From Eledone cirrhosa (taxonomy: Eukaryota): 64,000 nt of DNA. The notes under the pieces were generated by a model, which saw only the letters and a list, made by a program, of their open reading frames with translations, did not search any database and was not told the origin of the DNA. Of the stretch, positions 1 to 64,000 are shown piece after piece. The position numbers and the translations under genes were made by a program. Within the stretch, counting starts at the first letter, position 1. Each line of letters starts with the position of its first letter. Location: positions 60,078,001-60,142,000 of the forward strand of contig OZ024745.1 in assembly GCA_964016885.1 (NCBI GenBank), written 5' to 3'.

Positions 1-755
1 GGAGTGAGAACCTCGACTTGGAGTGAGAACCTCGACTTGGAGTGAGAACCTCGACTTGGAGTGAGAACCTCGACTTGGAGTGAGAACCTCGACTTGGAGT
101 GAGAACCTCGACTTGGAGTGTAAACTGCGACTCTGAGTGAAAACCTCGACTTGGAGTGAGAACCTCGACTTGGAGTGAAAACCTCGACTTGGAGTGAGAA
201 CCTCGACTTGGAGTGAAAACCTCGACTTGGAGTGAAAACCTCGACTTGGAGTGAAAACCTCGACTTGGAGTGAGAACCTCGACTTGGAGTGAAAACCTCG
301 ACTTGGAGTGAAAACCTCGACTTGGAGTGAGAACCTCGACTTGGAGTGAGAACCTCGACTTGGAGTGAGAACCTCGACTTGGAGTGAGAACCTCGACTTG
401 GAGTGTAAACTGCGACTCTGAGTGAAAACCTCGACTTGGAGTGAGAACCTCGACTTGGAGTGAAAACCTCGACTTGGAGTGAGAACCTCGACTTGGAGTC
501 AGAACCTCGACTTGGAGTCAGAACCTCGACTTGGAGTCAGAACCTCGACTTGGAGTCAGAACCTCGACTTGGAGTCAGAACCTCGACTTGGAGTGAAAAC
601 CTCGACTTGGAGTGAGAACCTCGACTTGGAGTGAGAACCTCGACTTGGAGTGAAAACCTCGACTTGGAGTGAGAACCTCTACTTGGAGTGAAAACCTCGA
701 CTTGGAGTGTAAACTGCGACTTGGAGTGAGAACCTCGACTTGGAGTGAAAACCTC

Positions 756-1211
756 GACTTGAAGTGTAAACTGCGACTTGGAGTGTAAACTGCGACTTGG
801 AGTGTAATGTACAACTTGGAGCATAATGTACAACTTGGAGCATAATGTACGACTTGGAGCATAATGTACGACTTAGAGTGTAATGTAGGACTTAGAGTGT
901 AATGTAGGACTTAGAGTGTAATGTAGGACTTAGAGTGTAATGTAGGACTTAGAGTGTAATGTAGGACTAGGAGCATAATGTAGGACTAGGAGCATAATGT
1001 ACGACTTGGAGTGTAATGTAGGACTTGGAGTGTAATGTAGGACTTGGAGTGTAAACTGCGAGTTGAAATATAAATTGCGACTTGGATTGTAAACCTTGAC
1101 TTGCAGTGTATTGAACAACTTGGGGTGTATACTGCGGCTTGGAGTGTAAACTGCGGCTCCGAATATAAACTACGACTTGCAGTGTCATATATGACTCTGA
1201 GTGAAAACCTC
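756..1211. repeat. Divergent-monomer cassette 1 (24 x 19 bp; reference copy)
   Basis: Order: 2x ..GTGTAAACTGC, 1x ..GTGTAATGTAC, 3x ..GCATAATGTAC, 5x GACTTAGAGTGTAATGTAG, 2x GACTAGGAGCATAATGTAS, 2x GACTTGGAGTGTAATGTAG, 1x ..GTGTAAACTGC, 7 single-copy monomers, then GACTCTGAGTGAAAACCTC. Confidence 0.95.
1180..1199. other. Imperfect 20-bp palindrome CAGTGTCATATATGACTCTG at the cassette right end, present in every complete cassette
   Basis: Perfect 12-bp core GTCATATATGAC (1184-1195), extended by CAG/CTG after one T-T mismatch. The core reads GTCATATCTGAC in five copies. Confidence 0.85.
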
Positions 1212-2104
1212 GACTTGGAGTGAAAACCTCGACTTGGAGTCAGAACCTCGACTTGGAGTGAGAACCTCGACTTGGAGTGAGAACCTCGACTTGGAGTGAA
1301 AACCTCGACTTGGAGTGAGAACCTCGACTTGGAGTGAGAACCTCGACTTGGAGTGAGAACCTCGACTTGGAGTGAAAACCTCGACTTGGAGTGAGAACCT
1401 CGACTTGGAGTGAAAACCTCGACTTGGAGTGAAAACCTCGACTTGGAGTGAAAACCTCGACTTGGAGTGAAAACCTCGACTTGGAGTGAGAACCTCGACT
1501 TGGAGTGAAAACCTCGACTTGGTGTGAGAACCTCGACTTGGAGTGAGAACCTCGACTTGGAGTGAGAACGTCGACTTGGAGTGAGAACGTCGACTTGGAG
1601 TGAGAACCTCGACTTGGAGTGAAAACCTCGACTTGGAGTGAAAACCTCGACTTGGAGTGAGAACCTCGACTTGGAGTGAGAACCTCGACTTGGAGTGAAA
1701 ACCTCGACTTGGAGTGAGAACCTCGACTTGGAGTGAGAACCTCGACTTGGAGTGAAAACCTCGACTTGGAGTGAGAACCTCGACTTGGAGTGAGAACCTC
1801 GACTTGGAGTGAAAACCTCGACTTGGAGTGAAAACTTCGACTTGGAGTGAGAACCTCGACTTGGAGTGAGAACCTCGACTTGGAGTGAGAACCTCGACTT
1901 GGAGTGAAAACCTCGACTTGGTGCGAGAACCTCGACTTGGAGTTAAAACCTCGACTTGGAGTGAGAACCTCGACTTTGAGTGAGAACCTCGACTTGGAGT
2001 GAAAACCTCGACTTGGAGTGAGAACCTCTACTTGGAGTGAAAACCTCGACTTGGAGTGTAAACTGCGACTTGGAGTGAGAACCTCGACTTGGAGTGAAAA
2101 CCTC

Positions 2105-2560
2105 GACTTGGAGTGTAAACTGCGACTTGGAGTGTAAACTGCGACTTGGAGTGTAATGTACAACTTGGAGCATAATGTACAACTTGGAGCATAATGTACG
2201 ACTTGGAGCATAATGTACGACTTAGAGTGTAATGTAGGACTTAGAGTGTAATGTAGGACTTAGAGTGTAATGTAGGACTTAGAGTGTAATGTAGGACTTA
2301 GAGTGTAATGTAGGACTAGGAGCATAATGTAGGACTAGGAGCATAATGTACGACTTGGAGTGTAATGTAGGACTTGGAGTGTAATGTAGGACTTGGAGTG
2401 TAAACTGCGAGTTGAAATATAAATTGCGACTTGGATTGTAAACCTTGACTTGCAGTGTATTGAACAACTTGGGGTGTATACTGCGGCTTGGAGTGTAAAC
2501 TGCGGCTCCGAATATAAACTACGACTTGCAGTGTCATATATGACTCTGAGTGAAAACCTC
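2105..2560. repeat. Cassette 2
   Basis: Same monomer order; offset 1349 bp = 71 monomers from cassette 1. Confidence 0.95.
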
Positions 2561-5220
2561 GACTTGGAGTGAGAACCTCGACTTGGAGTGAGAACCTCGA
2601 CTTGGAGTGAAAACCTCGACTTGGAGTGAGAACCTCGACTTGGAGTGAAAACCTCGACTTGGAGTGAAAACCTCGACTTGGAGTGAGAACCTCGACTTGG
2701 AGTGAAAACCTCGACTTGGAGTGAAAACCTCGACTTGGAGTGAGAACCTCGACTTGGAGTGAAAACCTCGACTTGGAGTGAGAACCTCGACTTGGAGTGA
2801 AAACCTCGACTTGGAGTGAAAACCTCGACTTGGAGTGAGAACCTCGACTTGGAGTGAGAACCTCGACTTGGAGTGAAAACCTCGACTTGGAGTGAGAACC
2901 TCGACTTGGAGTGAGAACCTCGACTTGGAGTGAGAACCTCGACTTGGAGTGAAAACCTCGACTTGGAGTGAAAACCTCGACTTGGATTGAGAACCTCGAC
3001 TTGGAGTGAAAACCTCGACTTGGAGTGAGAACCTCGACTTGGAGTGAGAACCTCGACTTGGAGTGAGAACCTCGACTTGAAGTGAGAACCTCGACTTGGA
3101 GTGAGAACCTCGACTTGGAGTGAGAACCTCGACTTGGAGTGAAAACTTCGACTTGGAGTGAGAACCTCGACTTGGAGTGAGAACCTCGACTTGGAGTGAG
3201 AACCTCGACTTGGAGTGAGAACCTCGACTTGGAGTGATAACCTCGACTTGGAGTGAGAACCTCGACTTGGAGTGAGAACCTCGACTTGGAGTGAAAACCT
3301 CGACTTGGAGTGAGAACCTCGACTTGGAGTGAAAACCTCGACTTGGAGTGAGAACCTCGACTTGGAGTGAAAACCTCGACTTGGAGTGAGAACCTCGACT
3401 TGGAGTGAAAACCTCGACTTGGAGTGAGAACCTCAACTTGGAGTGAGAACCTCGACTTTGAGTGAAAACCTCGACTTGGAGAGAGAACCTCGACTTGGAG
3501 TGAAAACCTCGACTTTGAGTGAAAACCTCGACTTGGAGTGAGAACCTCGACTTGGAGTGAGAACCTCGACTTGGAGTGAGAACCTCGACTTGGAGTGAGA
3601 ACCTCGACTTGGAGTGAGAACCTCGACTTGGAGTGAGAACCTCGACTTGGAGTGAGAACCTCGACTTGGAGTGAAAACCTCGACTTGGAGTGAGAACCTC
3701 GACTTGGAGTGAAAACCTCGACTTGGAGTGAGAACCTCGACTTGGAGTGAAAACCTCGACTTGGAGTGAGAACCTCGACTTGGAGTGAAAACCTCGACTT
3801 GGAGTGAAAACCTCGACTTGGAGTGAGAACCTCGAATTGGAGTGAAAACCTCGACTTGGAGTGAGAACCTCGACTTGGAGTGAGAACCTCGACTTTGAGT
3901 GAAAACCTCGACTTGGAGAGAGAACCTCGACTTGGAGAGAGAACCTCGACTTGGAGTGAAAACCTCGACTTTGAGTGAAAACCTCGACTTGGAGTGAAAA
4001 CCTCGACTTGGAGTGAGAACCTCGACTTGGAGTGGAAACCTCGACTTGGAGTGGAAACCTCGACTTGGAGTGAAAACCTCGACTTGGAGTGAGAACCTCG
4101 ACTTGGAGTGATAACCTCGACTTGGAGTGAGAACCTCGACTTGGAGTGAGAACCTCGACTTGGAGTGAAAACCTCGACTTGGAGTGAAAACCTCGACTTG
4201 GAGTGAAAACCTCGACTTGGAGTGAGAACCTCGACTTGGAGTGAGAACCTCGACTTGGAGTGACAACCTCGACTTGGAGTGGAAACCTCGACTTGGAGTG
4301 AAAACCTCGACTTGGAGTGAAAACCTCGACTTGGAATGAGAACCTCGACTTGGAGTGAGAACCTCGACTTGGAGTGAAAACCTCGACTTGGAGTGAGAAC
4401 CTTGACTTGGAGTGAGAACCTCGACTTGGAGTGAAAACCTCGACTTGGAGTGAGAACCTCGACTTGGAGTGAGAACCTCGACTTGGAGTGAGAACCTCGA
4501 CGTGGAGTGAGAACCTCGACTTGGAGTGAGAACCTCGACTTGGAGTGAAAACCTCGACTTGGAGTGAGAACCTCGACTTGGAGTGAAAACCTCGACTTGG
4601 TGTGAGAACCTCGACTTGGAGTGAGAACCTCGACTTGGAGTGAAAACCTCGACTTGGAGTGAAAACCTCGACTTGGAGTGAAAACCTCGACTTGGAGTGA
4701 AAACCTCGACTTGGAGTGAGAACCTCGACTTGCAGTGAAAACCTCGACTTGGAGTGAGAACCTCGACTTGGAGTGAGAACCTCGATTTGCAGTGAAAACC
4801 TCGACTTGGAGTGAGAACCTCGACTTGCAGTGAAAACCTCGACTTGGAGTGAGAACCTCGACTTGCAGTGAAAACCTCGACTTGGAGTGAGAACCTCGAC
4901 TTGGAGTGAGAACCTCGACTTGGAGTGAGAACCTCGACGTGGAGTGAAAACTTCGACTTGGAGTGAGAACCTCGACTTGGAGTGAGAACCTCGACTTGGA
5001 GTGAGAACCTCGACTTGGAGTGAAAACCTCGACTTGGTGCGAGAACCTCGACTTGGAGTTAAAACCTCGACTTGGAGTGAGAACCTCGACTTTGAGTGAG
5101 AACCTCGACTTGGAGTGAAAACCTCGACTTGGAGTGAGAACCTCTACTTGGAGTGAAAACCTCGACTTGGAGTGTAAACTGCGACTTGGAGTGAGAACCT
5201 CGACTTGGAGTGAAAACCTC

Positions 5221-5676
5221 GACTTGGAGTGTAAACTGCGACTTGGAGTGTAAACTGCGACTTGGAGTGTAATGTACAACTTGGAGCATAATGTACAACT
5301 TGGAGCATAATGTACGACTTGGAGCATAATGTACGACTTAGAGTGTAATGTAGGACTTAGAGTGTAATGTAGGACTTAGAGTGTAATGTAGGACTTAGAG
5401 TGTAATGTAGGACTTAGAGTGTAATGTAGGACTAGGAGCATAATGTAGGACTAGGAGCATAATGTACGACTTGGAGTGTAATGTAGGACTTGGAGTGTAA
5501 TGTAGGACTTGGAGTGTAAACTGCGAGTTGAAATATAAATTGCGACTTGGATTGTAAACCTTGACTTGCAGTGTATTGAACAACTTGGGGTGTATACTGC
5601 GGCTTGGAGTGTAAACTGCGGCTCCGAATATAAACTACGACTTGCAGTGTCATATATGACTCTGAGTGAAAACCTC
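5221..5676. repeat. Cassette 3
   Basis: Same order; offset 164 monomers. Confidence 0.95.
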
Positions 5677-8600
5677 GACTTGGAGTGAAAACCTCGACTT
5701 GGAGTGAGAACCTCGACTTGGAGTGAGAACCTCGACTTGGAGTGAAAACCTCGACTTGGAGTGAGAACCTCGACTTGGAGTGAAAACCTCGACTTGGAGT
5801 GAAAACCTCGACTTGGAGTGAGAACCTCGACTTGGAGTGAAAACCTCGACTTGGAGTGAGAACCTCGACTTGGAGTGAAAACCTCGACTTGGAGTGAAAA
5901 CCTCGACTTGGAGTGAGAACCTCGACTTGGAGTGAGAACCTCGACTTGGAGTGAAAACCTCGACTTGGAGTGAGAACCTCGACTTGGAGTGAGAACCTCG
6001 ACTTGGAGTGAGAACCTCGACTTGGAGTGAAAACCTCGACTTGGAGTGAAAACCTCGACTTGGATTGAGAACCTCGACTTGGAGTGAAAACCTCGACTTG
6101 GAGTGAGAACCTCGACTTGGAGTGAGAACCTCGACTTGGAGTGAGAACCTCGACTTGAAGTGAGAACCTCGACTTGGAGTGAGAACCTCGACTTGGAGTG
6201 AGAACCTCGACTTGGAGTGAAAACTTCGACTTGGAGTGAGAACCTCGACTTGGAGTGAGAACCTCGACTTGGAGTGAGAACCTCGACTTGGAGTGAGAAC
6301 CTCGACTTGGAGTGATAACCTCGACTTGGAGTGAGAACCTCGACTTGGAGTGAGAACCTCGACTTGGAGTGAAAACCTCGACTTGGAGTGAGAACCTCGA
6401 CTTGGAGTGAAAACCTCGACTTGGAGTGAGAACCTCGACTTGGAGTGAAAACCTCGACTTGGAGTGAGAACCTCGACTTGGAGTGAAAACCTCGACTTGG
6501 AGTGAGAACCTCGACTTGGAGTGAGAACCTCGACTTTGAGTGAAAACCTCGACTTGGAGAGAGAACCTCGACTTGGAGTGAAAACCTCGACTTTGAGTGA
6601 AAACCTCGACTTGGAGTGAGAACCTCGACTTTGAGTGAGAACCTCGACTTGGAGTGAGAACCTCGACTTGGAGTGAGAACCTCGACTTGGAGTGAGAACC
6701 TCGACTTGGAGTGAGAACCTCGACTTGGAGTGAGAACCTCGACTTGGAGTGAGAACCTCGACTTGGAGTGGAAACCTCGACTTGGAGTGAGAACCTCGAC
6801 TTGGAGTGAAAACCTCGACTTGGAGTGAGAACCTCGACTTGGAGTGAAAACCTCGACTTGGAGTGAGAACCTCGACTTGGAGTGAAAACCTCGACTTGGA
6901 GTGAGAACCTCGACTTGGAGTGAAAACCTCGACTTGGAGTGAGAACCTCGACTTGGAGTGAAAACCTCGACTTGGAGTGAGAACCTCGACTTGGAGTGAG
7001 AACCTCGACTTTGAGTGAAAACCTCGACTTGGAGAGAGAACCTCGACTTGGAGAGAGAACCTCGACTTGGAGTGAAAACCTCGACTTTGAGTGAAAACCT
7101 CGACTTGGAGTGAAAACCTCGACTTGGAGTGAGAACCTCGACTTGGAGTGGAAACCTCGACTTGGAGTGGAAACCTCGACTTGGAGTGAAAACCTCGACT
7201 TGGAGTGAGAACCTCGACTTGGAGTGATAACCTCGACTTGGAGTGAGAACCTCGACTTGGAGTGAGAACCTCGACTTGGAGTGAAAACCTCGACTTGGAG
7301 TGAAAACCTCGACTTGGAGTGAAAACCTCGACTTGGAGTGAGAACCTCGACTTGGAGTGAGAACCTCGACTTGGAGTGACAACCTCGACTTGGAGTGGAA
7401 ACCTCGACTTGGAGTGAAAACCTCGACTTGGAGTGAAAACCTCGACTTGGAATGAGAACCTCGACTTGGAGTGAGAACCTCGACTTGGAGTGAAAACCTC
7501 GACTTGGAGTGAGAACCTTGACTTGGAGTGAGAACCTCGACTTGGAGTGAAAACCTCGACTTGGAGTGAGAACCTCGACTTGGAGTGAGAACCTCGACTT
7601 GGAGTGAGAACCTCGACGTGGAGTGAGAACCTCGACTTGGAGTGAGAACCTCGACTTGGAGTGAAAACCTCGACTTGGAGTGAGAACCTCGACTTGGAGT
7701 GAAAACCTCGACTTGGTGTGAGAACCTCGACTTGGAGTGAGAACCTCGACTTGGAGTGAGAACCTCGACTTGGAGTGAGAACCTCGACTTGCAGTGAAAA
7801 CCTCGACTTGGAGTGAGAACCTCGACTTGGAGTGAAAACCTCGACTTGCAGTGAAAACCTCGACTTGGAGTGAGAACCTCGACTTGGAGTGAAAACCTCG
7901 ACTTGGAGTGAAAACCTCGACTTGGAGTGAAAACCTCGACTTGGAGTGAGAACCTCGACTTGGAGTGAGAACCTCGACTTGGAGTGAGAACCTCGACTTG
8001 GAGTGAGAACCTCGACTTGGAGTGAGAACCTCGACTTGGAGTGTAAACTGCGACTCTGAGTGAAAACCTCGACTTGGAGTGAGAACCTCGACTTGGAGTG
8101 AAAACCTCGACTTGGAGTGAGAACCTCGACTTGGAGTGAGAACCTCGACTTGGAGTGAAAACCTCGACTTGGAGTGAAAACCTCGACTTGGAGTGAAAAC
8201 CTCGACTTGGAGTGAGAACCTCGACTTGGAGTGAAAACCTCGACTTGGAGTGAAAACCTCGACTTGGAGTGAGAACCTCGACTTGGAGTGAGAACCTCGA
8301 CTTGGAGTGAGAACCTCGACTTGGAGTGAGAACCTCGACTTGGAGTGTAAACTGCGACTCTGAGTGAAAACCTCGACTTGGAGTGAGAACCTCGACTTGG
8401 AGTGAAAACCTCGACTTGGAGTGAGAACCTCGACTTGGAGTCAGAACCTCGACTTGGAGTCAGAACCTCGACTTGGAGTCAGAACCTCGACTTGGAGTCA
8501 GAACCTCGACTTGGAGTCAGAACCTCGACTTCGAGTGAAAACCTCGACTTGGAGTGAAAACCTCGACTTGGAGTGAGAACCTCGACTTGGAGTGAGAACC

Positions 8601-8716
8601 TCGACTTGGAGTGAAAACCTCGACTTGGAGTGAGAACCTCTACTTGGAGTGAAAACCTCGACTTGGAGTGTAAACTGCGACTTGGAGTGAGAACCTCGAC
8701 TTGGAGTGAAAACCTC

Positions 8717-9172
8717 GACTTGGAGTGTAAACTGCGACTTGGAGTGTAAACTGCGACTTGGAGTGTAATGTACAACTTGGAGCATAATGTACAACTTGGA
8801 GCATAATGTACGACTTGGAGCATAATGTACGACTTAGAGTGTAATGTAGGACTTAGAGTGTAATGTAGGACTTAGAGTGTAATGTAGGACTTAGAGTGTA
8901 ATGTAGGACTTAGAGTGTAATGTAGGACTAGGAGCATAATGTAGGACTAGGAGCATAATGTACGACTTGGAGAGTAATGTAGGACTTGGAGTGTAATGTA
9001 GGACTTGGAGTGTAAACTGCGAGTTGAAATATAAATTGCGACTTGGATTGTAAACCTTGACTTGCAGTGTATTGAACAACTTGGGGTGTATACTGCGGCT
9101 TGGAGTGTAAACTGCGGCTCCGAATATAAACTACGACTTGCAGTGTCATATATGACTCTGAGTGAACACTTC
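8717..9172. repeat. Cassette 4 (GAGAGTAAT / GAACACTTCAAC variant)
   Basis: Offset 184 monomers; diagnostic variants shared with cassettes 17 and 20. Confidence 0.95.
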
Positions 9173-10008
9173 AACTTGGAGTGAAAACCTCGACTTGGAG
9201 TGAGAACCTCGACTTGGAGTGAGAACCTCGACTTGGAGTGAAAACCTCGACTTGGAGTGAAAACCTCGACTTGGAGTGAAAACCTCGACTTGGAGTGAGA
9301 ACCTCGACTTGGAGTGAGAACCTCGACTTGGAGTGAGAACCTCGACTTGGAGTGAAAACCTCGACTTGGAGTGAGAACCTCGACTTGGAGTGAGAACCTC
9401 GACTTGGAGTGAGAACCTCGACTTGGAGTGAAAACCTCGACTTGGAGTGAGAACCTCGACTTGGAGTGAAAACCTCGACTTGGAGTGAAAACCTCGACTT
9501 GGAGTGAAAACCTCGACTTGGAGTGAAAACCTCGACTTGGAGTGAGAACCTCGACTTGGAGTGAAAACCTCGACTTGGAGTGAGAACCTCGACTTGGAGT
9601 GAGAACCTCGACTTGGAGTGAGAACGTCGACTTGGAGTGAGAACGTCGACTTGGAGTGAGAACCTCGACTTGGAGTGAAAACCTCGACTTGGAGTGAAAA
9701 CCTCGACTTGGAGTGAGAACCTCGACTTGGAGTGAGAACCTCGACTTGGAGTGAAAACCTCGACTTGGAGTGAGAACCTCGACTTGGAGTGAGAACCTCG
9801 ACTTGGAGTGAAAACCTCGACTTGGAGTGAAAACTTCGACTTGGAGTGAGAACCTCGACTTTGAGTGAGAACCTCGACTTGGAGTGAAAACCTCGACTTG
9901 GAGTGAGAACCTCTACTTGGAGTGAAAACCTCTACTTGGAGTGAAAACCTCGACTTGGAGTGTAAACTGCGACTTGGAGTGAGAACCTCGACTTGGAGTG
10001 AAAACCTC

Positions 10009-10464
10009 GACTTGGAGTGTAAACTGCGACTTGGAGTGTAAACTGCGACTTGGAGTGTAATGTACAACTTGGAGCATAATGTACAACTTGGAGCATAATG
10101 TACGACTTGGAGCATAATGTACGACTTAGAGTGTAATGTAGGACTTAGAGTGTAATGTAGGACTTAGAGTGTAATGTAGGACTTAGAGTGTAATGTAGGA
10201 CTTAGAGTGTAATGTAGGACTAGGAGCATAATGTAGGACTAGGAGCATAATGTACGACTTGGAGTGTAATGTAGGACTTGGAGTGTAATGTAGGACTTGG
10301 AGTGTAAACTGCGAGTTGAAATATAAATTGCGACTTGGATTGTAAAGCTTGACTTGCAGTGTATTGAACAACTTGGGGTGTATACTGCGGCTTGGAGTGT
10401 AAACTGCGGCTCCGAATATAAACTACGACTTGCAGTGTCATATCTGACTCTGAGTGAAAACCTC
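10009..10464. repeat. Cassette 5 (AAGCTT / CATATCTGAC variant)
   Basis: Offset 68 monomers; HindIII site at 10345; variants shared with cassettes 18, 19, 21 and 22. Confidence 0.95.
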
Positions 10465-12421
10465 GACTTGGAGTGAAAACCTCGACTTGGAGTGAGAACC
10501 TCGACTTGGAGTGAGAACCTCGACTTGGAGTGAAAACCTCGACTTGGAGTGAGAACCTCGACTTGGAGTGAAAACCTCGACTTGGAGTGAAAACCTCGAC
10601 TTGGAGTGAGAACCTCGACTTGGAGTGAGAACCTCGACTTGGAGTGAGAACCTCGACTTGGAGTGAAAACCTCGACTTGGAGTGAGAACCTCGACTTGGA
10701 GTGAGAACCTCGACTTGGAGTGAGAACCTCGACTTGGAGTGAAAACCTCGACTTGGAGTGAGAACCTCGACTTGGAGTGAGAACCTCGACTTGGAGTGAA
10801 AACCTCGACTTGGAGTGAAAACCTCGACTTGGAGTGAAAACCTCGACTTGGAGTGAGAACCTCGACTTGGAGTGAAAACCTCGACTTGGAGTGAGAACCT
10901 CGACTTGGAGTGAGAACCTCGACTTGGAGTGAGAACCTCGACTTGGAGTGAAAACCTCGACTTGGAGTGAGAACCTCGACTTGGAGTGAGAACCTCGACT
11001 TGGAGTGAGAACGTCGACTTGGAGTGAGAACGTCGACTTGGAGTGAGAACCTCGACTTGGAGTGAAAACCTCGACTTGGAGTGAAAACCTCGACTTGGAG
11101 TGAGAACCTCGACTTGGAGTGAGAACCTCGACTTGGAGTGAAAACCTCGACTTGGAGTGAGAACCTCGACTTGGAGTGAGAACCTCGACTTGGAGTGAAA
11201 ACCTCGACTTGGAGTGAGAACCTCGACTTGGAGTGAGAACCTCGACTTGGAGTGAGAACCTCGACTTGGAGTGAAAACCTCGACTTGGAGTGAAAACTTC
11301 GACTTGGAGTGAGAACCTCGACTTGGAGTGAGAACCTCGACTTGGAGTGAGAACCTCGACTTGGAGTGAAAACCTCGACTTGGTGCGAGAACCTCGACTT
11401 GGAGTTAAAACCTCGACTTGGAGTGAGAACCTCGACTTGGAGTGAAAACCTCGACTTGGAGTGAGAACCTCGACTTGGAGTGAGAACCTCGACTTGGAGT
11501 GGAAACCTCGACTTGGAGTGAAAACCTCGACTTGGAGTCAGAACCTCGACTTTGAGTGAAAACCTCGACTTGGGGTGAGAACCTCGACTTGGAGTGAAAA
11601 CCTCGACTTGGAGTGAGAACCTCGACTTGGAGTGAAAACCTCGACTTGGAGTGAAAACCTCGACTTGGAGTGAGAACCTCGACTTGGAGTGGAAACCTCG
11701 ACTTGTAGTGAAAACCTCGACTTGGAGTGAAAACCTCGACTTGGAGTGAAAACCTCGACTTTGAGTGAGAACCTCGACTTGGAGTGAGAACCTCGACTTG
11801 GAGTGAGAACCTCGACTTGGAGTGAGAACCTCGACTTGGAGTGAGAACCTCGACTTGGAGTGAAAACCTCGACTTGGAGTGAGAACCTCGACTTGGAGTG
11901 AAAACCTCGACTTGGAGTGAAAACCTCGACTTGGAGTGAAAACCTCGACTTGGAGTGAGAACCTCGACTTGGAGTGAGAACCTCGACTTGGAGTGACAAC
12001 CTCGACTTGGAGTGAAAACCTCGACTTGGAGTGAGAACCTCGACTTGGAGTGAGAACCACGACTTGGAGTGAAAACCTCGACTTGGAGTGAGAACCTCGA
12101 CTTGGAGTGAAAACCTCGACTTGGAGGGAAAACCTCGACTTGGAGTGAGAACCTCGACTTGGAGTGAGAACCTCGACTTGGAGTGAGAACCTCGACTTGG
12201 AGTGAGAACCTCGACTTGGAGTGAAAACCTCGACTTGGAGTGAAAACCTCGACTTGGAGTGAAAACCTCGACTTGGAGTGAGAACCTCGACTTGGAGTGA
12301 GAACCTCGACTTGGAGTGAAAACCTCGACTTGGAGTGAGAACCTCTACTTGGAGTGAAAACCTCGACTTGAAGTGTAAACTGCGACTTGGAGTGAGAACC
12401 TCGACTTGGAGTGAAAACCTC

Positions 12422-12877
12422 GACTTGGAGTGTAAACTGCGACTTGGAGTGTAAACTGCGACTTGCAGTGTAATGTACAACTTGGAGCATAATGTACAAC
12501 TTGGAGCATAATGTACGACTTGGAGCATAATGTACGACTTAGAGTGTAATGTAGGACTTAGAGTGTAATGTAGGACTTAGAGTGTAATGTAGGACTTAGA
12601 GTGTAATGTAGGACTTAGAGTGTAATGTAGGACTTGGAGCATAATGTAGGACTAGGAGCATAATGTACGACTTGGAGTGTAATGTAGGACTTGGAGTGTA
12701 ATGTAGGACTTGGAGTGTAAACTGCGAGTTGAAATATAAATTGCGACTTGGATTGTAAACCTTGACTTGCAGTGTATTGAACAACTTGGGGTGTATACTG
12801 CGGCTTGGAGTGTAAACTGCGGCTCCGAATATAAACTACGACTTGCAGTGTCATATATGACTCTGAGTGAAAACCTC
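12422..12877. repeat. Cassette 6 (TTGCAGTGTAATGTAC variant)
   Basis: Offset 127 monomers; variants shared with cassettes 23, 25 and 26. Confidence 0.95.
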
Positions 12878-14112
12878 GACTTGGGGTGAAAACCTCGACT
12901 TGGAGTGAGAACCTCGACTTGGAGTGAGAACCTCGACTTGGAGTGAAAACCTCGACTTGGAGTGAGAACCTCGACTTGGAGTGAAAACCTCGACTTGGAG
13001 TGAAAACCTCGACTTGGAGTGAGAACCTCGACTTGGAGTGAGAACCTCGACTTGGAGTGAAAACCTCGACTTGGAGTGAAAACCTCGACTTGGAGTGAAA
13101 ACCTCGACTTGGAGTGAAAACCTCGACTTGGAGTGAAAACCTCGACTTGGAGTGAGAACCTCGATTTGGAGTGAGAACCTCGACTTGGAGTGAGAACCTC
13201 GACTTGGAGTGAGAACCTCGATTTGGAGTGAGAACCTCGATTTGGAGTGAGAACCTCGACTTGGAGTGAAAACCTCGACTTGGAGTGAGAACCTCGACTT
13301 GGAGTGAAAACCTCGACTTGGAGTGAAAACCTCGACTTGGAGTGAAAACCTCGACTTGGAGTGAAAACCTCGACTTGGAGTGAAAACCTCGACTTGGAGT
13401 GAGAACCTCGACTTGGAGTGAAAACCTCGACTTGGAGTGAGAACCTCGACTTGGAGTGAAAACCTCGACTTGGAGTGAGAACCTCGACTTGGAGTGAAAA
13501 CCTCGACTTGGAGTGAGAACCTCGACTTGGAGTGAAAACCTCGACTTGGAGTGAAAACCTCGACTTGGAGTGAAAACCTCGACTTGGAGTGAGAACCTCG
13601 ACTTGGAGTGAGAACCTCGATTTGGAGTGAGAACCTCGACTTGGAGTGAGAACCTCGACTTGGAGTGAGAACCTCGACTTGGAGTGAGAACCTCGACTTG
13701 GAGTGAGAACCTCGACTTGGAGTGAAAACCTCGACTTGGAGTGAGAACCTCGACTTGGAGTGAAAACCTCGACTTGGAGTGAGAACCTCGACTTGGAGTG
13801 AAAACCTCGACTTGGAGTGAGAACCTCGACTTGGAGTGAGAACCTCGACTTGGAGTGAAAACCTCGACTTGGAGTGAGAACCTCGACTTGGAGTGAAAAC
13901 CTCGACTTGGAGTGAGAACCTCGACTTGGAGTGAGAACCTCGACTTGGAGTGAAAACCTCGACTTGGAGTGAAAACCTCGACTTGGAGTGAAAACCTCGA
14001 CTTGGAGTGAGAACCTCGACTTGGAGTGAAAACCTCGACTTGGAGTGAGAACCTCGACTTGGAGTGAAAACCTCGACTTGGAGTGAGAACCTCGACTTGG
14101 AGTGAAAACCTC

Positions 14113-14568
14113 GACTTGGAGTGTAAACTGCGACTTGGAGTGTAAACTGCGACTTGGAGTGTAATGTACAACTTGGAGCATAATGTACAACTTGGAGCAT
14201 AATGTACGACTTGGAGCATAATGTACGACTTAGAGTGTAATGTAGGACTTAGAGTGTAATGTAGGACTTAGAGTGTAATGTAGGACTTAGAGTGTAATGT
14301 AGGACTTAGAGTGTAATGTAGGACTAGGAGCATAATGTAGGACTAGGAGCATAATGTACGACTTGGAGTGTAATGTAGGACTTGGAGTGTAATGTAGGAC
14401 TTGGAGTGTAAACTGCGAGTTGAAATATAAATTGCGACTTGGATTGTAAACCTTGACTTGCAGTGTATTGAACAACTTGGGGTGTATACTGCGGCTTGGA
14501 GTGTAAACTGCGGCTCCGAATATAAACTACGACTTGCAGTGTCATATATGACTCTGAGTGAAAACCTC
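14113..14568. repeat. Cassette 7 (lacks the usual upstream leader)
   Basis: Offset 89 monomers; no CTCTAC monomer or lone TAAACTGC monomer upstream. Confidence 0.93.
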
Positions 14569-17266
14569 GACTTGGAGTGAAAACCTCGACTTGGAGTGAG
14601 AACCTCGACTTGGAGTGAGAACCTCGACTTGGAGTGAGAACCTCGACTTGGAGTGAAAACCTCGACTTGGAGTGAAAACCTCGACTTGGAGTGAAAACCT
14701 CGACTTGGAGTGAAAACCTCGACTTGGAGTGAGAACCTCGACTTGGAGTGAAAACCTCGACTTGGAGTGAAAACCTCGACTTGGAGTGAGAACCTCGACT
14801 TGGAGTGAGAACCTCGATTTGGAGTGAAAACCTCGACTTGGAGTGAGAACCTCGACTTGGAGTGAGAACCTCGACTTGGAGTGAGAACATCGACTTGGAG
14901 TGAGAACCTCGACTTGGAGTGAGAACCTCGACTTGGAGTGAGAACCTCGACTTGGAGTGAGAACCTCGACTTGGAGTGAGAACCTCGACTTGGAGTGAGA
15001 ACCTCGACTTGGAGTGAAAACCTCGACTTGGAGTGAGAACCTCGACTTGGAGTGAGAACCTCGACTTGGAGTGAGAACCTCGACTTGGAGTGAAAACTTC
15101 GACTTGGAGTGAGAACCTCGACTTGGAGTGAGAACCTCGACTTGGAGTGAGAACCTCGACTTGGAGTGGAAACCTCGACTTGGAGTGAGAACCTCGACTT
15201 GGAGTGAGAACCTCGACTTGGAGTGAGAACCTCGACTTGGAGTGAGAACCTCGACTTGGAGTGAAAACCTCGACTTGGAGTGAGAACCTCGACTTGGAGT
15301 GAAAACCTCGACTTGGAGTGAGAACCTCGACTTGGAGTGAAAACCTCGACTTGGAGTGAGAACCTCGACTTGGAGTGAGAACCTCGACTTTGAGTGAAAA
15401 CCTCGACTTGGAGAGAGAACCTCCACTTGGAGTGAGAACCTCGACTTTGAGTGAAAACCTCGACTTGGAGTGAGAACCTCGACTTTGAGTGAAAACCTCG
15501 ACTTGGAGTGAGAACCTCGACTTGGAGTGAGAACCTCGACTTGGAGTGAGAACCTCGACTTGGAGTGGAAACCTCGACTTGGAGTGAGAACCTCGACTTG
15601 GAGTGAAAACCTCGACTTGGAGTGAGAACCTCGACTTGGAGTGAAAACCTCGACTTGGAGTGAAAACCTCGACTTGGAGTGAAAACCTCGACTTGGAGTG
15701 AGAACCTCGACTTGGAGTGAAAACCTCGACTTGGAGTGAGAACCTCGACTTGGAGTGAAAACCTCGACTTGGAGTGAGAACCTCGACTTGGAGTGAAAAC
15801 CTCGACTTGGAGTGAGAACCTCGACTTGGAGTGAGAACCTCGACTTTGTGTGAAAACCTCGACTTGGAGAGAGAACCTCGACTTGGAGTGAGAACCTCGA
15901 CTTGGAGTGAAAACCTCGACTTGGAGTGAGAACCTCGACTTTGAGTGAAAACCTCGACTTGGAGTGAGAACCTCGACTTGGAGTGAAAACCTCGACTTGG
16001 AGTGAAAACCTCGACTTGGAGTGAGAACCTCGACTTGGAGTGGAAACCTCGACTTGGAGTGAGAACCTCGACTTGGAGTGAAAACCTCGACTTGGAGTGA
16101 GAACCTCGACTTGGAGTGAGAACCTCGACTTGGAGTGAGAACCTCGACTTGGAGTGAGAACCTCGACTTGGAGTGAGAACCTCGACTTGGAGTGAGAACC
16201 TCGACTTGGAGTGAAAACCTCGACTAGGAGTGAGAACCTCGACTTGGAGTGAGAACCTCGACTTGGAGTGAGAACCTCGACTTGGAGTGAGAACCTCGAC
16301 TTGGAGTGAGAACCTCGACTTGCAGTGAAAACCTCGACTTGGAGTGAGAACCTCGACTTGCAGTGAAAACCTCGACTTGGAGTGAGAACCTCGACTTGCA
16401 GTGAAAACCTCGACTTGGAGTGAGAACCTCGACTTGGAGTGAAAACCTCGACTTGCAGTGAAAACCTCGACTTGGAGTGAGAACCTCGACTTGGAGTGAA
16501 AACCTCGACTTGGAGTGAAAACCTCGACTTGGAATGAAGACCTCGACTTGGAGTGAGAACCTCGACTTGGAGTGAGAACCTCGACTTGGAGTGAGAACCT
16601 CGACTTGGAGTGAGAACCTCGACTTGGAGTGTAAACTGCGACTCTGAGTGAAAACCTCGACGTGGAGTAAGAACCTCGACTTGGAGTGAAAACCTCGACT
16701 TGGAGTGAGAACCTCGACTTGGAGTGAGAACCTCGACTTGGAGTGAAAACCTCGACTTGGAGTGAAAACCTCGACTTGGAGTGAAAACCTCGACTTGGAG
16801 TGAGAACCTCGACTTGGAGTGAAAACCTCAACTTGGAGTGAAAACCTCGACTTGGAGTGAGAACCTCGACTTGGAGTGAGAACCTCGACTTGGAGTGTAA
16901 ACTGCGACTCTGAGTGAAAACCTCGACTTGGAGTGAGAACCTCGACTTGGAGTGAAAACCTCGACTTGGAGTGAGAACCTCGACTTGGAGTCAGAACCTC
17001 GACTTGGAGTCAGAACCTCAACTTGGAGTCAGAACCTCGACTTGGAGTCAGAACCTCGACTTGGAGTCAGAACCTCGACTTGGAGTGAAAACCTCGACTT
17101 GGAGTGAAAACCTCGACTTGGAGTGAGAACCTCGACTTGGAGTGAGAACCTCGACTTGGAGTGAAAACCTCGACTTGGAGTGAGAACCTCTACTTGGAGT
17201 GAAAACCTCGACTTGGAGTGTAAACTGCGACTTGGAGTGAGAACCTCGACTTGGAGTGAAAACCTC

Positions 17267-17722
17267 GACTTGGAGTGTAAACTGCGACTTGGAGTGTAAA
17301 CTGCGACTTGGAGTGTAATGTACAACTTGGAGCATAATGTACAACTTGGAGCATAATGTACGACTTGGAGCATAATGTACGACTTAGAGTGTAATGTAGG
17401 ACTTAGAGTGTAATGTAGGACTTAGAGTGTAATGTAGGACTTAGAGTGTAATGTAGGACTTAGAGTGTAATGTAGGACTAGGAGCATAATGTAGGACTAG
17501 GAGCATAATGTACGACTTGGAGTGTAATGTAGGACTTGGAGTGTAATGTAGGACTTGGAGTGTAAACTGCGAGTTGAAATATAAATTGCGACTTGGATTG
17601 TAAACCTTGACTTGCAGTGTATTGAACAACTTGGGGTGTATACTGCGGCTTGGAGTGTAAACTGCGGCTCCGAATATAAACTACGACTTGCAGTGTCATA
17701 TATGACTCTGAGTGAAAACCTC
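17267..17722. repeat. Cassette 8
   Basis: Offset 166 monomers. Confidence 0.95.
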
Positions 17723-20700
17723 GACTTGGAGTGAAAACCTCGACTTGGAGTGAGAACCTCGACTTGGAGTGAGAACCTCGACTTGGAGTGAAAACCTCGA
17801 CTTGGAGTGAGAACCTCGACTTGGAGTGAAAACCTCGACTTGGAGTGAAAACCTCGACTTGGAGTGAGAACCTCGACTTGGAGTGAAAACCTCGACTTGG
17901 AGTGAGAACCTCGACTTGGAGTGAAAACCTCGACTTGGAGTGAAAACCTCGACTTGGAGTGAGAACCTCGACTTGGAGTGAGAACCTCGACTTGGAGTGA
18001 GAACCTCGACTTGGAGTGAGAACCTCGACTTGGAGTGAGAACCTCGACTTGGAGTGAGAACCTCGACTTGGAGTGAGAACCTCGACTTGGAGTGAGAACC
18101 TCGACTTGGAGTGAAAACCTCGACTTGGAGTGAGAACCTCGACTTGGAGTGAGAACCTCGACTTGGAGTGAGAACCTCGACTTGGAGTGAAAACTTCGAC
18201 TTGGAGTGAGAACCTCGACTTGGAGTGAGAACCTCGACTTGGAGTGAAAACTTCGACTTGGAGTGAGAACCTCGACTTGGAGTGAGAACCTCGACTTGGA
18301 GTGAGAACCTCGACTTGGAGTGAGAACCTCGACTTGGAGTGAGAACCTCGACTTGGAGTGAGAACCTCGACTTGGAGTGAGAACCTCGACTTGGAGTGAA
18401 AACCTCGACTTGGAGTGAGAACCTCGACTTGGAGTGAAAACCTCGACTTGGAGTGAGAACCTCGACTTGGAGTGAAAACCTCGACTTGGAGTGAGAACCT
18501 CGACTTGGAGTGAGAACCTCGACTTGGAGTGAGAACCTCGACTTGGAGTGAGAACCTCGACTTTGAGTGAAAACCTCGACTTGGAGAGAGAACCTCCACT
18601 TGGAGTGAGAACCTCGACTTTGAATGAAAACCTCGACTTGGAGTGAGAACCTCGACTTTGAGTGAAAACCTCGACTTGGAGTGAGAACCTCGACTTGGAG
18701 TGAGAACCTCGACTTGGAGTGAGAACCTCGACTTGGAGTGGAAACCTCGACTTGGAGTGAGAACCTCGACTTGGAGTGAAAACCTCGACTTGGAGTGAGA
18801 ACCTCGACTTGGAGTGAAAACCTCGACTTGGAGTGAAAACCTCGACTTGGAGTGAAAACCTCGACTTGGAGTGAGAACCTCGACTTGGAGTGAAAACCTC
18901 GACTTGGAGTGAGAACCTCGACTTGGAGTGAAAACCTCGACTTGGAGTGAGAACCTCGACTTGGAGTGAAAACCTCGACTTGGAGTGAGAACCTCGACTT
19001 GGAGTGAGAACCTCGACTTTGAGTGAAAACCTCGACTTGGAGAGAGAACCTCGACTTGGAGTGAGAACCTCGACTTTGAGTGAAAACCTCGACTTGGAGT
19101 GAGAACCTCGACTTTGAGTGAAAACCTCGACTTGGAGTGAGAACCTCGACTTGGAGTGAAAACCTCGACTTGGAGTGAAAACCTCGACTTGGAGTGAGAA
19201 CCTCGACTTGGAGTGGAAACCTCGACTTGGAGTGAGAACCTCGACTTGGAGTGAAAACCTCGACTTGGAGTGAGAACCTCGACTTGGAGTGAGAACCTCG
19301 ACTTGGAGTGAGAACCTCGACTTGGAGTGAGAACCTCGACTTGGAGTGAGAACCTCGACTTGGAGTGATAACCTCGACTTGGAGTGAGAACCTCGACTTG
19401 GAGTGAGAACCACGACTTGGAGTGAAAACCTCGACTTGGAGTGAAAACCTCGACTTGGAGTGAAAACCTCGACTTGGAGTGAAAACCTCGACTTGGAGTG
19501 AGAACCTCGACTTGGAGTGACAACCTCGACTTGGAGTGAAAACCTCGACTTGGAGTGAAAACCTCGACTTGGAGTGAAAACCTCGACTTGGAGTGAGAAC
19601 CTCGACTTGGAGTGAGAACCTCGACTTGGAGTGAAAACCTCGACTTGGAGTGAGAACCTCGACTTGGAGTGAGAACCTCGACTTGGAGGGAAAACCTCGA
19701 CTTGGAGTGAGAACCTCGACTTGGAGTGAGAACCTCGACTTGGAGTGAGAACCTCGACGTGGAGTGAGAACCTCGACTTGGAGTGAGAACCTCGACTTGG
19801 AGTGAAAACCTCGACTTGGAGTGAGAACCTCGACTTGGAGTGAAAACCTCGACTTGGAGTGAGAACCTCGACTTGGAGTGAGAACCTCGACTTGGAGTGA
19901 AAACCTCGACTTGGAGTGAAAACCTCGACTTGGAGTGAAAACCTCGACTTGGAGTGAAAACCTCGACTAGGAGTGAGAACCTCGACTTGGAGTGAGAACC
20001 TCGACTTGGAGTGAGAACCTCGACTTGGAGTGAGAACCTCGACTTGGAGTGAGAACCTCGACTTGGAGTGAGAACCTCGACTTGCAGTGAAAACCTCGAC
20101 TTGGAGTGAGAACCTCGACTTGCAGTGAAAACCTCGACTTGGAGTGAGAACCTCGACTTGCAGTGAAAACCTCGACTTGGAGTGAGAACCTCGACTTGGA
20201 GTGAAAACCTCGACTTGCAGTGAAAACCTCGACTTGGAGTGAGAACCTCGACTTGGAGTGAAAACCTCGACTTGGAGTGAAAACCTCGACTTGGAATGAA
20301 GACCTCGACTTGGAGTGAGAACCTCGACTTGGAGTGAGAACCTCGACTTGGAGTGAGAACCTCGACTTGGAGTGAGAACCTCGACTTGGAGTGAGAACCT
20401 CGACTTGGAGTGTAAACTGCGACTCTGAGTGAAAACCTCGACGTGGAGTGAGAACCTCGACTTGGAGTGAAAACCTCGACTTGGAGTGAGAACCTCGACT
20501 TGGAGTGAGAACCTCGACTTGGAGTGAGAACCTCGACTTGGAGTGTAAACTGCGACTCTGAGTGAAAACCTCGACTTGGAGTGAGAACCTCGACTTGGAG
20601 TGAAAACCTCGACTTGGAGTGAGAACCTCGACTTGGAGTCAGAACCTCGACTTGGAGTCAGAACCTCGACTTGGAGTCAGAACCTCGACTTGGAGTCAGA

Positions 20701-20990
20701 ACCTCGACTTGGAGTCAGAACCTCGACTTGGAGTGAAAACCTCGACTTGGAGTGAAAACCTCGACTTGGAGTGAGAACCTCGACTTGGAGTCAGAACCTC
20801 GACTTGGAGTGAAAACCTCGACTTGGAGTGAAAACCTCGACTTGGAGTGAGAACCTCGACTTGGAGTGAGAACCTCGACTTGGAGTGAAAACCTCGACTT
20901 GGAGTGAGAACCTCTACTTGGAGTGAAAACCTCGACTTGGAGTGTAAACTGCGACTTGGAGTGAGAACCTCGACTTGGAGTGAAAACCTC

Positions 20991-21446
20991 GACTTGGAGT
21001 GTAAACTGCGACTTGGAGTGTAAACTGCGACTTGGAGTGTAATGTACAACTTGGAGCATAATGTACAACTTGGAGCATAATGTACGACTTGGAGCATAAT
21101 GTACGACTTAGAGTGTAATGTAGGACTTAGAGTGTAATGTAGGACTTAGAGTGTAATGTAGGACTTAGAGTGTAATGTAGGACTTAGAGTGTAATGTAGG
21201 ACTAGGAGCATAATGTAGGACTAGGAGCATAATGTACGACTTGGAGTGTAATGTAGGACTTGGAGTGTAATGTAGGACTTGGAGTGTAAACTGCGAGTTG
21301 AAATATAAATTGCGACTTGGATTGTAAACCTTGACTTGCAGTGTATTGAACAACTTGGGGTGTATACTGCGGCTTGGAGTGTAAACTGCGGCTCCGAATA
21401 TAAACTACGACTTGCAGTGTCATATATGACTCTGAGTGAAAACCTC
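20991..21446. repeat. Cassette 9
   Basis: Offset 196 monomers. Confidence 0.95.
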
Positions 21447-22757
21447 GACTTGGAGTGAAAACCTCGACTTGGAGTGAGAACCTCGACTTGGAGTGAGAAC
21501 CTCGACTTGGAGTGAAAACCTCGACTTGGAGTGAGAACCTCGACTTGGAGTGAAAACCTCGACTTGGAGTGAAAACCTCGACTTGGAGTGAGAACCTCGA
21601 CTTGGAGTGAAAATCTCGACTTGGAGTGAGAACCTCGACTTGGAGTGAAAACCTCGACTTGGAGTGAAAACCTCGACTTGGAGTGAGAACCTCGACTTGG
21701 AGTGAGAACCTCGATTTGGAGTGAAAACCTCGACTTGGAGTGAGAACCTCGACTTGCAGTGAAAACCTCGACTTGGAGTGAGAACCTCGACTTGCAGTGA
21801 AAACCTCGACTTAGAGTGAGAACCTCGACTTGGAGTGAAAACCTCGACTTGCAGTGAAAACCTCGACTTGGAGTGAGAACCTCGACTTGGAGTGAAAACC
21901 TCGACTTGGAGTGAAAACCTCGACTTGGAATGAAGACCTCGACTTGGAGTGAGAACCTCGACTTGGAGTGAGAACCTCGACTTGGAGTGAGAACCTCGAC
22001 TGGGAGTGAGAACCTCGACTTGGAGTGTAAACTGCGACTCTGAGTGAAAACCTCGACGTGGAGTGAGAACCTCGACTTGGAGTGAAAACCTCGACTTGGA
22101 GTGAGAACCTCGACTTGGAGTGAGAACCTCGACTTGGAGTGAAAACCTCGACTTGGAGTGAAAACCTCGACTTGGAGTGAAAACCTCGACTTGGAGTGAG
22201 AACCTCGACTTGGAGTGAAAACCTCGACTTGGAGTGAAAACCTCGACTTGGAGTGAGAACCTCGACTTGGAGTGAGAACCTCGACTTGGAGTGAGAACCT
22301 CGACTTGGAGTGTAAACTGCGACTCTGAGTGAAAACCTCGACTTGGAGTGAGAACCTCGACTTGGAGTGAAAACCTCGACTTGGAGTGAGAACCTCGACT
22401 TGGAGTCAGAACCTCGACTTGGAGTCAGAACCTCGACTTGGAGTCAGAACCTCGACTTGGAGTCAGAACCTCGACTTGGAGTCAGAACCTCGACTTGGAG
22501 TGAAAACCTCGACTTGGAGTGAAAACCTCGACTTGGAGTGAGAACCTCGACTTGGAGTCAGAACCTCGACTTGGAGTGAAAACCTCGACTTGGAGTGAAA
22601 ACCTCGACTTGGAGTGAGAACCTCGACTTGGAGTGAGAACCTCGACTTGGAGTGAAAACCTCGACTTGGAGTGAGAACCTCTACTTGGAGTGAAAACCTC
22701 GACTTGGAGTGTAAACTGCGACTTGGAGTGAGAACCTCGACTTGGAGTGAAAACCTC

Positions 22758-23213
22758 GACTTGGAGTGTAAACTGCGACTTGGAGTGTAAACTGCGACTT
22801 GGAGTGTAATGTACAACTTGGAGCATAATGTACAACTTGGAGCATAATGTACGACTTGGAGCATAATGTACGACTTAGAGTGTAATGTAGGACTTAGAGT
22901 GTAATGTAGGACTTAGAGTGTAATGTAGGACTTAGAGTGTAATGTAGGACTTAGAGTGTAATGTAGGACTAGGAGCATAATGTAGGACTAGGAGCATAAT
23001 GTACGACTTGGAGTGTAATGTAGGACTTGGAGTGTAATGTAGGACTTGGAGTGTAAACTGCGAGTTGAAATATAAATTGCGACTTGGATTGTAAACCTTG
23101 ACTTGCAGTGTATTGAACAACTTGGGGTGTATACTGCGGCTTGGAGTGTAAACTGCGGCTCCGAATATAAACTACGACTTGCAGTGTCATATATGACTCT
23201 GAGTGAAAACCTC
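22758..23213. repeat. Cassette 10
   Basis: Offset 93 monomers. Confidence 0.95.
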
Positions 23214-25436
23214 GACTTGGAGTGAAAACCTCGACTTGGAGTGAGAACCTCGACTTGGAGTGAGAACCTCGACTTGGAGTGAGAACCTCGACTTGGAGTG
23301 AAAACCTCGACTTGGAGTGAAAACCTCGACTTGGAGTGAGAACCTCGACTTGGAGTGAAAATCTCGACTTGGAGTGAGAACCTCGACTTGGAGTGAAAAC
23401 CTCGACTTGGAGTGAAAACCTCGACTTGGAGTGAGAACCTCGACTTGGAGTGAGAACCTCGATTTGGAGTGAAAACCTCGACTTGGAGTGAGAACCTCGA
23501 CTTGGAGTGAGAACCTCGACTTGGAGTGAGAACCTCGACTTGGAGTGAAAACCTTGACTTGGATTGAGAACCTCGACTTGGAGTAAAAACCTCGACTTGG
23601 AGTGAGAACCTCGACTTGGAGTGAGAACCTCGACTTGGAGTGAGAACCTCGACTTGAAGTGAGAACCTCGACTTGGAGTGAGAACCTCGACTTGGAGTGA
23701 AAACCTCGACTTGGAGTGAAAACTTCGACTTGGAGTGAGAACCTCGACTTGGAGTGAGAACCTCGACTTGGAGTGAGAACCTCGACTTGGAGTGAGAACC
23801 TCGACTTGGAGTGATAACCTCGACTTGGAGTGAGAACCTCGACTTGGAGTGAGAACCTCGACTTGGAGTGAAAACCTCGACTTGGAGTGAGAACCTCGAC
23901 TTGGAGTGAAAACCTCGACTTGGAGTGAGAACCTCGACTTGGAGTGAAAACCTCGACTTGGAGTGAGAACCTCGACTTGGAGTGAAAACCTCGACTTGGA
24001 GTGAGAACCTCGACTTGGAGTGAGAACCTCGACTTTGAGTGAAAACCTCGACTTGGAGAGAGAACCTCGACTTGGAGTGAAAACCTCGACTTTGAGTGAA
24101 AACCTCGACTTGGAGTGAGAACCTCGACTTTGAGTGAGAACCTCGACTTGGAGTGAGAACCTCGACTTGGAGTGAGAACCTCGACTTGGAGTGAGAACCT
24201 CGACTTGGAGTGAGAACCTCGACTTGGAGTGAGAACCTCGACTTGGAGTGAGAACCTCGACTTGGAGTGAAAACCTCGACTTGGAGTGAGAACCTCGACT
24301 TGGAGTGAAAACCTCGACTTGGAGTGAGAACCTCGACTTGGAGTGAAAACCTCGACTTGGAGTGAGAACCTCGACTTGGAGTGAAAACCTCGACTTGGAG
24401 TGAGAACCTCGACTTGGAGTGAAAACCTCGACTTGGAGTGAGAACCTCGACTTGGAGTGAAAACCTCGACTTGGAGTGAGAACCTCGACTTGGAGTGAGA
24501 ACCTCGACTTTGAGTGAAAACCTCGACTTGGAGAGAGAACCTCGACTTGGAGAGAGAACCTCGACTTGGAGTGAAAACCTCGACTTTGAGTGAAAACCTC
24601 GACTTGGAGTGAAAACCTCGACTTGGAGTGAGAACCTCGACTTGGAGTGGAAACCTCGACTTGGAGTGGAAACCTCGACTTGGAGTGAAAACCTCGACTT
24701 GGAGTGAGAACCTCGACTTGGAGTGAGAACCTCGACTTGGAGTGAGAACCTCGACTTGGAGTGAAAACCTCGACTTGGAGTGAAAACCTCGACTTGGAGT
24801 GAAAACCTCGACTTGGAGTGAGAACCTCGACTTGGAGTGAGAACCTCGACTTGGAGTGACAACCTCGACTTGGAGTGGAAACCTCGACTTGGAGTGAAAA
24901 CCTCGACTTGGAGTGAATACCTCGACTTGGAATGAGAACCTCGACTTGGAGTGAGAACCTCGACTTGGAGTGAAAACCTCGACTTGGAGTGAGAACCTTG
25001 ACTTGGAGTGAGAACCTCGACTTGGAGTGAAAACCTCGACTTGGAGTGAGAACCTCGACTTGGAGTGAGAACCTCGACTTGGAGTGAGAACCTCGACGTG
25101 GAGTGAGAACCTCGACTTGGAGTGAGAACCTCGACTTGGAGTGAAAACCTCGACTTGGAGTGAGAACCTCGACTTGGAGTGAAAACCTCGACTTGGTGTG
25201 AGAACCTCGACTTGGAGTGAGAACCTCGACTTGGAGTGAAAACCTCGACTTGGAGTGAAAACCTCGACTTGGAGTGAAAACCTCGACTTGGAGTGAAAAC
25301 CTCGACTTGGAGTGAGAACCTCGACTTGGAGTGAAAACCTCGACTTGGAGTGAGAACCTCTACTTGGAGTGAAAACCTCGACTTGGAGTGTAAACTGCGA
25401 CTTGGAGTGAGAACCTCGACTTGGAGTGAAAACCTC

Positions 25437-25892
25437 GACTTGGAGTGTAAACTGCGACTTGGAGTGTAAACTGCGACTTGGAGTGTAATGTACAACTTGG
25501 AGCATAATGTACAACTTGGAGCATAATGTACGACTTGGAGCATAATGTACGACTTAGAGTGTAATGTAGGACTTAGAGTGTAATGTAGGACTTTGAGTGT
25601 AATGTAGGACTTAGAGTGTAATGTAGGACTTAGAGTGTAATGTAGGACTAGGAGCATAATGTAGGACTAGGAGCATAATGTACGACTTGGAGTGTAATGT
25701 AGGACTTGGAGTGTAATGTAGGACTTGGAGTGTAAACTGCGAGTTGAAATATAAATTGCGACTTGGATTGTAAACCTTGACTTGCAGTGTATTGAACAAC
25801 TTGGGGTGTATACTGCGGCTTGGAGTGTAAACTGCGGCTCCGAATATAAACTACGACTTGCAGTGTCATATATGACTCTGAGTGAAAACCTC
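25437..25892. repeat. Cassette 11
   Basis: Offset 141 monomers; one private substitution (GACTTTGAGTGTAATGTAG). Confidence 0.95.
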
Positions 25893-28172
25893 GACTTGGA
25901 GTGAAAACCTCGACTTGGAGTGAGAACCTCGACTTGGAGTGAGAACCTCGACTTGGAGTGAGAACCTCGACTTGGAGTGAAAACCTCGACTTGGAGTGAA
26001 AACCTCGACTTGGAGTGAGAACCTCGACTTGGAGTGAAAATCTCGACTTGGAGTGAGAACCTCGACTTGGAGTGAAAACCTCGACTTGGAGTGAAAACCT
26101 CGACTTGGAGTGAGAACCTCGACTTGGAGTGAGAACCTCGATTTGGAGTGAAAACCTCGACTTGGAGTGAGAACCTCGACTTGGAGTGAGAACCTCGACT
26201 TGGAGTGAGAACCTCGACTTGGAGTGAAAACCTCGACTTGGATTGAGAACCTCGACTTGGAGTAAAAACCTCGACTTGGAGTGAGAACCTCGACTTGGAG
26301 TGAGAACCTCGACTTGGAGTGAGAACCTCGACTTGAAGTGAGAACCTCGACTTGGAGTGAGAACCTCGACTTGGAGTGAAAACCTCGACTTGGAGTGAAA
26401 ACTTCGACTTGGAGTGAGAACCTCGACTTGGAGTGAGAACCTCGACTTGGAGTGAGAACCTCGACTTGGAGTGAGAACCTCGACTTGGAGTGATAACCTC
26501 GACTTGGAGTGAGAACCTCGACTTGGAGTGAGAACCTCGACTTGGAGTGAAAACCTCGACTTGGAGTGAGAACCTCGACTTGGAGTGAGAACCTCGACTT
26601 GGAGTGAAAACCTCGACTTGGAGTGAAAACCTCGACTTGGAGTGAGAACCTCGACTTGGAGTGAAAACCTCGACTTGGAGTGAGAACCTCGACTTGGAGT
26701 GAAAACCTCGACTTGGAGTGAGAACCTCGACTTGGAGTGAGAACCTCGACTTTGAGTGAAAACCTCGACTTGGAGAGAGAACCTCGACTTGGAGTGAAAA
26801 CCTCGACTTTGAGTGAAAACCTCGACTTGGAGTGAGAACCTCGACTTTGAGTGAGAACCTCGACTTGGAGTGAGAACCTCGACTTGGAGTGAGAACCTCG
26901 ACTTGGAGTGAGAACCTCGACTTGGAGTGAGAACCTCGACTTGGAGTGAGAACCTCGACTTGGAGTGAGAACCTCGACTTGGAGTGAGAACCTCGACTTG
27001 GAGTGAAAACCTCGACTTGGAGTGAGAACCTCGACTTGGAGTGAAAACCTCGACTTGGAGTGAGAACCTCGACTTGGAGTGAAAACCTCGACTTGGAGTG
27101 AGAACCTCGACTTGGAGTGAAAACCTCGACTTGGAGTGAGAACCTCGACTTGGAGTGAAAACCTCGACTTGGAGTGAGAACCTCGACTTGGAGTGAAAAC
27201 CTCGACTTGGAGTGAGAACCTCGACTTGGAGTGAGAACCTCGACTTTGAGTGAAAACCTCGACTTGGAGAGAGAACCTCGACTTGGAGAGAGAACCTCGA
27301 CTTGGAGTGAAAACCTCGACTTTGAGTGAAAACCTCGACTTGGAGTGAAAACCTCGACTTGGAGTGAGAACCTCGACTTGGAGTGGAAACCTCGACTTGG
27401 AGTGGAAACCTCGACTTGGAGTGAAAACCTCGACTTGGAGTGAGAACCTCGACTTGGAGTGAGAACCTCGACTTGGAGTGAGAACCTCGACTTGGAGTGA
27501 GAACCTCGACTTGGAGTGAAAACCTCGACTTGGAGTGAAAACCTCGACTTGGAGTGAAAACCTCGACTTGGAGTGAGAACCTCGACTTGGAGTGAGAACC
27601 TCGACTTGGAGTGACAACCTCGACTTGGAGTGGAAACCTCGACTTGGAGTGAAAACCTCGACTTGGAGTGAATACCTCGACTTGGAATGAGAACCTCGAC
27701 TTGGAGTGAGAACCTCGACTTGGAGTGAAAACCTCGACTTGGAGTGAGAACCTTGACTTGGAGTGAGAACCTCGACTTGGAGTGAAAACCTCGACTTGGA
27801 GTGAGAACCTCGACTTGGAGTGAGAACCTCGACTTGGAGTGAGAACCTCGACGTGGAGTGAGAACCTCGACTTGGAGTGAGAACCTCGACTTGGAGTGAA
27901 AACCTCGACTTGGAGTGAGAACCTCGACTTGGAGTGAAAACCTCGACTTGGTGTGAGAACCTCGACTTGGAGTGAGAACCTCGACTTGGAGTGAAAACCT
28001 CGACTTGGAGTGAAAACCTCGACTTGGAGTGAAAACCTCGACTTGGAGTGAGAACCTCGACTTGGAGTGAAAACCTCGACTTGGAGTGAGAACCTCTACT
28101 TGGAGTGAAAACCTCGACTTGGAGTGTAAACTGCGACTTGGAGTGAGTACCTCGACTTGGAGTGAAAACCTC

Positions 28173-28628
28173 GACTTGGAGTGTAAACTGCGACTTGGAG
28201 TGTAAACTGCGACTTGGAGTGTAATGTACAACTTGGAGCATAATGTACAACTTGGAGCATAATGTACGACTTGGAGCATAATGTACGACTTAGAGTGTAA
28301 TGTAGGACTTAGAGTGTAATGTAGGACTTAGAGTGTAATGTAGGACTTAGAGTGTAATGTAGGACTTAGAGTGTAATGTAGGACTAGGAGCATAATGTAG
28401 GACTAGGAGCATAATGTACGACTTGGAGTGTAATGTAGGACTTGGAGTGTAATGTAGGACTTGGAGTGTAAACTGCGAGTTGAAATATAAATTGCGACTT
28501 GGATTGTAAACCTTGACTTGCAGTGTATTGAACAACTTGGGGTGTATACTGCGGCTTGGAGTGTAAACTGCGGCTCCGAATATAAACTACGACTTGCAGT
28601 GTCATATATGACTCTGAGTGAAAACCTC
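28173..28628. repeat. Cassette 12
   Basis: Offset 144 monomers. Confidence 0.95.
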
Positions 28629-29958
28629 GACTTGGAGTGAAAACCTCGACTTGGAGTGAGAACCTCGACTTGGAGTGAGAACCTCGACTTGGAGTGAAAA
28701 CCTCGACTTGGAGTGAGAACCTCGACTTGGAGTGAAAACCTCGACTTGGAGTGAAAACCTCGACTTGGAGTGAGAACCTCGACTTGGAGTGAAAATCTCG
28801 ACTTGGAGTGAGAACCTCGACTTGGAGTGAAAACCTCGACTTGGAGTGAAAACCTCGACTTGGAGTGAGAACCTCGACTTGGAGTGAGAACCTCGATTTG
28901 GAGTGAAAACCTCGACTTGGAGTGAGAACCTCGACTTGCAGTGAAAACCTCGACTTGGAGTGAGAACCTCGACTTGCAGTGAAAACCTCGACTTGGAGTG
29001 AGAACCTCGACTTGGAGTGAAAACCTCGACTTGCAGTGAAAACCTCGACTTGGAGTGAGAACCTCGACTTGGAGTGAAAACCTCGACTTGGAGTGAAAAC
29101 CTCGACTTGGAATGAAGACCTCGACTTGGAGTGAGAACCTCGACTTGGAGTGAGAACCTCGACTTGGAGTGAGAACCTCGACTTGGAGTGAGAACCTCGA
29201 CTTGGAGTGAGAACCTCGACTTGGAGTGTAAACTGCGACTCTGAGTGAAAACCTCGACGTGGAGTGAGAACCTCGACTTGGAGTGAAAACCTCGACTTGG
29301 AGTGAGAACCTCGACTTGGAGTGAGAACCTCGACTTGGAGTGAAAACCTCGACTTGGAGTGAAAACCTCGACTTGGAGTGAAAACCTCGACTTGGAGTGA
29401 GAACCTCGACTTGGAGTGAAAACCTCGACTTGGAGTGAAAACCTCGACTTGGAGTGAGAACCTCGACTTGGAGTGAGAACCTCGACTTGGAGTGAGAACC
29501 TCGACTTGGAGTGTAAACTGCGACTCTGAGTGAAAACCTCGACTTGGAGTGAGAACCTCGACTTGGAGTGAAAACCTCGACTTGGAGTGAGAACCTCGAC
29601 TTGGAGTCAGAACCTCGACTTGGAGTCAGAACCTCGACTTGGAGTCAGAACCTCGACTTGGAGTCAGAACCTCGACTTGGAGTCAGAACCTCGACTTGGA
29701 GTGAAAACCTCGACTTGGAGTGAAAACCTCGACTTGGAGTGAGAACCTCGACTTGGAGTCAGAACCTCGACTTGGAGTGAAAACCTCGACTTGGAGTGAA
29801 AACCTCGACTTGGAGTGAGAACCTCGACTTGGAGTGAGAACCTCGACTTGGAGTGAAAACCTCGACTTGGAGTGAGAACCTCTACTTGGAGTGAAAACCT
29901 CGACTTGGAGTGTAAACTGCGACTTGGAGTGAGAACCTCGACTTGGAGTGAAAACCTC

Positions 29959-30414
29959 GACTTGGAGTGTAAACTGCGACTTGGAGTGTAAACTGCGACT
30001 TGGAGTGTAATGTACAACTTGGAGCATAATGTACAACTTGGAGCATAATGTACGACTTGGAGCATAATGTACGACTTAGAGTGTAATGTAGGACTTAGAG
30101 TGTAATGTAGGACTTAGAGTGTAATGTAGGACTTAGAGTGTAATGTAGGACTTAGAGTGTAATGTAGGACTAGGAGCATAATGTAGGACTAGGAGCATAA
30201 TGTACGACTTGGAGTGTAATGTAGGACTTGGAGTGTAATGTAGGACTTGGAGTGTAAACTGCGAGTTGAAATATAAATTGCGACTTGGATTGTAAACCTT
30301 GACTTGCAGTGTATTGAACAACTTGGGGTGTATACTGCGGCTTGGAGTGTAAACTGCGGCTCCGAATATAAACTACGACTTGCAGTGTCATATATGACTC
30401 TGAGTGAAAACCTC
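29959..30414. repeat. Cassette 13
   Basis: Offset 94 monomers. Confidence 0.95.
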
Positions 30415-32807
30415 GACTTGGAGTGAAAACCTCGACTTGGAGTGAGAACCTCGACTTGGAGTGAGAACCTCGACTTGGAGTGAAAACCTCGACTTGGAGT
30501 GAGAACCTCGACTTTGAGTGAAAACCTCGACTTGGAGTGAAAACCTCGACTTGGAGTGAGAACCTCGACTTGGAGTGAAAATCTCGACTTGGAGTGAGAA
30601 CCTCGACTTGGAGTGAAAACCTCGACTTGGAGTGAAAACCTCGACTTGGAGTGAGAACCTCGACTTGGAGTGAGAACCTCGATTTGGAGTGAAAACCTCG
30701 ACTTGGAGTGAGAACCTCGACTTGGAGTGAGAACCTCGACTTGGAGTGAGAACCTCGACTTGGAGTGAAAACCTCGACTTGGATTGAGAACCTCGACTTG
30801 GAGTAAAAACCTCGACTTGGAGTGAGAACCTCGACTTGGAGTGAGAACCTCGACTTGGAGTGAGAACCTCGACTTGAAGTGAGAACCTCGACTTGGAGTG
30901 AGAACCTCGACTTGGAGTGAAAACCTCGACTTGGAGTGAAAACTTCGACTTGGAGTGAGAACCTCGACTTGGAGTGAGAACCTCGACTTGGAGTGAGAAC
31001 CTCGACTTGGAGTGAGAACCTCGACTTGGAGTGATAACCTCGACTTGGAGTGAGAACCTCGACTTGGAGTGAGAACCTCGACTTGGAGTGAAAACCTCGA
31101 CTTGGAGTGAGAACCTCGACTTGGAGTGAAAACCTCGACTTGGAGTGAGAACCTCGACTTGGAGCGAAAACCTCGACTTGGAGTGAGAACCTCGACTTGG
31201 AGTGAAAACCTCGACTTGGAGTGAGAACCTCGACTTGGAGTGAGAACCTCGACTTTGAGTGAAAACCTCGACTTGGAGAGAGAACCTCGACTTGGAGTGA
31301 AAACCTCGACTTTGAGTGAAAACCTCGACTTGGAGTGAGAACCTCGACTTTGAGTGAGAACCTCGACTTGGAGTGAGAACCTCGACTTGGAGTGAGAACC
31401 TCGACTTGGAGTGAGAACCTCGACTTGGAGTGAGAACCTCGACTTGGAGTGAGAACCTCGACTTGGAGTGAGAACCTCGACTTGGAGTGAAAACCTCGAC
31501 TTGGAGTGAGAACCTCGACTTGGAGTGAAAACCTCGACTTGGAGTGAGAACCTCGACTTGGAGTGAAAACCTCGACTTGGAGTGAGAACCTCGACTTGGA
31601 GTGAAAACCTCGACTTGGAGTGAGAACCTCGACTTGGAGTGAAAACCTCGACTTGGAGTGAGAACCTCGACTTGCAGTGAAAACCTCGACTTGGAGTGAG
31701 AACCTCGACTTGCAGTGAAAACCTCGACTTGGAGTGAGAACCTCGACTTGGAGTGAAAACCTCGACTTGCAGTGAAAACCTCGACTTGGAGTGAGAACCT
31801 CGACTTGGAGTGAAAACCTCGACTTGGAGTGAAAACCTCGACTTGGAATGAAAACCTCGACTTGGAGTGAGAACCTCGACTTGGAGTGAGAACCTCGACT
31901 TGGAGTGAGAACCTCGACTTGGAGTGAGAACCTCGACTTGGAGTGAGAACCTCGACTTGGAGTGAGAACCTCGACTTGGAGTGTAAACTGCGACTCTGAG
32001 TGAAAACCTCGACTTGGAGTGAGAACCTCGACTTGGAGTGAAAACCTCGACTTGGAGTGAGAACCTCGACTTGGAGTGAGAACCTCGACTTGGAGTGAAA
32101 ACCTCGACTTGGAGTGAAAACCTCGACTTGGAGTGAAAACCTCGACTTGGAGTGAGAACCTCGACTTGGAGTGAAAACCTCGACTTGGAGTGAAAACCTC
32201 GACTTGGAGTGTAAACTGCGACTCTGAGTGAAAACCTCGACTTGGAGTGAGAACCTCGACTTGGAGTGAAAACCTCGACTTGGAGTGAGAACCTCGACTT
32301 GGAGTGAGAACCTCGACTTGGAGTGAAAACCTCGACTTGGCTGAAAACCTCGACTTGGAGTGAGAACCTCGACTTGGAGTGAGAACCTCGACTTGGAGTG
32401 AGAACCTCGACTTGGAGTGAGAACCTCGACTTGGAGTGTAAACTGCGACTCTGAGTGAAAACCTCGACTTGGAGTGAGAACCTCGACTTGGAGTGAAAAC
32501 CTCGACTTGGAGTGAGAACCTCGACTTGGAGTCAGAACCTCGACTTGGAGTCAGAACCTCGACTTGGAGTCAGAACCTCGACTTGGAGTCAGAACCTCGA
32601 CTTGGAGTCAGAACCTCGACTTGGAGTCAGAACCTCGACTTGGAGTGAAAACCTCGACTTGGAGTGAAAACCTCGACTTGGAGTGAGAACCTCGACTTGG
32701 AGTGAAAACCTCGACTTGGAGTGAGAACCTCTACTTGGAGTGAAAACCTCGACTTGGAGTGTAAACTGCGACTTGGAGTGAGAACCTCGACTTGGAGTGA
32801 AAACCTC

Positions 32808-33225
32808 GACTTGGAGTGTAAACTGCGACTTGGAGTGTAAACTGCGACTTGGAGTGTAATGTACAACTTGGAGCATAATGTACAACTTGGAGCATAATGT
32901 ACGACTTGGAGCATAATGTACGACTTAGAGTGTAATGTAGGACTTAGAGTGTAATGTAGGACTTAGAGTGTAATGTAGGACTAGGAGCATAATGTAGGAC
33001 TAGGAGCATAATGTACGACTTGGAGTGTAATGTAGGACTTGGAGTGTAATGTAGGACTTGGAGTGTAAACTGCGAGTTGAAATATAAATTGCGACTTGGA
33101 TTGTAAACCTTGACTTGCAGTGTATTGAACAACTTGGGGTGTATACTGCGGCTTGGAGTGTAAACTGCGGCTCCGAATATAAACTACGACTTGCAGTGTC
33201 ATATATGACTCTGAGTGAAAACCTC
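32808..33225. repeat. Cassette 14 (22 monomers)
   Basis: Has 3 rather than 5 GACTTAGAGTGTAATGTAG monomers; offset 148 monomers minus 1 bp. Confidence 0.93.
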
Positions 33226-34118
33226 GACTTGGAGTGAAAACCTCGACTTGGAGTCAGAACCTCGACTTGGAGTGAGAACCTCGACTTGGAGTGAGAACCT
33301 CGACTTGGAGTGAAAACCTCGACTTGGAGTGAGAACCTCGACTTGGAGTGAGAACCTCGACTTGGAGTGAGAACCTCGACTTGGAGTGAAAACCTCGACT
33401 TGGAGTGAGAACCTCGACTTGGAGTGAAAACCTCGACTTGGAGTGAAAACCTCGACTTGGAGTGAAAACCTCGACTTGGAGTGAAAACCTCGACTTGGAG
33501 TGAGAACCTCGACTTGGAGTGAAAACCTCGACTTGGTGTGAGAACCTCGACTTGGAGTGAGAACCTCGACTTGGAGTGAGAACGTCGAATTGGAGTGAGA
33601 ACGTCGACTTGGAGTGAGAACCTCGACTTGGAGTGAAAACCTCGACTTGGAGTGAAAACCTCGACTTGGAGTGAGAACCTCGACTTGGAGTGAGAACCTC
33701 GACTTGGAGTGAAAACCTCGACTTGGAGTGAGAACCTCGACTTGGAGTGAGAACCTCGACTTGGAGTGAAAACCTCGACTTGGAGTGAGAACCTCGACTT
33801 GGAGTGAGAACCTCGACTTGGAGTGAAAACCTCGACTTGGAGTGAAAACTTCGACTTGGAGTGAGAACCTCGACTTGGAGTGAGAACCTCGACTTGGAGT
33901 GAGAACCTCGACTTGGAGTGAAAACCTCGACTTGGTGCGAGAACCTCGACTTGGAGTTAAAACCTCGACTTGGAGTGAGAACCTCGACTTTGAGTGAGAA
34001 CCTCGACTTGGAGTGAAAACCTCGACTTGGAGTGAGAACCTCTACTTGGAGTGAAAACCTCGACTTGGAGTGTAAACTGCGACTTGGAGTGAGAACCTCG
34101 ACTTGGAGTGAAAACCTC

Positions 34119-34574
34119 GACTTGGAGTGTAAACTGCGACTTGGAGTGTAAACTGCGACTTGGAGTGTAATGTACAACTTGGAGCATAATGTACAACTTG
34201 GAGCATAATGTACGACTTGGAGCATAATGTACGACTTAGAGTGTAATGTAGGACTTAGAGTGTAATGTAGGACTTAGAGTGTAATGTAGGACTTAGAGTG
34301 TAATGTAGGACTTAGAGTGTAATGTAGGACTAGGAGCATAATGTAGGACTAGGAGCATAATGTACGACTTGGAGTGTAATGTAGGACTTGGAGTGTAATG
34401 TAGGACTTGGAGTGTAAACTGCGAGTTGAAATATAAATTGCGACTTGGATTGTAAACCTTGACTTGCAGTGTATTGAACAACTTGGGGTGTATACTGCGG
34501 CTTGGAGTGTAAACTGCGGCTCCGAATATAAACTACGACTTGCAGTGTCATATATGACTCTGAGTGAAAACCTC
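34119..34574. repeat. Cassette 15
   Basis: Offset 71 monomers, the same as cassette 1 to 2. Confidence 0.95.
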
Positions 34575-37348
34575 GACTTGGAGTGAAAACCTCGACTTGG
34601 AGTGAGAACCTCGACTTGGAGTGAGAACCTCGACTTGGAGTGAAAACCTCGACTTGGAGTGAGAACCTCGACTTGGAGTGAAAACCTCGACTTGGAGTGA
34701 AAACCTCGACTTGGAGTGAGAACCTCGACTTGGAGTGAAAACCTCGACTTGGAGTGAAAACCTCGACTTGGAGTGAGAACCTCGACTTGGAGTGAAAACC
34801 TCGACTTGGAGTGAGAACCTCGACTTGGAGTGAAAACCTCGACTTGGAGTGAAAACCTCGACTTGGAGTGAGAACCTCGACTTGGAGTGAGAACCTCGAC
34901 TTGGAGTGAAAACCTCGACTTGGAGTGAGAACCTCGACTTGGAGTGAGAACCTCGACTTGGAGTGAGAACCTCGACTTGGAGTGAAAACCTCGACTTGGA
35001 GTGAAAACCTCGACTTGGATTGAGAACCTCGACTTGGAGTGAAAACCTCGACTTGGAGTGAGAACCTCGACTTGGAGTGAGAACCTCGACTTGGAGTGAG
35101 AACCTCGACTTGAAGTGAGAACCTCGACTTGGAGTGAGAACCTCGACTTGGAGTGAGAACCTCGACTTGGAGTGAAAACTTCGACTTGGAGTGAGAACCT
35201 CGACTTGGAGTGAGAACCTCGACTTGGAGTGAGAACCTCGACTTGGAGTGAGAACCTCGACTTGGAGTGAGAACCTCGACTTGGAGTGATAACCTCGACT
35301 TGGAGTGAGAACCTCGACTTGGAGTGAGAACCTCGACTTGGAGTGAAAACCTCGACTTGGAGTGAGAACCTCGACTTGGAGTGAAAACCTCGACTTGGAG
35401 TGAGAACCTCGACTTGGAGTGAAAACCTCGACTTGGAGTGAGAACCTCGACTTGGAGTGAAAACCTCGACTTGGAGTGAGAACCTCAACTTGGAGTGAGA
35501 ACCTCGACTTTGAGTGAAAACCTCGACTTGGAGAGAGAACCTCGACTTGGAGTGAAAACCTCGACTTGGAGTGAAAACCTCGACTTGGAGTGAGAACCTC
35601 GACTTTGAGTGAGAACCTCGACTTGGAGTGAGAACCTCGACTTGGAGTGAGAACCTCGACTTGGAGTGAGAACCTCGACTTGGAGTGAGAACCTCGACTT
35701 GGAGTGAGAACCTCGACTTGGAGTGAGAACCTCGACTTGGAGTGAAAACCTCGACTTGGAGTGAGAACCTCGACTTGGAGTGAAAACCTCGACTTGGAGT
35801 GAGAACCTCGACTTGGAGTGAAAACCTCGACTTGGAGTGAGAACCTCGACTTGGAGTGAAAACCTCGACTTGGAGTGAGAACCTCGACTTGGAGTGAAAA
35901 CCTCGACTTGGAGTGAGAACCTCGACTTGGAGTGAAAACCTCGACTTGGAGTGAGAACCTCGACTTGGAGTGAGAACCTCGACTTTGAGTGAAAACCTCG
36001 ACTTGGAGAGAGAACCTCGACTTGGAGAGAGAACCTCGACTTGGAGTGAAAACCTCGACTTTGAGTGAAAACCTCGACTTGGAGTGAAAACCTCGACTTG
36101 GAGTGAGAACCTCGACTTGGAGTGGAAACCTCGACTTGGAGTGGAAACCTCGACTTGGAGTGAAAACCTCGACTTGGAGTGAGAACCTCGACTTGGAGTG
36201 ATAACCTCGACTTGGAGTGAGAACCTCGACTTGGAGTGAGAACCTCGACTTGGAGTGAAAACCTCGACTTGGAGTGAAAACCTCGACTTGGAGTGAAAAC
36301 CTCGACTTGGAGTGAGAACCTCGACTTGGAGTGAGAACCTCGACTTGGAGTGACAACCTCGACTTGGAGTGGAAACCTCGACTTGGAGTGAAAACCTCGA
36401 CTTGGAGTGAAAACCTCGACTTGGAATGAGAACCTCGACTTGGAGTGAGAACCTCGACTTGGAGTGAAAACCTCGACTTGGAGTGAGAACCTCGACTTGG
36501 AGTGAGAACCTCGACTTGGAGTGAAAACCTCGACTTGGAGTGAGAACCTCGACTTGGAGTGAGAACCTCGACTTGGAGTGAGAACCTCGACGTGGAGTGA
36601 GAACCTCGACTTGGAGTGAGAACCTCGACTTGGAGTGAAAACCTCGACTTGGAGTGAGAACCTCGACTTGGAGTGAAAACCTCGACTTGGTGTGAGAACC
36701 TCGACTTGGAGTGAGAACCTCGACTTGGAGTGAAAACCTCGACTTGGAGTGAAAACCTCGACTTGGAGTGAAAACCTCGACTTGGAGTGAAAACCTCGAC
36801 TTGGAGTGAGAACCTCGACTTGCAGTGAAAACCTCGACTTGGAGTGAGAACCTCGACTTGGAGTGAGAACCTCGATTTGCAGTGAAAACCTCGACTTGGA
36901 GTGAGAACCTCGATTTGCAGTGAAAACCTCGACTTGGAGTGAGAACCTCGACTTGCAGTGAAAACCTCGACTTGGAGTGAGAACCTCGACTTGCAGTGAA
37001 AACCTCGACTTGGATTGAGAACCTCGACTTGCAGTGAAAACCTCGACTTGGAGTGAGAACCTCGACTTGGAGTGAGAACCTCGACTTGGAGTGAGAACCT
37101 CGACTTGGAGTGAGAACCTCGACTTGGAGTGAGAACCTCGACTTGGAGTGAAAACCTCGACTTGGTGCGAGAACCTCGACTTGGAGTTAAAACCTCGACT
37201 TGGAGTGAGAACCTCGACTTTGAGTGAGAACCTCGACTTGGAGTGAAAACCTCGACTTGGAGTGAGAACCTCTACTTGGAGTGAAAACCTCGACTTGGAG
37301 TGTAAACTGCGACTTGGAGTGAGAACCTCGACTTGGAGTGAAAACCTC

Positions 37349-37804
37349 GACTTGGAGTGTAAACTGCGACTTGGAGTGTAAACTGCGACTTGGAGTGTAA
37401 TGTACAACTTGGAGCATAATGTACAACTTGGAGCATAATGTACGACTTGGAGCATAATGTACGACTTAGAGTGTAATGTAGGACTTAGAGTGTAATGTAG
37501 GACTTAGAGTGTAATGTAGGACTTAGAGTGTAATGTAGGACTTAGAGTGTAATGTAGGACTAGGAGCATAATGTAGGACTAGGAGCATAATGTACGACTT
37601 GGAGTGTAATGTAGGACTTGGAGTGTAATGTAGGACTTGGAGTGTAAACTGCGAGTTGAAATATAAATTGCGACTTGGATTGTAAACCTTGACTTGCAGT
37701 GTATTGAACAACTTGGGGTGTATACTGCGGCTTGGAGTGTAAACTGCGGCTCCGAATATAAACTACGACTTGCAGTGTCATATATGACTCTGAGTGAAAA
37801 CCTC
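37349..37804. repeat. Cassette 16
   Basis: Offset 170 monomers. Confidence 0.95.
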
Positions 37805-40749
37805 GACTTGGAGTGAAAACCTCGACTTGGAGTGAGAACCTCGACTTGGAGTGAGAACCTCGACTTGGAGTGAAAACCTCGACTTGGAGTGAGAACCTCG
37901 ACTTGGAGTGAAAACCTCGACTTGGAGTGAAAACCTCGACTTGGAGTGAGAACCTCGACTTGGAGTGAAAACCTCGACTTGGAGTGAGAACCTCGACTTG
38001 GAGTGAAAACCTCGACTTGGAGTGAAAACCTCGACTTGGAGTGAGAACCTCGACTTGGAGTGAGAACCTCGACTTGGAGTGAAAACCTCGACTTGGAGTG
38101 AGAACCTCGACTTGGAGTGAGAACCTCGACTTGGAGTGAGAACCTCGACTTGGAGTGAAAACCTCGACTTGGAGTGAAAACCTCGACTTGGATTGAGAAC
38201 CTCGACTTGGAGTGAAAACCTCGACTTGGAGTGAGAACCTCGACTTGGAGTGAGAACCTCGACTTGGAGTGAGAACCTCGACTTGAAGTGAGAACCTCGA
38301 CTTGGAGTGAGAACCTCGACTTGGAGTGAGAACCTCGACTTGGAGAGAGAACCTCGACTTGGAGTGAAAACCTCGACTTTGAGTGAAAACCTCGACTTGG
38401 AGTGAGAACCTCGACTTTGAGTGAGAACCTCGACTTGGAGTGAGAACCTCGACTTTGAGTGAGAACCTCGACTTGGAGTGAGAACCTCGACTTGGAGTGA
38501 GAACCTCGACTTGGAGTGAGAACCTCGACTTGGAGTGAGAACCTCGACTTGGAGTGAAAACCTCGACTTGGAGTGAGAACCTCGACTTGGAGTGAAAACC
38601 TCGACTTGGAGTGAGAACCTCGACTTGGAGTGAAAACCTCGACTTGGAGTGAGAACCTCGACTTGGAGTGAAAACCTCGACTTGGAGTGAGAACCTCGAC
38701 TTGGAGTGAAAACCTCTACTTGGAGTGAGAACCTCGACTTGGAGTGAAAACCTCGACTTGGAGTGAGAACCTCGACTTGGAGTGAGAACCTCGACTTTGA
38801 GTGAAAACCTCGACTTGGAGAGAGAACCTCGACTTGGAGAGAGAACCTCGACTTGGAGTGAAAACCTCGACTTTGAGTGAAAACCTCGACTTGGAGTGAA
38901 AACCTCGACTTGGAGTGAGAACCTCGACTTGGAGTGGAAACCTCGACTTGGAGTGGAAACCTCGACTTGGAGTGGAAACCTCGACTTGGAGTGAGAACCT
39001 CGACTTGGAGTGATAACCTCGACTTGGAGTGAGAACCTCGACTTGGAGTGAGAACCTCGACTTGGAGTGAAAACCTCGACTTGGAGTGAAAACCTCGACT
39101 TGGAGTGAAAACCTCGACTTGGAGTGAGAACCTCGACTTGGAGTGAGAACCTCGACTTGGAGTGACAACCTCGACTTGGAGTGGAAACCTCGACTTGGAG
39201 TGAAAACCTCGACTTGGAGTGAAAACCTCGACTTGGAATGAGAACCTCGACTTGGAGTGAGAACCTCGACTTGGAGTGAGAACCTCGACTTGGAGTGAGA
39301 ACCTTGACTTGGAGTGAGAACCTCGACTTGGAGTGAAAACCTCGACTTGGAGTGAAAACCTCGACTTGGAGTGAGAACCTCGACTTGGAGTGAGAACCTC
39401 GACGTGGAGTGAGAACCTCGACTTGGAGTGAGAACCTCGACTTGGAGTGAAAACCTCGACTTGGAGTGAGAACCTCGACTTGGAGTGAAAACCTCGACTT
39501 GGTGTGAGAACCTCGACTTGGAGTGAGAACCTCGACTTGGAGTGAAAACCTCGACTTGGAGTGAAAACCTCGACTTGGAGTGAAAACCTCGACTTGGAGT
39601 GAAAACCTCGACTTGGAGTGAGAACCTCGACTTGCAGTGAAAACCTCGACTTGGAGTGAGAACCTCGACTTGGAGTGAGAACCTCGATTTGCAGTGAAAA
39701 CCTCGACTTGGAGTGAGAACCTCGACTTGCAGTGAAAACCTCGACTTGGAGTGAGAACCTCGACTTGCAGTGAAAACCTCGACTTGGATTGAGAACCTCG
39801 ACTTGCAGTGAAAACCTCGACTTGGAGTGAGAACCTCGACTTGGAGTGAAAACCTCGACTTGCAGTGAAAACCTCGACTTGGAGTGAGAACCTCGACTTG
39901 GAGTGAAAACCTCGACTTGGAGTGAAAACCTCGACTTGGAATGAAAACCTCGACTTGGAGTGAGAACCTCGACTTGGAGTGAGAACCTCGACTTGGAGTG
40001 AGAACCTCGACTTGGAGTGAGAACCTCGACTTGGAGTGAGAACCTCGACTTGGAGTGAGAACCTCGACTTGGAGTGTAAACTGCGACTCTGAGTGAAAAC
40101 CTCGACTTGGAGTGAGAACCTCGACTTGGAGTGAAAACCTCGACTTGGAGTGAGAACCTCGACTTGGAGTGAGAACCTCGACTTGGAGTGAAAACCTCGA
40201 CTTGGAGTGAAAACCTCGACTTGGAGTGAAAACCTCGACTTGGAGTGAGAACCTCGACTTGGAGTGAAAACCTCGACTTGGAGTGAAAACCTCGACTTGG
40301 AGTGAGAACCTCGACTTGGAGTGAGAACCTCGACTTGGAGTGAGAACCTCGACTTGGAGTGAGAACCTCGACTTGGAGTGTAAACTGCGACTCTGAGTGA
40401 AAACCTCGACTTGGAGTGAGAACCTCGACTTGGAGTGAAAACCTCGACTTGGAGTGAGAACCTCGACTTGGAGTCAGAACCTCGACTTGGAGTCAGAACC
40501 TCGACTTGGAGTCAGAACCTCGACTTGGAGTCAGAACCTCGACTTGGAGTCAGAACCTCGACTTCGAGTGAAAACCTCGACTTGGAGTGAAAACCTCGAC
40601 TTGGAGTGAGAACCTCGACTTGGAGTGAGAACCTCGACTTGGAGTGAAAACCTCGACTTGGAGTGAGAACCTCTACTTGGAGTGAAAACCTCGACTTGGA
40701 GTGTAAACTGCGACTTGGAGTGAGAACCTCGACTTGGAGTGAAAACCTC

Positions 40750-41205
40750 GACTTGGAGTGTAAACTGCGACTTGGAGTGTAAACTGCGACTTGGAGTGTA
40801 ATGTACAACTTGGAGCATAATGTACAACTTGGAGCATAATGTACGACTTGGAGCATAATGTACGACTTAGAGTGTAATGTAGGACTTAGAGTGTAATGTA
40901 GGACTTAGAGTGTAATGTAGGACTTAGAGTGTAATGTAGGACTTAGAGTGTAATGTAGGACTAGGAGCATAATGTAGGACTAGGAGCATAATGTACGACT
41001 TGGAGAGTAATGTAGGACTTGGAGTGTAATGTAGGACTTGGAGTGTAAACTGCGAGTTGAAATATAAATTGCGACTTGGATTGTAAACCTTGACTTGCAG
41101 TGTATTGAACAACTTGGGGTGTATACTGCGGCTTGGAGTGTAAACTGCGGCTCCGAATATAAACTACGACTTGCAGTGTCATATATGACTCTGAGTGAAC
41201 ACTTC
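40750..41205. repeat. Cassette 17 (cassette-4 type)
   Basis: Offset 179 monomers; GAGAGTAAT and GAACACTTCAAC variants. Confidence 0.95.
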
Positions 41206-42060
41206 AACTTGGAGTGAAAACCTCGACTTGGAGTGAGAACCTCGACTTGGAGTGAGAACCTCGACTTGGAGTGAAAACCTCGACTTGGAGTGAGAACCTC
41301 GACTTGGAGTGAAAACCTCGACTTGGAGTGAAAACCTCGACTTGGAGTGAGAACCTCGACTTGGAGTGAGAACCTCGACTTGGAGTGAGAACCTCGACTT
41401 GGAGTGAAAACCTCGACTTGGAGTGAGAACCTCGACTTGGAGTGAGAACCTCGACTTGGAGTGAGAACCTCGACTTGGAGTGAAAACCTCGACTTGGAGT
41501 GAGAACCTCGACTTGGAGTGAAAACCTCGACTTGGAGTGAAAACCTCGACTTGGAGTGAAAACCTCGACTTGGAGTGAAAACCTCGACTTGGAGTGAGAA
41601 CCTCGACTTGGAGTGAAAACCTCGACTTGGAGTGAGAACCTCGACTTGGAGTGAGAACCTCGACTTGGAGTGAGAACGTCGACTTGGAGTGAGAACGTCG
41701 ACTTGGAGTGAGAACCTCGACTTGGAGTGAAAACCTCGACTTGGAGTGAAAACCTCGACTTGGAGTGAGAACCTCGACTTGGAGTGAGAACCTCGACTTG
41801 GAGTGAAAACCTCGACTTGGAGTGAGAACCTCGACTTGGAGTGAGAACCTCGACTTGGAGTGAAAACCTCGACTTGGAGTGAAAACTTCGACTTGGAGTG
41901 AGAACCTCGACTTTGAGTGAGAACCTCGACTTGGAGTGAAAACCTCGACTTGGAGTGAGAACCTCTACTTGGAGTGAAAACCTCTACTTGGAGTGAAAAC
42001 CTCGACTTGGAGTGTAAACTGCGACTTGGAGTGAGAACCTCGACTTGGAGTGAAAACCTC

Positions 42061-42516
42061 GACTTGGAGTGTAAACTGCGACTTGGAGTGTAAACTGCGA
42101 CTTGGAGTGTAATGTACAACTTGGAGCATAATGTACAACTTGGAGCATAATGTACGACTTGGAGCATAATGTACGACTTAGAGTGTAATGTAGGACTTAG
42201 AGTGTAATGTAGGACTTAGAGTGTAATGTAGGACTTAGAGTGTAATGTAGGACTTAGAGTGTAATGTAGGACTAGGAGCATAATGTAGGACTAGGAGCAT
42301 AATGTACGACTTGGAGTGTAATGTAGGACTTGGAGTGTAATGTAGGACTTGGAGTGTAAACTGCGAGTTGAAATATAAATTGCGACTTGGATTGTAAAGC
42401 TTGACTTGCAGTGTATTGAACAACTTGGGGTGTATACTGCGGCTTGGAGTGTAAACTGCGGCTCCGAATATAAACTACGACTTGCAGTGTCATATCTGAC
42501 TCTGAGTGAAAACCTC
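42061..42516. repeat. Cassette 18 (cassette-5 type)
   Basis: Offset 69 monomers; AAGCTT at 42397. Confidence 0.95.
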
Positions 42517-43827
42517 GACTTGGAGTGAAAACCTCGACTTGGAGTGAGAACCTCGACTTGGAGTGAGAACCTCGACTTGGAGTGAAAACCTCGACTTGGA
42601 GTGAGAACCTCGACTTGGAGTGAAAACCTCGACTTGGAGTGAAAACCTCGACTTGGAGTGAGAACCTCGACTTGGAGTGAGAACCTCGACTTGGAGTGAG
42701 AACCTCGACTTGGAGTGAAAACCTCGACTTGGAGTGAGAACCTCGACTTGGAGTGAGAACCTCGACTTGGAGTGAGAACCTCGACTTGGAGTGAGAACCT
42801 CGACTTGGAGTGAGAACCTCGACTTGGAGTGAGAACCTCGACTTGGAGTGAAAACCTCGACTTGGAGTGAAAACCTCGACTTGGAGTGAAAACCTCGACT
42901 TGGAGTGAGAACCTCGACTTGGAGTGAAAACCTCGACTTGGAGTGAGAACCTCGACTTGGAGTGAGAACCTCGACTTGGAGTGAGAACCTCGACTTGGAG
43001 TGAGAACCTCGACTTGGAGTGAAAACCTCGACTTGGAGTGAGAACCTCGACTTGGAGTGAGAACCTCGACTTGGAGTGAGAACGTCGACTTGGAGTGAGA
43101 ACGTCGACTTGGAGTGAGAACCTCGACTTGGAGTGAAAACCTCGACTTGGAGTGAAAACCTCGACTTGGAGTGAGAACCTCGACTTGGAGTGAGAACCTC
43201 GACTTGGAGTGAAAACCTCGACTTGGAGTGAGAACCTCGACTTGGAGTGAGAACCTCGACTTGGAGTGAAAACCTCGACTTGGAGTGAGAACCTCGACTT
43301 GGAGTGAGAACCTCGACTTGGAGTGAGAACCTCGACTTGGAGTGAAAACCTCGACTTGGAGTGAAAACTTCGACTTGGAGTGAGAACCTCGACTTGGAGT
43401 GAGAACCTCGACTTGGAGTGAGAACCTCGACTTGGAGTGAAAACCTCGACTTGGTGCGAGAACCTCGACTTGGAGTTAAAACCTCGACTTGGAGTGAGAA
43501 CCTCGACTTGGAGTGAAAACCTCGACTTGGAGTGAGAACCTCGACTTGGAGTGAGAACCTGGACTTGGAGTGGAAACCTCGACTTGGAGTGAAAACCTCG
43601 ACTTGGAGTCAGAACCTCGACTTTGAGTGAAAACCTCGACTTGGGGTGAGAACCTCGACTTGGAGTGAAAACCTCGACTTGGAGTGAGAACCTCGACTTG
43701 GAGTGAAAACCTCGACTTGGAGTGAAAACCTCGACTTGGAGTGAGAACCTCGACTTGGAGTGGAAACCTCGACTTGTAGTGAAAACTGCGACTTGGAGTG
43801 AGAACCTCGACTTGGAGTGAAAACCTC

Positions 43828-44283
43828 GACTTGGAGTGTAAACTGCGACTTGGAGTGTAAACTGCGACTTGGAGTGTAATGTACAACTTGGAGCATAATG
43901 TACAACTTGGAGCATAATGTACGACTTGGAGCATAATGTACGACTTAGAGTGTAATGTAGGACTTAGAGTGTAATGTAGGACTTAGAGTGTAATGTAGGA
44001 CTTAGAGTGTAATGTAGGACTTAGAGTGTAATGTAGGACTAGGAGCATAATGTAGGACTAGGAGCATAATGTACGACTTGGAGTGTAATGTAGGACTTGG
44101 AGTGTAATGTAGGACTTGGAGTGTAAACTGCGAGTTGAAATATAAATTGCGACTTGGATTGTAAAGCTTGACTTGCAGTGTATTGAACAACTTGGGGTGT
44201 ATACTGCGGCTTGGAGTGTAAACTGCGGCTCCGAATATAAACTACGACTTGCAGTGTCATATCTGACTCTGAGTGAAAACCTC
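43828..44283. repeat. Cassette 19 (cassette-5 type)
   Basis: Offset 93 monomers; AAGCTT at 44164. Confidence 0.95.
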
Positions 44284-47200
44284 GACTTGGAGTGAAAACC
44301 TCGACTTGGAGTGAGAACCTCGACTTGGAGTGAGAACCTCGACTTGGAGTGAAAACCTCGACTTGGAGTGAGAACCTCGACTTGGAGTGAAAACCTCGAC
44401 TTGGAGTGAAAACCTCGACTTGGAGTGAGAACCTCGACTTGGAGTGAGAACCTCGACTTGGAGTGAGAACCTCGACTTGGAGTGAAAACCTCGACTTGGA
44501 GTGAGAACCTCGACTTGGAGTGAGAACCTCGACTTGGAGTGAGAACCTCGACTTGGAGTGAGAACCTCGACTTGGAGTGAGAACCTCGACTTGGAGTGAG
44601 AACCTCGACTTGGAGTGAAAACCTCGACTTGGAGTGAAAACCTCGACTTGGAGTGAAAACCTCGACTTGGAGTGAGAACCTCGACTTGGAGTGAAAACCT
44701 CGACTTGGAGTGAGAACCTCGACTTGGAGTGAGAACCTCGACTTGGAGTGAGAACCTCGACTTGGAGTGAGAACCTCGACTTGGAGTGAAAACCTCGACT
44801 TGGAGTGAGAACCTCGACTTGGAGTGAGAACCTCGACTTGGAGTGAGAACGTCGACTTGGAGTGAGAACGTCGACTTGGAGTGAGAACCTCGACTTGGAG
44901 TGAAAACCTCGACTTGGAGTGAAAACCTCGACTTGGAGTGAGAACCTCGACTTGGAGTGAGAACCTCGACTTGGAGTGAAAACCTCGACTTGGAGTGAGA
45001 ACCTCGACTTGGAGTGAGAACCTCGACTTGGAGTGAAAACCTCGACTTGGAGTGAGAACCTCGACTTGGAGTGAGAACCTCGACTTGGAGTGAGAACCTC
45101 GACTTGGAGTGAAAACCTCGACTTGGAGTGAAAACTTCGACTTGGAGTGAGAACCTCGACTTGGAGTGAGAACCTCGACTTGGAGTGAGAACCTCGACTT
45201 GGAGTGAAAACCTCGACTTGGTGCGAGAACCTCGACTTGGAGTTAAAACCTCGACTTGGAGTGAGAACCTCGACTTGGAGTGAAAACCTCGACTTGGAGT
45301 GAGAACCTCGACTTGGAGTGAGAACCTGGACTTGGAGTGGAAACCTCGACTTGGAGTGAAAACCTCGACTTGGAGTCAGAACCTCGACTTTGAGTGAAAA
45401 CCTCGACTTGGGGTGAGAACCTCGACTTGGAGTGAAAACCTCGACTTGGAGTGAGAACCTCGACTTGGAGTGAAAACCTCGACTTGGAGTGAAAACCTCG
45501 ACTTGGAGTGAGAACCTCGACTTGGAGTGGAAACCTCGACTTGTAGTGAAAACCTCGACTTGGAGTGAAAACCTCGACTTGGAGTGAAAACCTCGACTTT
45601 GAGTGAGAACCTCGACTTGGAGTGAGAACCTCGACTTGGAGTGAAAACCTCGACTTGGAGTGAGAACCTCGACTTGGAGTGAGAACCTCGACTTGGAGTG
45701 AGAACCTCGACTTGGAGTGAGAACCTCGACTTGGAGTGAAAACCTCGACTTGGAGTGAGAACCTCGACTTGGAGTGAAAACCTCGACTTGGAGTGAAAAC
45801 CTCGACTTGGAGTGAAAACCTCGACTTGGAGTGAGAACCTCGACTTGGAGTGAGAACCTCGACTTGGAGTGACAACCTCGACTTGGAGTGAAAACCTCGA
45901 CTTGGAGTGAGAACCTCGACTTGGAGTGAGAACCACGACTTGGAGTGAAAACCTCGACTTGGAGTGAGAACCTCGACTTGGAGTGAAAACCTCGACTTGG
46001 AGGGAAAACCTCGACTTGGAGTGAGAACCTCGACTTGGAGTGAGAACCTCGACTTGGAGTGAGAACCTCGACTTGGAGTGAGAACCTCGACTTGGAGTGA
46101 AAACCTCGACTTGGAGTGAAAACCTCGACTTGGAGTGAAAACCTCGACTTGGAGTGAGAACCTCGACTTGGAGTGAGAACCTCGACTTGGAGTGAAAACC
46201 TCGACTTGGAGTGAGAACCTCTACTTGGAGTGAAAACCTCGACTTGAAGTGTAAACTGCGACTTGGAGTGAGAACCTCGACTTGGAGTGAAAACCTCGAC
46301 TTGGAGTGAGAACCTCGACTTGGAGTGAAAACCTCGACTTGGAGTGAGAACCTCGACTTGGAGTGAAAACCTCTACTTGGAGTGAGAACCTCGACTTGGA
46401 GTGAAAACCTCGACTTGGAGTGAGAACCTCGACTTGGAGTGAGAACCTCGACTTTGAGTGAAAACCTCGACTTGGAGAGAGAACCTCGACTTGGAGAGAG
46501 AACCTCGACTTGGAGTGAAAACCTCGACTTTGAGTGAAAACCTCGACTTGGAGTGAAAACCTCGACTTGGAGTGAGAACCTCGACTTGGAGTGGAAACCT
46601 CGACTTGGAGTGGAAACCTCGACTTGGAGTGGAAACCTCGACTTGGAGTGAGAACCTCGACTTGGAGTGATAACCTCGACTTGGAGTGAGAACCTCGACT
46701 TGGAGTGAGAACCTCGACTTGGAGTGAAAACCTCGACTTGGAGTGAAAACCTCGACTTGGAGTGAAAACCTCGACTTGGAGTGAGAACCTCGACTTGGAG
46801 TGAGAACCTCGACTTGGAGTGACAACCTCGACTTGGAGTGGAAACCTCGACTTGGAGTGAAAACCTCGACTTGGAGTGAAAACCTCGACTTGGAATGAGA
46901 ACCTCGACTTGGAGTGAGAACCTCGACTTGGAGTGAGAACCTCGACTTGGAGTGAGAACCTTGACTTGGAGTGAGAACCTCGACTTGGAGTGAAAACCTC
47001 GACTTGGAGTGAAAACCTCGACTTGGAGTGAGAACCTCGACTTGGAGTGAGAACCTCGACGTGGAGTGAGAACCTCGACTTGGAGTGAGAACCTCGACTT
47101 GGAGTGAAAACCTCGACTTGGAGTGAGAACCTCGACTTGGAGTGAAAACCTCGACTTGGTGTGAGAACCTCGACTTGGAGTGAGAACCTCGACTTGGAGT

Positions 47201-48406
47201 GAAAACCTCGACTTGGAGTGAAAACCTCGACTTGGAGTGAAAACCTCGACTTGGAGTGAAAACCTCGACTTGGAGTGAGAACCTCGACTTGCAGTGAAAA
47301 CCTCGACTTGGAGTGAGAACCTCGACTTGGAGTGAGAACCTCGATTTGCAGTGAAAACCTCGACTTGGAGTGAGAACCTCGACTTGCAGTGAAAACCTCG
47401 ACTTGGAGTGAGAACCTCGACTTGCAGTGAAAACCTCGACTTGGATTGAGAACCTCGACTTGCAGTGAAAACCTCGACTTGGAGTGAGAACCTCGACTTG
47501 GAGTGAAAACCTCGACTTGCAGTGAAAACCTCGACTTGGAGTGAGAACCTCGACTTGGAGTGAAAACCTCGACTTGGAGTGAAAACCTCGACTTGGAATG
47601 AAAACCTCGACTTGGAGTGAGAACCTCGACTTGGAGTGAGAACCTCGACTTGGAGTGAGAACCTCGACTTGGAGTGAGAACCTCGACTTGGAGTGAGAAC
47701 CTCGACTTGGAGTGAGAACCTCGACTTGGAGTGTAAACTGCGACTCTGAGTGAAAACCTCGACTTGGAGTGAGAACCTCGACTTGGAGTGAAAACCTCGA
47801 CTTGGAGTGAGAACCTCGACTTGGAGTGAGAACCTCGACTTGGAGTGAAAACCTCGACTTGGAGTGAAAACCTCGACTTGGAGTGAAAACCTCGACTTGG
47901 AGTGAGAACCTCGACTTGGAGTGAAAACCTCGACTTGGAGTGAAAACCTCGACTTGGAGTGAGAACCTCGACTTGGAGTGAGAACCTCGACTTGGAGTGA
48001 GAACCTCGACTTGGAGTGAGAACCTCGACTTGGAGTGTAAACTGCGACTCTGAGTGAAAACCTCGACTTGGAGTGAGAACCTCGACTTGGAGTGAAAACC
48101 TCGACTTGGAGTGAGAACCTCGACTTGGAGTCAGAACCTCGACTTGGAGTCAGAACCTCGACTTGGAGTCAGAACCTCGACTTGGAGTCAGAACCTCGAC
48201 TTGGAGTCAGAACCTCGACTTCGAGTGAAAACCTCGACTTGGAGTGAAAACCTCGACTTGGAGTGAGAACCTCGACTTGGAGTGAGAACCTCGACTTGGA
48301 GTGAAAACCTCGACTTGGAGTGAGAACCTCTACTTGGAGTGAAAACCTCGACTTGGAGTGTAAACTGCGACTTGGAGTGAGAACCTCGACTTGGAGTGAA
48401 AACCTC

Positions 48407-48843
48407 GACTTGGAGTGTAAACTGCGACTTGGAGTGTAAACTGCGACTTGGAGTGTAATGTACAACTTGGAGCATAATGTACAACTTGGAGCATAATGTA
48501 CGACTTGGAGCATAATGTACGACTTAGAGTGTAATGTAGGACTTAGAGTGTAATGTAGGACTTAGAGTGTAATGTAGGACTTAGAGTGTAATGTAGGACT
48601 TAGAGTGTAATGTAGGACTAGGAGCATAATGTAGGACTAGGAGCATAATGTACGACTTGGAGAGTAATGTAGGACTTGGAGTGTAAACTGCGAGTTGAAA
48701 TATAAATTGCGACTTGGATTGTAAACCTTGACTTGCAGTGTATTGAACAACTTGGGGTGTATACTGCGGCTTGGAGTGTAAACTGCGGCTCCGAATATAA
48801 ACTACGACTTGCAGTGTCATATATGACTCTGAGTGAACACTTC
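48407..48843. repeat. Cassette 20 (cassette-4 type, 23 monomers)
   Basis: Offset 240 monomers; lacks one GACTTGGAGTGTAATGTAG monomer. Confidence 0.93.
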
Positions 48844-49698
48844 AACTTGGAGTGAAAACCTCGACTTGGAGTGAGAACCTCGACTTGGAGTGAGAACCTC
48901 GACTTGGAGTGAAAACCTCGACTTGGAGTGAGAACCTCGACTTGGAGTGAAAACCTCGACTTGGAGTGAAAACCTCGACTTGGAGTGAGAACCTCGACTT
49001 GGAGTGAGAACCTCGACTTGGAGTGAGAACCTCGACTTGGAGTGAAAACCTCGACTTGGAGTGAGAACCTCGACTTGGAGTGAGAACCTCGACTTGGAGT
49101 GAGAACCTCGACTTGGAGTGAAAACCTCGACTTGGAGTGAGAACCTCGACTTGGAGTGAAAACCTCGACTTGGAGTGAAAACCTCGACTTGGAGTGAAAA
49201 CCTCGACTTGGAGTGAAAACCTCGACTTGGAGTGAGAACCTCGACTTGGAGTGAAAACCTCGACTTGGAGTGAGAACCTCGACTTGGAGTGAGAACCTCG
49301 ACTTGGAGTGAGAACGTCGACTTGGAGTGAGAACGTCGACTTGGAGTGAGAACCTCGACTTGGAGTGAAAACCTCGACTTGGAGTGAAAACCTCGACTTG
49401 GAGTGAGAACCTCGACTTGGAGTGAGAACCTCGACTTGGAGTGAAAACCTCGACTTGGAGTGAGAACCTCGACTTGGAGTGAGAACCTCGACTTGGAGTG
49501 AAAACCTCGACTTGGAGTGAAAACTTCGACTTGGAGTGAGAACCTCGACTTTGAGTGAGAACCTCGACTTGGAGTGAAAACCTCGACTTGGAGTGAGAAC
49601 CTCTACTTGGAGTGAAAACCTCTACTTGGAGTGAAAACCTCGACTTGGAGTGTAAACTGCGACTTGGAGTGAGAACCTCGACTTGGAGTGAAAACCTC

Positions 49699-50154
49699 GA
49701 CTTGGAGTGTAAACTGCGACTTGGAGTGTAAACTGCGACTTGGAGTGTAATGTACAACTTGGAGCATAATGTACAACTTGGAGCATAATGTACGACTTGG
49801 AGCATAATGTACGACTTAGAGTGTAATGTAGGACTTAGAGTGTAATGTAGGACTTAGAGTGTAATGTAGGACTTAGAGTGTAATGTAGGACTTAGAGTGT
49901 AATGTAGGACTAGGAGCATAATGTAGGACTAGGAGCATAATGTACGACTTGGAGTGTAATGTAGGACTTGGAGTGTAATGTAGGACTTGGAGTGTAAACT
50001 GCGAGTTGAAATATAAATTGCGACTTGGATTGTAAAGCTTGACTTGCAGTGTATTGAACAACTTGGGGTGTATACTGCGGCTTGGAGTGTAAACTGCGGC
50101 TCCGAATATAAACTACGACTTGCAGTGTCATATCTGACTCTGAGTGAAAACCTC
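49699..50154. repeat. Cassette 21 (cassette-5 type)
   Basis: Offset 69 monomers; AAGCTT at 50035. Confidence 0.95.
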
Positions 50155-51465
50155 GACTTGGAGTGAAAACCTCGACTTGGAGTGAGAACCTCGACTTGGA
50201 GTGAGAACCTCGACTTGGAGTGAAAACCTCGACTTGGAGTGAGAACCTCGACTTGGAGTGAAAACCTCGACTTGGAGTGAAAACCTCGACTTGGAGTGAG
50301 AACCTCGACTTGGAGTGAGAACCTCGACTTGGAGTGAGAACCTCGACTTGGAGTGAAAACCTCGACTTGGAGTGAGAACCTCGACTTGGAGTGAGAACCT
50401 CGACTTGGAGTGAGAACCTCGACTTGGAGTGAGAACCTCGACTTGGAGTGAGAACCTCGACTTGGAGTGAGAACCTCGACTTGGAGTGAAAACCTCGACT
50501 TGGAGTGAAAACCTCGACTTGGAGTGAAAACCTCGACTTGGAGTGAGAACCTCGACTTGGAGTGAAAACCTCGACTTGGAGTGAGAACCTCGACTTGGAG
50601 TGAGAACCTCGACTTGGAGTGAGAACCTCGACTTGGAGTGAGAACCTCGACTTGGAGTGAAAACCTCGACTTGGAGTGAGAACCTCGACTTGGAGTGAGA
50701 ACCTCGACTTGGAGTGAGAACGTCGACTTGGAGTGAGAACGTCGACTTGGAGTGAGAACCTCGACTTGGAGTGAAAACCTCGACTTGGAGTGAAAACCTC
50801 GACTTGGAGTGAGAACCTCGACTTGGAGTGAGAACCTCGACTTGGAGTGAAAACCTCGACTTGGAGTGAGAACCTCGACTTGGAGTGAGAACCTCGACTT
50901 GGAGTGAAAACCTCGACTTGGAGTGAGAACCTCGACTTGGAGTGAGAACCTCGACTTGGAGTGAGAACCTCGACTTGGAGTGAAAACCTCGACTTGGAGT
51001 GAAAACTTCGACTTGGAGTGAGAACCTCGACTTGGAGTGAGAACCTCGACTTGGAGTGAGAACCTCGACTTGGAGTGAAAACCTCGACTTGGTGCGAGAA
51101 CCTCGACTTGGAGTTAAAACCTCGACTTGGAGTGAGAACCTCGACTTGGAGTGAAAACCTCGACTTGGAGTGAGAACCTCGACTTGGAGTGAGAACCTGG
51201 ACTTGGAGTGGAAACCTCGACTTGGAGTGAAAACCTCGACTTGGAGTCAGAACCTCGACTTTGAGTGAAAACCTCGACTTGGGGTGAGAACCTCGACTTG
51301 GAGTGAAAACCTCGACTTGGAGTGAGAACCTCGACTTGGAGTGAAAACCTCGACTTGGAGTGAAAACCTCGACTTGGAGTGAGAACCTCGACTTGGAGTG
51401 GAAACCTCGACTTGTAGTGAAAACTGCGACTTGGAGTGAGAACCTCGACTTGGAGTGAAAACCTC

Positions 51466-51921
51466 GACTTGGAGTGTAAACTGCGACTTGGAGTGTAAAC
51501 TGCGACTTGGAGTGTAATGTACAACTTGGAGCATAATGTACAACTTGGAGCATAATGTACGACTTGGAGCATAATGTACGACTTAGAGTGTAATGTAGGA
51601 CTTAGAGTGTAATGTAGGACTTAGAGTGTAATGTAGGACTTAGAGTGTAATGTAGGACTTAGAGTGTAATGTAGGACTAGGAGCATAATGTAGGACTAGG
51701 AGCATAATGTACGACTTGGAGTGTAATGTAGGACTTGGAGTGTAATGTAGGACTTGGAGTGTAAACTGCGAGTTGAAATATAAATTGCGACTTGGATTGT
51801 AAAGCTTGACTTGCAGTGTATTGAACAACTTGGGGTGTATACTGCGGCTTGGAGTGTAAACTGCGGCTCCGAATATAAACTACGACTTGCAGTGTCATAT
51901 CTGACTCTGAGTGAAAACCTC
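51466..51921. repeat. Cassette 22 (cassette-5 type)
   Basis: Offset 93 monomers; AAGCTT at 51802. Confidence 0.95.
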
Positions 51922-53935
51922 GACTTGGAGTGAAAACCTCGACTTGGAGTGAGAACCTCGACTTGGAGTGAGAACCTCGACTTGGAGTGAAAACCTCGAC
52001 TTGGAGTGAGAACCTCGACTTGGAGTGAAAACCTCGACTTGGAGTGAAAACCTCGACTTGGAGTGAGAACCTCGACTTGGAGTGAGAACCTCGACTTGGA
52101 GTGAGAACCTCGACTTGGAGTGAAAACCTCGACTTGGAGTGAGAACCTCGACTTGGAGTGAGAACCTCGACTTGGAGTGAGAACCTCGACTTGGAGTGAG
52201 AACCTCGACTTGGAGTGAGAACCTCGACTTGGAGTGAGAACCTCGACTTGGAGTGAAAACCTCGACTTGGAGTGAAAACCTCGACTTGGAGTGAAAACCT
52301 CGACTTGGAGTGAGAACCTCGACTTGGAGTGAAAACCTCGACTTGGAGTGAGAACCTCGACTTGGAGTGAGAACCTCGACTTGGAGTGAGAACCTCGACT
52401 TGGAGTGAGAACCTCGACTTGGAGTGAAAACCTCGACTTGGAGTGAGAACCTCGACTTGGAGTGAGAACCTCGACTTGGAGTGAGAACGTCGACTTGGAG
52501 TGAGAACGTCGACTTGGAGTGAGAACCTCGACTTGGAGTGAAAACCTCGACTTGGAGTGAAAACCTCGACTTGGAGTGAGAACCTCGACTTGGAGTGAGA
52601 ACCTCGACTTGGAGTGAAAACCTCGACTTGGAGTGAGAACCTCGACTTGGAGTGAGAACCTCGACTTGGAGTGAAAACCTCGACTTGGAGTGAGAACCTC
52701 GACTTGGAGTGAGAACCTCGACTTGGAGTGAGAACCTCGACTTGGAGTGAAAACCTCGACTTGGAGTGAAAACTTCGACTTGGAGTGAGAACCTCGACTT
52801 GGAGTGAGAACCTCGACTTGGAGTGAGAACCTCGACTTGGAGTGAAAACCTCGACTTGGTGCGAGAACCTCGACTTGGAGTTAAAACCTCGACTTGGAGT
52901 GAGAACCTCGACTTGGAGTGAAAACCTCGACTTGGAGTGAGAACCTCGACTTGGAGTGAGAACCTGGACTTGGAGTGGAAACCTCGACTTGGAGTGAAAA
53001 CCTCGACTTGGAGTCAGAACCTCGACTTTGAGTGAAAACCTCGACTTGGGGTGAGAACCTCGACTTGGAGTGAAAACCTCGACTTGGAGTGAGAACCTCG
53101 ACTTGGAGTGAAAACCTCGACTTGGAGTGAAAACCTCGACTTGGAGTGAGAACCTCGACTTGGAGTGGAAACCTCGACTTGTAGTGAAAACCTCGACTTG
53201 GAGTGAAAACCTCGACTTGGAGTGAAAACCTCGACTTTGAGTGAGAACCTCGACTTGGAGTGAGAACCTCGACTTGGAGTGAAAACCTCGACTTGGAGTG
53301 AGAACCTCGACTTGGAGTGAGAACCTCGACTTGGAGTGAGAACCTCGACTTGGAGTGAGAACCTCGACTTGGAGTGAAAACCTCGACTTGGAGTGAGAAC
53401 CTCGACTTGGAGTGAAAACCTCGACTTGGAGTGAAAACCTCGACTTGGAGTGAAAACCTCGACTTGGAGTGAGAACCTCGACTTGGAGTGAGAACCTCGA
53501 CTTGGAGTGACAACCTCGACTTGGAGTGAAAACCTCGACTTGGAGTGAGAACCTCGACTTGGAGTGAGAACCACGACTTGGAGTGAAAACCTCGACTTGG
53601 AGTGAGAACCTCGACTTGGAGTGAAAACCTCGACTCGGAGGGAAAACCTCGACTTGGAGTGAGAACCTCGACTTGGAGTGAGAACCTCGACTTGGAGTGA
53701 GAACCTCGACTTGGAGTGAGAACCTCGACTTGGAGTGAAAACCTCGACTTGGAGTGAAAACCTCGACTTGGAGTGAAAACCTCGACTTGGAGTGAGAACC
53801 TCGACTTGGAGTGAGAACCTCGACTTGGAGTGAAAACCTCGACTTGGAGTGAGAACCTCTACTTGGAGTGAAAACCTCGACTTGAAGTGTAAACTGCGAC
53901 TTGGAGTGAGAACCTCGACTTGGAGTGAAAACCTC

Positions 53936-54391
53936 GACTTGGAGTGTAAACTGCGACTTGGAGTGTAAACTGCGACTTGCAGTGTAATGTACAACTTGGA
54001 GCATAATGTACAACTTGGAGCATAATGTACGACTTGGAGCATAATGTACGACTTAGAGTGTAATGTAGGACTTAGAGTGTAATGTAGGACTTAGAGTGTA
54101 ATGTAGGACTTAGAGTGTAATGTAGGACTTAGAGTGTAATGTAGGACTTGGAGCATAATGTAGGACTAGGAGCATAATGTACGACTTGGAGTGTAATGTA
54201 GGACTTGGAGTGTAATGTAGGACTTGGAGTGTAAACTGCGAGTTGAAATATAAATTGCGACTTGGATTGTAAACCTTGACTTGCAGTGTATTGAACAACT
54301 TGGGGTGTATACTGCGGCTTGGAGTGTAAACTGCGGCTCCGAATATAAACTACGACTTGCAGTGTCATATATGACTCTGAGTGAAAACCTC
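53936..54391. repeat. Cassette 23 (cassette-6 type)
   Basis: Offset 130 monomers; followed by GACTTGGGGTGAAAACCTC, as cassette 6 is. Confidence 0.95.
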
Positions 54392-56783
54392 GACTTGGGG
54401 TGAAAACCTCGACTTGGAGTGAGAACCTCGACTTGGAGTGAGAACCTCGACTTGGAGTGAAAACCTCGACTTGGAGTGAGAACCTCGACTTGGAGTGAAA
54501 ACCTCGACTTGGAGTGAAAACCTCGACTTGGAGTGAGAACCTCGACTTGGAGTGAGAACCTCGACTTGGAGTGAAAACCTCGACTTGGAGTGAAAACCTC
54601 GACTTGGAGTGAAAACCTCGACTTGGAGTGAAAACCTCGACTTGGAGTGAAAACCTCGACTTGGAGTGAGAACCTCGATTTGGAGTGAGAACCTCGACTT
54701 GGAGTGAGAACCTCGACTTGGAGTGAGAACCTCGATTTGGAGTGAGAACCTCGATTTGGAGTGAGAACCTCGATTTGGAGTGAGAACCTCGATTTGGAGT
54801 GAGAACCTCGATTTGGAGTGAGAACCTCGACTTGGAGTGAAAACCTCGACTTGGAGTGAGAACCTCGACTTGGAGTGAAACCTCGACTTGGAGTGAAAAC
54901 CTCGACTTGGAGTGAAAACCTCGACTTGGAGTGAAAACCTCGACTTGGAGTGAAAACCTCGACTTGGAGTGAGAACCTCGACTTGGAGTGAAAACCTCGA
55001 CTTGGAGTGAGAACCTCGACTTGGAGTGAAAACCTCGACTTGGAGTGAGAACCTCGACTTGGAGTGAAAACCTCGACTTGGAGTGAGAACCTCGACTTGG
55101 AGTGAAAACCTCGACTTGGAGTGAAAACCTCGACTTGGAGTGAAAACCTCGACTTGGAGTGAGAACCTCGACTTGGAGTGAGAACCTCGACTTGGAGTGA
55201 GAACCTCGATTTGGAGTGAGAACCTCGACTTGGAGTGAGAACCTCGACTTGGAGTGAGAACCTCGACTTGGAGTGAGAACCTCGACTTGGAGTGAGAACC
55301 TCGACTTGGAGTGAAAACCTCGACTTGGAGTGAGAACCTCGACTTGGAGTGAAAACCTCGACTTGGAGTGAGAACCTCGACTTGGAGTGAAAACCTCGAC
55401 TTGGAGTGAGAACCTCGACTTGGAGTGAAAACCTCGACTTGGAGTGAGAACCTCGATTTGGAGTGAGAACCTCGATTTGGAGTGAGAACCTCGACTTGGA
55501 GTGAAAACCTCGACTTGGAGTGAGAACCTCGACTTGGAGTGAAACCTCGACTTGGAGTGAAAACCTCAACTTGGAGTGAAAACCTCGACTTGGAGTGAAA
55601 ACCTCGACTTGGAGTGAAAACCTCGACTTGGAGTGAGAACCTCGACTTGGAGTGAAAACCTCGACTTGGAGTGAGAACCTCGACTTGGAGTGAAAACCTC
55701 GACTTGGAGTGAGAACCTCGACTTGGAGTGAAAACCTCGACTTGGAGTGAGAACCTCGACTTGGAGTGAAAACCTCGACTTGGAGTGAAAACCTCGACTT
55801 GGAGTGAAAACCTCGACTTGGAGTGAGAACCTCGACTTGGAGTGAGAACCTCGACTTGGAGTGAGAACCTCGATTTGGAGTGAGAACCTCGACTTGGAGT
55901 GAGAACCTCGACTTGGAGTGAGAACCTCGACTTGGAGTGAGAACCTCGACTTGGAGTGAGAACCTCGACTTGGAGTGAAAACCTCGACTTGGAGTGAGAA
56001 CCTCGACTTGGAGTGAAAACCTCGACTTGGAGTGAGAACCTCGACTTGGAGTGAAAACCTCGACTTGGAGTGAGAACCTCGACTTGGAGTGAGAACCTCG
56101 ACTTGGAGTGAAAACCTCGACTTGGAGTGAGAACCTCGACTTGGAGTGAGAACCTCGACTTGGAGTGAGAACCTCGACTTGGAGTGAAAACCTCGACTTG
56201 GAGTGAAAACCTCGACTTGGAGTGAAAACCTCGACTTGGAGTGAGAACCTCGACTTGGAGTGAAAACCTCGACTTGGAGTGAGAACCTCGACTTGGAGTG
56301 AAAACCTCGACTTGGAGTGAGAACCTCGACTTGGAGTGAAAACCTCGACTTGGAGTGAGAACCTCGACTTGGAGTGAAAACCTCGACTTGGAGTGAGAAC
56401 CTCGACTTGGAGTGAAAACCTCGACTTGGAGTGAGAACCTCGACTTGGAGTGAGAACCTCGACTTGGAGTGAAAACCTCGACTTGGAGTGAAAACCTCGA
56501 CTTGGAGTGAAAACCTCGACTTGGAGTGAAAACCTCGACTTGGAGTGAGAACCTCGACTTGGAGTGTAAACCTCGACTTGGAGTGTAAACCTCGACTTGG
56601 AGTGTAAACCTCGACTTGGAGTGTAAACCTCGACTTGGAGTGTAAACCTCGACTTGGAGTGAGAACCTCGACTTGGAGTGAAAACCTCGACTTGGAGTGA
56701 GAACCTCTACTTGGAGTGAAAACCTCGACTTGGAGTGTAAACTGCGACTTGGAGTGAGAACCTCGACTTGGAGTGAAAACCTC

Positions 56784-57239
56784 GACTTGGAGTGTAAACT
56801 GCGACTTGGAGTGTAAACTGCGACTTGGAGTGTAATGTACAACTTGGAGCATAATGTACAACTTGGAGCATAATGTACGACTTGGAGCATAATGTACGAC
56901 TTAGAGTGTAATGTAGGACTTAGAGTGTAATGTAGGACTTAGAGTGTAATGTAGGACTTAGAGTGTAATGTAGGACTTAGAGTGTAATGTAGGACTAGGA
57001 GCATAATGTAGGACTAGGAGCATAATGTACGACTTGGAGTGTAATGTAGGACTTGGAGTGTAATGTAGGACTTGGAGTGTAAACTGCGAGTTGAAATATA
57101 AATTGCGACTTGGATTGTAAACCTTGACTTGCAGTGTATTGAACAACTTGGGGTGTATACTGCGGCTTGGAGTGTAAACTGCGGCTCCGAATATAAACTA
57201 CGACTTGCAGTGTCATATATGACTCTGAGTGAAAACCTC
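56784..57239. repeat. Cassette 24
   Basis: Offset 150 monomers minus 2 bp. Confidence 0.95.
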
Positions 57240-58930
57240 GACTTGGAGTGAAAACCTCGACTTGGAGTGAGAACCTCGACTTGGAGTGAGAACCTCGACT
57301 TGGAGTGAAAACCTCGACTTGGAGTGAGAACCTCGACTTGGAGTGAAAACCTCGACTTGGAGTGAAAACCTCGACTTGGAGTGAGAACCTCGACTTGGAG
57401 TGAAAACCTCGACTTGGAGTGAGAACCTCGACTTGGAGTGAAAACCTCGACTTGGAGTGAAAACCTCGACTTGGAGTGAGAACCTCGACTTGGAGTGAGA
57501 ACCTCGATTTGGAGTGAAAACCTCGACTTGGAGTGAGAACCTCGACTTGGAGTGAGAACCTCGACTTGGAGTGAGAACATCGACTTGGAGTGAGAACCTC
57601 GACTTGGAGTGAGAACCTCGACTTGGAGTGAGAACCTCGACTTGGAGTGAGAACCTCGACTTGGAGTGAGAACCTCGACTTGGAGTGAGAACCTCGACTT
57701 GGAGTGAAAACCTCGACTTGGAGTGAGAACCTCGACTTGGAGTGAGAACCTCGACTTGGAGTGAGAACCTCGACTTGGAGTGAAAACTTCGACTTGGAGT
57801 GAGAACCTCGACTTGGAGTGAGAACCTCGACTTGGAGTGAGAACCTCGACTTGGAGTGGAAACCTCGACTTGGAGTGAGAACCTCGACTTGGAGTGAGAA
57901 CCTCGACTTGGAGTGAGAACCTCGACTTGGAGTGAGAACCTCGACTTGGAGTGAAAACCTCGACTTGGAGTGAGAACCTCGACTTGGAGTGAAAACCTCG
58001 ACTTGGAGTGAGAACCTCGACTTGGAGTGAAAACCTCGACTTGGAGTGAGAACCTCGACTTTGAGTGAAAACCTCGACTTGGAGAGAGAACCTCCACTTG
58101 GAGTGAGAACCTCGACTTTGAGTGAAAACCTCGACTTGGAGTGAGAACCTCGACTTTGAGTGAAAACCTCGACTTGGAGTGAGAACCTCGACTTGGAGTG
58201 AGAACCTCGACTTGGAGTGAGAACCTCGACTTGGAGTGAAAACCTCGACTTTGAGTGAGAACCTCGACTTGGAGTGAGAACCTCGACTTGGAGTGAAAAC
58301 CTCGACTTGGAGTGAGAACCTCGACTTGGAGTGAGAACCTCGACTTGGAGTGAGAACCTCGACTTGGAGTGAAAACCTCGACTTGGAGTGAGAACCTCGA
58401 CTTGGAGTGAAAACCTCGACTTGGAGTGAAAACCTCGACTTGGAGTGAAAACCTCGACTTGGAGTGAGAACCTCGACTTGGAGTGAGAACCTCGACTTGG
58501 AGTGACAACCTCGACTTGGAGTGAAAACCTCGACTTGGAGTGAGAACCTCGACTTGGAGTGAGAACCACGACTTGGAGTGAAAACCTCGACTTGGAGTGA
58601 GAACCTCGACTTGGAGTGAAAACCTCGACTTGGAGGGAAAACCTCGACTTGGAGTGAGAACCTCGACTTGGAGTGAGAACCTCGACTTGGAGTGAGAACC
58701 TCGACTTGGAGTGAGAACCTCGACTTGGAGTGAAAACCTCGACTTGGAGTGAAAACCTCGACTTGGAGTGAAAACCTCGACTTGGAGTGAGAACCTCGAC
58801 TTGGAGTGAGAACCTCGACTTGGAGTGAAAACCTCGACTTGGAGTGAGAACCTCTACTTGCAGTGAAAACCTCGACTTGAAGTGTAAACTGCGACTTGGA
58901 GTGAGAACCTCGACTTGGAGTGAAAACCTC

Positions 58931-59386
58931 GACTTGGAGTGTAAACTGCGACTTGGAGTGTAAACTGCGACTTGCAGTGTAATGTACAACTTGGAGCATA
59001 ATGTACAACTTGGAGCATAATGTACGACTTGGAGCATAATGTACGACTTAGAGTGTAATGTAGGACTTAGAGTGTAATGTAGGACTTAGAGTGTAATGTA
59101 GGACTTAGAGTGTAATGTAGGACTTAGAGTGTAATGTAGGACTTGGAGCATAATGTAGGACTAGGAGCATAATGTACGACTTGGAGTGTAATGTAGGACT
59201 TGGAGTGTAATGTAGGACTTGGAGTGTAAACTGCGAGTTGAAATATAAATTGCGACTTGGATTGTAAACCTTGACTTGCAGTGTATTGAACAACTTGGGG
59301 TGTATACTGCGGCTTGGAGTGTAAACTGCGGCTCCGAATATAAACTACGACTTGCAGTGTCATATATGACTCTGAGTGAAAACCTC
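58931..59386. repeat. Cassette 25 (cassette-6 type)
   Basis: Offset 113 monomers. Confidence 0.95.
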
Positions 59387-60697
59387 GACTTGGAGTGAAA
59401 ACCTCGACTTGGAGTGAGAACCTCGACTTGGAGTGAGAACCTCGACTTGGAGTGAGAACCTCGACTTGGAGTGAAAACCTCGACTTGGAGTGAGAACCTC
59501 GACTTGGAGTGAGAACCTCGACTTGGAGTGAGAACCTCGACTTGGAGTGAAAACTTCGACTTGGAGTGAGAACCTCGACTTGGAGTGAGAACCTCGACTT
59601 GGAGTGAGAACCTCGACTTGGAGTGGAAACCTCGACTTGGAGTGAGAACCTCGACTTGGAGTGAGAACCTCGACTTGGAGTGAGAACCTCGACTTGGAGT
59701 GAGAACCTCGACTTGGAGTGAAAACCTCGACTTGGAGTGAGAACCTCGACTTGGAGTGAAAACCTCGACTTGGAGTGAGAACCTCGACTTGGAGTGAAAA
59801 CCTCGACTTGGAGTGAGAACCTCGACTTTGAGTGAAAACCTCGACTTGGAGAGAGAACCTCCACTTGGAGTGAGAACCTCGACTTTGAGTGAAAACCTCG
59901 ACTTGGAGTGAGAACCTCGACTTTGAGTGAAAACCTCGACTTGGAGTGAGAACCTCGACTTGGAGTGAGAACCTCGACTTGGAGTGAGAACCTCGACTTG
60001 GAGTGAAAACCTCGACTTTGAGTGAGAACCTCGACTTGGAGTGAGAACCTCGACTTGGAGTGAAAACCTCGACTTGGAGTGAGAACCTCGACTTGGAGTG
60101 AGAACCTCGACTTGGAGTGAGAACCTCGACTTGGAGTGAAAACCTCGACTTGGAGTGAGAACCTCGACTTGGAGTGAAAACCTCGACTTGGAGTGAAAAC
60201 CTCGACTTGGAGTGAAAACCTCGACTTGGAGTGAGAACCTCGACTTGGAGTGAGAACCTCGACTTGGAGTGACAACCTCGACTTGGAGTGAAAACCTCGA
60301 CTTGGAGTGAGAACCTCGACTTGGAGTGAGAACCACGACTTGGAGTGAAAACCTCGACTTGGAGTGAGAACCTCGACTTGGAGTGAAAACCTCGACTTGG
60401 AGGGAAAACCTCGACTTGGAGTGAGAACCTCGACTTGGAGTGAGAACCTCGACTTGGAGTGAGAACCTCGACTTGGAGTGAGAACCTCGACTTGGAGTGA
60501 AAACCTCGACTTGGAGTGAAAACCTCGACTTGGAGTGAAAACCTCGACTTGGAGTGAGAACCTCGACTTGGAGTGAGAACCTCGACTTGGAGTGAAAACC
60601 TCGACTTGGAGTGAGAACCTCTACTTGGAGTGAAAACCTCGACTTGAAGTGTAAACTGCGACTTGGAGTGAGAACCTCGACTTGGAGTGAAAACCTC

Positions 60698-61153
60698 GAC
60701 TTGGAGTGTAAACTGCGACTTGGAGTGTAAACTGCGACTTGCAGTGTAATGTACAACTTGGAGCATAATGTACAACTTGGAGCATAATGTACGACTTGGA
60801 GCATAATGTACGACTTAGAGTGTAATGTAGGACTTAGAGTGTAATGTAGGACTTAGAGTGTAATGTAGGACTTAGAGTGTAATGTAGGACTTAGAGTGTA
60901 ATGTAGGACTTGGAGCATAATGTAGGACTAGGAGCATAATGTACGACTTGGAGTGTAATGTAGGACTTGGAGTGTAATGTAGGACTTGGAGTGTAAACTG
61001 CGAGTTGAAATATAAATTGCGACTTGGATTGTAAACCTTGACTTGCAGTGTATTGAACAACTTGGGGTGTATACTGCGGCTTGGAGTGTAAACTGCGGCT
61101 CCGAATATAAACTACGACTTGCAGTGTCATATATGACTCTGAGTGAAAACCTC
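60698..61153. repeat. Cassette 26 (cassette-6 type)
   Basis: Offset 93 monomers. Confidence 0.95.
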
Positions 61154-63585
61154 GACTTGGAGTGAAAACCTCGACTTGGAGTGAGAACCTCGACTTGGAG
61201 TGAGAACCTCGACTTGGAGTGAAAACCTCGACTTGGAGTGAGAACCTCGACTTGGAGTGAAAACCTCGACTTGGAGTGAAAACCTCGACTTGGAGTGAGA
61301 ACCTCGACTTGGAGTGAAAACCTCGACTTGGAGTGAAAACCTCGACTTGGAGTGAGAACCTCGACTTGGAGTGAGAACCTCGATTTGGAGTGAAAACCTC
61401 GACTTGGAGTGAGAACCTCGACTTGGAGTGAGAACCTCGACTTGGAGTGAGAACATCGACTTGGAGTGAGAACCTCGACTTGGAGTGAGAACCTCGACTT
61501 GGAGTGAGAACCTCGACTTGGAGTGAGAACCTCGACTTGGAGTGAGAACCTCGACTTGGAGTGAGAACCTCGACTTGGAGTGAAAACCTCGACTTGGAGT
61601 GAGAACCTCGACTTGGAGTGAGAACCTCGACTTGGAGTGAGAACCTCGACTTGGAGTGAAAACTTCGACTTGGAGTGAGAACCTCGACTTGGAGTGAGAA
61701 CCTCGACTTGGAGTGAGAACCTCGACTTGGAGTGGAAACCTCGACTTGGAGTGAGAACCTCGACTTGGAGTGAGAACCTCGACTTGGAGTGAGAACCTCG
61801 ACTTGGAGTGAAAACCTCGACTTGGAGTGAGAACCTCGACTTGGAGTGAAAACCTCGACTTGGAGTGAGAACCTCGACTTGGAGTGAAAACCTCGACTTG
61901 GAGTGAGAACCTCGACTTGGAGTGAGAACCTCGACTTTGAGTGAAAACCTCGACTTGGAGAGAGAACCTCCACTTGGAGTGAGAACCTCGACTTTGAGTG
62001 AAAACCTCGACTTGGAGTGAGAACCTCGACTTTGAGTGAAAACCTCGACTTGGAGTGAGAACCTCGACTTGGAGTGAGAACCTCGACTTGGAGTGAGAAC
62101 CTCGACTTGGAGTGGAAACCTCGACTTGGAGTGAGAACCTCGACTTGGAGTGAAAACCTCGACTTGGAGTGAGAACCTCGACTTGGAGTGAAAACCTCGA
62201 CTTGGAGTGAAAACCTCGACTTGGAGTGAAAACCTCGACTTGGAGTGAGAACCTCGACTTGGAGTGAAAACCTCGACTTGGAGTGAGAACCTCGACTTGG
62301 AGTGAAAACCTCGACTTGGGGTGAGAACCTCGACTTGGAGTGAAAACCTCGACTTGGAGTGAGAACCTCGACTTGGAGTGAGAACCTCGACTTTGTGTGA
62401 AAACCTCGACTTGGAGAGAGAACCTCGACTTGGAGTGAGAACCTCGACTTTGAGTGAAAACCTCGACTTGGAGTGAGAACCTCGACTTTGAGTGAAAACC
62501 TCGACTTGGAGTGAGAACCTCGACTTGGAGTGAAAACCTCGACTTGGAGTGAAAACCTCGACTTGGAGTGAGAACCTCGACTTGGAGTGAGAACCTCGAC
62601 TTGGAGTGAAAACCTCGACTTGGAGTGAGAACCTCGACTTGGAGTGAGAACCTCGACTTGGAGTGAGAACCTCGACTTGGAGTGAGAACCTCGACTTGGA
62701 GTGAGAACCTCGACTTGGAGTGAGAACCTCGACTTGGAGTGAAAACCTCGACTAGGAGTGAGAACCTCGACTTGGAGTGAGAACCTCGACTTGGAGTGAG
62801 AACCTCGACTTGGAGTGAGAACCTCGACTTGGAGTGAGAACCTCGACTTGGAGTGAGAACCTCGACTTGGAGTGAGAACCTCGACTTGCAGTGAAAACCT
62901 CGACTTGGAGTGAGAACCTCGACTTGCAGTGAAAACCTCGACTTGGAGTGAGAACCTCGACTTGCAGTGAAAACCTCGACTTGGAGTAAGAACCTCGACT
63001 TGGAGTGAAAACCTCGACTTGGAGTGAGAACCTCGACTTGGAGTGAAAACCTCGACTTGGAGTGAAAACCTCGACTTGGAGTGAAAACCTCGACTTGGAG
63101 TGAGAACCTCGACTTGGAGTGAAAACCTCGACTTGGAGTGAAAACCTCGACTTGGAGTGAGAACCTCGACTTGGAGTGAGAACCTCGACTTGGAGTGAGA
63201 ACCTCGACTTGGAGTGTAAACTGCGACTCTGAGTGAAAACCTCGACTTGGAGTGAGAACCTCGACTTGGAGTGAAAACCTCGACTTGGAGTGAGAACCTC
63301 AACTTGGAGTCAGAACCTCGACTTGGAGTCAGAACCTCAACTTGGAGTCAGAACCTCGACTTGGAGTCAGAACCTCGACTTGGAGTCAGAACCTCGACTT
63401 GGAGTGAAAACCTCGACTTGGAGTGAAAACCTCGACTTGGAGTGAGAACCTCGACTTGGAGTGAGAACCTCGACTTGGAGTGAAAACCTCGACTTGGAGT
63501 GAGAACCTCTACTTGGAGTGAAAACCTCGACTTGGAGTGTAAACTGCGACTTGGAGTGAGAACCTCGACTTGGAGTGAAAACCTC

Positions 63586-64000
63586 GACTTGGAGTGTAAA
63601 CTGCGACTTGGAGTGTAAACTGCGACTTGGAGTGTAATGTACAACTTGGAGCATAATGTACAACTTGGAGCATAATGTACGACTTGGAGCATAATGTACG
63701 ACTTAGAGTGTAATGTAGGACTTAGAGTGTAATGTAGGACTTAGAGTGTAATGTAGGACTTAGAGTGTAATGTAGGACTTAGAGTGTAATGTAGGACTAG
63801 GAGCATAATGTAGGACTAGGAGCATAATGTACGACTTGGAGTGTAATGTAGGACTTGGAGTGTAATGTAGGACTTGGAGTGTAAACTGCGAGTTGAAATA
63901 TAAATTGCGACTTGGATTGTAAACCTTGACTTGCAGTGTATTGAACAACTTGGGGTGTATACTGCGGCTTGGAGTGTAAAATGCGGCTCCGAATATAAAC
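63586..64000. repeat. Cassette 27 (truncated by the window end)
   Basis: Offset 152 monomers. Confidence 0.93.

What the first reader, a model, noticed from the sequence alone, without database searches (positions are those of the whole stretch)
756..1211. Polarised, fixed-order 24-monomer cassette punctuating the satellite 27 times at variable spacing
Seen: the cassette is made of the same 19-bp frame but steps through monomer classes in a fixed order. It moves from main-like, through locally repeated AT-rich monomers, to seven single-copy, most divergent monomers, then snaps back to the main monomer. Copies are almost identical while offsets vary: 71,164,184,68,127,89,166,196,93,141,144,94,148,71,170,179,69,93,240,69,93,130,150,113,93,152 monomers. 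Established: classical higher-order repeats such as primate alpha satellite have roughly fixed unit length, and satellite or telomere array edges show graded divergence. Inference: the unit is a constant cassette plus an elastic homogeneous tract. It may be an old array edge captured once and re-amplified, or a conserved functional landmark in the array.
Basis: partly seen in the sequence, partly recalled or inferred. Interest (0 to 1): 0.75.

Follow-up and report, generated by a model that had tools for sequence, protein, structure and literature searches.

The report
Fossil repeat core in elastic satellite
A 23-unit block recurs intact at irregular spacing through half of a million-base array of a 19-base repeat, and it matches one part of a longer repeat unit found at the array's edges, so it is likely a leftover of that older unit, copied along passively while a likely younger repeat grew between the copies, rather than a working landmark.

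Summary
Observation confirmed: 27 cassettes, all 26 spacings as listed. The window lies in a 1.02-Mb array on C5 that holds all 187 exact probe matches in the genome. The cassette's monomer order matches the last 13 monomers of a 91-monomer, 1650-bp higher-order unit at the left edge; related long units form the right edge. Single-base steps link old to main monomers. Tracts are mosaics of shared blocks, and spacings repeat through a 62-kb duplication. No sign of function: private substitution rate cassette/flank 0.97 (CI 0.5-1.8), second estimate 0.72 (0.43-1.16); a 424-kb domain and a 68-kb patch on C1 lack the cassette; 275 junctions look like excision scars. A neutral homology-dependent simulation gives intact cassettes at such spacing. 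The claimed divergence gradient is absent. Best reading: layered satellite expansion with a passenger relic of the old unit (0.8). The scan noted passenger cassettes in other satellites of this genome, none for this DNA.

The parts
1..64000 (+). 19-bp satellite, part of a 1.02-Mb single-orientation array (G000:C5:59287907-60308160); main monomer 1 = window 1-19, main monomer 2 = 172-190 (one base apart)
761..1197 (+). cassette 1 (23 monomers, classes D D T I C C A A A A U J C F F K L W M N P Q X)
799..1045 (+). front half of cassette 1: old monomers T, C, U, C, F with later run-ups (I, C, A x4, J, F); the run of A varies among copies
1046..1197 (+). single-copy core K L W M N P Q X; K, L, P and X are each one base from the matching monomer of the old unit's tail
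1198..1216 (+). monomer B: main-type body with the variant junction that follows X in the old unit
115..152 (+). Y-B pair, putative cassette-excision scar (first of 20 in the window; others start at 400, 8038, 8342, 16626, 16892, 20407, 20540, 22022, 22307, 29223, 29508, 31978, 32206, 32433, 40071, 40375, 47728, 48032, 63211)
1..34560 (+). right-hand copy (window part) of a ~62-kb, 25-unit tandem block duplication; the left copy lies upstream of the window
2110..2546 (+). cassette 2
5226..5662 (+). cassette 3
8722..9158 (+). cassette 4
10014..10450 (+). cassette 5
12427..12863 (+). cassette 6
14118..14554 (+). cassette 7
17272..17708 (+). cassette 8
20996..21432 (+). cassette 9
22763..23199 (+). 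cassette 10
25442..25878 (+). cassette 11
28178..28614 (+). cassette 12
29964..30400 (+). cassette 13
32813..33211 (+). cassette 14 (21 monomers, two A lost)
34124..34560 (+). cassette 15
37354..37790 (+). cassette 16
40755..41191 (+). cassette 17
42066..42502 (+). cassette 18
43833..44269 (+). cassette 19
48412..48829 (+). cassette 20 (22 monomers, one F lost)
49704..50140 (+). cassette 21
51471..51907 (+). cassette 22
53941..54377 (+). cassette 23
56789..57225 (+). cassette 24
58936..59372 (+). cassette 25
60703..61139 (+). cassette 26
63591..64000 (+). cassette 27 (runs 27 bases past the window end)

Best explanation
The cassette matches the 13-monomer tail of a 91-monomer repeat unit seen at the array's edge and is likely a passive relic of that older unit, which likely stays whole because it is too unlike the main monomer to recombine with it, while the tracts between cassettes likely stretch and shrink by homology-dependent duplication and deletion. 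Steps: (1) shown: long complex units of cassette-type monomers form both edges, and short units of cassette plus a few old monomers follow on the left; (2) inferred: one lineage lost the other ~78 monomers, leaving the tail; (3) inferred from single-base links and order of appearance: the main monomers arose from the old hub monomer D through intermediates (e or u, V, then 2, then 1) in the spacer and expanded; (4) shown: tracts are mosaics of shared blocks and whole runs of units are duplicated, up to 62 kb; inferred: out-of-register exchanges fall in tracts, in-register ones pass through cassettes unseen; (5) inferred: a rare join between the first and last cassette monomer at a 4-bp shared word excised the cassette, and the scar was amplified too.
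For: Left edge: three successive units 1650 bp apart, 91 monomers, ending in the cassette's order. The ~38-monomer segment in front of that tail occurs at both edges (markers 8-10 left, 1 in the transition, 21-29 right) and 0 times in the 930-kb interior; in the old layers it is as frequent as the cassette core (6 left, 29 right), so the core was not preferentially kept there. Core diversity 0.015-0.028 at edges and transition against 0.003-0.010 inside. Monomer steps D-e, e-u, e-V, u-2, V-2, 2-1 are one base each; exact first appearance from the left is D, a, e, V, 2, u, 1. Cassette versus main monomer: 67% in-phase identity, longest exact run 12 bp; 0 of 92 clean tract jumps have an overlap of 12 bp or less, against 13.5% of random tract pairs (biased upward by greedy matching). 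145 tract jumps but no junction through the core of 189 inner cassettes; 9 such internal junctions among the 18 cores of the left transition, where 36% of spacer monomers are old types against 2.4% inside. Neutral simulation with a homology rule: 0 broken cassettes, unit-length CV 0.35-0.86 (observed 0.36 window, 0.63 inner domain); without the rule 25 broken junctions per 150 events (12 runs per setting). Private substitutions 16 in 41.2 kb of cassette and 35 in 87.5 kb of flank, ratio 0.97, CI 0.50-1.80 (130 of 189 cassettes entered, 96 pairs). 424 kb (22,352 monomers) of C5 and 68 kb on C1 hold no cassette. 275 Y-B junctions carry the variant junction of X-B; Y shares 18 bases with D and 5 with X; 14 of 28 in the cassette-free domain follow the 2-D-1-2 context that precedes cassettes inside, and 27 of 28 there are followed by a rare variant also seen after one X-B. 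Homology-directed, phase-preserving indels and conversion are measured in Arabidopsis centromeres (10.1101/2025.06.02.657473, passages).
Against: All five rate estimates, which overlap in data, fall at or below 1 (0.97, 0.83, 0.76, 0.56, 0.72); none is significant and conversion inflates the tract (65 of 110 tract singletons are common variant monomers), but constraint of up to about twofold is not excluded. Selection against broken cassettes would also give 0 breaks. The simulation builds in the homology rule, so it shows sufficiency only. Direction of time rests on parsimony within one assembly, with no outgroup. Most Y-B pairs inside follow a run of monomer 1, not the cassette's upstream context, and Y also occurs in the old unit, so the scar reading is inferred. 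A run labelled organism B holds the derived cassette but not the old segment, which an 'edges are older' history explains only by low coverage or loss.
Confidence: 0.8

Rival explanations
1. The cassette is a selected landmark (protein-binding, nucleosome-phasing or centromere-seeding site) kept intact and spread through a working domain of the array.
For: 189 of 189 inner cassettes keep the core; the core is the only part of the old unit present in edges, transition and inner domain; rate ratios lean below 1; the cassette-bearing right domain has the longest exact matches (median 38 monomers against 17 in the cassette-free domain), so it is the most recently amplified; the cassette is AT-richer (GC 0.41 against 0.50).
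Against: No significant rate deficit; unit length 39-839 monomers inside plus one spacer of 22,352; putative scars (275) outnumber X-B junctions (192); family confined to one array and one cassette-free patch; no Rfam match; folds worse than 98 of 100 shuffles.
Confidence: 0.1
2. The cassette is a decayed array edge with graded divergence that was captured once into the young array and re-amplified.
For: Cassette-type monomers do form both edges and are ancestral.
Against: No monotone gradient; the order is that of an internal segment of a repeated 91-monomer unit; the physical ends of the array are other monomers; intermediate units show the tract growing between existing cassettes, not a capture.
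Confidence: 0.05
3. The cassette is inserted copy by copy (mobile piece or reinserted DNA circle) at random places in a homogeneous array.
For: Irregular spacing; a patch of the satellite did reach another chromosome.
Against: All copies in one orientation and one array; constant flanks on both sides (a D or D-variant, 1, 2 context before most copies, B after); spacings inherited in blocks.
Confidence: 0.03
4. The pattern is an assembly artefact.
For: One 200-N gap lies in the array; the 62-kb duplication could be two haplotypes placed in tandem.
Against: Contigs of two runs of organism A (one sample, perhaps the assembled one) cover the cassette at 2.8-4.8 depth per assembled copy, and old-unit words at 3.0-4.6 in 3 of 4 pieces (1.2 in the fourth); phase is kept over 53,791 monomers.
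Confidence: 0.02

Closest known systems
Layered expansion of human alpha satellite (PMC4496801, passages read)
   Same: Older, more diverse monomer layers on both sides of a younger homogeneous core.
   Different: Here the monomer is 19 bp, the old layer is the more complex unit (91 monomers) and the young layer the simpler one, and a piece of the old unit rides inside the young layer 189 times; no centromere function is shown.
Heterogeneous higher-order repeats (Arabidopsis type; atlas 10.64898/2026.09.17.752431, section 6 read; mutation spectrum 10.1101/2025.06.02.657473, passages)
   Same: Non-periodic duplicated blocks, phase-preserving indels, conversion among monomers.
   Different: A divergent fixed block marks each unit, so the irregular duplications can be read by eye; sub-nucleosomal monomer.
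Tribolium madens TmSat2 'cassettes' in TmSat1 (PMC13081366, passages)
   Same: A minor block derived from the same ancestral unit interrupts the major satellite at irregular spacing with conserved junctions.
   Different: That cassette has an inversion and variable repeat number and occurs on all chromosomes, and its authors suggest a function; here there is no inversion, one locus, and the ancestral unit and loss products are visible.
Cascading alpha-satellite HORs (PMC11276891, passages)
   Same: Monomer types repeat within the unit; variants differ by monomer loss.
   Different: Those have a canonical unit length; the inner domain here has none.
Maize knob arrays (PMC13011684, abstract and outline only)
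   Same: [quoted passage not shown]
   Different: Knobs have known drive factors; nothing of the kind is known or tested here.

Membership tests
Tandem satellite DNA | Long head-to-tail array of one monomer family, non-coding | tested here: met
   53,791 monomers over 1.02 Mb, one orientation; no Rfam match in window 600-2700
Regimented (Willard-type) HOR | Fixed canonical unit length, each monomer type once | tested here: not met
   Inner units 39-839 monomers, CV 0.63; only the left edge has three units at a 1650-bp period
Heterogeneous HOR array | Paired blocks of near-identical contiguous monomers without long-range periodicity | tested here: met
   62-kb block pair differing at 25 monomers by substitution in 56.6 kb aligned; 70% of inner monomers lie in exact earlier copies of 20 or more monomers; TRASH itself was not run
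Layered-expansion array | Older, more divergent layers on both flanks of a younger core | tested here: met
   Shared old segment at both edges only; higher diversity, more singleton monomers and shorter matches at the edges
Layered-expansion array | Age order confirmed by an outgroup | tested here: inconclusive
   Run X4 (organism B) holds only the cassette and main monomers at low depth
Centromeric satellite | CENP-A occupancy | not testable with these tools
   No chromatin data
Centromeric satellite | Present on most chromosomes (monotypic kind) | tested here: not met
   17,251 of 17,255 exact main-monomer probe matches are accounted for by the C5 array and one C1 patch; a chromosome-specific centromere is not excluded
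TmSat2-type cassette | Minor block from the same ancestral unit with conserved junctions | tested here: met
TmSat2-type cassette | Internal inversion (macro-dyad symmetry) | tested here: not met
   0 reverse matches for both probes
Cascading HOR | Canonical unit with repeated monomer types | tested here: not met
   Repeated types are present, but no canonical unit length exists once the tract is included

The most novel reading that the evidence does not exclude
The 8-monomer core is a conserved binding or chromatin landmark that outlived the collapse of a 91-monomer unit and two replacements of the spacer monomer, drives the most recent expansion of the array, and persists at about one copy in a second species; the array would then be a natural spacing series for testing what an old satellite motif does inside a new satellite.
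Probability: 0.08. Interest if true: 0.7.

Novelty: new variant of a known kind. Interest (0 to 1): 0.38.

Why it matters
If the neutral reading holds, one array records a whole turnover in order: complex old unit, reduced unit, birth of a new monomer in single-base steps, runaway spacer, and loss scar. It shows that an intact, conserved-looking cassette in a satellite needs no selection, which bears on functional claims made for such cassettes elsewhere, and the cassettes serve as rulers for measuring duplication and conversion rates across individuals. It does not reveal a new kind of element. It would matter more if chromatin data placed a protein on the core.

Tried and rejected
Divergence gradient within the cassette: absent. 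Structured RNA or hairpin: no Rfam match at E<=1 in window 600-2700; DNA fold z +1.83. Copies next to unique DNA elsewhere: none; all 130 scored matches of a 901-bp old-unit query lie in the C5 array (24 of 310 candidates scored). Expression: no RNA holder listed. RAD-seq runs X5, X6, X7 gave 0, 1 and 0 reads: no test. Cross-species conservation from run X4 (share 0.09): not accepted as evidence, see full report. Host gene in the flanks: 13 of the open frames listed were scanned and none passed a Pfam cut-off; an intronic position was not tested. The pooled total printed mixed in non-homologous unit pairs and was dropped; only units 84-107 (24 pairs) were used. A difference in mutation spectrum (5 of 21 transitions in cassettes, 50 of 110 in tracts) is not significant (p 0.09). 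Seven literature searches (listings only) showed no paper on this satellite or on cephalopod satellite structure; the atlas main text has no 'octopus' or 'cephalopod', but its supplementary table of 263 families was not seen and could hold this family.

Full report
Observation. The window is a single 19-bp satellite. 25 of 27 copies have full length with 0-2 substitutions; two lost monomers from internal runs. Monomer letters below are class labels assigned by frequency; the copy at 761-1197 defines them. Two parts of the description fail: the single-copy monomers are not the most divergent ones, and the tracts are mosaics of recurring variant blocks.

Context. The window is G000:C5:60078001-60142000 in a 3.0-Gb genome. 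Earlier unchecked notes call this genome octopus-like, and the flanks resemble octopus repeats as I recall them; I did not test the taxon. I fetched C5 59.26-60.34 Mb in full. The array runs from 59,287,907 to about 60,308,160 with one 200-N gap and ends abruptly in AT-rich DNA. All 187 exact matches of a cassette probe lie in it, and 17,251 of 17,255 matches of a main-monomer probe lie in it or in a 68-kb patch on C1. Five domains follow from left to right: old left (14 kb, no main monomer), transition (22 kb), cassette-free (424 kb), inner (508 kb, 189 cassettes, includes the window) and old right (52 kb).

Origin of the cassette. The left edge holds three successive units 1650 bp apart, of 91 monomers, with 10-, 14-, 16- and 18-bp monomers among them; each ends in 13 monomers in the cassette's order. 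Inward, units lose the first segment, then the middle one, and become 28-52 monomers of cassette plus old-type spacer; then tracts of the main monomers appear and lengthen. The right edge has the middle segment and the old alleles again, with short main-monomer tracts inside. The middle segment is found 0 times in the interior, and in the old layers it is as common as the cassette core, so units there lost either part. Core diversity is higher at the edges than inside. The main monomers link to the old hub monomer by one-base steps and appear in about that order from the left. That the edges are older is inferred by parsimony: both edges share what the 930 kb between them lacks.

Why intact, why irregular. 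The cassette is 67% identical in phase to the main monomers, with no exact run above 12 bp. A parse of the inner domain finds 145 out-of-register jumps in tracts and no junction through a core; only the ends are nibbled in about a dozen copies. In the transition domain, where 36% of spacer monomers are old types, 9 internal junctions occur among 18 cores. All 92 clean tract jumps show more than 12 bp of overlap, though greedy matching inflates this. A neutral duplication-deletion model with a homology rule leaves every cassette whole and gives CVs of 0.35-0.86 around the observed 0.36 and 0.63; without the rule cassettes break. The spacing series itself repeats: window 1-34560 is part of the second copy of a 62-kb, 25-unit duplication. 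Such phase-preserving indels and conversions have been measured in Arabidopsis (10.1101/2025.06.02.657473, passages).

Test for constraint. With partners chosen on flank structure only (130 of 189 cassettes, 96 pairs), private substitutions are 0.39 per kb in cassettes and 0.40 in flanks, ratio 0.97, CI 0.50-1.80; looser counts give 0.83 and 0.76; the 62-kb pair gives 2 against 16, ratio 0.56, CI 0.06-2.4. A context-based count gives 0.72, CI 0.43-1.16, with 65 of 110 tract events being common variants that conversion can supply. None is significant, all lean the same way, and they share data; strong constraint is excluded, weak constraint is not.

Dispensability. One spacer has grown to 22,352 monomers, and the C1 patch (3602 monomers) has no core monomer. 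275 Y-B pairs carry the two-base variant junction otherwise seen after the cassette's last monomer; Y equals the first cassette monomer up to a 4-bp word shared with the last one; half of those in the cassette-free domain stand in the context that precedes cassettes. I read them as descendants of a precise excision; this is inferred, and most inner Y-B pairs have another upstream context.

Reads. Contigs of two runs from one sample of organism A cover cassette and old unit at roughly even depth per assembled copy, which argues against an artefact but may be the assembled sample. Run X4, labelled organism B, covers the whole cassette at depth 4.3-4.6 with two alleles that occur together in only 5 of 189 assembled inner copies, at the left border of the inner domain, and lacks the old middle segment. 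This is either a relative with about one cassette or a trace of DNA from an individual with another dominant haplotype; I could not tell which and use it for neither side.

Comparison. The array works like a layered-expansion satellite (PMC4496801, passages) with heterogeneous higher-order blocks (10.64898/2026.09.17.752431, passages and section 6). It is not a regimented or cascading HOR (PMC11276891, passages). Similar block structure occurs outside centromeres in maize knobs (PMC13011684, abstract). A centromere role is untested. Seven searches (listings only) showed no description of this satellite; no supplement was read.

Verdict. Real and well described; most likely a passenger relic of an older higher-order unit (0.8). 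New variant of a known kind, with an unusually complete record of turnover in one array; interest 0.38.

Noticed in passing
G000:C1:279407892-279476329 (L105-L112): A 68-kb cassette-free patch of the same satellite, with 72 Y-B pairs at irregular spacing and its own variant set (longest exact match to C5 only 18 monomers). It starts at a 200-N gap after an 11/33-bp satellite and joins a 20-bp AT-rich satellite without a gap; that satellite also fills the stretches sampled up to 279.61 Mb.
   Followed up: partly
G000:C5:59323852-59748300 (L027-L040, L074-L102): 424-kb cassette-free domain with its own variant monomers and local periods near 646-684 bp; in effect one spacer of 22,352 monomers.
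   Followed up: partly
G000:C5 about 59836000-59850600 (L049-L051): A local run of near-regular units of 56-63 monomers (about 1.15 kb): the cassette system can become a regimented repeat for a short stretch.
   Followed up: no
window 41192-54377: In-window duplication of units of 69 and 93 monomers followed by 240 or 130; the 240-monomer unit is the 130-type tract joined to the 179-type tract.
   Followed up: partly
L119:2442-4565 (-): 708-codon open frame about 54 kb right of the array with a weak C-terminal GIY-YIG match below the Pfam cut-off; possibly a Penelope-like element (recalled architecture, untested).
   Followed up: no
L112:6350-7200: The 20-bp satellite changes orientation twice within about 600 bp of its junction with the 19-bp patch.
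   Followed up: no
L019 (G000:C5:60322001-60332000): A 310-bp tandem repeat 14-24 kb right of the array.
   Followed up: no
G000:C5 about 59780000-59820000 (L044-L047): Singleton monomers rise to 18-27 per 20 kb around the N gap against 0-3 further right: an older patch or lower consensus quality.
   Followed up: no
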